A program made the translations under genes and the position numbers. A stretch of DNA of 63,478 bases, the filler included, from Folioceros fuciformis (lineage: Eukaryota): NCBI GenBank assembly GCA_049999805.1. It is 10 parts of 10 records of this genome, joined end to end, with 100 filler letters (N's around TTAATTAATTAA, not from the genome) between each part and the next. Parts side by side here need not be neighbours in the genome. Positions count along the whole stretch, not along the records: positions 3,353 to 16,069 come from JBNGIO010001937.1; 9 more parts are not named here. One strand, given 5' to 3'. Within the stretch, counting starts at the first letter, position 1; each line of letters begins with the position of its first letter. Under the pieces are notes generated by a model. That model worked only from the letters and a program-made list of their open reading frames with translations. It was not told the DNA's origin and searched no databases. Below are positions 1 through 63,478 of this stretch, one piece after another.

Positions 1-493
1 CAACTTGGGAACGTGCTTGTCTAAAAGCATTAATATGATGTTCGATACTATCGGATTCTTTCATAAATAAATTACGGAAGTTACGAGAAGCTGCCACAAT
101 GCTCATTACATCTTGTGATGAATATAATTGAGTAAGGTGAGACCACATTTCATGAGATGTTTTTGCATGTGCAACATGCCTGACCATTTGTTGAGAGAGT
201 CCACTTATTAATAAATCTTGTCCCTTCTCATCCCTGGTGTCCCAGGAAATCTGAAGTTCACGTTCATCATCAGACCTTGGTCTCGTTATGGATCCATCAA
301 CAATACCCCATAATGCTCTTTGTCTCAATGCTCCTCGCATACGTAATGCCCAAATATCATAATCTTTCCCGTTGAATCTATCTTTCTCTTTGAAACCATC
401 ACCAAAATGATAATGTGTAGGAGGATGGACATTATCATTACCCATAGGTGAGTTTGGCGTAGATTCAAATTCTTCTTCAATCACTCCGGCCAT
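1..493 (-). mobile_element. gag: Copia family A gag (N-terminal part, runs off the window)
   Basis: Open frame from ATG 493: MAGVIEEEF...FKEKDRFNGKDYDIWALRMRGALRQRALWGIVDGSITRP...AKTSHEMWSHLTQLY, typical Copia Gag/UBN2 motifs. Confidence 0.9.
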
Positions 494-505
494 AGCTAAT
501 CGTCC

Positions 506-1038
506 TTAGAGGACAAAGCTGTTGCGGTAAGGCTTATGCTCAATTTTATTGCACATATAGAATTCATCCATCGCGCTGTTTTCAGGAGATGATGACATAC
601 TCTCTAATCCTTGATTAGTATTAAACTCAGAAAGCAAAGAAAATTTTGATTTCAAATCAAATAATTCAGTTTGAAGATTAGAGACCTGAATTTTGAGAGA
701 TGAAAATTGATTATAAAAATCATGAAGAGATGGAGTTTGAATTCTATTTTTATTTGACAAAACAAGAGTACGGGAAGAACTTAATCCAATTATTAAATAA
801 TATGGTTAAGGGCCAATTCCAAAGCTTTAATGTGAATAGGGCTGAAGTATTCAAGTAAATGACATCTTGATAACTTAATAAGCTTCCCTTGATCTGGTTT
901 TGGAAATAAAATTGATGCAATGAAATTTGCTATAGATGAAGACATTTGTTCTATTTCACTCTCAATAGCTTGTTGCCTGATGAGATTCTCTTTCCTTTTA
1001 ACCTTCTGTTTTCTCCTTCTAATAGAATTGAAGGCCAT
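506..1038 (-). pseudogene. Extra ORF ('ORF0') upstream of gag in Copia family A, split by a stop/frameshift (793-1038 and 506-760)
   Basis: 38/48 aa identical to the ORF at 6757-6900 in a second element; lies between PBS and gag. Confidence 0.75.
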
Positions 1039-1214
1039 GGAGAAATTATAGAAGATTGAAACATATAAGCATGTTAAAGGAAGAGATGAAGAATTGGTGA
1101 AATAGAGAATGTAGAACAATAGCACTCCATCTAGACGAATGCTAGATTTAAGAGTGCCTTGTAAATAATCTCCTCATACATAAGAAACATAAGCATACGC
1201 AAGAGAGCAATGAT

Positions 1215-1226
1215 GTTCTGATACCA
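1215..1226 (-). promoter_or_regulatory. Primer binding site (tRNA-iMet type)
   Basis: TGGTATCAGAAC directly after the LTR end ...CTCATCA. Confidence 0.85.
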
Positions 1227-1463
1227 TGATGAGAATCTGTAGCTCTTAGATTGGAAGAAGATGAAACAATGTAAGTAATTAATGAGTAAAGTACAAGCCT
1301 TTAAATAGGCTGGGTAGTTGGGTGGTTACAACCATAAGTAGTCGCAACCATAAGTTGTTGTAACTAATATAACTACTAACTACCTAAATAACCCTAGGTA
1401 GATAATAATGTTTAAGTTATGAGGCCCTAATGAATAGTGCCCTAATCTAGACCTATTTCATCA
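1227..1463 (-). repeat. 5' LTR of Copia family A (237 bp), inserted into the RT of another Copia element
   Basis: TGATGA...TCATCA termini; homologous to 6150-6416; the RT frame 1442-1663 runs into it. Confidence 0.85.
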
Positions 1464-3252
1464 ACTAGTACAAGGGAGCTGTCCTTGCGGAGTACATAGA
1501 TATTGGTGTCTGCTTCACTTTGGATAAAACCTATCTTCTTGAGGTAAGAGTCAATTCTCTCATACCATAAACGTGGGCTTTGCTGTAGTCCGTAAATAGA
1601 ACGAATAAGTTTACACACCTTATTTGAATGTTGCTTATCTTCATAGTCTTCTGGTTGATCCATATAGATCTCTTCTTGCAGATGACCATAAAGGAAAGCA
1701 GTACAAACATCAAGCTAATAAATTTCCAGATTAAGCGCGGCACGTAAAGCCAGGAGCATTCTCACGGAAGCAGCCTTGACTACAGGTGAATAAGCCTTAT
1801 CGCCCCAATAGTCCACTCCCTCTTTTTTACTATAACCCTTAGCCACTAGTCTCGCCTTATAGCGAATACGAGGTTCAACCTCCTGGAATTTAGTTTTGAG
1901 AACCCACTTGCATTTGACAGTAGTTCTGCCTTTCGGCAAGTTTACTAGAGTTAAAGTATTATTTTTGATAAGAGAATTATATTCATCATCAATAGCAAAC
2001 TTCCACTTAGCTGCATTGGGTAGCTCCCAGTGGCCTGGAATTTGACACCAGTTGCAGGTACTGGGCTTGCGGGAGGAATTAGCAGGTTTGGATGCCGAAG
2101 GTCCACGACCAAGAGCCGAAGAAGGCGTAGTGAAGGGCCGTCTATCAGGAGGAGGAGGACGACGTCGCTAGTGGGGCTAGTGGCGTTGACGGCCTTTGCT
2201 AACGAACATAACTCATTTACCACCGTACTTTGAAGTGTCGGCATTGTATTTGGAAGCCTCCTCTTGAAGGAGAGCGCCGGCAATTCTGGAGATGGAAATG
2301 TTGGGTGTGCGGCCAGCCTTTACCGTCTGATGAGCCTCTTGAACAGTGACATTCTGAGAGGACACAAATGCTTGAAAGCTAGTAGGAAGGGAGGCCAGCA
2401 ATTGGACACAAGCTTCGAATTCTGATAAGGGAGTGCCTAAGGTAGCAAGGTGGGCCCGAAGATAACAAAACTTGCCAACATAAGTACCAATGCTCTCATT
2501 ATTATTCATGCTGAGAGAATAAAATTCGTTGCGCACTGTTACTAATGTCATAACATTGGTAGATTGAAAAATATCGACTAGCTGCCACCAAGCCTCAGCA
2601 GCAGTAGTAGCATCGTCAAGATGATGAAGAGTGACTTCATCGAGGCCCAAGATAAGGATATGCATAGCTAGCTTGTCTTGTTTCAACCAAGAGTCGTAGG
2701 TAGGTGAAGGCCCATTAGGTTTGGTGATAGATCCATCAACTATGCCAAGTAGATCTCTTGTATTCAAGACAGAACGCATACGTTTGGACCATATCTCGAA
2801 CTTAGTGCCGTTAAAACGGTCTTTCTCTTTGAATTCAGAAGTCACATTCATATAATTGATGATAGGAGTAGGGGGCGTGTTTGATGAGGAAGCCATCATG
2901 ATAGAAGCAAACAATAGTGATTAGATAGAAGCAGAAGAGAAATACAGGAAGGACTGCCAACTCCAAGTTATGACGAGAAGCCAATTAGTCTTCAAATATA
3001 TATATATTGATATATCAAATCTTGAATAGGATCAACTCAAATGTTATACGAATAAAAGTCCAGAAAGTTAAGCAGCCCAATGAACGATGCCACGAGTACT
3101 AGGGCCATAAATAGTAGAAAGATATTGAATTGCTTGGGCAATTGAGTGCACCGATTGAGAGGGCTGATTAAGATAATCCCAGAGATGACAACACTCCAAT
3201 TGAAATAGATCTTGAGGAGTAGCACTAGCTTGCTGATAAAGGTAACGCTGAG
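1464..3252 (-). mobile_element. Degenerate Copia element related to family A: ORF0 remnant, gag (2213-2899), zinc knuckle fused to RT, no protease/integrase
   Basis: FKEKDRFNG gag; [11 protein letters not shown] joined in frame to [30 protein letters not shown] and LIRSIYGLQQSPRLWY RT motifs. Confidence 0.9.
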
Positions 3253-3352
3253 NNNNNNNNNNNNNNNNNNNNNNNNNNNNNNNNNNNNNNNNNNNNTTAA
3301 TTAATTAANNNNNNNNNNNNNNNNNNNNNNNNNNNNNNNNNNNNNNNNNNNN
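3253..3352. other. Artificial contig spacer
   Basis: N44-TTAATTAATTAA-N44, stops in all six frames; identical at nine places. Confidence 0.98.
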
Positions 3353-5536
3353 AATCTGGTGAGATGGGATACCGTCTATGGGATCCAGAAGCCAAGAGGA
3401 TGGTTCGCAGCAATGACTTGTTCTTCAATAAGACCAAAATGCACAAGAAGCCTACTCCAACTGTGGAAGTGCGATGGGTGGTTTTTCAAGAAGATGGACT
3501 TGACCGTTCCGCGCAGGTTGAACGTCATGCTGTGCAGGAACAAGTTCCTCCACTTGTAGAAGAGGAGAGAGTGCAACCAGCTCCGGTCGAGGCGCCAGTG
3601 CTTCGTAGGTCAGGAAGGATCTCATGTCCTCCTAACAGGTATGTTGCATCTCTTGATTATGTCATGTTGGCGGATTGTGGGGAGCCCTCTTGTTACCAAG
3701 AGACCATGTCAGTGACTGACAAGGACAAGTGGGAGAAGGCGATGCAGTTGCAGATGGATTCGCCCCTCAAGAACCAAACTTGGGAATTGGTTCGATTGCC
3801 TAAGGGCAAGAAGGCGTTGCCATGCAAATGGGTGTATAAGATGAAGGACATACCCCATTATGGCAAACCCAAGTACAAGGCACGATTGGTTGCGAAGGGT
3901 TTTAAGCAACAGCAAGGTATTGACTTTGATGAGATTTTCTCACCGGTTGTCAAAATAACCACCTTGCGATGTGTTCTTGCTCTGCTTGCGAGGCATGACA
4001 TGGAACTTGTCCAAATGGATGTTAAGTCGGCATTTTTGCATGGTGATCTCTAGGAAAAGGTATACATGCAGCAACCAGAGGGTTTCATTGAGAAGGGCAA
4101 AGACAATCTAGTGTGCAGGTTAAAGAAGAGCCTTTATGGTTTGAAGCAGGCACCTAGGGGGTGGTATTTCAAATTCCACTCGTTTATGCTTTCTCAAGGC
4201 TACAAACGTAGCGATGAGGATCATTACCTCTATCCGAAGTAAGCTAAGGATGGAAGCTTGCTCATTCTGGTCCTCTACGTGGATGATATGCTAATTGCTA
4301 GGACTAATAGTGATGACATTTCAGCGTTAAAATCAAAGTTGAATGATCGCTTTGACATGACAGACTTGGGAGAGGCAAGCCATATTCTTGGCATGCGTAT
4401 TCGTCGAGATAGACAGAAGCATTTGCTTTACTTGTCTCAAACTGAATACATTAACAAAGTGCTTCAACATTTCAATATGGAGAAGGGGAAGGTATTGAGT
4501 ACTCTATTGCCTCCATATGTGAAACTTTCGAGCAAAGATTGCCTAAGCTCTGCGGAGGACAAAGCTGAAATGGAGAAGGTTCCATACTCATCAGCTGTGG
4601 GGAGTTTGATGTATACAATGATTGCTAAGCGTCTTGACATTGCGTTTGCAGTGGGAGTGGTTAGCAGGTTTATGTCAAATCCTAGCAGGAAGCATTGGGA
4701 GGCAGTGAAAGGAGTTATGAGGTACTTGAATGGTACAAAAGCTTTGTGCATATGTTTGGTAGTGAAGATGCATCTGTCGTGGGATATATGGATGCTGATT
4801 ATGCAGGGGATATGGACAAAAGGAGGTCCACATTAGGTTATGTCTTCATGTGCACTAGAGGGGCAGTCTCATGGCGATCACGTTTGCAATCGTGCATAAC
4901 GCTATCCACCACAGAGGCCGAGTATGTTGCAGCGACTGAGGCATGCAAGGAAGCCATGTGGCTTGCTCGTCTAGTGGGAGATTTGGGAATCAAGGTTAAG
5001 CTACCAGTGTTGCATTGTGATAGCCAGAGTGCTATCCAATTGGCGAAGAATCCAGTTTTCATGCGAAGACCAAACATGTGGAAGTGAAATATCACTTCGT
5101 TCGAGAGGTGTTGGAAGACAAGAGCGTACAACTTGTCAAAGTTCACACCAGTCAAAACCCTGTAGATGTTCTTACCAAGGGGCTCTCTTCAGAGCAATTT
5201 GCACAAGCTCGGACACTCATGAGCATGAGGTAGACCACTCTCCTATGAAGATAAATTGGCCTTTAAGGGGGAGGTTGTAGGGTTATTAAAGCCCAATGTG
5301 CTTAGACTAATGTGTTTAGTCTAAGATTAGTGTCTAGTTAAGTATCATTAGTTTAGATTAGCTTAAGTTAATCTGTAGGAAGCTTCTTGCACAGCTTCCT
5401 GTGCGCTTCTTGTGAAGCTTTCTGGGGAGCTCTTCTAGAGGGTATAAATACCCCCTTGAGCTCCCTTGCATATTGAGACCTTTTGTGAGGGTGTGTCCTC
5501 TCCTTTCCTTCACCATGCTTCTCTAGCCATCCTTCA
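3353..5536 (+). mobile_element. Copia family B (Tnt1-like) 3' part: integrase C-terminus, RT, RNase H, PPT, 3' LTR; pseudogenised
   Basis: [45 protein letters not shown]; in-frame stops and frameshifts; PPT AAGGGGGAGG before 5276. Confidence 0.95.
5276..5536 (+). repeat. Family B LTR
   Basis: TGTAGG...CCTTCA; homologous to 49848-50161, 54203-54492 and 60283-60564. Confidence 0.9.
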
Positions 5537-6149
5537 AGTGTGACATAGCTTGTTATCTTAACAAAATGCTTGCTGTCACTACGGCAGCGTGGAGGCATGT
5601 AGTGGATAGGATGTGTTCTCTGTCCATGGGCTCTAAATCGTGAGCATCTTGCCATGGCAAAAAACAAGAGGCTTGGAGACAGAGGAAGGGAGAGGCAAAA
5701 TGCCTCTCTACCTTAATAGAAGCCATCAAAGAAAGAAGTCGGGCTAGCAATCTATCACATCTAAGATTTGAGAAGGTTCGAGCTTTGGCCTTCAAGATTA
5801 AGCATTCTCCTCTGATACCATATAGGAATGTGAATCAACCAAGGGATTGATTAGGAAAGGAAAGAAGAAATGAATACCAACACTCACATATTAGCATGAG
5901 GATGCTTATGTAGTATGTGTGAAGGGGTGTGTTCATTCGTGTTTGTCTAATCCCTAATATCTAGGGTGACTTGTTCCAATAACAAAGCCACTATGCAGAA
6001 ATCCCTAACAAAGAAGCACAAAGCCACTATGCAAAAATCCCTAACAAATAAGTACAAAGCCAAGATGGGGGCTAAGAGGGCCTAACTTCCACTACTTCTC
6101 CACAATGTGAAGAGGACACAACCGTTTGGGCAAGTCCTCTAGTCAAGAC
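5537..6149 (-). mobile_element. Fragment of a third LTR element (family C): partial LTR 5821-6149, PBS 5810-5820, start of gag; interrupted on both sides
   Basis: TGGTATCAGAG PBS on the minus strand followed by MASIKVE...; a 36-bp tandem unit at 5983-6061 lies in the LTR. Confidence 0.6.
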
Positions 6150-6416
6150 TGATGAAATATATCTAGCTTAGGGCACTATTCATTAGGGCCACATTATTTA
6201 GACATTATTGTATGCCTAAGGCATTAGATAGTTACCTAGTTAATTGCTCTAGGTAGTTAGTTGTTATATTAGTTGCAACAACTTATGGTTACAACTACTT
6301 ATAGTTGTAACCACCTAACAACCTCAAGCACCTAGCCTATATAAAGGCTTGTACTTTACTCTTTAATTCATTGCATTCTATCTTTTGCATCTTAGAGCAA
6401 GGCGTGATTTTCATCA
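6150..6416 (+). repeat. 5' LTR of Copia family A (267 bp), PBS TGGTATTAGAGC at 6417-6428
   Basis: TGATGA...TCATCA termini, TATATAAA box, homology to 1227-1463. Confidence 0.9.
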
Positions 6417-6617
6417 TGGTATTAGAGCATCTTGCTCTCCATTATGCGAGTGCAGCTTCAAGCATCTAAGGAGCTCATCTAGGAGGCATTTTCCAATCTA
6501 GCACCTTGTTAGATGGATTGTGTTTATTCTAAAATTGCTGCTCTTTTATGTTTCCTTCTCATGCGAATATCTCTTTTTTAATAATGCTCTTATGCACTAA
6601 TTTTTCGTCTTCTCTTC

Positions 6618-7110
6618 ATGGAAGTGATTTCTTTTAGTAGGAGGAGGCCTAGAATTAGAAAAAGAGATTGCCCTGCAAGACAACAAGAACAAGGTAGGAT
6701 CAAGAATATTAGAAGCAATAGAAGTTCTCAAATTATAGCAGGAGAGAGAAGAAATCTCTTCCTCCATAGCTAACTTCATTGCATCTATTCTAATTTCTAA
6801 ACCAGATCAAGGCAAGTTGATTAAGCTAGCTAGATGTGATTTGCCAGAAGTACTTAGTCCAATTTACATCAAAGCCTTAGAACTAGCTATCCAACATATC
6901 CCAAATTTGAGAGCTAGTACCAACACTCCTAAATTTTCTAGTCTACAGGGCCAAAACATAGAAACTGATAAAATTGATGACCAAGATAGACAACTATCAT
7001 CTCTAACAATTCATCGTCTTGATCTCAAGAGAAAGCTAACAGAACTTAGGACAGAGGTGTCCATTCTCTCTAAGTTCATAGATGTGCAGGAATCTCCAAG
7101 GAGGTCATGA
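6618..7110 (+). pseudogene. ORF0 of Copia family A (frameshifted near its 5' end)
   Basis: MEVISFSRRRPRIRKR... then SSSIANFIASILISKPDQGKLIKLARCDLPEVLSPIYIKALELAIQHI and a heptad-like LSSLTIHRLDLKRKLTELRTEVSILSKF. Confidence 0.75.
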
Positions 7111-7219
7111 TCTCATGATGCAGATTATTATGCAAGGGAGGAGTTTCGAGGTTGCAATAGAGAATTGAAAAGCTGTACCTTTGAGGCTTAGTCCTCTAGA
7201 TCACCTTCTATTGCTGGAG

Positions 7220-9560
7220 CTTATAATATTGAAGAAGAAGTTTCATCGTCACCAAACACACCCATGATGGATCCTTCTGGGAGTTCTAATCATACTTTGA
7301 TTAATTACTATGGTGACAACTTTAAAGAGAAGGATAGGTTCAATGGAAAGAATTATTATGTTTGGGCTATACGAATGAAAGGAGCCTTATGACAACGAGA
7401 TCTCTGGGAAATAGTCGAGGGAAGACTTTTCAGACCCACTGAAGGTTTTGAAGCACACCTTCGAATCTCCTGGGGCACAAGACCTTATTATCAGTGGACT
7501 TTCGAAGCAGATGGTGATACAAGTAGCTCATGCAAAGACCTCCCACGACATGTGGACTCACCTTGCTCAACTCTACTCCTCAATGGATGTTATGAGTATC
7601 GTTGCCGCTTCCCACAATTTCCGCAATCTTCAAATGAAGGAGTCTAATTCCATTGAACACCATATAAGTGCTTTTCGACTAGCGAGATCTCAACTTGAAG
7701 CTGCAAGTGGCATCCTTGTCCATGAGTTGGAAGCATATGTTATCCTTCTATCTTCTTTGCCGCCATCATATAGAGCTTTTGTCACAACTCAAAATGTTGT
7801 CCTCCGTAATGCAAGAAGGGAGGCAGATGAGAATCCATAAGCGGAAATTAAGCTCAGCATCGCCGAACTCATAGGAGCATTGATGGAAGAGGAATCAAGT
7901 CGGCGACACTCCAGAACCAAAAAGCAACAGGTGATGTTCACTATAAGGGGCAATGGAAGAGGACGAGGTTGTGGCCGAGGTTCTACTTCGCAGCGACCCC
8001 AGAATTCCAATGACAACTCTCAAAGACGAGAGACTTCCTCAACACCTGCAAGAGGTACCAAGAAGAAAGGCATCATTTGTAATTGGTGCAAGATCCCAAA
8101 TCACATGGAAAAGGATTGTTATAAGAAGAAAAATGATTTATGAAAGCTACAGTGGACTCTGAGTATGACTCTCTAGTTAAGAACTCTACATGGGAATTAG
8201 TTAAACCACCAAAAGGGAGAAAAATAGTTGGGAGCAAATGGGTCTTCAAAATCAAACGTAAGGGTGATGGTTCCATTGAGAGATATAAGGCAAGATTAGT
8301 AGCTAGAGGTTTTACCCAGATACCGAGTTTAGATTATATACCATAGGCTGTCTATGCTCTAGTAGCAAAGTTTGCCTCTCAGAATTATAATTGCCTTATT
8401 TGCTCAACATGATTTACATCTTCATATGATGGATGGCAAAACTGCTTATGTGCATGGACGCATTCAAGAAGAAATATACATGAAGCAAGTAATGGAACAA
8501 TGTTACATGACAAGCTAATCGCATATGGTTTTGTACAAAGCAAAGCTGATGCAAGCTTGTATATATTAAAGACAAAACAATATACAATTTATCTTTTACT
8601 TTATGTGGATGACTTATTTTTAGCATCATCCTCACTCTCCCACCTGGCTGAGATAAAGGCTTGGTTAAGAAGTCACTATGAAATGACAAACTTGGGAGAA
8701 CTCACCTATGCCCTTGGAGTCAATATCATAAGGGATAGAAGTGACAAATCCATTTCCTTAGTTCAGACAAAGTATGTAAAAGAGAGTTTAGCCAAGTTTG
8801 GACTTGAAGAAGCTAAACCAGCTGCCACACCTTTTCCTAGAGGCACAAGGCTCACTTTAGATATGAGCCCTAAGACTGATCTTGAGAAAGTCGAGATGTC
8901 AGCAGTATTATACAGACATACTGTTGGTACTTTAATATATTTAAGTAACTTCACAAGACGTGATATACCTTTCGAAGTTAGTGTAGTCTCACAATTTTTG
9001 GAGAACCCTAGCAACACTAGTTATGTGTCAAGAGGATTTTTAGGTATCTCGAAGGGACTATGCACACATGACTAATGTATAAACATACACCTGGCATATC
9101 CAAGTTAAATTTAACAGCATATGCCGATGTTGACTATGCTGGAGACCCAAACAGCCGAAAATCTGTATTTGGCTACGTTCTACTACTTGGAGGTGCTCCT
9201 ATCTCATGGTCAAGTAAGAAACAACCAACTATTGCTTTGTCAAGAACTGAGTCAGAGTATTAAGTTTTAACCTCAATCTCCAAAGATATACTCTGGAGTA
9301 GGTTAGCATTGAGTGAGTTGTGTTATCCTCAAAATGAGCCCACACCTCTGTTCAGTGATAGTCAGGGAGCAATAGCCTTAGCTAGAAACCACGTCTTCTA
9401 CCCCAGGATTAAGCATATAGCTGTAGAATATCATTACATATGTGAGATGTTAGAAAATAAAATAATAAATATAAATTATATACAAATCCAGGAAAATCCA
9501 GCTGATTTATTAACAAAGTCATTGGGCAGGGATTTACACCTTAAGCATATGAAAAGTTAA
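7220..9560 (+). mobile_element. Copia family A gag with zinc knuckle joined directly to RT-RNase H (protease/integrase missing); pseudogenised
   Basis: FKEKDRFNG, CNWCKIPNHMEKDC, then KATVDSEYDSLVKNSTWELV, LYVDDL, YADVDYAGD, KHIAVEYHYI. Confidence 0.92.
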
Positions 9561-9686
9561 GGAATATGTGAAGTTACCACTAATCTAGCTGTCAAGCGTA
9601 TGTAATTATAAACCACATAGATCATCTAGCATTTCAAGTTCAGCTTCTAACTCTAAATAGTATTCACTATACTCATTATTCTCTCT

Positions 9687-9753
9687 CTCTAATGCCCAAA
9701 AGGATCCTACATCAAAGTCCTCTAATGCCCAAAAGGATCCTACATCAAAGTCC
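9687..9753. repeat. 33-bp tandem duplication
   Basis: CTCTAATGCCCAAAAGGATCCTACATCAAAGTC x2. Confidence 0.9.
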
Positions 9754-9899
9754 ATTGGTTAAGTGACAAAAATGATGTGAATAACTTAGTTAAGTGGTTA
9801 GGACACTTACTATATAGGTGTTTAGTATGTCCTTCATATTCTTCACATGGGGATGCACCTAACCATATCATTTTTTTTCCTTTCTTGTCACATATATAC

Positions 9900-11788
9900 C
9901 CCATGGGAGCCTCATGGTCTCCACCCGGAGCTCATGTTGCTGTGAAGAAGCCATCTTCCACAACACCTTCGGCTCTCACAGTATGCTTGGCTTCATCATA
10001 GTCAACAAACCCACACTAGTATTTGGATAGTGGAGCCACCTCACATGTCTGCCATAATAGACACTTGTATGACTTTTATACTCCAGCTACAGGACAACAG
10101 TCTGTCTTACTGAGCGATGACCATAACCTTCCTGTTTTAGGTGTAAGTTCCGTTAAACTCAGATGTTCTTTAGGTCAAACTCTTCTTCTTTCTAACGTCC
10201 TCCATGTACCAGCTATGTGTAAAAATTTAGTGTCAGCCGCCAATTTATGTATAAAACATAATATGCAAGTCATTTTAGATGCAAACAGTTGTATTTTTAC
10301 TTACTCTCCAAGTGAATCCCTCAACATCTGCACAGGCGCAATAGAGAACGGGTTATATAACCTGTCAGTCCAAGTTGGATCCTCACATGATAGAATTAAT
10401 ATAGCTTCCCAAAACTCTCTCAACTCCAATGCAAATGTACTTTGGCATTGTAGATTAGGACATCCTAATAGCCAAAAGCTTGTCCAAATGTCTAAGGGAA
10501 ATTTTTAGAGACACCCTTCCCTTACTAAGAACCATTATCATGGTGTAAACCTTGTGATATCACTAAAAGACATCAAGCACCTTTTAAAAATAACTCTCCT
10601 CAGAGGGCTAAGGCACCCCTAGAGTTAGTTCACATAGACATTTGTGGCCCAATTTTTGCACCATCCTTCAGCGATTGCAGATACTTTATTACTTTTATTG
10701 ATGATTTCTCTCGCTTTACCACAACATACATCCTCAAGCACAAAAGTACAGCTTTTTAGTAATTTAAGGATTACATGATGTGGGCAGAGAGACTTACAGA
10801 GAAGAAACTCAAGCCCCTCCGTTCTGATAATGGAGGAGAATTTATCTCCAATGCTTTTACTGATTTTTGTCAAGCTCAAGGTATTGCTCAACAACTTACA
10901 GTGGTATATACACCTGAGCAAAATGGCATAGCAAAGAATAAGAACCTACGCCTTCAAGAGATAACAGGTTGCTTGCTCTCCCAAGCTAGATTAATTAAAC
11001 CATATTGGGCAGAAGCAATAAAAACAACAACTTATCTCATCAATAGACTGACAACTTCAGCAGTTAAAGGTATGACACCTTATAAAGCATTCACTGGAAG
11101 AAAGCCTTCCATCGACCACCTTCGGGTTTTTGGTTGTACGGCGTATGTTTATATTCCTAAAGCACAGCACAAGAAGTTAGATGATAAGGCTGCCAAATAT
11201 ACTTTTATTGGCTATAGAGAAGGTATCAAAGGATACAAATTATTTGATCCAACCATAAGGAGGCTCATTTGCCCTCGCAACCTTACTTTTAATGAGTCTC
11301 CCCTCTTATCCCCAGTGGACTCCAGCTCTCCTATATATGTCCCCGACGACAATACACTACCCTCATCTTTTGATGATGACGAATTTGTTAGTATCCATTA
11401 CCCTCCTTCCTCTCCTCCCGTTGAACCTATAATGCAAGAAGAGGAGGAGCCACCTTCTCCACGACGACCCACTACTCCAGATCCAGATATGGAAATTCCT
11501 CAGCATCTTAACAATATTTATGAGGTTCTAGATGATGATCTTCTAGATGATGTTGATCTAGATAATGAAGCCCATGAAGATCCTGCACAAGGAGAGAATC
11601 CAATCGTTGACGAAGAAGAGCATCCTGCACCAAGGTACAACCTAAGGACCAAACCTGCTGTTTGTGGCCCTGCAAGATGGAAGGAACCACCTTCAAGATA
11701 CCTTACCACTTTTGATGATCCCTTCTCACCTTTCTCCCATTTTCATCAATCTATTTATAAAGCTACAGTTGATCTTGAAGTTCCCTAG
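9900..11788 (+). mobile_element. Copia protease, GAG-pre-integrase and integrase segment (pseudogenised)
   Basis: LDSGATSHVC, LWHCRLGH, LRSDNGGEF, YTPEQNG, LRVFGCTAY, KGYKLFDP. Confidence 0.92.
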
Positions 11789-13062
11789 AAATATCATGTA
11801 GGTAACCTTAAATAGATTCCCAGCTGGTAGATAGGAAGTTGGTACTTTCCTTTTTGTATTTGTTTTTCCTTGGGTTACTTGTAGTGGTACGGCAAACCTC
11901 ACATGGCTTGTGCTTACACATTTATCCACACCTGCTATAGAAGTAGATTTTTATTAGGAAAAATGCTAGCTTTTTACCTTACATATATATGTACCCCTAC
12001 CTATCTTCCTACTCACTCTTCTCATTTCCATTGTTCTCTTTTTCCACCACTGGCTCCACTTTGTTAGCCTCCACCTCTTCAAGGTGGGGGCTATTTGCAC
12101 TTGGGTGCGACCTCCAACTCGGGCTCCCCTCACATACAGCCGGCTGGGAGGTCACATCATCCTTCATGGCGCCCCAGGACTCCTCCGACGTATCATCTTC
12201 TTCGACTTTGAAGTCATCATATCCTGGATCTTGTGAAGACACAACTCCCGAGTCTTCACTTGTCGGGTTTTTGCCTTTGGAATGAGTGGGAGATAATTGT
12301 CGACAAGGATTATCTACAACAACACCACAACTTAGCGTTATGCAATAATGCATTTCATGCAATTTATTTTAGGCTTATTCACTCACCAGCTTGTTCGACC
12401 TCCTTCATCACCACTTCGGCGTTCTCTATATTGGCTTGTACAACAAACAAGTCCTCCTCTTCATCAACCATCTCTTCACCTATGTTAGCAGCTTTGGCAC
12501 ATACTTGAAGAAAATCAGCATCAAAATTCGGATCCTCTATTGAATGACCAGGACCCGACATCGGGATTTGATCTCCCCGTGCTAATGCATCCCGATACCA
12601 TAAGATGCGTGCACGAGCAGCATGCCGACTCAAGGCATTTTTCTCCCTCCGAGGGGCCAGCTTTCTTCTCCTTGCCACACGCACCGCACGAGCTAATGTC
12701 TGTTTAGCCATCTTCATAGATACTAATTTGCTGTAACGCAGAGTGAGGGGGGGCGGGATATGCTCCTACACTCGCGCGCCCTGACACACCATGTAGCAGG
12801 AGGCAGCAATCTGCAAACAATGATCTACAGCATGAGCAATCATTAGCAACACTTGCGATGTAGCCAGTACTAGGATGCAGTAGAAATTGCGGCCTTTAGA
12901 CCCAGGATGCAGCAGCAATTGCGGCCTTTGGACCGCGGCAATCACCAGGAGTGGGAGTCGCGACGACGATCTAGCCGAGTGCACAGAGGAATGTGGCAGC
13001 CTCGGTGCGCAACACCTAACCACGGGCGTGCGAAGCATGGCGCTTGTAGAAGCCCAGAGCAT
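11726..13062 (-). CDS. Unidentified spliced gene (acidic central region, transit-peptide-like N-terminus); 3' exon runs into Copia integrase DNA
   Basis: GT-AG introns 12386-12275 and 12016-11932 both keep the frame (...EQA/GKNPTSED...GNEK/SVDKCVS); 5' exon boundaries are uncertain. Confidence 0.55.
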
Positions 13063-13123
13063 GGCGCCAATAGATGCATGGTGATGGCGGTACCACCTAG
13101 CCTATATAAAGGCTTGTACTTTA

Positions 13124-13344
13124 CCCTCCAACATCCAAGCAAGGATATTACTTATTAAAGCATGGGTAGGGAAACACTTTTGGCAAGTTCTCTACTCAAG
13201 ACTCCCTCCGACATCCAAGCAAGGATATTACTTATTGAAGCCATGGGTAGGGAAACACTTTTGGCAAGTCCTCTACTCAAGACTCCCTCCAACATCCAAG
13301 CAAGGATATTACTTATTAAAGCCATGGGTAGGGAAACACTTTTG
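13124..13344. repeat. Tandem repeat of an 80-81-bp unit, about 2.7 copies
   Basis: ACATCCAAGCAAGGATATTACTTATT... starts at 13131, 13211 and 13292. Confidence 0.92.
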
Positions 13345-14914
13345 CTTGTCTCTTGTTTTTTTCAAGAAGTTGGTTGAGGCCATGGAATCTCATGGGTTGT
13401 TGAACCCATAGGCTTGGGCCACATAGTTCACGCACACAAGAGTTCTTTCATTGTAGTATTGGGTTGGCGCATACACATAACTCCCATTTAGTTTGTCTCA
13501 AGGATCAACAATAAAGAGTACGTGAGGATTGGCCACTATTGAGATCCAAGCAAAATATATTGGCCTTGGTACAACGATTCTACTAGGCACAACATACACT
13601 TTTCTAGTACAATGAATAAACCATCCCCGTTGTCCACGCGTGGTAGGCAGCTGGAAAAGAGCCAAGAGTTTAGTTTTTTTGTTTGTTTGTCATGCATGTT
13701 ACTATACCACTTCCTCTCCCCAACTCCACCTCTACTTGTACATCGTTCCCCTGCCCGTCGCCTTCGCCTCCCCTAATACCTGCACATGCGTTTATTTTAC
13801 AACTTTCCCTCCCCCCCCGAGTTCGGTATGCCACCGGTCAATGTATTGCAAGTTTCACTCTCGGGTTTCTTTACTTTCTGGATAAAAACAATAGTGTGTA
13901 ATTGTTACTTTGTGGGGCGCATGTGAATGAAAGATCTTGTTTCGACGAGAATGCTCTGGAACATGGTGGTTCCGTCCGGCGGGTGTCTGGACCTTCCATC
14001 TGGGCACACTTCGAGAGGTTCTGCAGCTCACAAGCTGAAGCTGACCTCCGTTTGGGCACTGGTTTTTGGTATTGCTGATATTTCTGTCGCAACATCATTC
14101 CCTTTGAGTCCCTCTAGCTGGTTCTGGATCACTCTCAGGCTTCTGACGGAGTCCAGGATCAAGCTGGAAGGTAGTGTAGCCAACTCCGCTCCAAGTAAGG
14201 TGCTCCGCCTTTCTGCGGTCACCTTCCGTACTAACCGTGCATCTGTTGCTTTTTGTGGCGTACCCGCCTACAGAATGTGGCTGAGCTGTTTGTCTGTTTT
14301 CTTTGTCATTCGTCATCCCTGAGCGTTGGAGTTGGCTAATACCTACCCAATTTTTTTTCGTTCTGCCATGGCACCCAGGCAAGCGCAGCAGCTGTCTATC
14401 TTACTTGCTTCAGGTATCGTTCGCTCGAAGGCAATGTGTTTGTGCGGATGCTTTTTGTTTGTCACCTTCAACCCTAGGTTTTGGCAAGGTTTCATGTTTC
14501 TGATCCGATCCCTCGCGTTCTTCTGTCTGATCAGAACCGCACCTTGATTACATACCAGCAAGTGGCCTTGCGTACGAGGGAAGCTACAATTGCCGGCCGC
14601 ACCAGTCGGATTATGGCCACCAAATAGCACTTGGCTTGAAACGGAAGCGCCTATGTGGTGAAAGCGAGGGGATATACTCGGAAACAAAGCAGCAGGTGCA
14701 GGACACCATTTACCAGTGGAACCAGGACTCCGGAAGGCTACCAGGTGGGCAGCAACCAACCGCCAACGGCTCTCCATCGGCTGCAAATTTTTATCAGCCG
14801 TCATCCATTGTTCACGGCAATATTCTTCCACAAGAGGCAAATAGACTTGGGGCGGCGTCACTGCCTAAGACTCCTACGTCTCACTCTTGTCCAGAAACTA
14901 TCAGGCCTGTAGGG

Positions 14915-15598
14915 ATGTTTGGTGTCCTCTTCCCTAATCGTAGCTTCCCCATGGACGCATCAAAGTTTTTCCAAGTGGATCCTCTCCACTGGATATTGGA
15001 TATGAACGCCTTGGTTGGTTGGTTTCCGTTCACAGTTCCATTGTGCTTTTCCAGCATTCTGTTGTTGAGCTAGTGTCTCGAGGTCAGCTTGGGATGTAGC
15101 TGACTTTCATCTTCTCCTCTGGTTGCAGGAGAAGGATACGAGGAAGTGAAGGAGATGTGTATCTTTCTTCTGAATGAGTTTTCCCTGCCAGCTGATAAAG
15201 CCCTAGCCGTTTACGTGCAAGCTCCAGGTTCTGCATTCGAGTATAGAGGTGCTGTGTTTGCCTCTTGCCCGTCAGCAGTGCTGCCACTGCTTTGGCCCAG
15301 TCGAGGCGGGAGTGGTCAAATGCAGCTCACAGGGGCTGACTGTCCCCCTCTCACAGCTATGATAGGAGTCTCCGTTGAAGATGTTGCTACTTTACCAGTG
15401 GTGAATGTCGGACAGCAGAGCCGCATTGAGGAGATGGCTCTAAAAGTAGGAGAAAATCTCTTCAACTTTATGCAGTCCTTCTGCAGTGTAGAGAGCAACA
15501 AACTTGTGGTTCCCTTGGATATCCTCGATCGATGGTTTAAGAAATTCCAAGATCGAGCCAAGCGAGACCCGGATTATCTCAATAGATTTAGAGTGTAG
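14915..15598 (+). CDS. OPI10: OPI10/Hikeshi-like protein (DUF775); exons 14915-15017 and 15129-15598
   Basis: MFGVLFPNRSFPMD...CIFLLNEFSLPADKALAVYVQAPGS...KVGENLFNFMQSFC...LDRWFKKFQDRAKRDP; GT-AG intron keeps the frame. Confidence 0.9.
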
Positions 15599-16069
15599 AT
15601 GAACACCCTAGGGCCCCTTGGAAATAGAACGTTCCTGGCGCAGAGCTCCTGTCTCCCTCTAACCAGGAGAACAATTTTGAACTGCTATCTGGTGGTCTGG
15701 ACGTTTCCACACCGTATTGACCGTGGTGGCCCACTTTTGCCGAATCCCAGATACTTCCAGCTCCTGGTCTGTGATGCTTGCTCCTAACGGAGACGATCCC
15801 TGCCTGGCACGTCGCCGGCATCACGCCCACTAGAATCTTGCAGCGTGCAACTTGGACATGGTGTGAGGTTCATGGGGATATCCTTCCACACACAGGCGAA
15901 AAAGGACATGCTCGCGCCATGGGAGGACAAAACCACGATGGTAACAACTTCCACGGTTTATCCGTAACCATTTCCTGTCAGAGGCGCTTTCTCTCATCAG
16001 GCTAGTGTGAAGCTGACGCCGCTGCGGGAGTGGAGGTGTAGTGAAGAATCAAATGCGAGGGCGTGAGAC

Positions 16070-16169
16070 NNNNNNNNNNNNNNNNNNNNNNNNNNNNNNN
16101 NNNNNNNNNNNNNTTAATTAATTAANNNNNNNNNNNNNNNNNNNNNNNNNNNNNNNNNNNNNNNNNNNN
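16070..16169. other. Artificial contig spacer
   Basis: N44-TTAATTAATTAA-N44. Confidence 0.98.
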
Positions 16170-18206
16170 GGATGGTCCTGTTCATCCGTTCGGCCACACC
16201 ATTCTGGGGAGGAGTGTACGGGGCAGTCAATTCTCTCCTAATTCCCTTGGAATCACATAATGACTGGAAAGCCTTCGAAACATACTCTCCCCCATTGTCT
16301 GTCCTTAGACATTTCAGTCGCAGGCCAGACTGATTCTCCACAAGGGTGACGAACTTCTGAAACGCTGTCAGAACATCATCCTTTTTCCTCAAAGGATAAA
16401 CCCATACTTTGCGTGAGAAATCATCTATGAAAGTGACAAAATAGGATGCACCGCCTAATGATACAGTGGGCATATGTCCGCAAACGTCACTGTGAACCAA
16501 CTCAAGAGGTTTACTTTTGTGTTTACCTCTTGCTCCATGTGGTGACTTCGTCTGTTTCCATACAGACAGTGCTCACACATGGAGAAATCGGAGAAGTCAA
16601 AAGCAGGGACGTAACCAAAACGAGATAGTATCTTCATTCCTTTTTGAGACATATGTCATAACCGACTATGCCACAAGGAAACACTTGGCTATTCCGTTAC
16701 ACAAATCACATGATCCTTAAGAGTGGTTACTTGAAGTGAGTACAAAGTGCCACACTTCGATCCACGAGCTAACACAAGAGAACCAACAGGGTTTAGGGTG
16801 ATAGCTAACGTCATCCAACTGCCCTGCACTAATCATGCTTTTAGCCAACTTCAAAACATGCCTAACATCCTTCAGTATGAATGAAGATCCATTGTCGAAC
16901 TTCAACTGCACATCACCAACGCCTGCAATCTCGCATGCGTAGGTATTTCCAAGCCGTACACATCCTTTCTTAGTAGCATAATACGTGCTAAACCACTCCC
17001 TATGCGGAGTAACATGGAAAGATGCTCCAGAGTCAATTATCCAATTAGAGAAGAAGTGACTATCCACGGCTGTCAGTTGTGCAGAATCGAAGGAAGAAGA
17101 GATAAGAACATCTCCATCGTCAACAGAATTCACCTCGTTAGGCTTGGTACTCGGACTTGCCTTGTTGTCGCTTTGCTTCATCTCCTTTCCTTTGTCCTTC
17201 TTGAACTGTTCGCAGTCCTTCCTGATGTGACCCTTCTTGTGACAATGGTAACACTCAACATTGTTATGACTACGAGATTTACTACGGGAAGAACTTCGCT
17301 CCTTGTACTTCCCCTTTGAAGTGGACCTTCCTCTCACCATGAGGGCATTAGAACCTTTCGAAGGTTCCATATTCTTCCTGTTCACCTCCTCTGTTAACAG
17401 GCTACCTTCTACATTTACAGCGGTAAGACCACTAGTAGGAGTGGAATTACTCAGAGCTCTACAAAAGGTGTCCCAGCTCTCTGGTAATGTGACCAACAGA
17501 AACATAGCTCTCACGAAATCTGGAAACGAGATACCTTGAGATGAGAGCTAGCTGAAAATGGTATTGAACTTGTTTAGATGATCGGACATCCTCGTCCCTT
17601 CCTTCAACTTCAAGTCCACTAGTTGTTTCAACCAGTACACTTGAGAAGCCGCACTTTGCTTCTTGTACAGGTCACACAACTTCTACCATAGCTCGTAGCT
17701 TGTGGTCTTGTCTTTCACGTTGAAGTAGACCGACTTCGACAATGTTAGCATGATGGTAGACCTGGCAAGCTCATCTAGGTCCTGCCACTCATCCTGAGTC
17801 ATGCTAACGGGTTTCACTCCTAGCAACTTTATCGGCTTAATCTGCTTCTTCTATACTAGAACATTATACACTTGTTCTTTCTAGAACAGGAAGTTAGTAC
17901 CATCTAACTTCTCGATATTGAACATAACGTTTTCTGAGGACGCCATGTTTCAAAATCGATGCAAATCAACCAAAATGCTAGTTAGATACTGTCGAAATGT
18001 AATGTAGATTCTGTTACCCTCACTTTTGTTTTGAATCGGCTGTCCACAAGTCGACTCGACAGGCCTGAATCCTTCGATTGAGATCTCGCCGCCTCGTGGC
18101 CGGGATTCACCTAGCTTGCGCTCATGTCCCTCTCGTCACCCGTGGTGTCCGTCCTCCGGCGTTCGCGACGCTTTTTGGCTCGGCGATTCGTTGGCCAGGA
18201 TGCGTC
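16170..18206 (-). mobile_element. Copia family B: 5' UTR, gag (ATG 17946), protease, integrase; pseudogenised
   Basis: MASSENVMFNIEKLDGTNF, CYHCHKKGHIRKDC, WIIDSGASFH, LRTDNGGEY; several TAG stops. Confidence 0.93.
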
Positions 18207-18306
18207 NNNNNNNNNNNNNNNNNNNNNNNNNNNNNNNNNNNNNNNNNNNNTTAATTAATTAANNNNNNNNNNNNNNNNNNNNNNNNNNNNNNNNNNNNNN
18301 NNNNNN
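18207..18306. other. Artificial contig spacer
   Basis: N44-TTAATTAATTAA-N44. Confidence 0.98.
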
Positions 18307-18329
18307 ACTAGGAACTGTCTCGTACTTAC

Positions 18330-18375
18330 CATTGGGCATGAACTTGTGCTTGTACCAAGGCGAGTTGAGAGCCAT
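18330..18375 (-). CDS. Possible first coding exon of an unidentified gene cut by the contig end
   Basis: ATCATGGCT start, MALNSPWYKHKFMPN, then a strong G/GTAAGT donor. Confidence 0.3.
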
Positions 18376-19667
18376 GATGTCAACGTTTCTCCACACAAGC
18401 TTCCAAAAGCGACTAAACACAAACCTTCTCAGAACACCAACGCAACCTCTTGCATCACATGTCAACGTTTCACCTCACAGCCTGTCAAACGTTGAGGAAA
18501 CAAGTAGCGTCCCCGGCCCCGGCACACCAATACCAACAAGATCTCTCGTCCCACACCTCGGATTCTCCCGCCGCTTCCGGAACATATCACTTTCTTCGAG
18601 AACACAATCAAAAGCCTATTGACAACACCGCTCCTGCGGCATCTCCCACGCCCGTTTGCCTTATCCTATGACATGACGACAACAAAGGCGTGGCCACACT
18701 AGCAGCAGCTTGGGCTCCTGCAAAGAACCCTTTTCCTTTCTGGGCCGCTGTGGCGTGCAGGGTCTGACCTGATTGCTAGGAATGCTGACTAACGGTCATT
18801 CCCAACCGTCGTGACCCTCGTTTCTCATCTGGCTTATGTGGAATGCATAGGCCGTTAGGCCTTTCACCAGTCACACAGCTCAGCCTTGATCCTTTCGGGC
18901 ACTTGGCTCATCCACCGTGTGCGGAACACGTACGGTAGTAGCTGATTTTGGCACCAGTAGCGCCTCTTTCTTTGGGGAAGTATGTAATTAGTACCACGCT
19001 CCACCTCTAGCAAGGTGTACACGCATTGGATTTTACTTCAGCGTCGTGCAATGTTCGCACGACTTCATGATGACAGAAAAGTCTGTGCAGTTCGGCTAGC
19101 CAGGTCGGGTGAGAGCACCAAAAGCGTCCGTAGAAGGATCAGCATTTGTTCAACCGGCCAGCACAGAGTTCAAAAAGGACATTTTCCTAAAGTTCGATGA
19201 CACAGAGCTTTGCCTGTCCAACAAAAATTCTGGTACAACCAAGAGTATGATGAGACCGTCGAAGGAATTGCAGGCAATTGAGAGGCAGACGTGCCAAAAA
19301 AGATGTATGATCACCTCTGCAAAATAACAGCGAGATGAACACGCTGCGATTCGAGTCAAGCCTTGACCTGCATTTGCATGTTTGTTTTCAAGGGCTTTCA
19401 GCGCTTCACAAAGAAGATACAGAGCAAACCCTTGCGCCAGGCACGTGGCAGGCAGAGCACACGCCCAGTCCTCATCAGCCGCAGGGACCCCTAGCCTCAG
19501 GGAAACTCAAGATCTCCAAGCTTGGGCTTTAAAGATCCAGTCCTGGTTCTCGCCAGGAAACGAAACAGACTCCTGTCATCCACTGCCTCTGCAACTCGAA
19601 AGGCAACCATTGCATAACGAGTACAAGCTCCTTGATAATTGTCAGCGGTGAGCAATTGCCAGTAGTT

Positions 19668-20621
19668 TCAGTCGTCGTCGTCCCGCTGTTTCAGTAATGA
19701 AACAGGGGTGAAGTGTAGAGATTTAGAGAAACAACTACTGCACTGCTTGGCGAGGAATTGGAACCTCTTGTTGTCGAACTTCATCTTCTTCATCAACTTC
19801 TTTTGATGATAAACAAACAGCCTCTCATGCAAGTCCTGATAACTCGGGTCTGTAGCCGTGGCAAGGAAGTAGGCATATCCCGCCAAGAGGGCACCTGTTG
19901 TGACAAAAAATGCTATAGGCTCCATGACGTCCCACGAAAACTCCCAGAAGGTAAGGCGGAAGAAAACCAGGAAATGGCCAGTGAGAACCATCAATCCCGC
20001 GAACAAGTTCTTGCGCACCTTCTTGTGTGCCAGCGCATCAATCTGCTCCTTCATTTTCTGAAGGTTGTGGAACTCCTCCCTCCGTGGGTCGTCCTCGAGC
20101 GCCAGCGCCAGGGGCAGCGCCTTGGCAACCTGCCTGGCTACGGTCTCCGGGTGCAGAAACACCCGATCCCTAAACACAAACACCACTCCAGAGGAGTCCA
20201 AGGCTCGGACCATTTCTGCAGCCTCCTGCGGGTTCCTGGCCAGCCTCTCCGCCTCACACAAGCTCAACAGCTCAGGCAGGCTCATGTGCTCGCGAGTCTC
20301 CGCATGTAACCGGTGTTTGAGCGACGTGAGGTTCACATGCCTCAAAACCTGCTGCACCTCCTCCGCGGTCACTCGCGGCTCCCGGCACCCCACCTGAGTG
20401 TGCTCGCTATCCCCTTCCCCCTCGTCCCCGGAATTCTCTTGCGCCATTCCAGCCGTGTGCAGCCAGAAGGGCTGCTGCCCCCACCCGCAGGCCGACTGGC
20501 GCCATTTCGCTCCACTCACGCCGGGCTGCACCTGCCTCCGCGCCCCAAGCCTCTCCAGCGCCCGCCCAGAAGCCGCCCTCCAGAGCCAAATTCCTCTCAG
20601 ACACGCACTTTTGGCAGCCAT
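19668..20621 (-). CDS. MCU: Mitochondrial calcium uniporter family protein (intronless)
   Basis: RLTFWEFSWDVMEPIAFF pore motif between two TM helices, coiled coil, Arg-rich presequence-like N-terminus. Confidence 0.93.
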   Translation of the reverse strand: MAAKSACLRGIWLWRAASGRALERLGARRQVQPGVSGAKWRQSACGWGQQPFWLHTAGMAQENSGDEGEGDSEHTQVGCREPRVTAEEVQQVLRHVNLTSLKHRLHAETREHMSLPELLSLCEAERLARNPQEAAEMVRALDSSGVVFVFRDRVFLHPETVARQVAKALPLALALEDDPRREEFHNLQKMKEQIDALAHKKVRKNLFAGLMVLTGHFLVFFRLTFWEFSWDVMEPIAFFVTTGALLAGYAYFLATATDPSYQDLHERLFVYHQKKLMKKMKFDNKRFQFLAKQCSSCFSKSLHFTPVSLLKQRDDDD

Positions 20622-21899
20622 TCCTGCACATCACCCATCACCCAGAATCAGGCAACCCACCAAAACCCGAAAAGTCGACTCCGCCATTCCACCAGCGCAC
20701 ACCCATCGGCCGGGAAATGACAACCCAACCTCTGAGACTCAAGTGCGGACAGGACCCACAACCCACGCTGCTGCTATCGGTACGACAACAGCCAAGGCAA
20801 TTACAGCACCCACCCTAGTTCACTCCGATTCTTGGCACGCAAGCGCAAGATGCACAACGGCCACAACTGCAGCTGCCGACCTTGGCGGATCCGACGAGGC
20901 AGACAGGAGAAGAAGAGAAGCGCGTGAAGAAGCCCCCGGGCCAGGACGAGCGGGGCCCTTGACGCTCCTTCAGGGCCAAGGAGGGCTGGCTGGCTTCCTC
21001 ACACGCCTCTCCATGCTCCGCGTGCGCCACAGTCAGCTGGAGCCTGGGCGCCTTCCCCGACGCCCACCGGGTCCACCTGAGAGCGGCAACGGAAGGGAGG
21101 CAAGGAAAGGAGAAAGGATTTGATTCTCGTCTCCCAGTCCCAGACCTCAACGTCGGCTAGGGCAGGACCAAGCACAATTCCTGAATTCCCCTCACTTCCC
21201 ACACGGCTCTGCGGGACAGGAAGATACGCGCGGGGACCAAGCGAGACCCCGCTTGCTCTGCAGCTTAATAAGAAGCGCCAGAAGAACCCTGAATCTGCAT
21301 CTGCACCTGAGCCTTGTCTGCAACTGTGGCCAGAATCCGTTCTGTCAACGGGCTAGTTCGTTGCTGCCAGTTACATACTCGTCCACCAAATGCGTACGCC
21401 GCTCATTGGCCACGTCGCAGTCGTAATTTCCTCTGCCTTCGACTTTGCCGTTGGCGCGCTTGCCTATCGCCAAAAGGTAAAAGGTATAGTATTCGAACGA
21501 TAGAGTTTAGCCACATTTATGCTCCTCTCCTACGCATATAGCAGACATGGAGACACTGAATCTCGATAAAATACGTAAAGTACATACCGATAGACGACGG
21601 TGCCCACTTCATGAACCCTTATCTACGCCAGGCAGGCTAGGCTGATGTGTCGCCACTGACGTGTGAAGCTCAGCTGGTCACCTAGTCACCTGAGTATGTG
21701 GCATCGCCGTGGCAGGCCCCTTATTCTGGCCGCGTACAGGAGGAGTCGGTGCCCGTCCTCCGCTTCCAAGTTCCGAGCACGAACGTGTGGCGTGCGCGCA
21801 CATGCACGGAAGAGGTTAGGGCGCGATCACCAAACGTCACCTCACCTACACATAGTACTGGAACCACCACGCCAATCATGCTCGCTGTGCCAACTATTC

Positions 21900-23686
21900 C
21901 AGGAAAGTGCAAGGGGCACGACACAGACACGATACCCATCCGGATCCTCAACAGCCGAACATTGACACAGCCCACCACTCTTCCATGGCATCCCTGGCGC
22001 CTTCCTCGCCAGTACGCAGATGACACATGCAGCTGCCACTTCGCCTGTCGGTACTCTGACCCTGGAGTCGGAGGACACAGCTCTGGTAAGCTTCCAACTC
22101 GCCTTTCTTCGACTGACGACGCAGCAACACAACTTGTGATGTCCTGGAATTACAGGCATCACATGCTTCATCAGTCATTCTCCTTTCCTGGCGGAAGCTT
22201 CGGGACCACAGTCCAGAATGTTCCGAAAGTGTAGGGCTTATAAAACTTGCAGCACACTACGGCATACATTGGGCACTATCGGCAAGCTCGTGCAATGCTT
22301 TGGCGTGCTCTTGAAGCTCCTGCCTGGTAAACCTTCAGCAGTCAGTGCACATGCCTGCTGATCCCCCTGATTGACCACAATCTGGGACTCCCAGAAATAC
22401 TGCATCCAATGGAATGGTTTGGATTCCAACTCATTTTATGCAGTTTCGGAAGTCCCCCACACTTGACCAGCACTTGCGCTGGAAGCTCTGCTCTGACACC
22501 GCCAACGCCTGTACACACTTCCCCAACTTGGTTTCTCCCCTTCGCTGTCGCGTCTTTCAGCCTGTTCTTGATGATCAACGGAATCCATACACTCCTGTGC
22601 TATGTCAAACTCCTGTCCTGAGTAACACCCGACCACAATGGGAAGGGTGGTTGCAAGACATCAGCTTCCAAACCTGAAAGTCTCTAGGGCAGAAATTGTT
22701 GTGTGTGTCCCAGATTCCGACTCGAACACACGAAGGTTATTCACGTTGCTGCACAAGTAGCAGGTCTCCAACGCTCAGCGGGGTGCGATTCTGAAGCTTT
22801 ACGTGGTTCCATCGAAGCCCAGCCGTAGTAGGAACATGTGGGAATTCCAAGCCTCCAGCAGTGTGACTTGGTGAATCTTCCCTCAACCATGCCCTCTGCA
22901 GCCATAAACTCCAGGACACCTGGGGAAGCCTCCTTGCCGAGTACGGTTCACCTGCATCCCCTTCAGCAGACTCTCCATCCTACTACACCTCCTTAGGGTC
23001 AGCACTGCGCATGGCAGGAGCTGCCTGATGAATCTTGGTTGCTGGCACCTCACACAACAGGAGTCCACCATCGAGGTGGCAATACCTTACGCCTCGGACA
23101 AACCCTTGAAAGTGTGTTCCCAAACCCTGGCAAGCCTACAGTGTAGTGGAGGTCAGAACGGAATGCGCGATTCCCGGGTTCATTCTATTCGAAATTCACA
23201 GGATTTGTGCCACTCATTCCAGGTCCAAGTCTCTTCCAAGTGGATTTGTGCAACTCATCCATACGGCCAGGATGGAGAGATTACTGGTAAACATGTATAG
23301 GGAAAACGCATCTTATCTTTTCAATTCGATTGAAGACGAAGGAGAAGTTTCTTGTGGTCCAGTACGGACGGATTTCCGTCCTTAGTAGACTGCAAGGCTC
23401 TTATATCCGTATCATTGTCTTCCATAGTTGGATCCTTGCATAAAAGGGGCCGGTTGCAAAGTTCAAAAGGTCATTGAGAGTAAGGCACTCTCACTCCATC
23501 ATCATTTGAGGCATTTTCGTATCAATAGGGGCCAAGGAAACCTTTGTAGCATTACCCTTGAAGAGGTGATAATGTCTTACATTCACGAAAATTGACTTTA
23601 GCTAAGAAAAACACAAGGATGTAGGATGATTGATCTACAAAGGTTTGCAGACATCCACAAGTCAATTATACTGTATCCTTCCACTC
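21900..23686 (-). mobile_element. Probable highly degraded LINE (L1-like) fragment
   Basis: No long ORF or consistent splice pattern; fragments only loosely resemble the post-RT part of L1 ORF2; weak. Confidence 0.3.
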
Positions 23687-23786
23687 NNNNNNNNNNNNNN
23701 NNNNNNNNNNNNNNNNNNNNNNNNNNNNNNTTAATTAATTAANNNNNNNNNNNNNNNNNNNNNNNNNNNNNNNNNNNNNNNNNNNN
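23687..23786. other. Artificial contig spacer
   Basis: N44-TTAATTAATTAA-N44. Confidence 0.98.
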
Positions 23787-23988
23787 ATAGTCGCTCTCAT
23801 TCTGCACAGTCGCAGCAGGTCCGTGGCTGAGCTACTGCCTCCCACAACGTGCCAGCCACAACAAAGCGGTCCACAAAATTCCACCCAGTGCTCCTTCCCT
23901 GTACCTTGCTCTTGTCTTTGGACTCGTTCAGGCGTTCCCCGTATTCGTACAGTTTCTCCACAGCCGCCGACTCGTCGGGCGTGGCCAT
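23787..23988 (-). CDS. API5: Apoptosis inhibitor 5-like protein, 5' end (exon 23905-23988, exon 23787-23801 partial)
   Basis: MATPDESAAVEKLYEYGERLNESKDKSK/NESDY matches the plant API5 N-terminus; GT-AG intron. Confidence 0.85.
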
Positions 23989-24383
23989 GCTCCGCTCCCA
24001 CCGCCCGACTGGGGCGCGCGGCGCGGAGCTCCCTGGATTCCCGTCTACTCTTTCCCACCTCCCGCGTCCTGCTCCTGCTCCTGCTCCTCCTCCTTGCTCC
24101 TGCTTCCGCCAAATCCTTCGCCCACGCAGCGATGATTTCTGTCCACACGCTAACGGACGGAACAGCCTTGGACGTAAGCCAGGGTTTGAAAATAAGAAAC
24201 CCGTCAAGCCCTAACCGTGGTCAATAACCGGCCCGCATAAGGAAACCAAAATATAAATGTTTTTCTTTTGGGTTTCCGCCAGTCGGGTGTGGTCCCCCCG
24301 AAAACGAGCAAGCAAACGCCTCGGAAGCCAAAGGTGCCCCGCGTGAACGCACAAGCACCTGCAGAGCAAGCCAGGAAGCAGCA

Positions 24384-25393
24384 ATGGCGGACGTTCAGCA
24401 TCCCTTCTATCCGGCATCGTTAGATCTGCCAGGATTTGTGCCGCAGATGTTGTCCAGGGAATATATTTTGTCGTCCTTCGCTGCATTCTCCCTAGCTGTG
24501 GTGGTTCTTACATTCGCTTTCACAGGTTGCCGCGCATCGCTTCCCGATTCTGCATGTGCAAAACTATCTTGTTCCAGAGCCCTTGATTTGCTCACACGAT
24601 GTGCTGCTGCTAGGACAGGGAGATACAAGCATATCAGCATGCTGGAGCGCTTCATTGTATGCTGGTGGATGCTCACCGGGTTGATCCACACCATTTTGGA
24701 GGGATACTTTGTGTTCACTCCAAATTTCTGCAAGCTCAAGACTCCTGTTTTCCTAGCAGAGCTGTGTAAGCATCAATTTTCCTCATGAATGCCAGGTTTA
24801 ATAGATCTACATTGCTGGCAAGCATGCATGGACGGGACGGGACGGCGTTGGACTTATCGTGCTTCTCGAGGTTTTAAAACTATGCCGGCCTCGACGGAGT
24901 GACTTGAGAGTGTGTGGGTGTGCAGGGAAAGAGTATAGCAAGGGAGACTCACGGTATGCAGGCAGAGACCCTACCGTGGTCATTATTGAGGGGATCACGG
25001 CAGTGATTGAGGGGCCCTTATGCTTCTACGTCATGTGAGTTGTTGGCGTACCTGCTGCATCCCATTCCCATCACTATGACTGGCCTGTCGCTTATTCTTC
25101 GGCTACTTTCTCTGGTGTGTAGATACGCTATATTGTACCGGAAGGCGTGTCGTCACACATTGCAAATTGCGATTTGCTTAGGCCAGATCTATGGATGCAT
25201 AGTCTACTTCGGCACTGTAGTTTTGAACGGTGACGATTACTCGGCCCCTGGAGCGATCTACTTTTGGTTCTACTTTATAATCATGAACAACATCTGGGTC
25301 GTAGTTCCAACCCTGATTGCAGGCAGAGCATGGATCGCGATTAATAAGGCTGTGGATGCAGCCTCGGTTGTCAAACGCCACAAGGCAACCTGA
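24384..25393 (+). CDS. HYD1: 3-beta-hydroxysteroid delta8-delta7 isomerase (EBP family); exons 24384-24525, 24619-24765, 24926-25034, 25123-25393
   Basis: HPFYP, WWMLTGLIHTILEGYF, WKEYSKGDSRY, YFWFYFIIMNNIWVVVP; all introns GT-AG and in frame. Confidence 0.93.
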
Positions 25394-25496
25394 TTATTTT
25401 TTATGACTTATTTAGGAGATGGCCTACCTACAAGGCAGGAGAAACGAAGTCCGGACTCAAAAGACGCCAAGACTTAAGTTAGCTTAGCTCAACTGA

Positions 25497-26415
25497 ATGG
25501 TGCAAAGCGGTGGTGGTTCCACCGGGGGGGACCCGTGGACTGTTGTGGCTCGTTAGAAGCCCGTTCTTGAATGTGTGGCCTTCGTATCATCAGCTGCGCG
25601 CAAGCCTGTTCCGAAGCGAGTGGATTGTCTCGTCATCCGCAGCAGATCACAGAGTCTGCATTCAGGCGAGATGCAGGCCATCCCTTCGCGCCTGCAAGGT
25701 CTCAGGGCCGCTGCTCCCTTCTCTTCTACAGTAACAGAGCCTGATAGCGTTGCTGGCGTTGCTGGAGACTTGCCCGGCAAATTGGAGCTCCGAACTGAGA
25801 AGGGCTGTGCACTGGGCATTGCCCGCTATCCGAATTTCGTCTACAATGCGGAGGGCGGGGGAGGCAGCGGGAGGGTGAGTCTCGGAGAGCAGCAGGGGCG
25901 CTTGCAGGTGGAGTTTGACGCGGACTCCATCAATATCCCCGCAGTGGCATTCGGGACCACGACGCTGCTTGGAGTGCCTCTGCCTCCTCCCTTGCGAATC
26001 GAGGTGGTTCCGAAGTGTCTGGCAGGCTGGATTGAGAGGAGCACGGGCAAGGTATGTGGGTGCTAAGAACATCAAACAAAGTTGAACGAATTCTGAAGCA
26101 GAGATCTGCTCATGCGTGTGTGGTGTGGCACTTGTGTGTCATCAGGTGGAGCTCAAGTTCCAGTCCTCCTTCTACTTCTCCATCGGCACCTTGTACCGGC
26201 CTCCACCTCTCTTGGTTGACACCGTACTCACCACAGAGCTTGCTGAAGGCACGCTGAGGCAAGGCCGCGGTAGCAGGCTGGATGCACAGGGGCGGTGTCG
26301 CCTGGCGGGCGTGGCTCGGCTGTCCCCTATTGATGACTGGTTCATGGACAATTTTCTCACCCTACCCACAGATTGCCTGGCCGAGATGAATGCTCAGTTT
26401 GTCTTCCAAGACTGA
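25497..26415 (+). CDS. CRR9: Conserved plastid protein resembling CRR9 (NDH assembly factor); intron 26052-26145; start uncertain (ATG 25497 with a 57-nt intron, or ATG 25671)
   Basis: LGIARYPNFVYNAEGGGG, LLGVPLPPPLRIEVVP, GRCRLAGVARLSPIDDWFMDNFLTLPTDCLAE; gene name is from recall. Confidence 0.65.
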
Positions 26416-27230
26416 TGTTGTCTGGAGACGAGAGGTGGAACATCAACTTCCTCACTTTCACCGCCTGGGATGTAGCATCTCATCAGTTCGTGTTAGTTAC
26501 ATGCCGATGAGTTCGTTTGTAAGTCTTCGTCTTCGTCAGCTTGTTATCTATCCATTACAGCGCACGCCATTTACATTTCTGCTTGGACACCGCTTCCTGT
26601 CGTCTGCCGCCTAGCTTCAGCTTTTCCCATGGCTCCATAGGGCCCGTTTCAAAACAATAGATGGAATGCCTATGCTATGTTACAGGCGGCTGCACCAACC
26701 CCACGCTCCTCACAACACTAATAAATACATCCTGAGCAGTGAACTCTTACCTGCCTGCTCATAGGACACCTACAGCTCGCCCCGAGAGGAGAGGAGAGAC
26801 GAGGCGGGGTGGACCCGCCCCAGAGATGGAATTTCAGGGAACCTACGGAGGTTGCGTTGTCTGCCCCAACTTTCCCGCTCAACGTGCCCTCGACGAAATC
26901 CACTACAACGCTCTCCAAGTCCTCCAACTCCCGCTCATCTGAGAGCAAGGAAGGGCAGAAGCCGGTGACCTCCCGCTGGCGGACCCAATAACCGAGAAGT
27001 AGCCCCTGACGAAGCATTGGGACCCATGTCTGGCAGCCAATCGTGTCACTTCATCAGGGCCAGGAAGAAGGTGCCTGGCCTCACCCTGTTCCGATCATCG
27101 CACGCGTCGGAGTAGTGTTTCAGATGGTGTATGACGTCGTCCAAGGCCCCCAGCAGCAGGCTGATCTCCCAGACATTGCGGCATTCCAAGGTTCCCTAGG
27201 TCCTGATCCAAGCGACGTCCATAGGGAACG

Positions 27231-27330
27231 NNNNNNNNNNNNNNNNNNNNNNNNNNNNNNNNNNNNNNNNNNNNTTAATTAATTAANNNNNNNNNNNNNN
27301 NNNNNNNNNNNNNNNNNNNNNNNNNNNNNN
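27231..27330. other. Artificial contig spacer
   Basis: N44-TTAATTAATTAA-N44. Confidence 0.98.
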
Positions 27331-28568
27331 GTCCAACTTACAGAGTTCTATGGGGTATTGCAGGTCAGTCAAATGCTCTTAACATAGCAGCCTCTCTGAA
27401 ATTTGATGCTGCTGTCATAGAACGTGCCCGGCATTTGGTGAAACAATTATCACCATCCAAGCTTGGGGTTCGTGCAAGCGAGGTTATGGTACCGCTAGTG
27501 AAACAGCTTGATGAGCAACGTCAGCTGGTTAAGGGAGCTTCTGACGCTCTTGCCAATGCTCGCGACCTACACAGTCAGGTAAGGAAGTGTGGGGAAATAA
27601 TGGCCATCACTTCCGGTGTCAGGATTTCCTTCACCTCTCGACGCTGCAGTTCAATGACTAACTCCTAGTCCCTTTTTTGATGTTCAGCTGTTATCGCAGT
27701 TGGATGAGGCGGTAAAGCAGGAGGCGGCTCTAAAGCGAACGAGGTTGACAGTTCTCAATGAAAAGATTGCAAGTGGCAAACAGCGGATGGATAATGTGGT
27801 TCTCAGGTACCAGATGTCCTTACAAGGAGATGGACCAGACAACACATTGTCCATGCGAGATGCTCAGACTGCCATAGCCCAAATAGCTACAGAGCTTACT
27901 GCGGACTTCGACCCAGAACCACCCAGAGCAGCTGTCGGCACGTTGAGAGAAGCAGAGGTTCAAGCACCAGCTGTGGGATCCAAAGTGTATGTCCGACGGC
28001 TGGGGAAAGTGCCTGCCACTGTGGTTGAAGTCCTACCGGGTAGCAACTATATTTCGGTCCAGCTGGGTAGCATGAAACTCAGTGTGCGATCAGATGAAGT
28101 CTCGTACAGGATGGGTACTTCTGTCCCCCAAACTCCGGTTCAGAACAAGGTGAATTCATCAAGCCACAATTATGCTTTCACTCTTGTTGAGATTGTCTGT
28201 CTGGTGACGGGGGTTTGCAGTTGTTGAATCTGCTGTGTTTCGAACTGCAGCCAGTGAGGCGGCCGGATCTTCGATCTTCAGAGGAGCAACCTGGGAGCAA
28301 GGATGGTTCGCCCGCCTTCGGAGTTGCAGTGCAAACTTCGAAGAACACCTTAGATTTGCGTGGAATGCGAGTGGATGACGCGGAAAGGGAGTTAATCCTG
28401 GCTCTTGCTAGCAGGCCCCCCTTGTCAACGCTGTTCGTCATCCATGGTATAGGCACGGGTGCTGTCAAGGAGGCGGTGTTGAAAGTGCTGAGGAAGCACC
28501 CGTACGTTGCCAAGTATGAGGATGAGAGTACTCTCAATGCAGGATGCACAATCGTGTTTATCAAGTGA
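27331..28568 (+). CDS. MUTS2: MutS2-family endonuclease, 3' part with KOW-like and Smr domains; exons 27331-27578, 27688-28149, 28251-28568
   Basis: PTYRVLWGIAGQSNALNIA; LDLRGMRVDDA...VIHGIGTGAVK Smr motif. Confidence 0.92.
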
Positions 28569-29126
28569 GGCTTCTCGTCACAGTTTTTCCAATGGCCGTT
28601 TGCTGCCTCCATTAGGCACGCACTACAAACAATAACTAGCGCATGTTGAAATAGAGACGTTTTTTCTTCTGTTGCTCACACTTTTGGATGGAGGAGACGG
28701 ACAGCATTCCGAGAGCACTTGCATGTTCATCTGGGGTGATCTTGGGTTGGGAGGTCATGTGCACACTTGGTACTTGCTCAAGAGCAACCGTCCATTGAGC
28801 AAGATCCACTTGTCGACTGGGTTATGACATTTCTCGATGAACATCATGCTTGACTGATTGAGAATCAGGCAATTCAAAGCTGATCTGAAGCTGTACAGTT
28901 CGAAGTTCTAAAATGTTCATTGATCTATCTACTTCCGCTTGTGCAATTAAAAAACTTGCATACTTACTCGGTAGGTAGGAAGGTCCAAGAGTCGCTCTGG
29001 ATCTACAAAAGCTTTTACACACCAGGAAAGGGAACAGCAGGGTGGGTTGGGCCAGGGTGACGATCAGTGGTGCTTGAATCCAACAACTGGTAAAAAGACA
29101 AACTAGCCCGCGGAATCTCCACGCTT

Positions 29127-32100
29127 TCACTGCGTCATTTTGTCCCCAAGAGGCTGATGTATGTTGTTGCAAGCGCGTACGAAGCCATCCAGGTTGCTCT
29201 GACGGCGAGGAGAAGTGAAGGACATTTTTGCCAGCTGTGAGCTGGCAACAAGCTGCTGGGATGGCTGCTGGTCATCTGTTGCTACTTGCAGTGTTGCCTC
29301 ACGTCCATCCAGGACCTAACACCAACAACAGCCAGAGGAGGTTAGACCCCCAGAGAGAACAGAAGCAGAACACGGTACGGAAATCGTGGTATCTAAAGCT
29401 GTGAAGCGGCAAACCTGGCCCAAATTTTCCAGCTTATGCCGCACCATATCCCTGCATGCGGCAACATGATGTCAGAACTGCCTTTTACTCCGTCATGAGT
29501 TAGGGCGTTTTAGCTGTGCCATAAACTGCTTCAGCAAAGAAACTGGAGAGCAGATGCAAGAGTACCAGATAATGCCATCGATTGTATCAAGGGCGTGCAG
29601 GTAATAGACGTTCACCGCAGACTCCTGTACGAGATCATGAGAAGGGGAAACCTTACAGAACAGACTCTCAGATATAGATAAAGATAAGTACTGCAGACAA
29701 GAGTACCTGACCAATCCGATGTGCACGATCTTCAGCCTGCACCAAGTCTCCGGGAGTCCAGCTCATCTCAGCAAAGATTACAGTACTCGCCGCTGTAAGG
29801 GTCAAGCCAACTCCGGCTGCCCGAATCCCAAGCTGCCAGTCCAGCACATTATTACCGCTACAAAGGGATCACGTTTCTACAGTGCATTTGTGAGGGTTCC
29901 CATGTTGCTCACCACTGCTGCCTTCACGCGGTCCTCAGTTTGAAAATTTTCAACTAGCTTGTGCCGAGAGGATACTGGCGTGTTACCATCGATTCTAATG
30001 CACAGGACCTTTCTCTTCTGAAATGGTCAAAGCATAAAGTTTAGTACTTCCTGACACCAGTGACGTGACAACGCCGTGAATCCCAAATTGGATTTGGCAA
30101 ATGTTCGACTCGCTCACCTGCAAGAAGTCATGGATGCCATCCAACATGCTCATGTGGTGGGCAAAAATGAGGAACTTGCAGTCAGCCTGTGAGACCGTAG
30201 CAGACACATCACGCATTAGATGAAGGCTCCTTAAAGCCGGTAAGGTTGGCTACAATGAGCACGACAAGACACTGGACAAGACGAGAACCTCAAGAACTGT
30301 GGCAAGGTACTCCTGGACAGCTGGGATTTTTGCCACAGCTGACTCGGCATATATCTGGCCAAATAACAGATGTGAGTGTGGCAGCAATCGCTCTACAACG
30401 CAGAAACCAGAAACCTGGTTTGATCTGACAAGACCTTAGTCAACAGGTTGCGCTCTGCAAACTTCAGCTTCTCCACATCTTCCAGCCCCTGGGTATTTTG
30501 CATGCCTTCTTTCAGTCCCTTCAGCTGCAAAGCAGTCAATAATCTTGTTAAGCTCTATTCAAACAACCTTTGTTCACAAGACTAAAGCAAGTATCGCTAA
30601 CTCTAGCGCACTTCTTCATTAGGCATAGCATGAAAACTCAATGCCTGTCTCCCAACCTCATGAAAAAGGGATCGCAATTGCTTTGTGCTTTTCACATCGA
30701 CAGTAAGAAACACCTGCACAGCAAGAACAATAATCAGCACAAGAGAACGGGATTACATTGGTCGGATAGAGAAACTCGTCGAACACAAAACAATAGCTGT
30801 CTTCCCCAACCTGTTCCCGGCGTTTCCTTGGAAGTTGTGTCAGCACATCCTTCTTAAGCCTGCGGATCATTACAGTTGACTTGATCAACGCATGCAACTC
30901 CTCATGATTACTCGCTCCTTGCCAAGCCCCAAAAGCACCCTGCAACAAGAGATGAGCAATCTACGTACAGCACATGTACCTGACCAATTCACTGTGACAT
31001 CTTATACGAAACGAAGCAGGTGGGTGAGGAAGCCTTACGCCTTGGCAGTAGCGGTTGCCATACTCGCTTACTTCTCGATATACACTTGGGTACAGGGCTT
31101 CAAGCTGCTCATGCATTGAAGAATCAAAACCAAAAGTACCCCAGCCCCACTGATAGACTCACCTCAGTAACCCCATTGGCTGATTTGCAAAAATTGCAGC
31201 ATACCTGTTTGAAAAGCTCAATGGGCCGAGATAATGCAGGGGTTCCTGTCAAGAGCACAGCATACTTTGCTTTCTGTGTGCCACAAGAACAACAGTCATG
31301 GCAACTTCATCAGCCCACCAAACTGCTTCAGACACCACAAGGGGAAATCCAGCATCATCCAAAACAAACACACATTGATTGGATGCATGGATGCGTTAAC
31401 TTGAGCCATTCATGAATCTTGGTCATTCAAAAGTACTTCACGGCACGAAATCAGATGTATACTTGCAGTAGGGGTACACAAGCATTTGTTCTCTTCGCTT
31501 TTGCATTTTTCATGTAGTGAGACTCATCGGCAATAACTACCTGCCCAGTACAGTTGCAAAACGAAGCACATGAGAGGCACGGTTTCCATTCAAGCAGCCT
31601 TGTCCGGACAAGAAACAGGGTTAGATTGCTTCCGCTCATACTTTGAAATTCAAATTGACATGCTCATCCGCCAACTTTTGTGCAATATCATATGAGATAA
31701 TGTTGAATTTTCTGTCCAATCGGATGGCATGCTTTCCAGCTGACAGCACAATGTTGAAGCCATCAGGATTGGATCCCATTGTGCTGGACATCACGACCTG
31801 ATGGTGCCACATCAGCTTCAGAACTGCGTACAGAAACGCTTATTTATCCTACATTTTGAAACGCAAGAGAAGCTCTTACTGTAATCTGTGAACAGGAAAT
31901 GCGAAGCCACTGCTTTATCATCTGCAAGAAATCAGGAGGGACATGGAACACCGCTCAGAAGTCGTAAGCCTTTAAAGTTCAACACGAGCAAACCAAGTCT
32001 CGGTATGAAAGATACTAACTGCTGCCCAATGTATCCTCAACGCTGGCGGAACAATAATCAAGACTGGCCAGTCTTCCACAAGGCAGGAAGCAACGGCGAT

Positions 32101-35100
32101 TGCCTGCCACAGAACAGTAGCGGTTGAGCATCCTATCCTCCTAGACAGGGAGAGTTGGAGGGGAGTGTAGAGTTCAAATAGGTGCAATCCATGTCAAGTT
32201 CAGAGACGTTGAACCCATAAGCGATCTATATATACACCAAGACAGAAATGGCAAGATCAAACCTGCAAAGTTTTTCCTAAACCCATTTCGTCACCAATAA
32301 GTACCCTTCCCCCATGTTGCAATGCAAACCTAATGAGCAAACACCGTTATACTTCATAGTAAGGAAAAACATGAAAATCTGAAGACATGTGCACGCTGTT
32401 ATTAGGCAGCTAGGGAACAGAACAGACTGCAGAACAGGCCAGCACGGGTCAGGGCAGTTTGCTCACCTAACTCCCTCCTGCTGAAAAGGCATCAAAACTG
32501 CTTTCAGGTGTTCTGGAATGTTTGTGTACTTCTCTGCATCGGAGGATTCAACTCTTTACAAACAGGAGAAAAACGTTTGTTTGCCTCTTGACATGAATAC
32601 AAAGTAGGAGCAAAAATAGATTGCCCAAAAAAAAAAAAAGGTAGAAGCTAGAATAACTGCCTTCAAGGTTGGGAAGGGCTGCAGATGCTTGCACTGCACG
32701 GCGGACTATAGGTTCCAATGATAAGACCTGATGTGAGGAACAAAAGCCAGCCGAATGAAATGCTTCGAAATTTCAGATGAATAGGGAGTCCACAGTGCAC
32801 ATGGAAACTGATTTAGTACGCTGCCTACCGTCACATTCACGCCCTTCACATTTCCTAGCATTCTCTCAGCTTCTGCCAAAGAAGAGAGAGGGAACATCCA
32901 TGCACTGCAGACATGCCAAATGAAGATGCAGTAGCTGGTTAGTCCAACCCAAACAAATGAGACATTTCACGAAATTTCAAGATATTGTAAAAGTTTCAGT
33001 CTTACCGCCAATTTGTGTTCCAACTTGCATGAGGAATGTTTCGCATGGCAGCTGTGACATCCTGAAAGTGCAGGGCATCATTAAACATTCTAATTCAATG
33101 TTTTCTGAAAAAGTGAAAAGGAGACACATCACACACTTGCCTGTTGATACTCAAACCTTGCAATTATTTGACCACTGTTATGCAGCATTAACTTTACAGT
33201 GCACCTTCCCATAGAAGGAGCAACTTCATAATCCAGCATTAGCCGTCGCTTGCGACTGGGAGCTAACCGCTCTTGATGACCAAGACTTGGCTCTTCATGA
33301 GGTGACTTGTATGCACCTTGCATACTTGACTGAGTGTTATCTGCACAAGGAAATGCCATGTTGCAGATAGCCATAGACATGAACAGCAACGATGAGCATC
33401 GTATGAAAGGTTTAGTGACCAATCGTCACCATATCTCTCTTCACGCATGCATGGCATCTCCAAGGGAGGCACTGCGTCAATCTGGAAAACCAACAGGTGT
33501 TTGAGGGACTGCCACTTTCGGTGAAATTGCTCCAAGAAGTGAGGCAAGCATCAGAACAAGCCATTTTGAAATGGCGAACATGAGTAGACAATACTGATGA
33601 ACGCTAGCAGACTGATGGCCACGAAGAACACACATTTACCTGGACATCCACATCAGGCAGAGACCACAACAATTGTGCCGCTTCTGTCAAGGCAGAGGAC
33701 GGAAACTTCCATACTCTGCAGATCAAATGTGTTTGATGATCAAATCCTCAAGGTGTCACGGGGCTTCGACATAGGAGCAACAGGCATTCCTAAGATCTAA
33801 GAAAAGTGCACTGAGCTGTACAAAGTTTTGAAAATTCACACAAGGAACCTGTCTTCAGAATGCCATCGTGCAGAAGGGATGGTCCTCAAGGCAGCCACTA
33901 CATCCTGATGCAAGAGAAAGACGTCTAAGAGCATGATGTGGACAAGACCTCCCAATACATAACTCGAAAGTGCATGATCATATGCCAGTTTTATGACCAA
34001 AACTGAGCGAACTTGCGATTAATTGATAATGAGGTATAGAAAAACGGAATAGGACCTGTTGATAGTCAAACTTTGCTGCTATCTGGCCTTGGGCAGATTG
34101 CGAGAGGCTGACAGAGCAGCTGCACTTTTTAAAATACCCCAGTTGTGGAGGAGAATCTGAAACTGTCTGGGTAAGAGCGCTTGAGAATCCTGCAGTGTCT
34201 GCGGACAATGTGAGATAACCACCAATTAGCTAACTTAAACTGCTAAGCTCAATTTTCAGAAGCAAGGAAGGTGGACTACTCACCCACATCTCCAAAAACT
34301 TCTGGCAACTCCAGAGGAGGCACTGCTTCTATCTGAGGTTCATCAAGAAAGCCCACCCATTAGCAAATGCACTACTACTCAGCTCTACTCATGCAAGTCC
34401 GTTCCGACAGAGAACAAGCACCTGGATGTTCACAGATGCTTGTTGAAGTGCCTGCATGAGAGACGGAAACTCCTCTAGTGGGAACGTCCACACCCTGAGC
34501 AAAACAAATCAAGCATGAAATAGGGACCACCCGTGTATACTGGATGTGGCAGAGGCTTTCCGACAGAAATACAAAAGGAAAGTGAGGGGACATGGAAGTA
34601 CTTGTCACCGACATCCCATTTCCTTCCTGCAACAGATTGGTATGCCAGCTTCAGTGCCTGCAAGAAACATGAAGATCTGAACAAATCCGAAAGGTCCCAG
34701 GGAATTTCGGGCATGACTCAATATCCCCAACCTGATTGTATGGGCTTCGTGCTGCAATTACACCAGGCCCTACAATTAGAATTTCCACTTTCAGCGCTGA
34801 TGGACTTCCTGCAGGCTTCAACTTCCCAGGGGTTCCAGATAACTTTACAGGAGAGGCCTCAGAAACCTGCTGGGGTTTCAGGGGACTAGTTAGCTGTACC
34901 CTGTCCAGCACTGCCCACGGAACGCTACGTCAACTTGAGCACGAACAGATTTCTAGGAACAAACTTTCCACTCTAAAGCAAAGCAGAGAGCAAGCACCTG
35001 AACCCCGCAGATCATCGTCTGGTGGCCCGGTCAGTGTAAGCGGAGGTACCACGGTCAGCTGTACGACCAGGCCATACCCCATGTCAGACGATGCAATCAG

Positions 35101-35691
35101 GCAGGAAGGAAGAAAAGGAAAATATCTCGCAATCATAAAAATCATGTTCATCGTCCATACAGAGTCGATGGAGGAGGAGACAGAAGAAAATGCCACCCCT
35201 AGATGCCCTGAGCAAGCCAAAGGAAACGTCCACACCCTACGACAGCACAACAGAACTTAGCTCGGGCCCCAAAGAATGTAGCAGAGTGGAAAAATCGAGG
35301 CTACCAAAATGTACCTCCTCTGTTGATTCCACTCATGACCAGGAACCGACTTCAGCGCCTTCAGCACGTCCTGAAGGCCACAAATTCACACGATTCGTTC
35401 ACCTCAGCTGGGCACGACAACCTCAAGCTTCTGCCACGGCAAACATCCAAAGCCTACCTGAGAATACTGCGATTCCACCACAATTCTTCCAGTTCCAGGT
35501 ACATCATGGAACACCTTTACGGACACCCTCTTGCTATGCCCCCAGACTTTGCGCGGAGAGCTGTCAGGAGACAAGGAGGAGGACGCGGTGCTGGTGCTGG
35601 CTCGCCTCTCCGCAACCTGCTCAAGGGCACTCCTTTTCAACGAATCCAGCTCGGCCAAGGAAACGTCGTCCGTCCAGTCGTCTCCAGCCAT
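29127..35691 (-). CDS. CHR18: SMARCAL1/CHR18-like SNF2 annealing helicase, many exons, four N-terminal HARP-like modules (possible upstream ATG at 35856)
   Basis: [71 protein letters not shown]; most exons traced manually in frame to TGA 29127. Confidence 0.93.
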
Positions 35692-36495
35692 GGCGAGCCC
35701 GCCTTCATGCTGGGATTTCATAAACGACAAACCAACAGAGTGTGGCCTCTGCATCGAAGGCAAGCCCCTGGATGGACCCAAAACCCTGCACCATGCTCCC
35801 GGACCGTGCGCAGCTCTCAACATGGCAAGCACCAATCCTTGGCTTCGTCTGCGCATTTGGACCTCCGGCTCGGGAAGGAGTACGCTATTAACTCCATGCA
35901 GCTCCTAACCGAGAAGACCGGATACTAATCTGCCTGTTTTAAAATTAGCTTCGACTCGTAGCATCGCGGACATGGTGAAACGTATGTATGTAGATAAAGG
36001 ATGTATGTACAGTTTTACATATGCACTGTAGTTGGTCCTGAGAACAGGAGTAAGGTTTTTGTTGTCGTGGCAGCAGGAGACCAGCTGGTTCAATTTTGAA
36101 ATGGGAGCGTGGAACCGGAACGGCGGAAATAGGCCCCCGAGCCCCCCGGCAACGGAGCTCGAACTGGAGCTGCGTCTTCCGCCCGCCAGTTTTCGTATCT
36201 GTCCGGCTCTCAGCAACTTGCCGGGACGGTCTGCAACCTGGTTCTGCCTGCCGGTCCGGCGTGCTGCTGCCTTTGCTGTTTCTTTTAATATACACGGAGC
36301 ACGGCAGGATCGGACTGAGCCCTCTCTCGTATACACAGCTTAAAAAAAAAAAACCGCAATGAAGCTGTCGGCGGCACATCCTGTCCTCGGTCCTAGGACG
36401 AGCTGAATTTGGAGGCGGCTCGAATCGAGTCCAGTGCGCATGCGTGGGAAGAATTTCAAGAATCGCTGTGGCGTCTTGGGAGGGGCAGGGAAGAA

Positions 36496-38131
36496 ATGGG
36501 AGAGGGAGCTTGGGACGGGGAGAAAGCTTTGCACAGATTACGAAGCGGCGAGTCTCCCTGTGCAAGAAAGGCTTTGCGGATTAGAGTGGCTACTCCCGAG
36601 AGTGCCTCGCTCGGTAACCGGAAGCAAGGTCATGGCAGGATATGGGAGCTGCAGTCGCAGGAGGAGGAGGGGCCTGAGGTGGAGGAGGCTCTGATTCTTG
36701 ACGGTTGCACCAGGCGGAGCCAGCGCATTGCGGCTCGCTTAGCTGGGTCGGACGAATTTCCTCTGCGGAGAGACGCGCATGGCGGCTGGAGCGTCTGGCA
36801 GGAGCAGGGAAGCGCCGGGGGGACTAAGCAGCACAAGACGAGTCCCCGTGCGACGGCGGCTGCTGGTGATGCTGCTCTTGTTGTTGCCGTGTACCCCGTG
36901 AGGATCAAGGCTGGGAAGGTGAAGCAGCGGGATTCGCCTCTGCGGGAGGGCTCACCGAAGAGGCATACTTCGCTCGGGGTGGATGCCCCTACAGCTCCGC
37001 GGTTAGCAGGGTCGTCTGGAGGAAGTCTTCGGATCCCGATCATGCGGAGAGTGAGATGGTGGGATGAGGTAATGGATGTATTCATTCTCTCCGGATGTTA
37101 GAGGAAATCTTGTCAGCTGGTGACGAAATCTTCACCACACTATGTGCTTGGGATCCTTCTAGGTGGACAAGGAGAACGAGCAGTACAGCATGCCGCAGCT
37201 AGCCCGCAAGGAAAACCATGGAAAACTCAAAACTTGCTCCGTCTCAGCCAAATTACGCCATCCTCTGGTATAAATTTTTCGCACGAGATTTGGTCTGAGA
37301 TTTCTTGAGCTTCTTTGGAGATAGAATGTTGCTTGACCGCTTGTTTTGTGCGTCTGCAGAGGAACGGCGCAAGTTCGGGGCCCTTGCTAGAGCTCAAGAG
37401 AAGGCCATTATCACTCTAAGTCGGGCTGTCATTCATGCTATTACTTGTAACATGTTAGTACTTCACACTTTCTAATCTAGTCACAGGCAGTCCTTGGATT
37501 GTCCATTTATGTACTCATATATCGTCTTATTTACACCTTCTACTTAGCAAGCAGGTGCTGTCTTTTCCTCTCGTTCTTGCTTTGTACTAGTACATTCAGG
37601 AAGCTTGAACCTTCCACCTCTTGATGTGCATTGAGCCCACTCCTGAATGGACAAGCCTGTCTCTTAGTGAGGTGGATGATGTGCTAGCTTCTTACCACTA
37701 TATGCAAGAGATATGGAAGGACAAACTGCACTCTATGCTTTCATCATTTCTTTCTGGATTTGGGTTGCATGTATTTTCGATGTGTTCATATTCACGTTCG
37801 TAGATCTCGTTCGGACATCTCTATCAGCCAGAGTAAACTTCTGTGGGAAGTACATGAAGGCTTGCAGCATATAGGTCGTACATCAAGGGTTTTACGACGG
37901 ACCAGAAGGAGAGGAAAGGCATATGTGCTGCGCTTCGAGATTCACGGCTGGTTTGCGTAGTTCCGGCTCGCATTCAGTAAGACATGGCTAGTGGAGCTGC
38001 TACACGAATTCGTCACATTCCTGCAGGATGGAATGCGCTCCAGCGACGCCATGCCGGTCCACACATCAGTTGCTGATCAGGGCCTACAACCCCTCGGAGG
38101 AGTAGGATGGTTAACAGGACGAGCCTGAGGT
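36496..38131 (+). CDS. Probable multi-exon gene of unknown function, divergent from CHR18
   Basis: GC-rich open first exon MGEGAWDG...RRVRWWDE ending in GAG/GTAATG; later exons not resolved. Confidence 0.35.
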
Positions 38132-38231
38132 NNNNNNNNNNNNNNNNNNNNNNNNNNNNNNNNNNNNNNNNNNNNTTAATTAATTAANNNNNNNNNNNNN
38201 NNNNNNNNNNNNNNNNNNNNNNNNNNNNNNN
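38132..38231. other. Artificial contig spacer
   Basis: N44-TTAATTAATTAA-N44. Confidence 0.98.
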
Positions 38232-38352
38232 TGAATTCTCCTTCAGAACCTAATTCCATTGTCTGATGCAGGCCATAGCCGTACCCATTGTCATTGCGGC
38301 CCTCCACGAATACTGACAACGGCTGGACATCAGGAGGCGCAGCGCTCCCCAT
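38232..38352 (-). CDS. Probable start of an unidentified gene cut by the contig end; a 5' UTR intron likely lies upstream
   Basis: Acceptor CTCTCTCAG near 38380, then MGSAAPPDVQPLSVFVEG... open to the end of the contig. Confidence 0.35.
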
Positions 38353-39249
38353 TGTCTCTAGCCGACCTCGGCCAGGGACCTGAGAGAGCAAAGCACTTCT
38401 CCCTCGGCTCGGCTATCAACAGAACTTCAAGTAGCGCATGTAACCTTTGGCCAAAAGTTATCTAGACACATCTCTGTGGACGGCGTTGGACCCCAGATTC
38501 GCCCGTGCAATCGTACGACCAGAAAGGAGTGCTCGGATACTATGGCTACCCTTTTCTTTTAACTTTCTTCTCCTTTTCGGTCATCCCTTTCCTCCATGAT
38601 TCATGCTGCCTAGTGAGCACCAGTCCAGTGCACAAAAGATATCATAAAAATATCTTGACTGACCATAGTGCTCCATCAGATTTCCGGGTAAGGGATCTCC
38701 CACATTCTCTGGTTGGACCGGTCGAATGCAACCTGCCAATCGAAGCAATTCCGTCTCAAGAACCTACCCGCTCTGGTCTTGCACTTTCGGATGGACCAAA
38801 AATCTGGAAATACTGTGAGCATGACCAAACGCACCCGCCAGGTCTTGCTGATTCAGGACCAAAAGTCTGGAGCATGTATCACATGGACTTGATGGCTCTT
38901 GTCCCGAACCTGTACCGTTTCAGTTTTGCAGATTCGGGAGCATTTGACCAACAACCAGGAGAATGTATGACAACACATTATCGTGACAGAGCGCTACTTT
39001 CTTCTGATGCCAAAGTTGAGCACGGCACAGATTTGAGTGCGCCAAAGACTCCGCCAATTTTTAACAAGGCCCAGACCTGAGGATGCGCATTGACTCCGAC
39101 AAAGTTCAACACGACCCAGCCCTGAACACAGCCTCCCTACTTCAGACAATTCACAATCGGACTTGACATAACGGACAAAGAAGAAAGAAAGTAAGAAAAG
39201 AGCGTGTCATTAGTGTGAACGGGAGATTCTGGACCAGCGCTAGCCACAA

Positions 39250-39283
39250 ACTTGACTTGACTTGACTGGACTTGACTTGACTG
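39250..39283. repeat. (GACTT)n microsatellite; an (AGGT)n tract also lies at about 39518-39543
   Basis: Direct reading of the sequence. Confidence 0.85.
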
Positions 39284-41116
39284 AGAAAGAAAGCAAACAA
39301 TATGGATACTTTCGCCAAGCACCAGCCGCGTGGTTGTTAGCCTCGCCCAAGCACAGCGACAACGCACATTTGCAGCCCTGAGGGAAAATGCATGCGACAA
39401 AGGGACAAGGACAGCACAGCAAGGGAAGCGCGTGCGGTGATCAGCTATGAAGGAGTTGTACGTCCTCTTCGCACTAGCCTTGCATTTCTGTGGCCTGCAT
39501 GCAGTCTTCACCCGATGCGGTAGGTAGGTAGGTAAGTAGGTAGTCACCATATATATCCTGTAAAAGTGAGAGCTAGTTCCCCTGCTCTTTTTATTGGCAC
39601 TTCCGGGAGGTAGTGACTTCACTTGAGTTTGTTGAAGTTTTGTAGAGTTCCTTTCCTAAAATGCTAGCAGCTTTGCTTGGTTAGCATCTTTCAGTAGAGC
39701 ACTTCAGCATGCTTGTGCACTATGGACGATATCAACAGTCATTGAACATTATCTCCTAATGGTTCTAAATCGGATGGGTTCATTAATCTTACTATTTTGG
39801 TAAGAGACTTACACCTCTAGTGTATTTATTTATGTTTGTCTACAACAAACTTACATGACATCCCTTTAACAACAACTTGGATGGGTCCATCAGTTGGGTG
39901 GTTTTAGTAGGAAACTTACACCTCCAACCTGTTTGTGCATAGGTCCATCTATGTGGACATATAGGACCTTAGAACCTTCTATATTTTCTAAGTATCTAAG
40001 TTATAATTGTTGGTAATGGCACTTGTATCTATTTTGATTTATGAATACAAACACTAAGACACTTATTCTCTCATTTCTTATATTAGATTGATAACATGTA
40101 GCTCATGATCTTGCCTCTAAACATCCCTACTTAGTTTCAAAATGCACTTCTTAGTTAGAGGTTAGCGCCTAGGATCTCAATCATGATTTATCTCCCTCTT
40201 TATGGTAGATGAGTTTTCCATCTTATTTTTTCTAAAATAAATAAATCTCTTCTTAGCTCAAAAGAATACCTATATTACCTCCCTAAGTGGAAGCATTATA
40301 TCCACTCCAATGACTTTCCCATCTTTGGTTTTCTTAGTCTGATAATTAAAGAAATCCCATGGTATCAATGCATAACCTTTTGTCCATGTTTTCTAGTTCT
40401 ACCTAATAGAGTGGATATTAGCTAATGTTAGCACTCCATGGAATTAAGTTTTAATTAGCCATGCCTTCTTTAAAAGAGCATATTGTTTGAATAATATAAA
40501 CCAAGCAAACATAGCAAGCATCTAGTAACAGCACCCTTCCACCTACCCACTTAAGCACAAAGGATCTTTAGGCAAAAAAAGCTGAAGATGGAATGAAGAA
40601 GAATTCGACTTAGACCTGATGATATTGCTCCTGTTGTTTGAAGGCACATAAGACGTAACATGGTCAAAGTAGCTTAAAATATTACACACAAATAAGATCG
40701 ATCAAGGTTTTTGTTCGATGCGTACGGTATTCCATGGACCTGTGCCGTTGTTTCCTGACCCGGTAAGCAAACGGGTGACGAAGTTTGCCTTCAAACTTCT
40801 CCGCTTTGCAGTAGAAGGAAAGGGCTAGCCTAGGGTCGTTACTCAAAGCGGTGGTAAGGACGCCACAACGTCTTCGGAACAAATGTGCCAGGTCCAGCTG
40901 TGATAGGCAGTCATGTGCTGTGTGAATTGGGGTGAGCAGACTTAAGAAATCACGGAGAGTGGGACCACCAATCGACCTCTCTGGCCACTGTAACCTCCTC
41001 CAGACTAGTCTAATCACAGATGCGCTTCCCAAAGGTAAGGTGACATCGTGCCTCCAGAGATTTAACAGAACTGTCTGAGAGACAGGTTGCAAGCTGTTCA
41101 GCAATCAGCAGCGGGC

Positions 41117-43251
41117 TCATTGAGGTGGATGACCTTTTTCCAGAGCAAGCTCACTGGGGCTGACGACGGAGGTCTCCACCTGCTTGTACCTGTACCTGGA
41201 AGCCAAGAAGAGGAAGACGATGAGATTCACAGCATCTGCGATGGCCAGGAACCAGTAGAAGTTATCCACGCGGGAGGAGTTGATGTTGGCCCCGACCCAC
41301 GCGTGATTCCCGTTCCTCGCCGAGAAGTGAGACGTGAGAGAGATGAAGCCCGTGCTGAGAAAGCTCCCAGCTCCCAGAGCTGACAAGTTCATGGCTGCAC
41401 CCACTGTGTGCATGTGGTCTGGGGTCTGATCGTAGAAGAAGTCGAATCCAGCCACTATGGCGAACACCTCGGAAACGCCCATGATAATGTACTGAGGGAG
41501 AAGTCTGAAGATGCTGAGAGGCAGCTTGGTGCGAGGATGAGATTCGAGGCCGTGCTCCCACACATACTGCAGCCTGTGCCCCTCCGTCAGAGCTGCGCAG
41601 ACCATGGAAAGGCAGCCGAACAAGAATCCGATTCCGAAACGCTGGAGGAGTGTGATCCCCCTGGGGTTGCCGGTGTACTTGCGGACAAAGGGCACGAAAA
41701 CTTTGTCGTAGAGGGGAAGGCCGATCATAACAGTGGCTTGGGAGAAGAACTGGAAGGTAGCTGGAGGAATGTGGAAGTGGGCGCCCAGCTTGTTGTCCAT
41801 GGTGCTGCCTTGCTTGGTGAAGAGAGTGTTGAGCTGGGTGTAAGTGGCGAGGTAGACCACCTGCGTGACCCAGATCGGGAGCGCCCCGATGAGCAGCTTC
41901 ACTTCTTCCACTTGTGTCACGGTGCAGACCTTCCAAGGGTTGCTCCTGTCGTCGCCAGTGGCCACGGTCGCCGCCTTGTCAAGGAATCTGGAGGGCGACA
42001 CAGTCAAGCCTTTTAAATTAGTACACGTTGATCTATGAAGCTTGCAAATGGCCTTCAAGAGGATAGGGACTGCCATTGACTCACGTGCAGGAGTCGGTGT
42101 GCAGCATTTGTCTCCTGTTAGCTTTGAGGTGCTTCCTGCCGGGCACTTCGTGCAGAAGCCGAGGGTCGTCAGGAACCGGGACCCTCCATTTCCGGAGTGC
42201 AGCAACCAGGACCTGGGCGACCTGGGTGAAGGGGCTGCCTTCCACCACCTGGTATCTGTACAGCCTGGTTCCCAAGAAGAAGATGCCAAGAGCGACAGCA
42301 AAGGCGACTGCGGGGATGCCATAGCCCCAGCCCCAGCCCACGAAATCCTGGATGTACACCACCACCGTGACGGATAGCACGATTCCCACAGCGATCATCG
42401 TAAACCACCAATTGAAGAAGGAATTTCTGAGCGGAGCCTCCTTTTCGTCTTCCTGATCAAATTGGGCGGCCCCCATGGAAGAAATTGACGGCTTCATAAC
42501 TCCCGACCCCACGGCCATGACGTAAAGCGAGAGGAAGAAAAATAGTCTTCTCCTTCCACCCACGTGCGTGCAGGGAATGCTGGAGTCGGCCAGGCAGCGG
42601 GGCCTCAACCAATCCACCGTGACGCTGCACACCAGCATGATGGTCCCCTGAGATCACCCCAAGTCCAGCACGGTTAGCTCGACCTGCCTTCCGAAGCCCT
42701 GGACATGGACAAAGGGCAGAAACATGCCACACGCACTCACAATCAGGTTGACGAAGCCAAACACTGCAATGGTGGTGTAGCGACCCCAAAATGCATCCGC
42801 CAAGAACGCCCCCGGAATGGAACAGAAGAAGACGCATCCCGACCAATTGTTGACGTTCTTGGCAGCCACCGCCAGGCCCTCTCCCAGCACCTCCGTCAAG
42901 TAAGTCACCAGATTCGAGGAAACGCCGTAGTAGCTCACCCTCTCTGTCACGTCGTTCCCTGATAATGCGCCAAATGTTGGTCTCAAACAATCAGCGAAGT
43001 ACATCCGTGAACATCGCATGGCCCTCAATAAACAAGTCATGAAATGAGACCGCACCCAGGAAGAAGTAGCAAGCCCTCCATCCTCCCGTGCTGGATTTCC
43101 TAGCAGGCCTGCCCCGGTGGTCCACAGAGCCATCCTCAGCAAATTCGGCGTGACCAGAATGCACAACTCGATGCACGCCATTCCCATCACCGGCTTCCAA
43201 GACTACCGAGTATGGCTTCACAACAGAAGGCTTGTGGCCAGTGCTCCCCAT
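41117..43251 (-). CDS. NPF: NPF (NRT1/PTR) family transporter; exons 43251-43056, 42958-42741, 42647-42085, 41987-41117
   Basis: STGGWRAC, TERVSYYG, GAFLADAFWGRY, SFFNWWF, GSPFTQVAQV, CTVTQVEEVK, FFYDQTPDHM, RVDNFYW. Confidence 0.95.
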
Positions 43252-46200
43252 TTTGTTGTTCCCAGGCCAGGCCTGCCCGCCAGAGCTTTATACCATCACC
43301 ACCTGGCTGAGTCGGCTCAAAAGTTTTCGGACGCTTGCAATCCCGAGCTGATTCCATCCCCCCCACTGACAGCGCACGCCTGTGACTGGTATCCATGAGG
43401 ACATCTGAGCTTACGTCAGTCGTTACCGATGTAAGTCCCGTGGACGGCAGATTTGACTGGCATTCAAGTCGGGGTATCGCGGGTAATGTGCTCCCAATCA
43501 AATTCCCCGGCCACATATGTATGTGTGTAACAGTACTTCCAGACTGAGACAACCCACGGCAACTAATTTTAGACTTAGAGTCGACTATCATTTTTAAAAT
43601 ATTTTAAAAAATATTATAAATATCAAATATAAATCTGGAAATTCCTATAATCATGTTTTTAGTTTGCAAAAATTATTCATAAAACCTTGTTTCAAGTTTT
43701 AGGGTTTGGGGAATTGGGTTACGATATCCCTAAACCCTAAAGCTTCCACCATTTCAATAAAAGCCTAGTAGTATTCCTCAAAACGAAGAACATTCTCACC
43801 CACAAACTTTTCTATTTGGAACAAACCATTACAACCATGAACATTACATGGATTTCATGTGGTACAACTTCTTATGAAAGTGTCATAGGTTTCAGTTTAT
43901 GTGCATTCAATCACGTTATGTTTCTTCATAACACTAAACCTAGTATTAGCGTTCCATTGCACCATCTATTTTGACCATAGATGCCATATTTCTTGCAAGA
44001 CTTGCACAAGACAGTCTTGTCTTAGTTTAAGTGTATCCAAAGATACTTTTCACAACAACCCTCCCTGCTTTTGTCTTCTTGTAATCCATCATTATTTAAA
44101 TCTTTATTTACAACATTCTGCTCAACTCCTTTTGTTGGGCTCATCCCAAGCCTCTTAGGCAAGATTTGACTGCTTTGATATTCTTATATTTTGCAAATTA
44201 TTTGATGCCACATGACATAGAGTAGAATTTTGGAGAGAAGCAACAAAGCATGTAATTAGAGGCATCATAAACCAGTAATGTTAAAATTAATCTCTAAATA
44301 TTTACCTAATCTTTATAATTATCTTTTTATACCTCAGAAATTCATCTGAATATCTATATATATTCATGTAAATATCCAAGCCACATTTTCCTCTACAATA
44401 ATGAGGCTGCAGACTTTTTTCAATAAAATCAAAAGATAAAAGATACTTTTTTAGAAGAAAAAGTGACCGCTTTTTGGGCCGAGGCGATTGGTGGAAGATA
44501 TTTTTTATTTATAATAGGCCACTTGTTTCTTTCCAATGTCGGAGCCAAAGTTGTGAAGAAAAGTGGCTTTCCCTGCCTCAGCCTGATGAATCCAGCTTGA
44601 AATCCCAAAAGCATTTCGACCTTCCCAACCCAGCCGTTTTGGTTTTCCAGATCTCCCTCACATACCGGAATGACAAAAGAACGTGTGAAGCACTTGGTGG
44701 ATGCTGGGTGGAACGAGTCCCTGTCCCGTCCAGACTCTGATCTCCGGACCGTAATGGAATGGAAAGGTTCAGCTGTCCTATGAGCGTGCTCTGACGGGCC
44801 AGGCCGAGAATGCAACACGTGGGTGGGATAAGATCTACCGACATCGACCATCACTTGGCTCGAGGCCTCAGGTCGATGGGCACTTGTCATAGCACTTCCG
44901 CCACTTCGACTCACAGCCATTTCGTGCGCCATCTTGTACCCCAAAAGCAATTCAAGGCGAATAAGTATTTGCCACATGCGAGTAAACCCGCGCGGGGAAA
45001 AGCATGTGCAAGGAGGAAGGGTAAGCACAACACGGCAACCGCATGTCAGATGGCTATGAGTGGTAAGAATTGAGTGGTTTGTACCTTCTCTTCGCAGTGG
45101 GTTTGCATCTCCATGCCTGTCTTGAATGTTTCCTTACTTCGAGTTCGCCCCAGGCCCGAGGGCGTACGACACTTGCTGCGATCCCTTTTCTTCTTCTTCT
45201 CTTGTTGGAGTACTAGCAGAGCAAGAACAGCCGGTCCTCACTCTTCTATGGCTAGCACCCTTCTATGGCTTTGGACACTGTGCTGTGACTTGCATTCATG
45301 GCCAGGAGGTGAGGTTGGAAAGGACGTCATTAAGTACAGGTTGCAGACGGTGTGACCCGACCCTGGTTTACGACAACGTCAGGCTTCGTTCAAGCCCATC
45401 CCGAAGGCAGTATTAGTGCTTCCAGATATGACCTGCAGTCCACTCCGTCAACTCGGCCAACCCTGTTGCACCTACTGACTGTGGCACCAGGCGACTCCGG
45501 CATGGGAGTGTGAGAGTTCGAATTCCGATGCTTTCAGATGACTGGATAATGACTTTTGTGAGAGGCGATAAACGATTCCCCCCCTTTCTTATCGATCTGG
45601 CTCTGGATGAGGTCACCCAGCTGATTCAGCGGGACCGTCTTTCTTCAGGAAGTCGTAAGTCGTTAGATTTGAGGGGTCAAAGCCCAAGTCTTGTAGCTCA
45701 AGGGCTCGCGGAATTCAAGGTATCTTAGAGTGTGTGCAAGTCTGCTGCTTCGTAATTCCCAGGCCATTCTAAAATATTGCGTGAAGTCGTGTCCCAACTG
45801 ACTGTTACAGAACAGAATTCTGTGTGTGTAAGGGTGTTCTGGTGTGTACCCAAAGATACCTTACAGTACGTTTTGTGTTTGCTGTCGGAAAATCATGACC
45901 TGCGACACGGGCAATTGGGTTTCTGGCCCTCCATCAACTTTACCTCACAAAATGTGCCTGGTCAATCACAAAGCGACCCAACTGCCCGTGCATCATGCAC
46001 TCAATTAATGTTGCTTTAGTTTACTACATTAACAACTAGCATTGCATCATGAGCCAGAGGCATGCGACCCGGACTCGGGAAAGCGCCTCTTCCCTTCATA
46101 AATGATGATTTATCTCTACGGGAAGATGAGTTTTTCATCTTATTTTCTCTAAAATAAATAAAAATACATAGATCCTAGAAGTAAACGATAATTAGTTAGT

Positions 46201-46680
46201 AGCATCCACAAAGATCGAAGTTCATGCCCTTGCATTCTATATTTTTAATAAACTTCTACATTAGGATAGATGTAATTTTTTTATCATTTGTTCTTTATAA
46301 TCTAAAGAATATCTAGATTTTAGATGAACACCTAAGGATTAGAGGTTTTTTTTATTTGTTCTTTATAATCGAAGGAATATGAACCTCACTCAAGTTAGAG
46401 CACTCTTAGATTAAAAATGTGCAATTCTCTTAAAATGGGTAGGCTATCTATTTTATTCTCGCAAAAAAAATAGACTAAACTATTTTTCTTAAGATGGTTG
46501 CTTCTTTTTTAGTTTTCTTATCAAGTTTAAAAAAACTTATTGCAAAAGAAGAAAATAGGCAACTTGAACAAGCATCCTTTCTATTGCCCAATAGGGCACC
46601 ACAAAAATTTACAACACTCCTTAGAAAGGGCTTATTGCAATTCACGATTGAAAGTGAAGACACAGGATGCTCTCACTTGT

Positions 46681-48754
46681 TGACTCTGTTGATGATGAAG
46701 ATGTTCTTATATCTCTTCTTCCTTAGATTCTGCACAACTGACAGCCGTGGAGAGTCACTTATTCTCTAATTGGATAATTGACTCTAGAGCATCTTTCCAT
46801 GTTACTCTGCATAAGGAGTGGTTTAGCACGTATGATGCTACTAGGAAAGGATGTTTTCGGCTTGGAAATAACTACGCATGCGAGATTGTAGGCGTTGGTG
46901 ATGTGCAGCTGAAGTTCGACAGCGGGTCTTTATTTGTACTGAAGAATGTTAGGCATGTTCCGAAGTTGACCAAAAGCATGATTAGCGTAGGGCAATTGGA
47001 TGACGCTGGCTACCACTGTTGGTTTGGAGATCATTCTTGGAAGATCTCCAAAGGTTCTCTTGTGTTAGCTCATGGATCAAAGTGTGGCACTTTGTACTCA
47101 CTTTAGGTAACCACTATCAAGGATCGTGTGATTTGTGTAACGGAACAGCCAAGTGTTTCCTTGTGGCATTGTCGGGTAGGACATATGTCTCAAAAAGGAA
47201 TGAAGATCCTATCTTGTTTTGGTTACGTTCCTGCTTTTGACTTCTCCAATTTCTCCGTATGTGAGCGCTGTTTGTATAGGAAACAGACGAAGTCACCACA
47301 TGGAGCAAGAGGTAAACACAAAAGTAAACCTCTTGAATTGGTTCACAGTGACGTTTGTGGACCTATGCCTACTGTATCGTTAGGCGGTGCATCCTATTTT
47401 GTCACTTTCATAAATGATTTCTCACGCAAGGTGTGGGTTTATCCTTTGAGGAAAAAGAATGATGTTTTGACAGTGTTTCAGAAATTCGTCACCCTTGTGG
47501 AGAATCAATCTGGCCTCCGACTGAAGTGTTTAAGGACAGACAATGGGGGAGAGTATGTTTCAAAGGCTTTCCAGTCATTCTGTGATTCCAAGGGAATCAA
47601 GAGAGAATTGACTGCGCCGTATACTCCTTCCCAGAATGGTGTGGTTGAATGGATGAACAGGACCATCCAGGAGAGGATGCATAGTTTGTTGTCAAACTCT
47701 GGATTACCTGATGGATTTTGGGCAGAAGCAGTGGCTACTGCAATGCATCTTATTAAGAGATCTCCTAATAAGGCAGTGGATGAGCAGGTTCTAGAGGAGA
47801 TGTGGTCTGGAAAGAAGCCGTCATTCAAGCATCTACGAGTGTTTGGCTGTGAGGCATACTACCATGTTCCGAATGAATTTCGGGACAAGTTGGCACCCAA
47901 GTCCAAGAAATGTATTTTTCTTGGCTATAGTGACTCTGGTGAGATGGGATACCGTCTATGGGATCCAGAAGCTAGGAGGGTTGTTCGCAGCAATGACGTA
48001 TTTTTCAATGAGACCAAGATGCACAAGAAGCCTACTCCAACTGTGCAGGTACGACGGGTGGTCTTCCAAGAAGATGGACTTGACCGTCCCGCGCAGGTTC
48101 AACGTCGTGATGTGCAGGAACAAGTTCCTTCACTTGTAGAAGAGGAGAGAGTGCAACCAGCTCCGGTCGAGGCGCCAGTGCTTCGTAGGTCAAGAAGGAT
48201 TTCACGTCCTCCTGACAGGTATGTTGCATCTCTTGACTATGTCATGCTGATTAATTGTGGAGAGCCCTCTTGTTATCAAGAGGCCTTTTCAGTGATTGAC
48301 AAGGTCAAATAGGAGAAGGCGATGCAGTCGTAGATGGATTCGCTCCATGAGAACCAAACTTGGGAGTTGGTTCGGTTGCCTAGGGGCAAGAAGGCGTTGC
48401 CATGCAAATGGGTGTATAAGATGAAGAACATTCCCCATTATGGCAAACCCAAGTACAAGGCACGATTGGTTGCTAAGGGTTTTAAGCAATAGCAAGGTAT
48501 TGACTTTGATGAGATTTTCTCACCAGTTGTCAAAATGACCACCTTGTGATGTGTTCTTGGTCTGGTTGCAAGGAATGACATGGAGCTTGTCCAAATGGAT
48601 GTGAAGTCGGCATTTCTGCATGGTGATCTCCAGGAAGAGGTATACATGCAGCAACCGGAGGGTTTCATTGAGAAGGGCAAAGAGAATATGGTGTGCAGGT
48701 TAAAGAAAAGCCTTTATGGTTTGAAGCAGGCACCTAGGGAGTGGTATTACAAGT
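46681..48754 (+). mobile_element. Copia family B internal fragment (protease, integrase, start of RT), 5'-truncated and interrupted by another LTR
   Basis: WIIDSRASFH, LVHSDVCGP, LRTDNGGEY, LKKSLYGLKQAPREWY. Confidence 0.93.
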
Positions 48755-49395
48755 TGTGGAGTCCACATGACGAACAAATCCCTTGGAAAATGGTAGTGTT
48801 TGATTTTTTTGGATTTCTGATTGGATTTCGTAGAGAAGTGGTTAGAAGATTGGGCTAGATTAAAAATTAGATTAGTGGTTAGTGAATAGGGTCTAAGTAG
48901 GACGTGTGGTAAGAGGTCACGGGTCTAGGTTCCTCATCAAGCAGCACCCTAGCCGTTACCGGGAGGCCGGAAGTGCAACCCCCTAGGCGCGGGCGAGAGA
49001 AAGCGACCCGGCTGGCCGGTAGGGAGTCTAGGGAGGCCAAGGCTAGCGGCTGGCTAGGAGCTCCAAACGGCCGGGGCCGGATCCGGAAGCCAGGTAGCTG
49101 CCTGGCTACAGGACCCAAGCAGTCTAAGCAGCGAGCTGAGGAGAGTCGACCTGGCTACTTGGCCAGTCCACCCAACTAGGCAGTCGGTATCACGATTGCT
49201 AGGTAGGATCGATCATAGCAAACTTGAGCAAGGGAGTAGTGATCGTGCGTGAGCAAAACTTGAGGCAAGAACAATAAAAAAACGGTTATTGGAGTTCGCG
49301 CGACTTGGCGCATATGAAGTTTGATGAAACGGTTATTAACCGCCTCCTTAATAAGTCCTAATTAATACGAGTTGCTAATCTAAACACTTCCAACA
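48755..49395 (-). repeat. 3' LTR (about 640 bp) of a further element (family D) nested antisense in the family B RT; PPT at 49396-49407
   Basis: Minus strand reads GTTGAGTGGGGG then TGTTGGAAG...CTCCACA; the RT frame breaks at 48755. Confidence 0.75.
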
Positions 49396-49407
49396 CCCCC
49401 ACTCAAC

Positions 49408-49507
49408 NNNNNNNNNNNNNNNNNNNNNNNNNNNNNNNNNNNNNNNNNNNNTTAATTAATTAANNNNNNNNNNNNNNNNNNNNNNNNNNNNNNNNNNNNN
49501 NNNNNNN
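49408..49507. other. Artificial contig spacer
   Basis: N44-TTAATTAATTAA-N44. Confidence 0.98.
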
Positions 49508-49847
49508 GTCTTGAATTGACAGGAGTGGGGATGGAGTGAGACGAACGGCACTCAACTTTAGCTTACCGCACAACTAGAGATGGTTCGGAAGGCAAGACGC
49601 CCTAATTAGCCTAGTTGTTGTAGCCTGGGTTGTCGGTTTCGATCTCCGAATGCCGTAGTTCTTCTACGTTTCTTGCAACATAGGGATCGGACTGATAGTG
49701 CCTGAGAGAGCTGGCGTACGGAGACAACTCGAGGTCTCCTTGATGGGTCTGGAAGGTAGGGGGCCTTGGCGCGTTGGCCCCCTGATGAATAGGAGGGGAT
49801 CTAGTAGAATCAACAGAAGAAAACGATAGGAGATGGATGGAAAGGGG

Positions 49848-52386
49848 TGTAGGATTATTAAAGCCCAATGTGATTAGACTAATGTGTTTAGTCTAAGATT
49901 AATGTCTAGTTAAGTATCATTAGTTTAGATTAGCTTAGGCTAATCTATAGGAAGCTTAGGCTAATCTATAGGAAGCTTCTTGTGCAGCTTCCTGTGCGCT
50001 TCTTGTGAAGCTTCCTAGGGAGCTCTTCTAGAGGGTATAAATACCCCCTTGAGCTCCCTTGCTATTGAGACTCTATTATGAGAGTGTGACCTCTCTTTCT
50101 CCTTCTCTTTGCCTCTCCTCCTCTCCTCCTTCACCATGTAGTTTCTTCTAGCGATCCTACAAGTGGTATCAGAGCCTAGGTTGTGAAGCAAGGGTGATGG
50201 CTCTCGTTGCTGCGGACAAGGTGCACAAGGCGGCTTCTGCTGGGTAGGGTCTCCAACCCCCTTGTAGTGCGGAGCGGGAGTAGGAGTCAGAGACCCGGCC
50301 GCCGAGCGCAAGTGGGGCGCAGTGCGCCCAGGTGCTTGCCATCCCGCGGAGGGCGTTGCGAGACCGCAGGGGTGCGGGCACCCATGTAGTAAGTCTCGTG
50401 GTTGTGACAATGTTGAGTGTTACCATTGTCACAAGAAGGGTCACATCAGAAGGGACTGCGAGAAGTTCAAGAAGGACAAAGGCAAGGAGAAGAAGCAGAG
50501 TGACAACAAGGCAAGTCCGAATGTCAAGCGTGACGAGGTGAACTCTGTTGATGATGGAGATGTTCTTACCTCTTCTTCCTTTGATTCTGCACAACTGACA
50601 GCCGTGGAGAGTCACTTATTCTCTATTTGGATAATTGACTCTGGAGCATCTTTCCATGTTACTCCGCATAGGGAGTGGTTTAGCACTTATGATGCCATTA
50701 GGAAAGGATGTGTTCGGCTTGGAAATAACTACGCATGCAAGATTGCAGGCGTTGGTGATGTGCAGCTGAAGTTCGACAATGGATCTTCATTCGTACTGAA
50801 GGATGTTAGGCATGTTCCGAAGTTGACCAAAAGCATGATTAGCGCAGGGCAGTTGGATGACGCTAGCTACCATTGTTGGTTTGGAGATCATTCTTGGAAG
50901 ATCTCCAAAGGTTCTCTTGTATTAGCTCGTGGATCGAAGTGTGGCACTTTGTACTCACTTCAGGTAACCATTGTCAAGGATCATGTGATTTGTGTAACGG
51001 AACAGCCAAGTGTTTCCTTGTGGCATAGACGATTAGGACATATGTCTCAAAAAGGAATGAAGATACTATCTCGTTTTGGTTATGTCCCTGCTTTTGACTT
51101 CTCCGATTTCTCCGTGTGTGAGCACTGTTTGTATGGGAAACAGATGAAGTCACCACATGGAGCAAAAGGTAAACACAAAAGTAAACCTCTTGAGTTGGAC
51201 GTTTGTGGACCTATGCCCATTGTATCGTTAGGTGGTGCATCCTATTTCGTCACTTTCATAGATGATTTCTCACGCAAGGTGTGGGTTTATCCTTTGAGGA
51301 AAAAGGATGATGTTCTGACAGTGTTTCAGAAGTTCGTCACCCTTGTGGAGAATCAGTCTGGCCTACGACTAAAGTGTATAAGGACAGACAATGGAGGAGC
51401 GTATGTTTCGAAGGCTTTCCAGTCATTCTGTGATTCTAAGGGAATCAAGAGAGAATTGATTGCGTCGTATACTCCTCCCCAGAACGGTGTAGCTGAATGG
51501 ATGAACAGGACCATCCAGGAGAGGATGCGTAGTTTGCTGTCAAACTCTGGATTGCCTAGCGGATTTTGGGCGGAAGCAGTGGTTACTGCGGTGCATCTTA
51601 TTAACAAATCTCCTAATAGGGCTGTGGATGAACAGGTTCTAGAGGAGACGTTGTTTGGAAAGAAGCCGTCTTACAAGCATCTATGAGTGTTTGGCTGCCA
51701 GGGATACTACCATGTTCCAAAGGAGTTTCGGGACAAGTTGGCACCCAAGTCCAAGAAATGTATTTTTCTTGGCTATGGTGAATCTGGTGAGATGGGATAC
51801 TGTCTGTGGGATCCAAAGGCCAAGAGGATGGTTCGTAGCAATGACGCGTTCTTCAATGAGACCAAGATGCACAAGAAGCCTACTCCAACTATGGAGGTGC
51901 GACGAGTGGTTTTTCAAGAAGATGGATTTGACCGTCCTGCACAAGTTGAACGTCGTGATGTGCAGGATCAAGTTCCTCCCCTTGTAGAAGAGGAGAGAGT
52001 GCAACCAGCTCCGGTTGAGGCGCCAATGCTTCGTAGGTCAGGAAGGATCTCATGTCCTCCTGAGAGGTATGTTGCATCTCTTGATTATATCATGCTGATG
52101 GATTGTGGGGAACCCTCTTGTTACCAAGAGACCATGTCAATGACTGACAAGGACAAGTGGGAGAAGGCAATGCAGTCGCAGATGGATTCGCTCCATAAGA
52201 ACCAAACTTGGGAGTTGGTTTGGTTGCCTAGGGGCAAGAAAGCATTGCCATGCAAATGGGTGTATAAGATGAAGGACATACCCCATTATCGCAAACCCAA
52301 GTACAAGGCGCGATTGGTTGCTAAGGGTTTTAAGCAACAGCAAGGTATTGACTTTGATGAGATTTTCTCACTAATTGTCAAAATTA
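49848..52386 (+). mobile_element. Copia family B: 5' LTR 49848-50161, PBS 50164-50175, most of gag deleted, zinc knuckle-PR-IN-start of RT, truncated
   Basis: TGGTATCAGAGC; the UTR is joined to ...SKSRGCDNVECYHC; ORFs 50322-51686 and 51687-52397. Confidence 0.93.
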
Positions 52387-54492
52387 CCCTGCGCTAATCA
52401 TGCTTTTGGTCAACTTCGGAACATGCCTAACATCCTTCGGTATGAATGAAGATCCATTGTCGAACTTCAGCTGCACATCACCAACGCCTGCAATCTTGCA
52501 TGCGTAGTTATTTCCAAGCCGAACACATCCTTTCCTAGTAGCATCATAAGTGCTAAACCACTCCCTATGCGAAGTAACATGGAAAGATGCTCCAGAGTCA
52601 ATTATCCAATTAGTGAATAAGTGACTCTCCACGGCTGTCAACTGTGTAGAATCGAAGGAAGAAGAGGTAAGAACATCTCCATCATCAACAGAGTTCACCT
52701 CGTCACGCTTGACACTTGGACTTTCCTTGTTGTCGCTCTACTTCTTCTCCTTTCCTTTGTCCTTCTTGAACTTCTCGTAGTCCTTCCTAATGTGACCCTT
52801 CTTGTGACAATGGTAACACTCAACATTGTTACGACTACGAGATTTGCTACGGGAAGAACTTCGCTCCTTGTACTTCCCCTTTGAAGTGGACCTTTGTCTA
52901 ACCATGAGGGCATTAGAACCTTTCGAAGGTTCCATATTCTTCTTGTTCACCTCCTCTGTTAACAGGCTACCTTCTACATTTACAATGGTTCGACCACTAG
53001 CAGGAGCGGAATTACTCAGAGTTGTATGAAAGGTGTCCCAGCTCTCTGGTAATGTGACCAACAGAAACATAGCTCTCACGGAATCTGGGAACGAGATACC
53101 TTGAGATGAGAGCTGGCTGAAAATGGTATTGAATTCATTCAGATGATCGGACATCCTTGTCCCTTCCTTCATCTTCAAGTCCACCAGTTGTTTCAACCAA
53201 TACACATGAGAAGTCGCACTTTGCTTCTTGTACAGGTCACACAACTTCTGCCATAGCTCGTAGCTTGTGGTCTTGTCTTTCATGTTGAAGTAGACCGACT
53301 TCGACAATATTAGCATGATGGTAGACCTAGCAAGCTCATCTAGGTCTTGCCACTCATCCTGAGTCATGCTAACGGGTTTCACTCCTAGCAGCTTGATGGG
53401 CTTAATCTGTTTCTTCTGTACTAAAACATTATACACTTGTTCTTTCCAGAACGGGAAGTTAGTACCATCTAACTTCTCGATATTGAACATGACGTTTTCT
53501 GAGGACGCCATGTTTCAAAATCGATGCAAATCAAGCAAAAGGCTAGTTAGAAAACAGTCAGAATGTAATGTAGATTCTAAAAGATACCCTCACAACTTGT
53601 TCCGAATCAAATGTCCACAACTTGGGCCTTGGTCGCTCACAACTAGAATGTCTCCTGTCATCCGATTGAGATCCTGACTTCCGCGATCGGAGTCAGTTTG
53701 GCGCCCACACCCTTGCTCTTGTCGTCTGCGCTCTCGGCCATTGCGAGCGTCGGTCGGGTCCTCGCCCCACTAGCGCGCTTGGCTCGCACCTCGCTGGTGC
53801 CCCGATGGCACCTGGGTGACATCCCGCTGGAGTCCAAGTGGTGCCTCGCCAGCGCCGAGTGGCGCCCCGCTAGAGCCGAGGTCGCCTCTCTGACGCCCGG
53901 GTGGCGTCCCGCTGGCGCCCAAGTGGGGCCTCGCCAGCGCCCGGGTTGCGCCCCGGTAGCACGCCCTATCCGGCGGCGGCGCACCCTAGCCCTAGCTGGT
54001 GGTGACTCCCTAGCCCTAGCCGACGGCGGCGCCCTTGCCCTAGCCGGTGGCCGGCGCCCTTGCGGTCGCCGCTTGGAGCCCTAACCGAGCGGCCTGGCGC
54101 CCCGGCCCGTGCTCCTCCTAGATCCTCATGGACTTGTGCCTCTGTTTGTAGCACCTACAACAGACACAACCATCTTGCTCCACTCCAAGCTCTGATACCA
54201 CTTGAAGGATCGCTAAAAGAGCATGGTGAAGGAGAGGAGAGGAGGAGGCAAGGAGGAGAGGAGAAAGAGAGGTCACACTCTCACACAGAGTCTCAATAGC
54301 AAGGAAGCTCAAGGGGGTATTTATACCCTCTAGAAGAGCTCCCTAGGAAGCTTCACAAGAAGCGCACAGGAAGTTGCGCAAGAAGCTTCCTACATATTAG
54401 CTTAAGCTAATCTAAACTAATGGTACTTAATTAGACACTAATCTTAGACTAAACACATTAGTCTAAGCACATGGGGCCTTAATAACCCTACA
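52387..54492 (-). mobile_element. Copia family B: 5' LTR 54203-54492, PBS 54189-54200, GC-rich UTR, gag 52738-53511, protease, truncated
   Basis: MASSENVMFNIEKLDGTNFPFWK, CYHCHKKGH, WIIDSGASFH; PBS TGGTATCAGAGC. Confidence 0.93.
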
Positions 54493-55770
54493 AGCTCGAG
54501 GAGTAGGGTCCTTGCCTCTTCTTCCTCCCGTGAGGAGAAAATGGGTGTTAAACTCCAAAAGGTCTGATCCCATGCTGCTCGTCGTAGTCTAGTTGCACGG
54601 CTAAGTGGACCGGCTCCATACGATCTGCCCCTTCCCAACTCCTGGCCGCTACTCCTGCTCTGGGTACTAAGACCATGAAGTCCTCCGGCTCTTGGCTGGT
54701 GGGTGGTAGGGCACTTCGTAACAAGATTCGCCGGCCTACCATGGACATTGCCCGAATGTTCTGCCGTTTGGGTGGAGGCGCTTGGGCTAATGCTGCTTCC
54801 GCCTTCCGCTTTCGAGGATGACTAGTCGGGGAAGGGGGAGCGGAGGCCATTGAAGGTGATGCTAGAGCGGCTCCACGACTGTCTTTGGAGGGGTCCAAAA
54901 CCGACATAGGCACCAAGGAGGTGGTGATGGTCTTGGATTGGGTTGTCGGCGCCGAGGTCTTCTTTCTGGGGGCTAGCAAAGGAGGAGCAATAGAAGGGGT
55001 TGGGGCGGGAGGTAGCTGGGCCAAAGATGCCTTTTTCTGAATCTGTTAGGCCCTTGTAGTGGTCCCATATATGGAAAAGGAAAGGTGAAAGGCCCAAATC
55101 AGGTGGCTTCTCTTGCATGAGCTTTCTAACATCAGATTGAATCCCTTGTGCCACCACTTTCCCCCAGTCAATTGGGGTGCCCTGAGCTAGCCCATAAAGG
55201 AGTAAAAGTACTTTGTCCGCTATATGGTCCATCTTCATCACCAACAACCAGTTGACAATTAGATGGGCTACTCCCTTGATCTGAGGTCCCTGAAGTCATG
55301 GATCAACCACATGTTGGTGGTTTTGGTGGAGTTTGCTTCCAAGAGTGCTACCGTTGCTTCCTTCACTAGATCCTTGTTCCATTGCGAATTAAGGTAGAGT
55401 TCACCACACTCCTCCGCTGGTTGTCAATACACTTTGCGCATCATATGGGTAGTCCATAGAGTGGGATTGTCCCAAACTTTGGAGGAAGCAAGCTTGCCGC
55501 AATCACATTGTAGCATGCTCCAGGCAAATTTTCCGTATAGTGGCAGGGGAGTTGATGCCCATGGGATCTGGAAGATGCCCAATTCCGATTGCTCCATGAG
55601 GTCCCCTACCACTGCTATCCAAGGCGCAAAGTTTGAATAGGAGCGTGTTTGGATTTGCTCTGCATTCAGTCTCCAGGTGCTGTCGATTTCGAGAAATTGC
55701 CATGGAGACAAGGCGGAGAGGTCTTGCAAACTAGAAAACGTGTTATAAGAGCAGAGGGGGCACCGCACCC
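54493..55770 (-). pseudogene. Degenerate accessory ORF resembling those of bryophyte Gypsy-type elements
   Basis: DNPTLWTTHMMRKVY...GTPIDWGKVV...LSPFLFHIW then a Pro/Ser-rich tail with PRKRK; assignment from recall. Confidence 0.45.
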
Positions 55771-56271
55771 AGTTCCAAGAGAGTGTGGAAGCAAAACCCG
55801 AAGCGGAAAGAAAGTAGGTGAGGTGCGGGCAAGTGGACTAGAGCGGGAGAAGAACAGAGCAAAACAAGAAGGTCGGAATTACACCCAGGTGAGGTGTCGG
55901 GCGGAAGAGAGGAGGGAGTGGAGCGTATCAACTAGGGTATGCCGGTGGAAAACGTTATGCCCGGCATCGCTAATACGCCTGCAACCATCCGGGATGATTA
56001 CGCTCCACTTTCTACATGCCAAAGTACTTGATCTTGAATGGATTGTCCTTACTTTTAGTCCGTTTGTCCAGCCAGCAATGCGGAGTCCGGCATGTCTTCT
56101 ACTTTGATGAACTTGGGTTTGCCAAAAATGCCCATTTATTAGAAACCGAGTCTTCCCTCTTAACTTTGTAGACAAGTCCGGTGGGCCATCGGAGTAATCC
56201 TCCAATGGTTATTTTTGGGGTTGACTGTGAACCTCCAAAGTTTGGGGTAGTAGTTTGTTTTGGTTGAAAAA

Positions 56272-56371
56272 NNNNNNNNNNNNNNNNNNNNNNNNNNNNN
56301 NNNNNNNNNNNNNNNTTAATTAATTAANNNNNNNNNNNNNNNNNNNNNNNNNNNNNNNNNNNNNNNNNNNN
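56272..56371. other. Artificial contig spacer
   Basis: N44-TTAATTAATTAA-N44. Confidence 0.98.
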
Positions 56372-56591
56372 ACCGCTGGACAGCGAGGCCTGTTCTACGC
56401 CTGATCGGAGCTGGAGGGGAGCCCTCGAATCCATCATCGAGTCGATCAAGTCCAACCCTCCATCCACAGCAGCAAGGAACCCCATCGCTCCTTCGTGGGA
56501 ACGAAACCCAATGTCTCAACGACCGTGGGATAAGTGTGGCCACTAAAGGTGGAACCCGTTGGCAATCAGTGCTCGGGGTTTTGCCTCCACA
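56372..56591 (+). repeat. Left arm of an inverted repeat (partner 58828-59048); probably an LTR 3' end
   Basis: Near-identical reverse complement over about 220 bp, ending ...TTTTGCCTCCACA. Confidence 0.85.
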
Positions 56592-57860
56592 GGATCCGGC
56601 GTACTACCCATGGAAGAGTCTTCTAACGCAGCATTTGGACTGCACTCAAGCGGTACCTAGGGGAAGGAGGTTGATCGACAACATCCTTGCCGACAAACCA
56701 TTACTTGATACCGCAGATTGCTCCCCACTCTTTAAGTCCATATGGTGCAGTTACTTAGAGGTAAAACAATGCATCATTCCTAGTAACATTTCGCATGTTG
56801 ATGATGTGCTTGGTATTCCTTTGCAAGGATTTGAGAGGTTGTGGGCTCATGAGTTCAGGTCAAGGGTATATCGGTCAAATTTTCGGGTTGGCATGTCGAA
56901 AAAGAGTTTTCCTGCTTGGTCACTTATGGAATATATCAGAGTCCTGGTGGAAGGAGGTGGAGGAGGTCAAGAGGAAGTTTGGGTTGGTAACTCGACACGT
57001 CAGATTCATATTTCATCGTTGCGAGAGGGGTTAGAGGATCAGGTGCAACAGGTTTTAAGGCATCATCCTAGCACGTGCGTTGAGGGGTGGTATGCGTACT
57101 CCATGGACAGTAACGGAGTTGACTCTGACGAGGACGAACAGGAGGATTCCCTAGAACTAGACAGGGCTGTTTGGCTTTCAAGTACGGCGGACAAGGAACA
57201 GTTACGGACATTCAAGGTCATGTCGCCTAAAGCACTTTTGGAAGATCAGGGTCGCGATGATGGTGAAGTCCGAAGAGGGGAGTTGCGGGCCATCACAGTT
57301 CTCTCTAAATCCGTTCAAGCAGGACGATGGTGCACTCACGATGAACGCTCTAGTGGGCCTCTACCCTCGGACAAGTCTAGGGTTTGGTGCTGGTTTTGAT
57401 TGGCGGAAAATTGGGAACTGACCTTAAGACCAGACTTCTGTAAATGGCCTAGGCATCTAGGGTACAAGGAGGCCAGCGTTCGATCTTTCTTCAATTTCCC
57501 AACGGCAAACATATTCCTCTGGATGGTGTGAGCGCAGAAAATCAAGCAACGACAGCCAATGGCTCCAAGGTTGCAGCTATCGATGCGGCGACAAAAGGAA
57601 GCTATCAAGCTTCTATGGAAGTCTGTAGGTATCCCTCCCAAGGTGAGGACTACGGTTTGGTGTTTTTTGGGATGGGATGTTAGTTGCAACAAGAGAGGAG
57701 TTATGTCGACTATGCACCTCGGGTGGCCCGAACAAAAGCTGGCACGCTGTTTCAAGTGAGTGTGAAAACCATAGAGACTGCATCTTAACGGGAGATTAGG
57801 ATAATCAAGAAGCTGTGTGAAGCACTTAGTAGAATTCTCACGACCTTTGACAATCGCCTT
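56592..57860 (+). mobile_element. Degenerate LINE (L1-like) ORF2 C-terminal region
   Basis: SPLFKSIW...; LLWKSVGIPPKVRTTVW resembles the zf-RVT region. Confidence 0.5.
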
Positions 57861-58827
57861 TGAAGGCAAAGCCGTTAACGACAACCGCTCTTCTACTTTT
57901 CCGAAGAACTTCTCTTTGGTCAGAATGTTCCCAAGAGGACCGAGTTGTATGTTCTCCACACCGCTAGCCAAAGGCGGTTCCTGTCCTTGCCGGCAATGGC
58001 TCTTCCCAAGGTATGCTGAGGAGGCATAGACGGGTGCTCGTACGGATGGAGGGACGTTCCCCATTGTAGACCTCTAGGCTGACTCTGCCTGTACCCTGGT
58101 AATTGTCCGTCCTGCCGGCACCGCTGCCATACGTGTCCTCACTGACCACATTCGCCCATGTGCTAGCTGCCGAGCCCCATGGGGAGCTTAGGGACACCAT
58201 ATTCATAGCCTACGCCTCTATACCATTGCCATCGCCTCTAGCACTCGTTCTCCTCCACTTGAATGCAAGCCGCTTTCGTCAGATGAGGACAAGTATAGCT
58301 GAGGCATCTCCACTGCGCATGCACTCCCTCGTAAGAAGTGGTACCATCAACAAATGTCAACCGGCAATGAAGTAATCAAACTAATGGTCAGTGATGTAAG
58401 CAGGACAAGCATCTCGTCTCGTGTTTTGCAGCCCAATAGGACGTCCCTAGCTGAACTGTGCATGGCCTAATAGTCAAAGCTCTTTTGCTCTCACCATTGT
58501 AGCTATAGCATAGCTTTGAAAAGCTTAGAGTGGACCTTTCGGTTCAATTATAAATTTGCCTAGACGTGCACTAGGGAAGTGGCCACCTCCAGACAACCCA
58601 TGGGTGGAGTGGCTGCCCAACTAAGAGGCCCTCCAACTTGCACATGCCATATTTGCTAGACTGATCTATGTAAGAAAAGCTTCAAACCAGCAACGGAAGT
58701 GACGTGGTCAGACAGAGTGAACGTTAGGCCTCTCTCCTCTTGCATTTCTACATTTGCACATTCACGGCGTTATATTCCATGTCATCCCAGTGGTGTGTTC
58801 ATCTTGCCAAAAATCTGGCGTGCAGAT

Positions 58828-59317
58828 TGTGGAGGCAAAACCCCGGGCACTGATTGCCGACGGGTTCCACCTTTAGTGGCCACACTTATCCCACTGTCGT
58901 TGAGACATTGGGTTTCGTTCCCACGAAGGAGCGATGGGGTTCCTTGCTGCTGTGGATGGAGGGTCGGACTTGATCAACTCGATGATGGATTCGAGGGCTC
59001 CCCTCCAGCTCCGATCAGGCGTAGGACAGGCCTCGCTGTCCGGGCGGTCAGCTGCACCTCTCTCGGTGCCCACAAACTCACTCCAGTCACTACAACGACT
59101 TTAACCTCTCAGATCTGCGACTTCCTTCACTCACTTCACTCACTCTCTCGCTCCAGCACCAACACCAACAACTACCAGCAACTAGCAACGACACCACTAC
59201 CTTCTACATTTTCCTTTCGGACTCCTCCTACCCGGCAAGAGTCACTAGACTAACCCCAAACAAAAGGAAGAAGGGAACACACTCCCCTCTTGGGTATCTC
59301 CTCCCCACAACCTTACC
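58828..59317 (-). repeat. Right arm of the inverted repeat; probable LTR running off the contig end
   Basis: Matches 56372-56591; ends in CA and is followed by ATCTGCACGCCAG (possible PBS). Confidence 0.7.
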
Positions 59318-59417
59318 NNNNNNNNNNNNNNNNNNNNNNNNNNNNNNNNNNNNNNNNNNNNTTAATTAATTAANNNNNNNNNNNNNNNNNNNNNNNNNNN
59401 NNNNNNNNNNNNNNNNN
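59318..59417. other. Artificial contig spacer
   Basis: N44-TTAATTAATTAA-N44. Confidence 0.98.
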
Positions 59418-60282
59418 TAAACAAGGAGATGTAGTAAAACCCAAGATATTAGTTGTAATTACACACGTAGACAAGTTCAAAACAAGGATGAAAGAGATTG
59501 AAATTCTTTTAAAAGAAAAGATAACTAGTCTAGTAGATCTAATTCCAAAAATGAAAATCATCAAGGCTGCGTCTTTGAAATATATGAATGAACTAACAAA
59601 TGAGATAATGTTCCAATTGAAGACTTTATGCTCAGAATCTAAAGGAGTTCCCAATGTATGTGAAAAGTTAACTAGTGTCTTGATTGAGTGGGTATTTAGA
59701 AATCCTTCTAAACCTTTCATGAGTGAACAAGATTTTAACCACTTGTGTATAGAAAACCTCAACGATTTGAACAAATTCAAAGTGAATGAGTAAGAGCAGA
59801 TAACGATTAACATTACTGCTTACCTCCATGATATCGGAAGAGTCCTTCATTTCAAAAACAATAACCTAGTAGCAGTTAATCCCCATTGGATTGCTTACGA
59901 CTTTCTAGGTTATTTCATGCAGTTAATCCCCATTGGATTACTTACGACTTTCTAGGTTATTTCATGCAATTACATATTACTTACGACTTTCTAGGTTATT
60001 TCATGCAATTACATATTACTTACGACTTTCTAGGTTATTTCATGCAATTACGTAGACCTGACTTACCCTTGACTAACCAAGTATATATACCACGCTTGCC
60101 TACTACTGACCAAGTATTTGTGAAACGAGAAACACTCGATAATATCCTCACTACCTTTACAAAGAATCATACTAGACTTGAGCCCAAAGACTTGGTGAAT
60201 ATTATGATAGAGTTGGAGTTATGCTACAAAGCACCCATGGAGATGCCAAGGATTTCCATTCCATTGACAATCAAGTAACAAG
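59418..60282 (+). pseudogene. TORNADO1-like Roc-COR (ROCO) gene fragment, disrupted
   Basis: KPKILVVITHVDK (Roc G4-like), YLHDIGRVLHF, LVAVNPHWIAYDFLG, LVNIMIELELCY; stop at 59791, frameshift, cut by an LTR. Confidence 0.75.
59872..60051. repeat. Compound tandem repeat (one 47-bp duplication, then 39-bp units)
   Basis: CTTACGACTTTCTAGGTTATTTCATGCA occurs four times; translates as HITYDFLGYFMQL repeats. Confidence 0.92.
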
Positions 60283-63200
60283 TGTAGGACCACTAGAGGA
60301 GCATGGTGGAGGAGAGGAGAAGAGGAGGCAGAGAGGAGAGGAGAAAAAGAGGTCACATTAAGAGTAGTTGGCAAGGGAGCTCAAGGGGGTATTTATACCC
60401 TCTAGAAGAGCTCCCTAGGAAGCTTCACAAAAAGCTCACAAGAAGCTGCGTAAGAAGCTTCCTACAGATTAGCTTAAGCTAATCTAAACTAATGATACTT
60501 AACTATACACTAATCTTAGACTAAACACATTAGCCTAAGCACATTGGGCTTTAATAACCCTACAACCTCCCACTTAAAGGCCAATTTACCTTCATAAGAG
60601 AGTGGTCTAGCTCATGCCCATGAGTGTCCGAGCTTGTGCGAATTGCTCCGTAGAGAGACCCTTAGTAAGAACATCTGCAAGGTTCTGACTGGTGTGAACT
60701 TTGACAAGCTGTACCCTCTTGTCTTCCAACACCTCTCGAATGAAGTGATACTGCACTTCCACATGTTTGGTCTTCGCATGAAACACTGGATTCTTCGCCA
60801 ACTGGATAGCACTCTGGCTATTACAATGCAACACTGGCAGCTCACCCTTGATCCCCAGATCTCCCACTAAACGAGCAAGCCACATGGCTTCCTTGCAAGC
60901 CTCAGTCGCTGCAACATACTCGGCCTCTGTGGTAGATAGCGTTATGCACGATTGCAAACGAGATCGCCATGAGACTGCCCCTCCAGTGCACATGAAGACA
61001 TAACCTGATGTGGACCTCCTTTTGTCCATATCCCCTGCATAATCAGCATCCGTATATCCCACTACAGATGCATCTTCACTACCAAAACATAAGCACAAAG
61101 CTTTTGTACCATTCAAATACCTCATAACTCCTGTTACTGCCTCCCAATGCTTCCTGCCAGGGTTTGACATGAGCCTACTAACCACTCCCACTGCAAAAGC
61201 AATGTCAGGACGTGTAGCAATCATTGCATACATCAAACTCCCTACAGCTGATGAGTATGGAACCTTCTCCATTTTAGCTTTATCCTCCGCAGAACTTGGG
61301 CAATCCTTGCTCGAAAGTTTCACATATGGAGGCAACGGAGTACTTAAGACCTTCCCCTTCTCCATATTGAAACGTTGAAGCACCTTGTTAATGTATTCTG
61401 TCTGAGACAAGTACATCAAACGCTTCATGCTAAGAATATGGCTTGCCTCCCCCAAGTTTGTCATGTCAAAGCGACCATTCAACTTTGACTGCAACGCTGA
61501 AATCTCATCACTGTTAGTCCCAGCAATTAGCATATCATCCACATAGAGGACGAGAATGAGCAAGCTTCCATCCTTAGCTTGCTTTGTATAGAGGCAATGA
61601 TCCATATTGCTACGCTTGTAGCCTTGAGAAAGCATAAATGAGTGGAACTTGAAATACCACCCCCTAGGTGCCTGCTTCAAACCATAAAGGCTCTTCTTTA
61701 ACTTGCACACCAGACTCTCTTTGCCCTTCTCAATGAAACCCTCTGGTTGTTGCATGTATACCTGTTCTGTTCCTGGAGATCACCATGCAAAAATGCCGAC
61801 TTCACATCCATCTGGACAAGTTCCATGTCGTTCCTCACAACCAGACCAAGAACACATCTCAAGGTAGTCATTTTGACAACTGGTGAGAAAATCTCATCAA
61901 AGTCAATACCTTGCTGTTGCTTAAAACCTTTAGCAACCAATCGTGCCTTGTACTTGGGTTTGCCATAATGGGGTATGTCCTTCATCTTATACACCCATTT
62001 GCATGGCAACGCCTTCTTGCCCTTAGGCAACCGAACCAACTCCCAAGTTTGGTTCTTATGGAGCGAATCCATCTGCGACTGCATCGCCTTCTCCCACTTG
62101 TTTTTGTCAGTCACTGACATGGCCTCTTGGTAACAAGAGGGCTCCCCACAATCTGTCAACATGACATAATCAAGAGATGCAACATACCTGTCATGAGGAC
62201 GTGAGATCCTTCCTGACCTACGAAGCACTAGCGCCTCGACCGGAGCTGGTTGCACTCTCTCCTCGTCTACAAGTGAAGGAACTTGTTCCTACACATCACG
62301 ATGTTCAGCCTGCGCGGGACGGTCAAGTCCATCTTCTTGGAAGACCACCCGTCGCACCTCCACAGTTGGAGTAGGCTTCTTGTGCATCTTGGTCTCATTG
62401 AAGAACACATCATTGCTGCGAACCATCCTCTTGGCTTCTGGATCCCACAGACGGTATCCCATCTCACCAGATTCACCATAGCCAAGAAAAATACATTTTC
62501 TTGACTTAGGAGCCAACTTGTCGCGAAACTCCTTCGGAACATGGTAGTATGCCTCGCAGCCAAACACTCATAGATGTTTGTATGACGGCTTCTTTCCAGA
62601 CCACATCTCCTTTGGAACCTGTTCATCCACAGCCCTATTAGGAGATCTATTAATAAGATGCACTACCGTAAACACCGCTTCTGCCCAAAATCCGTTAGGC
62701 AATCTAAAGTTTGAGAACAAACTACGCATCCTCTCCTGGATGGTCCTGTTCATCCGCTCAGCCACACCATTCTGGGGAGGAGTATACGGTGCAGTCAATT
62801 CTCTCTTGATTCCCTTGGAATCACAGAATGACTGGAAAGCCTTCGAAACATACTCTCCCCCATTGTCTGTCCTTAGACACTTCAGCCGGAGGCCAGACTC
62901 ATTCTCCACAAGGGTGACGAATTTCTGAAACACTGTCAGAACATCATCCTTTTTCCTCAAAGGATAAACCCACACCTTGCGTGAGAAGTCATCAATGAAA
63001 GTGACAAAAAAAGATGCACCGCCTAACGACACAGTGGGCATAGGTCCACAAATGTCACTGTGAACTAATTCAAGAGGTTTACTTTTGTGTTTACCTCTTG
63101 CTCCATGTGGTGACTTCGTCTGTTTTCCATACAAACAGTGCTCACACACGGAGAAATCGGAGAAGTCAAGAGAAGGGACGTAACCAAAACGAGATAAGAT

Positions 63201-63478
63201 CTTCATTCCTTTCTGAGACATATGTCCTAACCGACTATGCCACAAGGAAACACTTGGCTGTTCCGCTACACAAATCACATGATCCTTGACAGTGGTTACC
63301 TGAAGTGAGTACAAAGTGCCACACTTCGATCCACGAGCTATCACAAGAGAACCTTTGGAGATCTTCCAAGAACGATCTCCAAACCAACAGTGGTAGCCAG
63401 CGTCATCCAACTGCCCTGCGCTAATCATGCTTTTGGTCAACTTCGGAACATGCCTGACATCCTTTAGTGTGAATGAAG
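60283..63478 (-). mobile_element. Copia family B: integrase, RT, RNase H, PPT, 3' LTR 60283-60564
   Basis: ORFs 62568-63440, 62289-62567, 61698-62255 and 60607-61755 with canonical motifs; PPT AAGTGGGAGG. Confidence 0.95.

Follow-up and report, generated by a model that had tools for sequence, protein, structure and literature searches.

The window, the whole stretch of DNA analysed (63,478 nucleotides of Folioceros fuciformis, in ten parts joined end to end), contains two homologous 5' ends of LTR elements, copies A and B, in which the sequence of an additional reading frame (ORF0) lies between the PBS and gag. Copy A, on the plus strand, begins with a 267-bp 5' LTR (6150..6416) that runs from TGATGA to TCATCA and has a TATA-like box at 6338; the LTR is followed by the PBS (6417..6428), presumably of the tRNA-Met type, and by a leader (6429..6617) in which several short ORFs and a pyrimidine run precede the ORF0 ATG. 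ORF0 (6618..7199, with profile matches at 6618-6749 and 6727-7164) specifies a basic N-terminus, a helical core and a heptad helix, and its conserved three-helix core maps to 6757..6900. The downstream gag (7210..8133), which has its own N-terminus with DUF4219 and Retrotran_gag_2 domains, is broken, as is the RT-RNase H region (8129..9605), while a protease-integrase (PR-IN) block is displaced to 9922..11780, as seen from collinearity with the sister loci L072 and L075. Copy B, on the minus strand, comprises a 5' LTR (1227..1463), a PBS (1215..1226), ORF0 (506..1038, core at 942-799) and a gag (1..493) that begins 12 nt past the ORF0 stop and is cut by the window edge.

Both window copies of ORF0 are relics. 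That of copy A has frameshifts near 6750 and near 7165 and a premature stop at 7108-7110, and the ATG at the gag start position is lost; that of copy B is frameshifted near 798. An earlier reading of this DNA, made from the sequence alone (the sequence-only reading), held that two elements of the window carry ORF0, which is correct for homologous ORF0 sequence but not for open frames, neither copy being open. Its structural description is otherwise accurate: (i) ORF0 starts about 180-190 nt after the PBS, the distance from the first base of the PBS (6417 and 1226) to the ATG (6618 and 1038) being 201 and 188 nt, (ii) it ends just ahead of gag, the family stop positions being 7197-7199 in copy A and 508-506 in copy B with gag starting at 7210 and 493, (iii) the LTRs are short, and (iv) basic stretches are present in both copies. 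A recount of the 48-aa cores gives exactly the 38 identical residues and the 18 of these with different codons that had been reported, and core differences between copies A and B are distributed 14/3/24 by codon position over 49 codons. Copy A is 87% identical to the C6418 element over 6150-8133. The position of its PR-IN block behind RT-RNase H reflects an internal rearrangement or a misassembly within one contig. At 13097-13340, the expected site of its 3' LTR, a short LTR fragment with a TATA box is followed by 81-nt tandem repeats, and a host Hikeshi-like gene (PF05603, PF21057) lies further downstream at about 14930-15600 (+).

The F. fuciformis genome (87 Mb, 7,240 contigs) was searched for ORF0, as the sequence-only reading had advised. 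The window peptide has at least 41 matches and that of a distant sister at least 50; intact ORF0s were found only in sister copies, which belong to several subfamilies, are 175-203 aa in length and diverge to 17-20% identity compared to the first sequence. Three sisters (C5093, C4891 and C6374) combine an open ORF0 with an open Gag-Pol of 1,439-1,491 codons from stop to stop. Even without ORF0, Gag-Pol forms one complete ORF (1431-1485 aa), and both of the sister elements scanned present Retrotran_gag_2, Pol_BBD, gag_pre-integrs, rve, SH3 and RVT_2 in this Copia order in one ORF. The gag-PR-IN-RT-RH order with RVT_2 places the family in Ty1/copia, and it belongs to no named extra-ORF family tested. 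Family elements are 7.7-8.2 kb with paired TG...CA LTRs, a PBS and a PPT. The C5093 element is 8,172 bp with 268-bp LTRs that are 99.6% identical, and, thus, the ORF0 layout was mobile recently. For 5-bp target-site duplications, C5093 shows no match and C5965 agrees by eye at four of five positions. The C5093 element (L097) seems chimeric, as its ORF0 and gag group with C5965/C3228 and its RT with C6418/C4891. In C6374 (L082), another PBS directly follows the 3' LTR, indicative of tandem elements that share an LTR or of a collapsed assembly.

An RT tree of 155 rows, built by a quick method, unites 20 rows (16 elements) of the family in one clade (SH-aLRT 100, stem 0.5). None of the 111 database proteins falls inside this clade, and the best RT identity is 44.7%. 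The phylogeny that the sequence-only reading had called for thus yields a separate Copia clade, placed among database proteins instead of REXdb references. A census of the family was based on the top 46 matches of an independent gag search, from which seven copies with uninformative 5' ends were left out (five at or near contig ends and two interrupted by foreign DNA). ORF0 sequence is present in 37 of the 39 informative copies, four of them partial, and the remaining two (C3542 and C2498) are without the ORF0 core. The ORF0 profile matched none of 18 more distant Copia elements, hand-picked from about 100 lower gag matches. In trees of 15 elements, ORF0 and gag form largely the same groups, with L064, L088/L079 and L080 placed differently.

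Selection on the ORF0 protein is evident in all three subfamily groups analysed by codon maximum likelihood (ML). The eight window-like copies have a dN/dS of 0.39 (2dlnL 61.9 versus dN/dS = 1), the 51-codon core of the same copies 0.19 (2dlnL 52.1), and the other two groups, of six and seven copies, 0.49 and 0.33 (2dlnL 33.8 and 73.3); the corresponding value for gag is 0.11. The copies were selected for open frames, and a few have frameshifted tails. NG86 pairwise estimates are 0.20-0.72 in 44 of the 45 pairs listed (45 of 78; pS<0.72), the exception being a near-identical pair with 1.78 at a dS of 0.008, and for the core, comparisons of the most divergent groups give values close to 1, at a pS that approaches saturation. 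The other five frames over ORF0 are closed in all 13 open-frame copies, with 3-27 stops each (3-23 in the three antisense frames). Purifying selection, which the sequence-only reading had suspected from two copies, is therefore borne out, and the neutral ratio across copies that would have spoken against it is rejected in each group. It is almost certain that ORF0 codes for a protein, as an accessory ORF that is distinct from Gag and close to fixation in a single Copia clade.

The separation of ORF0 from Gag is apparent at their junction. In all 24 copies compared, the ORF0 stop precedes an ATG, with all three relative frames and all three stop codons represented, at a distance of 10 nt (seven copies), 11 nt (three), 12 nt (nine), 18 nt (two), 22 nt (two) or 6 nt (one). 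Gag has its own ATG and complete DUF4219 and Retrotran_gag_2 domains. ORF0 is thus not a Gag domain, since across these copies it is neither continuous with Gag nor joined to it by one fixed recoding frame and Gag is complete without it; Pfam, PDB and the protein collections also provide no match of ORF0 to an annotated Gag N-terminal domain or known accessory ORF, either of which would have contradicted the sequence-only reading. No single readthrough or frameshift rule fits the junction, which would leave reinitiation or a separate RNA as the route to Gag-Pol. Reinitiation behind an ORF of 190 codons is normally inefficient, and no reinitiation motif was identified. A badnavirus-style, AUG-free leaky scanning is unlikely because ORF0 is not cleared of AUGs: 12 ORF0s have 4-10 internal ATGs each, with 66 out of frame compared to 78 expected.

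Access to ORF0 itself from the LTR start is not obvious, since the leader has 5-11 upstream ATGs in all 13 sister copies and the ORF0 ATG is preceded by a -3 purine in only 4 of 13 (a +4 G is found in 11 of 13). The single sequencing run compared for expression yielded two short pieces, neither of them over ORF0. A short ORF that spans about -100 to -36 is frequent in the leader, as is an ATG near -37, out of frame and situated within a small palindrome. This ATGCA...TGCAT palindrome, located some 37-20 nt ahead of the ORF0 start codon (window about 6581-6598) and clearest in L078, L080, L082 and L063, overlaps the short upstream ORF stop and the out-of-frame ATG and is a possible dimerisation or translation signal. 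A CACCTGC-like motif before the gag ATG (window 7200-7209) recurs in many subfamilies and on the reverse strand resembles a splice donor; ACCTG before gag is also noted in some elements of the MPR type described below. A candidate splice acceptor just inside ORF0, with a branch-like motif and a pyrimidine run, was discarded, its phase being inconsistent between subfamilies by eye.

The two elements without the core, C3542 (L135/L209) and C2498 (L136/L210), retain the PBS, the ORF0 ATG and a long open gag-pol but lack about 400 nt that include the ORF0 core. A 52-codon ORF that finishes just before gag is left. Compared to L075, the 3' remnant of ORF0 has 13 replacement and 0 silent changes in 25 codons, and intact sisters have 4-5 replacement and 3 silent changes at the same codons. 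The first 80 gag codons of C3542/C2498 have 13-14 silent and 7 replacement changes, similar to the sisters, and the gag-pol frame is open over 844-854 codons. Replication appears to have continued without the ORF0 core, given that the remnant has decayed and gag is still constrained. With 99% identity between them, the two contigs could derive from a single insertion. ORF0 is, thus, probably not needed in cis, and the loss of the core would fit supply in trans or plain dispensability equally. The deletion is not readily explained as a spliced retrocopy, given that the breakpoints are not a clean GT-AG pair. A different, 300-nt deletion in L145 (C6264) removes the ORF0 ATG and core.

The ORF0 protein was modelled with AlphaFold2 from 24 natural copies (mean pLDDT 65, pTM only 0.34). 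Helices are predicted at residues 19-59, 65-77, 82-93 and 115-157, with pLDDT values of 85-89 over residues 41-90 and 82-87 over 121-150. The model consists of a weakly ordered basic N-terminus, the three-helix core, a linker, the long helix and a variable tail. In the 16 copies that start with ATG, any 19 consecutive residues include at most 13 hydrophobic ones, and, thus, ORF0 is not env-like. A C-terminal CxxC is found in some subfamilies and is not family-wide. In 12 of the 24 ORF0s aligned, a basic cluster is stronger than in shuffled sequences (p<=0.053); it is not significant in subfamilies L080/L082/L079, and patterns similar to export signals are at chance level (33-76% of shuffles have them). 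The accessory nuclear protein proposed by the sequence-only reading thus stands as a conserved accessory gene separate from Gag, with its nuclear part tied to the basic cluster of these 12 copies.

Homologs of ORF0 are absent among 2,342 candidate proteins. Two matches among 1.84 billion representatives were rejected as long repeat proteins aligned in six stretches, the ESM Atlas gave no usable match, and 411 pattern matches in metagenomes included none that was confirmed (a gag profile gave 13 matches, none confirmed); the exact sequences are absent from the collection. Six ORF0 proteins searched against Pfam (E<=1) matched no PMD, Transposase_28 or Athila ORF-1, and Pfam and fold searches gave no match to chromatin-reader, DNA-binding or silencing-suppressor families. 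Weak PDB sequence matches are restricted to the heptad region. The structure comparison that had been recommended was performed with Foldseek (PDB, viral) and VIA-align and yielded helical background with none at E<=0.001; the best structural match (Z 6.1, rmsd 8.3, 87 residues aligned) is of this kind. The description of ORF0 as part of a short-LTR Copia lineage of unrecognised family is consistent with these searches of Pfam, PDB and the protein collections. The blanks are weak evidence and show no more than that the lineage is unsampled, since even the RT-RNase H region of the family has no close relative in the same collections (best 47%).

The elements that carry ORF0 also have four conserved antisense segments in the interval of about 2.3 kb between the pol stop and the PPT. 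Copy A retains all four exons of this antisense gene (12717-9606, minus strand): exon A (12387..12717), with a basic stretch, an EDPNF motif and an uncertain start codon; exon B (12017..12313), which is acidic with a CEGSPSW motif; exon C, split by the displaced PR-IN block into 5' (11780..11931) and 3' (9811..9922) halves; and exon D (9606..9739), with an acidic tail and, in this copy, a short tandem duplication. The gene is also found at L075:943-2219 (+) and L097:1590-2791 (+). The splice model predicts three conserved phase-1 GT-AG introns of 71-87 nt, and the donor and acceptor motifs are at the same places in most of the 20 loci listed. The spliced frame is open in three of six copies (350, 322 and 345 codons), the other three having no open model, and the predicted protein of 320-350 aa has a basic N-part and an acidic tail. 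Exon C has 38 genome matches and a dN/dS of 0.23 (14 copies). The ORF0 elements thus carry a second, antisense gene, overlooked in the sequence-only reading, that is under selection, as judged from its codons, and that is predicted to be spliced. Splicing of the genomic RNA before reverse transcription spares introns of antisense orientation, and these introns would survive because they face away from the reverse-transcribed RNA. Six segments of the gene matched no PMD, Transposase_28, Athila ORF-1 or SMC domain in Pfam (E<=1), and exon C has no Pfam match and no homolog in the protein databases. Rhodanese rows for exon C in the ESM Atlas were sub-0.9 and not accepted, and its structure model (pLDDT 42) is unusable.

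ORF0 is not the only reading frame found in this position in the genome, a point that the sequence-only reading missed. In more distant Copia elements the distance from PBS to gag core is 600-1,200 nt (10 of the 18 with a detectable PBS). A separate Copia clade (SH-aLRT 99) carries an ORF of 190-215 aa that starts with MPR at 195-325 nt past the PBS and stops close to the gag ATG; it has 54 genome matches and a dN/dS of 0.28 and is exemplified by L181:824-1396 (-), L165:5181-5780 (-), L015:1376-1984 (+) and L168:5816-6406 (-). The ORF0 and MPR profiles align only in the heptad region (hhalign probability 2%, E 0.023). Other sense ORFs of 166-240 codons precede gag at L164:3892-4611 (-), L169:5709-6221 (-), L170:5981-6631 (-) and L175:836-1333 (+) and match neither profile. 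The PBS-gag interval is thus a recurrent slot in the Copia elements of this host, with different 5' ORFs residing there in several of them.

ORF0 is tentatively viewed as a trans-acting, probably nuclear regulator of the element's own full-length RNA; that it acts in trans, with Gag-Pol made by reinitiation, is the likelier part of this proposal, reasoned from sequence. ORF0 would form the first long cistron of an LTR-driven genomic RNA, reached past the short upstream ORFs, and Gag-Pol would be produced by termination-reinitiation at the ATG about 10-22 nt past the ORF0 stop. The protein of ~190 aa would act in trans, as suggested by the continued replication of the subfamily without the core. 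In the least certain steps, the basic N-terminus may provide a nuclear signal and contact nucleic acid, the three-helix core may bind a partner from the host or the element, and oligomerisation may be the role of the long helix. The protein might in this way aid expression or export of its own full-length RNA, similarly to CERV of Cer1 and to Rev, to which it is unrelated. The spliced antisense gene behind pol would encode a second accessory protein.

A role on the chromatin side, in which ORF0 is an anti-silencing protein or an integration-targeting adaptor, perhaps with the antisense product, is possible but doubtful. ORF0 evolves faster than gag (0.33-0.49 versus 0.11) and is without relatives outside the host, both as expected of a host-interacting factor; the basic N-terminus, the C-terminal CxxC of some subfamilies and the nuclear location of the antisense extra ORF products of Grande (PMC7264820) point in the same direction. 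The CxxC is not conserved family-wide, however, and the searches for chromatin-reader, DNA-binding and silencing-suppressor families were blank. It is rather unlikely that ORF0 is instead a cytoplasmic partner of Gag (a minor particle component, an assembly chaperone or a self-limiting copy-number factor): although ORF0 is placed for coupled translation with Gag, its tree follows that of gag, and a basic tail with a coiled coil would be suited to the assembly of RNA and protein, Gag itself is typical and complete, and the core-less subfamily keeps it constrained.

Other explanations assign less to the ORF0 protein. A function mainly in cis, in which a long upstream ORF meters ribosomes to gag-pol and the protein is secondary, would account for the start (about 180-210 nt past the PBS) and stop-start spacing kept across subfamilies, for the repetition of this spacing by an ORF without detected similarity in another clade, and for the 52-codon ORF that the core-deleted subfamily retains just before gag; such timing would need neither a core dN/dS of 0.19 nor a helical pattern kept at 17-30% identity, which makes this explanation improbable. 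Extension of Gag at its N-terminus through readthrough, frameshift or splicing is more improbable still: in 12 of 24 copies the ATG that follows ORF0 shares its frame (gaps of 6, 12 and 18 nt), and S-P-x is a frequent reading, in the gag frame, of the codons ahead of the gag ATG, yet the other 12 copies have the following ATG in the +1 or +2 frame, each of the three stop codons is represented, inspection by eye revealed no common acceptor or slippery site before the gag ATG, and Gag's own ATG is conserved. Conservation of a non-coding kind, as RNA structure or as the shadow of an antisense gene, is very hard to credit; the region does come after the PBS, in a part where packaging signals reside, and an antisense gene exists elsewhere in the element, but dN/dS = 1 is rejected in three groups and the antisense frames over ORF0 are closed in 13 of 13 copies.

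With the trans-acting regulator as the favoured reading of ORF0, the family may represent a 'complex' Copia lineage in which selection acts on two accessory genes, one in sense orientation ahead of gag and one antisense, with introns, downstream of pol. This broader view is also tentative. It would include at least two clades that have different, or unrecognisably diverged, helical proteins of ~200 aa at the same spot with Gag-Pol as the second cistron, would make ORF0 a trans-acting plant Copia counterpart of retroviral regulatory proteins, and would predict that the layout is widespread in Copia of this plant group and hidden by 250-codon filters. The layout is more complex than known for copia elements: plant Copia is usually regarded as gag-pol-only except for SIRE, and here a recently active clade has two further selected genes, neither of which has a recognisable relative. 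The family provides a compact test case for the role of extra ORFs in plant LTR elements, with natural core-deleted variants for comparison, and poses the problem of translating a polyprotein that lies behind an ORF of 190 codons.

Among Copia elements, SIRE (Sirevirus) is defined by a sense env-like ORF 3' of pol and a mean length of about 10 kb, whereas the present 3' gene is antisense and spliced in an element of 7.7-8.2 kb. Bianca has a half-tRNA-Ile PBS and separate gag and pol ORFs, unlike the present family, in which the PBS begins TGGTATCAGAGC and gag-pol is a single ORF. According to the accessible part of the reference survey (PMC6317226), a 3' sense ORF occurs in 74% of SIRE elements, and extra ORFs are rare in Bianca, with 5 and 2%, and in Ikeros, with 4 and 6%. 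At 4.7 and 5.3 kb, respectively, Lyco and Bryco could not accommodate the present layout. In that part, common 5' extra ORFs are given for Gypsy only, and neither a common 5' ORF nor a common antisense ORF is recorded for any Copia lineage. The threshold stated there is 250 codons, and, thus, the 190-codon ORF0 and exons of 33-145 codons would escape the survey; a filter for unspliced ORFs of this length can miss whole classes of accessory genes. The literature searched, mostly non-subscription, mentions neither a conserved 5' ORF nor a spliced antisense gene for any lineage of plant Copia.

Grande, RIRE2 and Retand are Gypsy elements. As described in the portions available of PMC7264820 and PMC4093653, these elements and PvRetro13 share with the present family a conserved gene in antisense orientation, situated between pol and the 3' LTR, and the bean elements with antisense 3' ORFs are likewise Gypsy (PMC4093653). 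No introns are described for the antisense ORFs of Grande, RIRE2, Retand and PvRetro13 (PMC7264820), by contrast with the three predicted here. The same review covers 3' sense and antisense ORFs, notes that the Grande products are nuclear, and urges a search for antisense and spliced transcripts (PMC7264820).

Retroviral Rev is a nuclear accessory protein that exports unspliced genomic RNA. The likeness to Rev and CERV serves as a working model only, that of a nuclear accessory protein letting unspliced genomic RNA out. CERV of the Caenorhabditis elegans element Cer1, an element-encoded accessory protein, offers a functional precedent, but it is made from spliced RNA in the accessible account (PMC10309623), and no sequence or fold link of either protein to ORF0 was found.

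Extra ORFs upstream of gag were represented in the sequence-only reading by the 5' ORF1 of Ogre, with the 3' env-like ORF of Sireviruses as the only other type; this list was too short, since 5' ORFs are also known in Tekay and Retrosat2 (PMC3485330, accessible part). The survey sections at hand report a sense ORF upstream of gag in 33% of Tekay, 23% of TatII and 21% of Ogre elements (PMC6317226), and coiled coils are reported in Tat extra ORFs (PMC6317226 and PMC4408406, in part). These lineages differ in that all are Gypsy, and their PMD, Transposase_28 and Athila ORF-1 domains are not matched by ORF0. The name ORF0 is already in use for the Ty3/gypsy elements Retrosat2, FRetro3, RIRE3 and RIRE8 of grasses (PMC3485330). 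In the accessible text of that study, the Retrosat2 ORF0 is similarly a separate ORF between the 5' LTR and gag-pol, is lineage-restricted and of unknown function, and evolves faster than the polyprotein. Retrosat2 is a Gypsy element with LTRs over 3 kb, whereas the present family has Copia order, LTRs of ~270 bp and a spliced antisense gene; no database match linked the two ORF0s. On the portion of the account available, the Retrosat2 ORF0 is the closest architectural precedent for the gene described here.

What the first reader, a model, noticed from the sequence alone, without database searches (positions are those of the whole stretch)
32660..35530. SMARCAL1/CHR18 with four tandem HARP-like modules built from a repeated exon cassette
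Seen: four repeats precede the ATPase, each with the same intron positions: (..[31 protein letters not shown]), (..[31 protein letters not shown]), (..[31 protein letters not shown]), (..[31 protein letters not shown]). The middle exon is exactly 56 nt each time (35315-35370, 34602-34657, 33849-33904, 33006-33061), and the first three repeats are followed by a VPPL exon. Established: vertebrate SMARCAL1 has two HARP domains that direct fork and annealing activity; as I recall, angiosperm CHR18 has one. Inference: lineage-specific expansion by exon-module duplication, all copies open and diverged, perhaps altering fork recognition.
Basis: partly seen in the sequence, partly recalled or inferred. 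Interest (0 to 1): 0.7.

Follow-up and report, generated by a model that had tools for sequence, protein, structure and literature searches.

The report
Plant SMARCAL1 with four HARP domains
This plant's DNA-fork-repair enzyme SMARCAL1 carries four spliced copies of a predicted DNA-binding domain, but three copies are already found in ferns, a clubmoss, conifers and Amborella, so only the fourth is likely a lineage-specific addition and the single copy of most flowering plants is likely a loss.

Summary
Observation confirmed; interpretation mostly not. The minus-strand gene (35691-29124, 34 exons, 1021 aa) encodes an intact SMARCAL1/CHR18 with four HARP-like modules, each split by the same four introns. 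One RNA-like contig joins all 15 introns of exons 1-16. The multi-module state is not a private expansion. Of 24 other full-length orthologues scored, 12 have three modules (Amborella, Cryptomeria, Psilotum, Ceratopteris, Diphasiastrum, Closterium, others), 3 have two (Riccia, Nymphaea, one unnamed), 9 have one and none has four. Modules sort into three old classes, A, B and C. Window module 1 is A, 2 is B, 4 is C. Module 3 is the only extra: a C-type body with an A/B-type last exon, most simply an old tandem duplication of exons 8-11. The tree neither proves nor rejects this. Orthologue modules pass Pfam HARP and one folds like mouse HARP; the window's own modules were not folded. The host is likely a hornwort. 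What is new is the history: three HARPs likely ancestral in land plants, cut to one in core angiosperms. Function is untested.

The parts
29124..35691 (-). SMARCAL1/CHR18 coding region, 34 exons, 1021 aa
   Evidence: Gene model with AG/GT(GC) borders and open frame; introns joined by contig of run X1; 58-60% identity to angiosperm orthologues over about 600 aa
35692..35873 (-). 5' untranslated part covered by the RNA-like contig
   Evidence: Contig record 1-417 lies on 35873-35457; true start not shown by contigs
35602..35691 (-). Conserved N-terminal acidic/helical motif, candidate RPA-binding site (inferred)
   Evidence: Same motif starts the plant orthologues; helix 9-27 in the Ceratopteris model; rice CHR721 binds OsRPA1a (PMC9194907 passage); the binding site was not tested
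35038..35532 (-). HARP module 1, class A (exons 1-4, aa 53-129); second helix possibly degraded
   Evidence: In class A clade 100/96; A/B/C profile scores 76/35/30
34312..34794 (-). HARP module 2, class B (exons 5-8, aa 182-252)
   Evidence: In class B clade 99/92; scores 37/67/31
33461..34124 (-). HARP module 3, the extra one: class C body (exons 9-11) with A/B-type last exon (exon 12)
   Evidence: Scores 44/35/70; segments 1-3 best to C, tail to A/B; tail 8 of 10 aa and 25 of 33 nt identical to exon 8
32661..33209 (-). HARP module 4, class C, next to the ATPase (exons 13-16, aa 415-498); the one kept by all orthologues
   Evidence: Scores 20/28/94; 97 bits to the angiosperm module profile
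35315..35370 (-). 56-nt exon, module 1
34602..34657 (-). 56-nt exon, module 2
33849..33904 (-). 56-nt exon, module 3
33006..33061 (-). 56-nt exon, module 4
33640..34332 (-). Exons 8-11: first copy of the inferred duplication unit
   Evidence: Inferred from segment classes and DNA identity
32829..33481 (-). Exons 12-15: second copy of the inferred duplication unit
   Evidence: Exon pairs 8/12 76%, 9/13 (last 66 nt) 62%, 10/14 59%, 11/15 58% identical; other module pairs 21-54%
29415..32533 (-). SNF2 ATPase (exons 17-33), all seven motifs searched for are present
   Evidence: Motifs at aa 539, 647, 676, 739, 858, 892, 917; Pfam Helicase_C on exon 31, E 7.9e-9
29178..29201 (-). C-terminal PIP-box-like motif (QSNLDGFV), candidate PCNA site (inferred)
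   Evidence: Sequence; resembles rice CHR721 QKTLDAYL, shown to bind OsPCNA (PMC8974069 passages)

Best explanation
This is an intact, spliced plant SMARCAL1/CHR18 gene with four HARP-like modules, of which three (classes A, B, C) are shared with other land plants and one (module 3) likely arose by an old in-frame tandem duplication of exons 8-11. Shown: exon structure, splicing, module classes, counts in orthologues. Inferred: unequal crossover in the phase-0 introns before the last exons of modules B and C copied [B tail + C body], giving a chimeric module 3 and leaving module 4 as the original C. Inferred function: module 4 is the ATPase-coupled fork-recognition domain, equivalent to vertebrate HARP2, and with the SNF2 motor would re-anneal and remodel stalled forks. 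Modules 1-3 hang on 35-55 aa linkers and would add DNA-junction binding or substrate range without being needed for basic annealing. The two-module (A+C) and one-module (C) forms of Riccia, Nymphaea and core angiosperms are likely losses, made easy because any four consecutive exons can drop out in frame.
For: Splicing: 15 of 15 introns in exons 1-16 joined by one contig. Census: 12 of 24 other full-length orthologues have three modules, 3 have two, 9 have one, 0 have four. Classes: A and B clades starred, window modules 1 and 2 inside them; leave-one-species-out assignment correct for 34 of 34 modules in each of segments 1-3. Chimera: module 3 segments 1-3 score best to C (BLOSUM means 1.74, 2.26, 1.86), its tail scores 1.24/1.21 to A/B and 0.02 to C. 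Its tail's best match among 60 other rows is the window's own exon 8 (8 of 10 aa), its body's best match is the window's own module 4 (46%), with rare shared residues such as an Asp found in 1 of 26 other C rows; third positions agree in 16 of 25 same-residue codons for modules 3/4 against 5-7 of 13-17 for other pairs. HARP identity: 8 of 8 three-module orthologues pass Pfam PF07443; best PDB sequence hit of the module profile is 4O66, E 2.9e-5; three beta-beta-alpha-beta-beta-alpha-beta domains in the Ceratopteris model; Amborella module A, pLDDT 84, top Foldseek hit 4O66. Only the ATPase-proximal HARP is needed for annealing in human SMARCAL1 (PMC4035279 passages).
Against: The module tree does not join modules 3 and 4: the free tree puts module 3 outside all land-plant C modules, and holding them together costs 3.9 log-likelihood units (AU p 0.27, not rejected, not shown; 67 columns). 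The identity margins are thin: module 3 is 46% to module 4 but 45% to Ceratopteris C; its tail is 7 of 10 to four class A rows; module 4 is closer to other species (51%) than to module 3. Tails of A and B cannot be told apart well (28 of 34). Introns show no similarity above background, so no breakpoint can be read from DNA. No moss and no second hornwort was sampled, and the 50% library hides cluster members. The Foldseek match is weak (E 5.4e-3; VIA Z 5.4, rank 10). Only one run, whose RNA nature is a guess, and contigs drop rare isoforms. No activity was measured.
Confidence: 0.68

Rival explanations
1. Four modules (A, B, C', C) are ancestral for land plants; this lineage kept all four and every other sampled lineage lost C'.
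For: Free tree places module 3 as sister to all land-plant C modules (98/61, not starred). An internal module would naturally have an A/B-like tail. Introns are saturated. Losses of whole modules are common in the census.
Against: 0 of 24 other full-length orthologues, including Closterium and two unnamed alga-like proteins, show a fourth module. Best matches of both parts of module 3 are within the window's own gene. A fast-evolving copy tends to fall to the base of its clade.
Confidence: 0.2
2. One reading: all extra modules arose by lineage-specific duplication from a single ancestral HARP.
For: Identical intron positions and phases in the four modules; core angiosperms have one.
Against: Modules 1 and 2 are orthologous to first and second modules of ferns, conifers and Amborella. 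The same intron positions show in other species' read-through or cut gene models (P0304, P0193, P0194, P0191, P0282), so they are old, not a sign of recent copying.
Confidence: 0.03
3. The distal modules are not extra DNA grips but specialised or decaying domains: A and B bind a protein partner or a different nucleic-acid structure, and module 1 or 3 may be drifting.
For: A and B keep class-specific residues across ferns, conifers and Amborella. Window modules have long end branches (0.48-0.81); module 1's second helix matches poorly. Modules are not strongly basic (K+R 5-8 against D+E 4-7).
Against: All four keep the W...W-x-F-P core that aligns with 4O66, open frames and exon lengths. Drosophila HARP, with one domain, fails to regress model forks that human HARP regresses (PMC4035279 abstract), which fits a DNA role for added modules.
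Confidence: 0.25
4. The cassette is a splicing switch: isoforms with one to four modules are made by skipping four-exon blocks.
For: All 12 four-exon skips are in frame; two GC donors flank module 4.
Against: Only one contig was laid on the region and it includes every exon; no skipping joint was listed at min_share 1. Contigs cannot show absence.
Confidence: 0.07

Closest known systems
Vertebrate SMARCAL1 (HARP): RPA motif, HARP1, HARP2, SNF2 ATPase
   Same: HARP module directly before an intact SNF2 ATPase; module profile's best PDB hit is SMARCAL1 HARP 4O66
   Different: Four modules on long linkers rather than two adjacent ones (PMC4035279); no test here of whether plant A/B relate to vertebrate HARP1
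Angiosperm CHR18 / rice CHR721
   Same: 58-60% identity over module 4 plus ATPase; same N-terminal motif; PIP-like C-terminal motif; same four-exon split of the C module (P0304)
   Different: One module (class C), below Pfam's HARP cut-off in 4 of 4 tested (12-16 bits); the rice paper lists only SNF2_N and HELICc domains, 24 exons, 747 aa (PMC8974069)
Three-module orthologues of Amborella, Cryptomeria, Psilotum, Ceratopteris, Diphasiastrum
   Same: Modules A, B, C in the same order, orthologous to window modules 1, 2, 4
   Different: No module 3; about 900-960 aa against 1021 (the Diphasiastrum record, 829 aa, has no Helicase_C hit)
T4 UvsW N-terminal domain, XPB damage-recognition domain, T4 MotA C-terminal domain
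   Same: Fold neighbours of the Amborella module A model (Z 7.0, 6.1, 4.4)
   Different: 8-13% identity; middling Z; different helicase families
Unnamed non-plant SNF2-like proteins with tandem HARP-like repeats (P0216, P0227, P0234)
   Same: Two to three HARP-like stretches, passing Pfam HARP; P0227 and P0234 also carry SNF2 domains
   Different: About 31% ATPase identity to the window; origin unnamed; not A/B/C classes. They show that tandem HARPs are not unique to plants

Membership tests
SMARCAL1/CHR18 subfamily | Intact SNF2 ATPase, closest to CHR18/CHR721-type proteins | tested here: met
   Seven motifs present; 58-60% to angiosperm proteins, some named SMARCAL1-like; nests among land-plant orthologues
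SMARCAL1/CHR18 subfamily | HARP domain immediately N-terminal to the ATPase | tested here: met
   Module 4 ends 19-29 aa before the ATPase start (aa 488-498 against 517); homologous modules pass Pfam PF07443 in 8 of 8 three-module orthologues. The window's spliced protein itself was not scanned against Pfam; four single-exon pieces gave no hit
SMARCAL1/CHR18 subfamily | N-terminal RPA-binding motif | tested here: inconclusive
   A conserved N-terminal motif is shared with plant orthologues; its identity with the RPA site is inferred
SMARCAL1/CHR18 subfamily | ATP-driven annealing and fork remodelling | not testable with these tools
   Needs biochemistry
HARP domain (PF07443, PDB 4O66) | Four- to five-stranded sheet with two helices, W...W-x-F core | tested here: inconclusive
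   Met for orthologues and the core residues are in all four window modules; the window's own modules were not folded, and the structural match is weak (E 5.4e-3)
ZRANB3/CHR14-like paralogue | Long C-terminal extension with HNH nuclease after the ATPase | tested here: not met
   The frame ends about 95 aa after motif VI, within exon 34; no HNH family in Pfam scans of orthologues. ZRANB3 features from PMC8974069

The most novel reading that the evidence does not exclude
Land-plant SMARCAL1 ancestrally carried three functionally distinct HARP domains, kept with class-specific residues from ferns to Amborella, so the enzyme of non-flowering plants recognises or regresses forks differently from the one-HARP enzyme of crops. 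This likely hornwort added a fourth, chimeric HARP by exon-block duplication. Plants thus offer a natural series of one, two, three and four HARPs on the same motor, with which to settle what distal HARP domains do.
Probability: 0.3. Interest if true: 0.55.

Novelty: new variant of a known kind. Interest (0 to 1): 0.33.

Why it matters
The role of the distal HARP in vertebrate SMARCAL1 is unclear: it is dispensable for annealing, yet the one-HARP fly enzyme fails to regress model forks (PMC4035279). Plant orthologues with 1, 2, 3 and 4 modules on a 55-68% identical ATPase make the effect of module number testable. It also corrects the view from Arabidopsis and rice: their single HARP is likely the reduced state. 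The four-module form itself is a modest variation on a three-module norm.

Tried and rejected
Pfam on four single exons of the module region: no hit; each HARP is split over four exons, so this is uninformative. Foldseek and VIA on the 902-aa Ceratopteris model listed only ATPase matches; the single-module model was needed. ESM Atlas gave only sub-0.9 leads (HARP 21% of members, XPB_DRD). No run on record as RNA was listed; the one listed run behaved as spliced RNA. A 233-nt unspliced contig at 31250-31482, depth 3.2, is pre-mRNA or DNA and was not used. Intron-to-intron similarity: 24 comparisons scored 10-19 against background mean 13.6, max 24. Assembly artefact rejected: modules are only 23-43% identical, and the contig matches without listed mismatches. 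P0057's second hit is a split of one module, not a second. P0225 (4 stretches) and P0246 (7) are not plant SMARCAL1. Whether other HARP-module copies lie elsewhere in G000 was not tested; only the helicase exon was searched (one hit at 100%, next 58%). Literature: searches for SMARCAL1 + HARP domain + CHR18, + plants + orthologs and + Physcomitrella/Marchantia returned 0 papers; searches listed none whose title or abstract start deals with HARP number in plants, and none of the 30 listed contains 'SMARCAL1'. The library lacks most subscription papers, so this is not proof of absence. PMC11429910 is withdrawn and was not used. Earlier scan findings: none returned. For the tree, 14 of 61 module rows were dropped beforehand (fragments, two near-duplicate conifer-like proteins, four angiosperms).

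Full report
1. Observation. I built a 34-exon model from 35691 to 29124 that gives an open 1021-aa frame. Each module is cut by four introns in the same phases: an exon with linker and two strands (phase 1 to 0), the 56-nt exon (0 to 2), a 73-76-nt exon (2 to 0) and a 49-67-nt tail exon (0 to 1). The fourth module has the tail exon too (32727-32661). The only run listed (RNA is the tool's guess) has one contig that skips 15 of 15 introns between exons 1 and 16 and, of 33 joints found over the whole gene, the 15 shown in the ATPase half. Its record coordinates fit the model, and fixed three of my first-guess borders. A short-read contig shows each junction, not a single molecule, and drops rare isoforms.

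2. Identity. The ATPase motifs are intact. Module 4 plus ATPase is 58-60% identical to angiosperm proteins over about 600 aa, and all four modules hit their single N-terminal module. The helicase exon has one exact place in G000 and the next hit is 58%. The ATPase tree places the protein among land plants, outside the fern plus seed-plant clade and unresolved against the liverwort and lycophyte rows (quick tree). G000 has two matches over the cut-off to LCIB, on one contig, a gene reported in hornworts and no other land plants (PMC8075897, passages). The host is therefore likely a hornwort; this is an inference.

3. Are they HARP domains? Angiosperm single modules score only 12-16 bits on Pfam HARP (4 of 4 below the cut-off of 25). 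Three-module orthologues pass in 8 of 8; of eight further orthologues six pass, while Nymphaea and P0249 do not. A profile of nine modules from other species finds SMARCAL1 HARP 4O66 as best PDB sequence hit (E 2.9e-5; next, RRP6 at 0.007) and scores the window's modules at 60-73 bits. AlphaFold on the Ceratopteris orthologue gives three domains of the same topology at pLDDT about 70-90 on disordered linkers (whole model only 59). Amborella module A alone (pLDDT 84) has 4O66 as top Foldseek hit, weakly (E 5.4e-3); in VIA it ranks tenth (Z 5.4, rmsd 1.8 over 51) behind UvsW and XPB domains. The window's own modules were not folded.

4. Is it a lineage-specific expansion? Mostly no. Among 125 proteins over 550 aa from the first two searches, mostly legumes and other rosids, 123 have one module, one has a split hit and one has three; that one is Amborella. 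Searching with its first two modules found seven more, named as Cryptomeria, Psilotum and Ceratopteris or unnamed. A profile search of 1.84 billion representatives (751 hits at E 0.001, best 150 shown) added Riccia, Closterium, Diphasiastrum, Nymphaea, Pteridium, Adiantum and XP_024531873.1 (I recall that accession as Selaginella moellendorffii, no call shows it). Of 30 proteins scored, one is the window and five are fragments; of the other 24, 12 have three modules, 3 have two, 9 have one, none has four. The 9 are eight core-angiosperm-type proteins and one unnamed distant protein. Modules fall into classes A, B, C by position (A 100/96, B 99/92). Window module 1 is A, 2 is B, 4 is C. Riccia and Nymphaea have A+C; core angiosperms have C only. 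With more divergent rows added, the A and B clades lose their stars (89/80, 90/79). Closterium's two distal modules are each other's sisters (99/95), so algal arrays may have separate histories. Gene models that read through or stop at introns show the same intron positions in an angiosperm-type C module (P0304), Adiantum and Diphasiastrum B, and Nymphaea C: indirect evidence that the cassette structure is old.

5. Where module 3 came from. Cut at the exon borders, its first three segments score best to class C and its tail to A/B (the method assigns 34 of 34 known modules correctly for segments 1-3, 28 of 34 for tails, confusing only A with B). DNA identity is highest for exon pairs 8/12 (25 of 33), 9/13 (41 of 66), 10/14 (33 of 56) and 11/15 (44 of 76). 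One tandem duplication of exons 8-11, with breaks in the phase-0 introns before the tail exons, explains all of this. Rare shared residues and third-position agreement point to a duplication within this lineage. Against: the tree does not join modules 3 and 4 (AU p 0.27), identity margins are one or two residues, and introns are saturated. I put lineage-specific origin at about 0.7 and ancient retention at 0.2.

6. Mechanism. In human SMARCAL1 the region from HARP2 to the end of the ATPase suffices for annealing, HARP1 is not required, and the one-HARP Drosophila enzyme anneals but fails to regress model forks (PMC4035279, abstract and passages). Rice CHR721 binds OsRPA1a (PMC9194907, passages) and OsPCNA through a C-terminal PIP-like motif (PMC8974069, passages); the window has counterparts of both ends by sequence. 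I infer that module 4 couples fork recognition to the motor and that modules 1-3 add binding or substrate range. Since core angiosperms keep only C, A and B are not needed for the basic job; since A and B stay recognisable from ferns to Amborella, they are probably under selection. None of this was measured.

7. Novelty. A known enzyme with a known domain in a higher copy number. Tandem HARP-like repeats also occur before distant SNF2 proteins. I found no paper describing HARP number in plants in ten searches, in a library that lacks most subscription journals. Papers seen only as passages: PMC9820626 (no mention of HARP), PMC9194907 (none), PMC2684548, PMC9371921, PMC3902923, PMC4035279, 10.64898/2026.07.25.740665 (74), PMC8974069, PMC8075897. 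No supplements were read; domain figures in plant Snf2 surveys could bear on the novelty claim.

8. Verdict. New variant of a known kind. Interest 0.33.

Noticed in passing
window 27658-28560, + strand: 3' end of a MutS2-like gene (Pfam MSSS, E 9.8e-8; Smr-like end by recall) converging on SMARCAL1. The 6999-nt contig runs on past 28800, which suggests overlapping 3' ends.
   Followed up: partly
window 33141 and 32661, - strand: Two GC-AG introns, both in module 4 (after its first and its last exon).
   Followed up: partly
proteins P0188 (Riccia), P0342 (Nymphaea): Both have A+C: module B appears to have been lost independently in a liverwort and a water lily.
   Followed up: partly
protein P0189 (Closterium): Two distal modules are sisters of each other, and about 300 low-complexity residues separate them from module C.
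   Followed up: partly
proteins P0210, P0216, P0217, P0225: Unnamed, prokaryote- or phage-looking proteins (by recall) with three or four tandem HARP-like repeats; three end at what looks like the start of an SNF2 ATPase.
   Followed up: no
G000:C1919:3950-4891 (L011, L012): LCIB-family gene pieces over the Pfam cut-off.
   Followed up: partly
window 1715-17547, 47107-53514, 60607-62288: Many broken copia-like retroelement frames (label recalled from the translations, not tested).
   Followed up: no
window 19668-20630 (-), 24228-24788 (+), 41117-43202 (-): Frames resembling a mitochondrial calcium uniporter, an EBP-type sterol isomerase and an NRT1/PTR transporter (labels recalled, not tested).
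   Followed up: no
window, nine places such as 27231-27330 and 38132-38231: Paired 44-base N runs with 12 bases between them; none lies within the gene.
   Followed up: no
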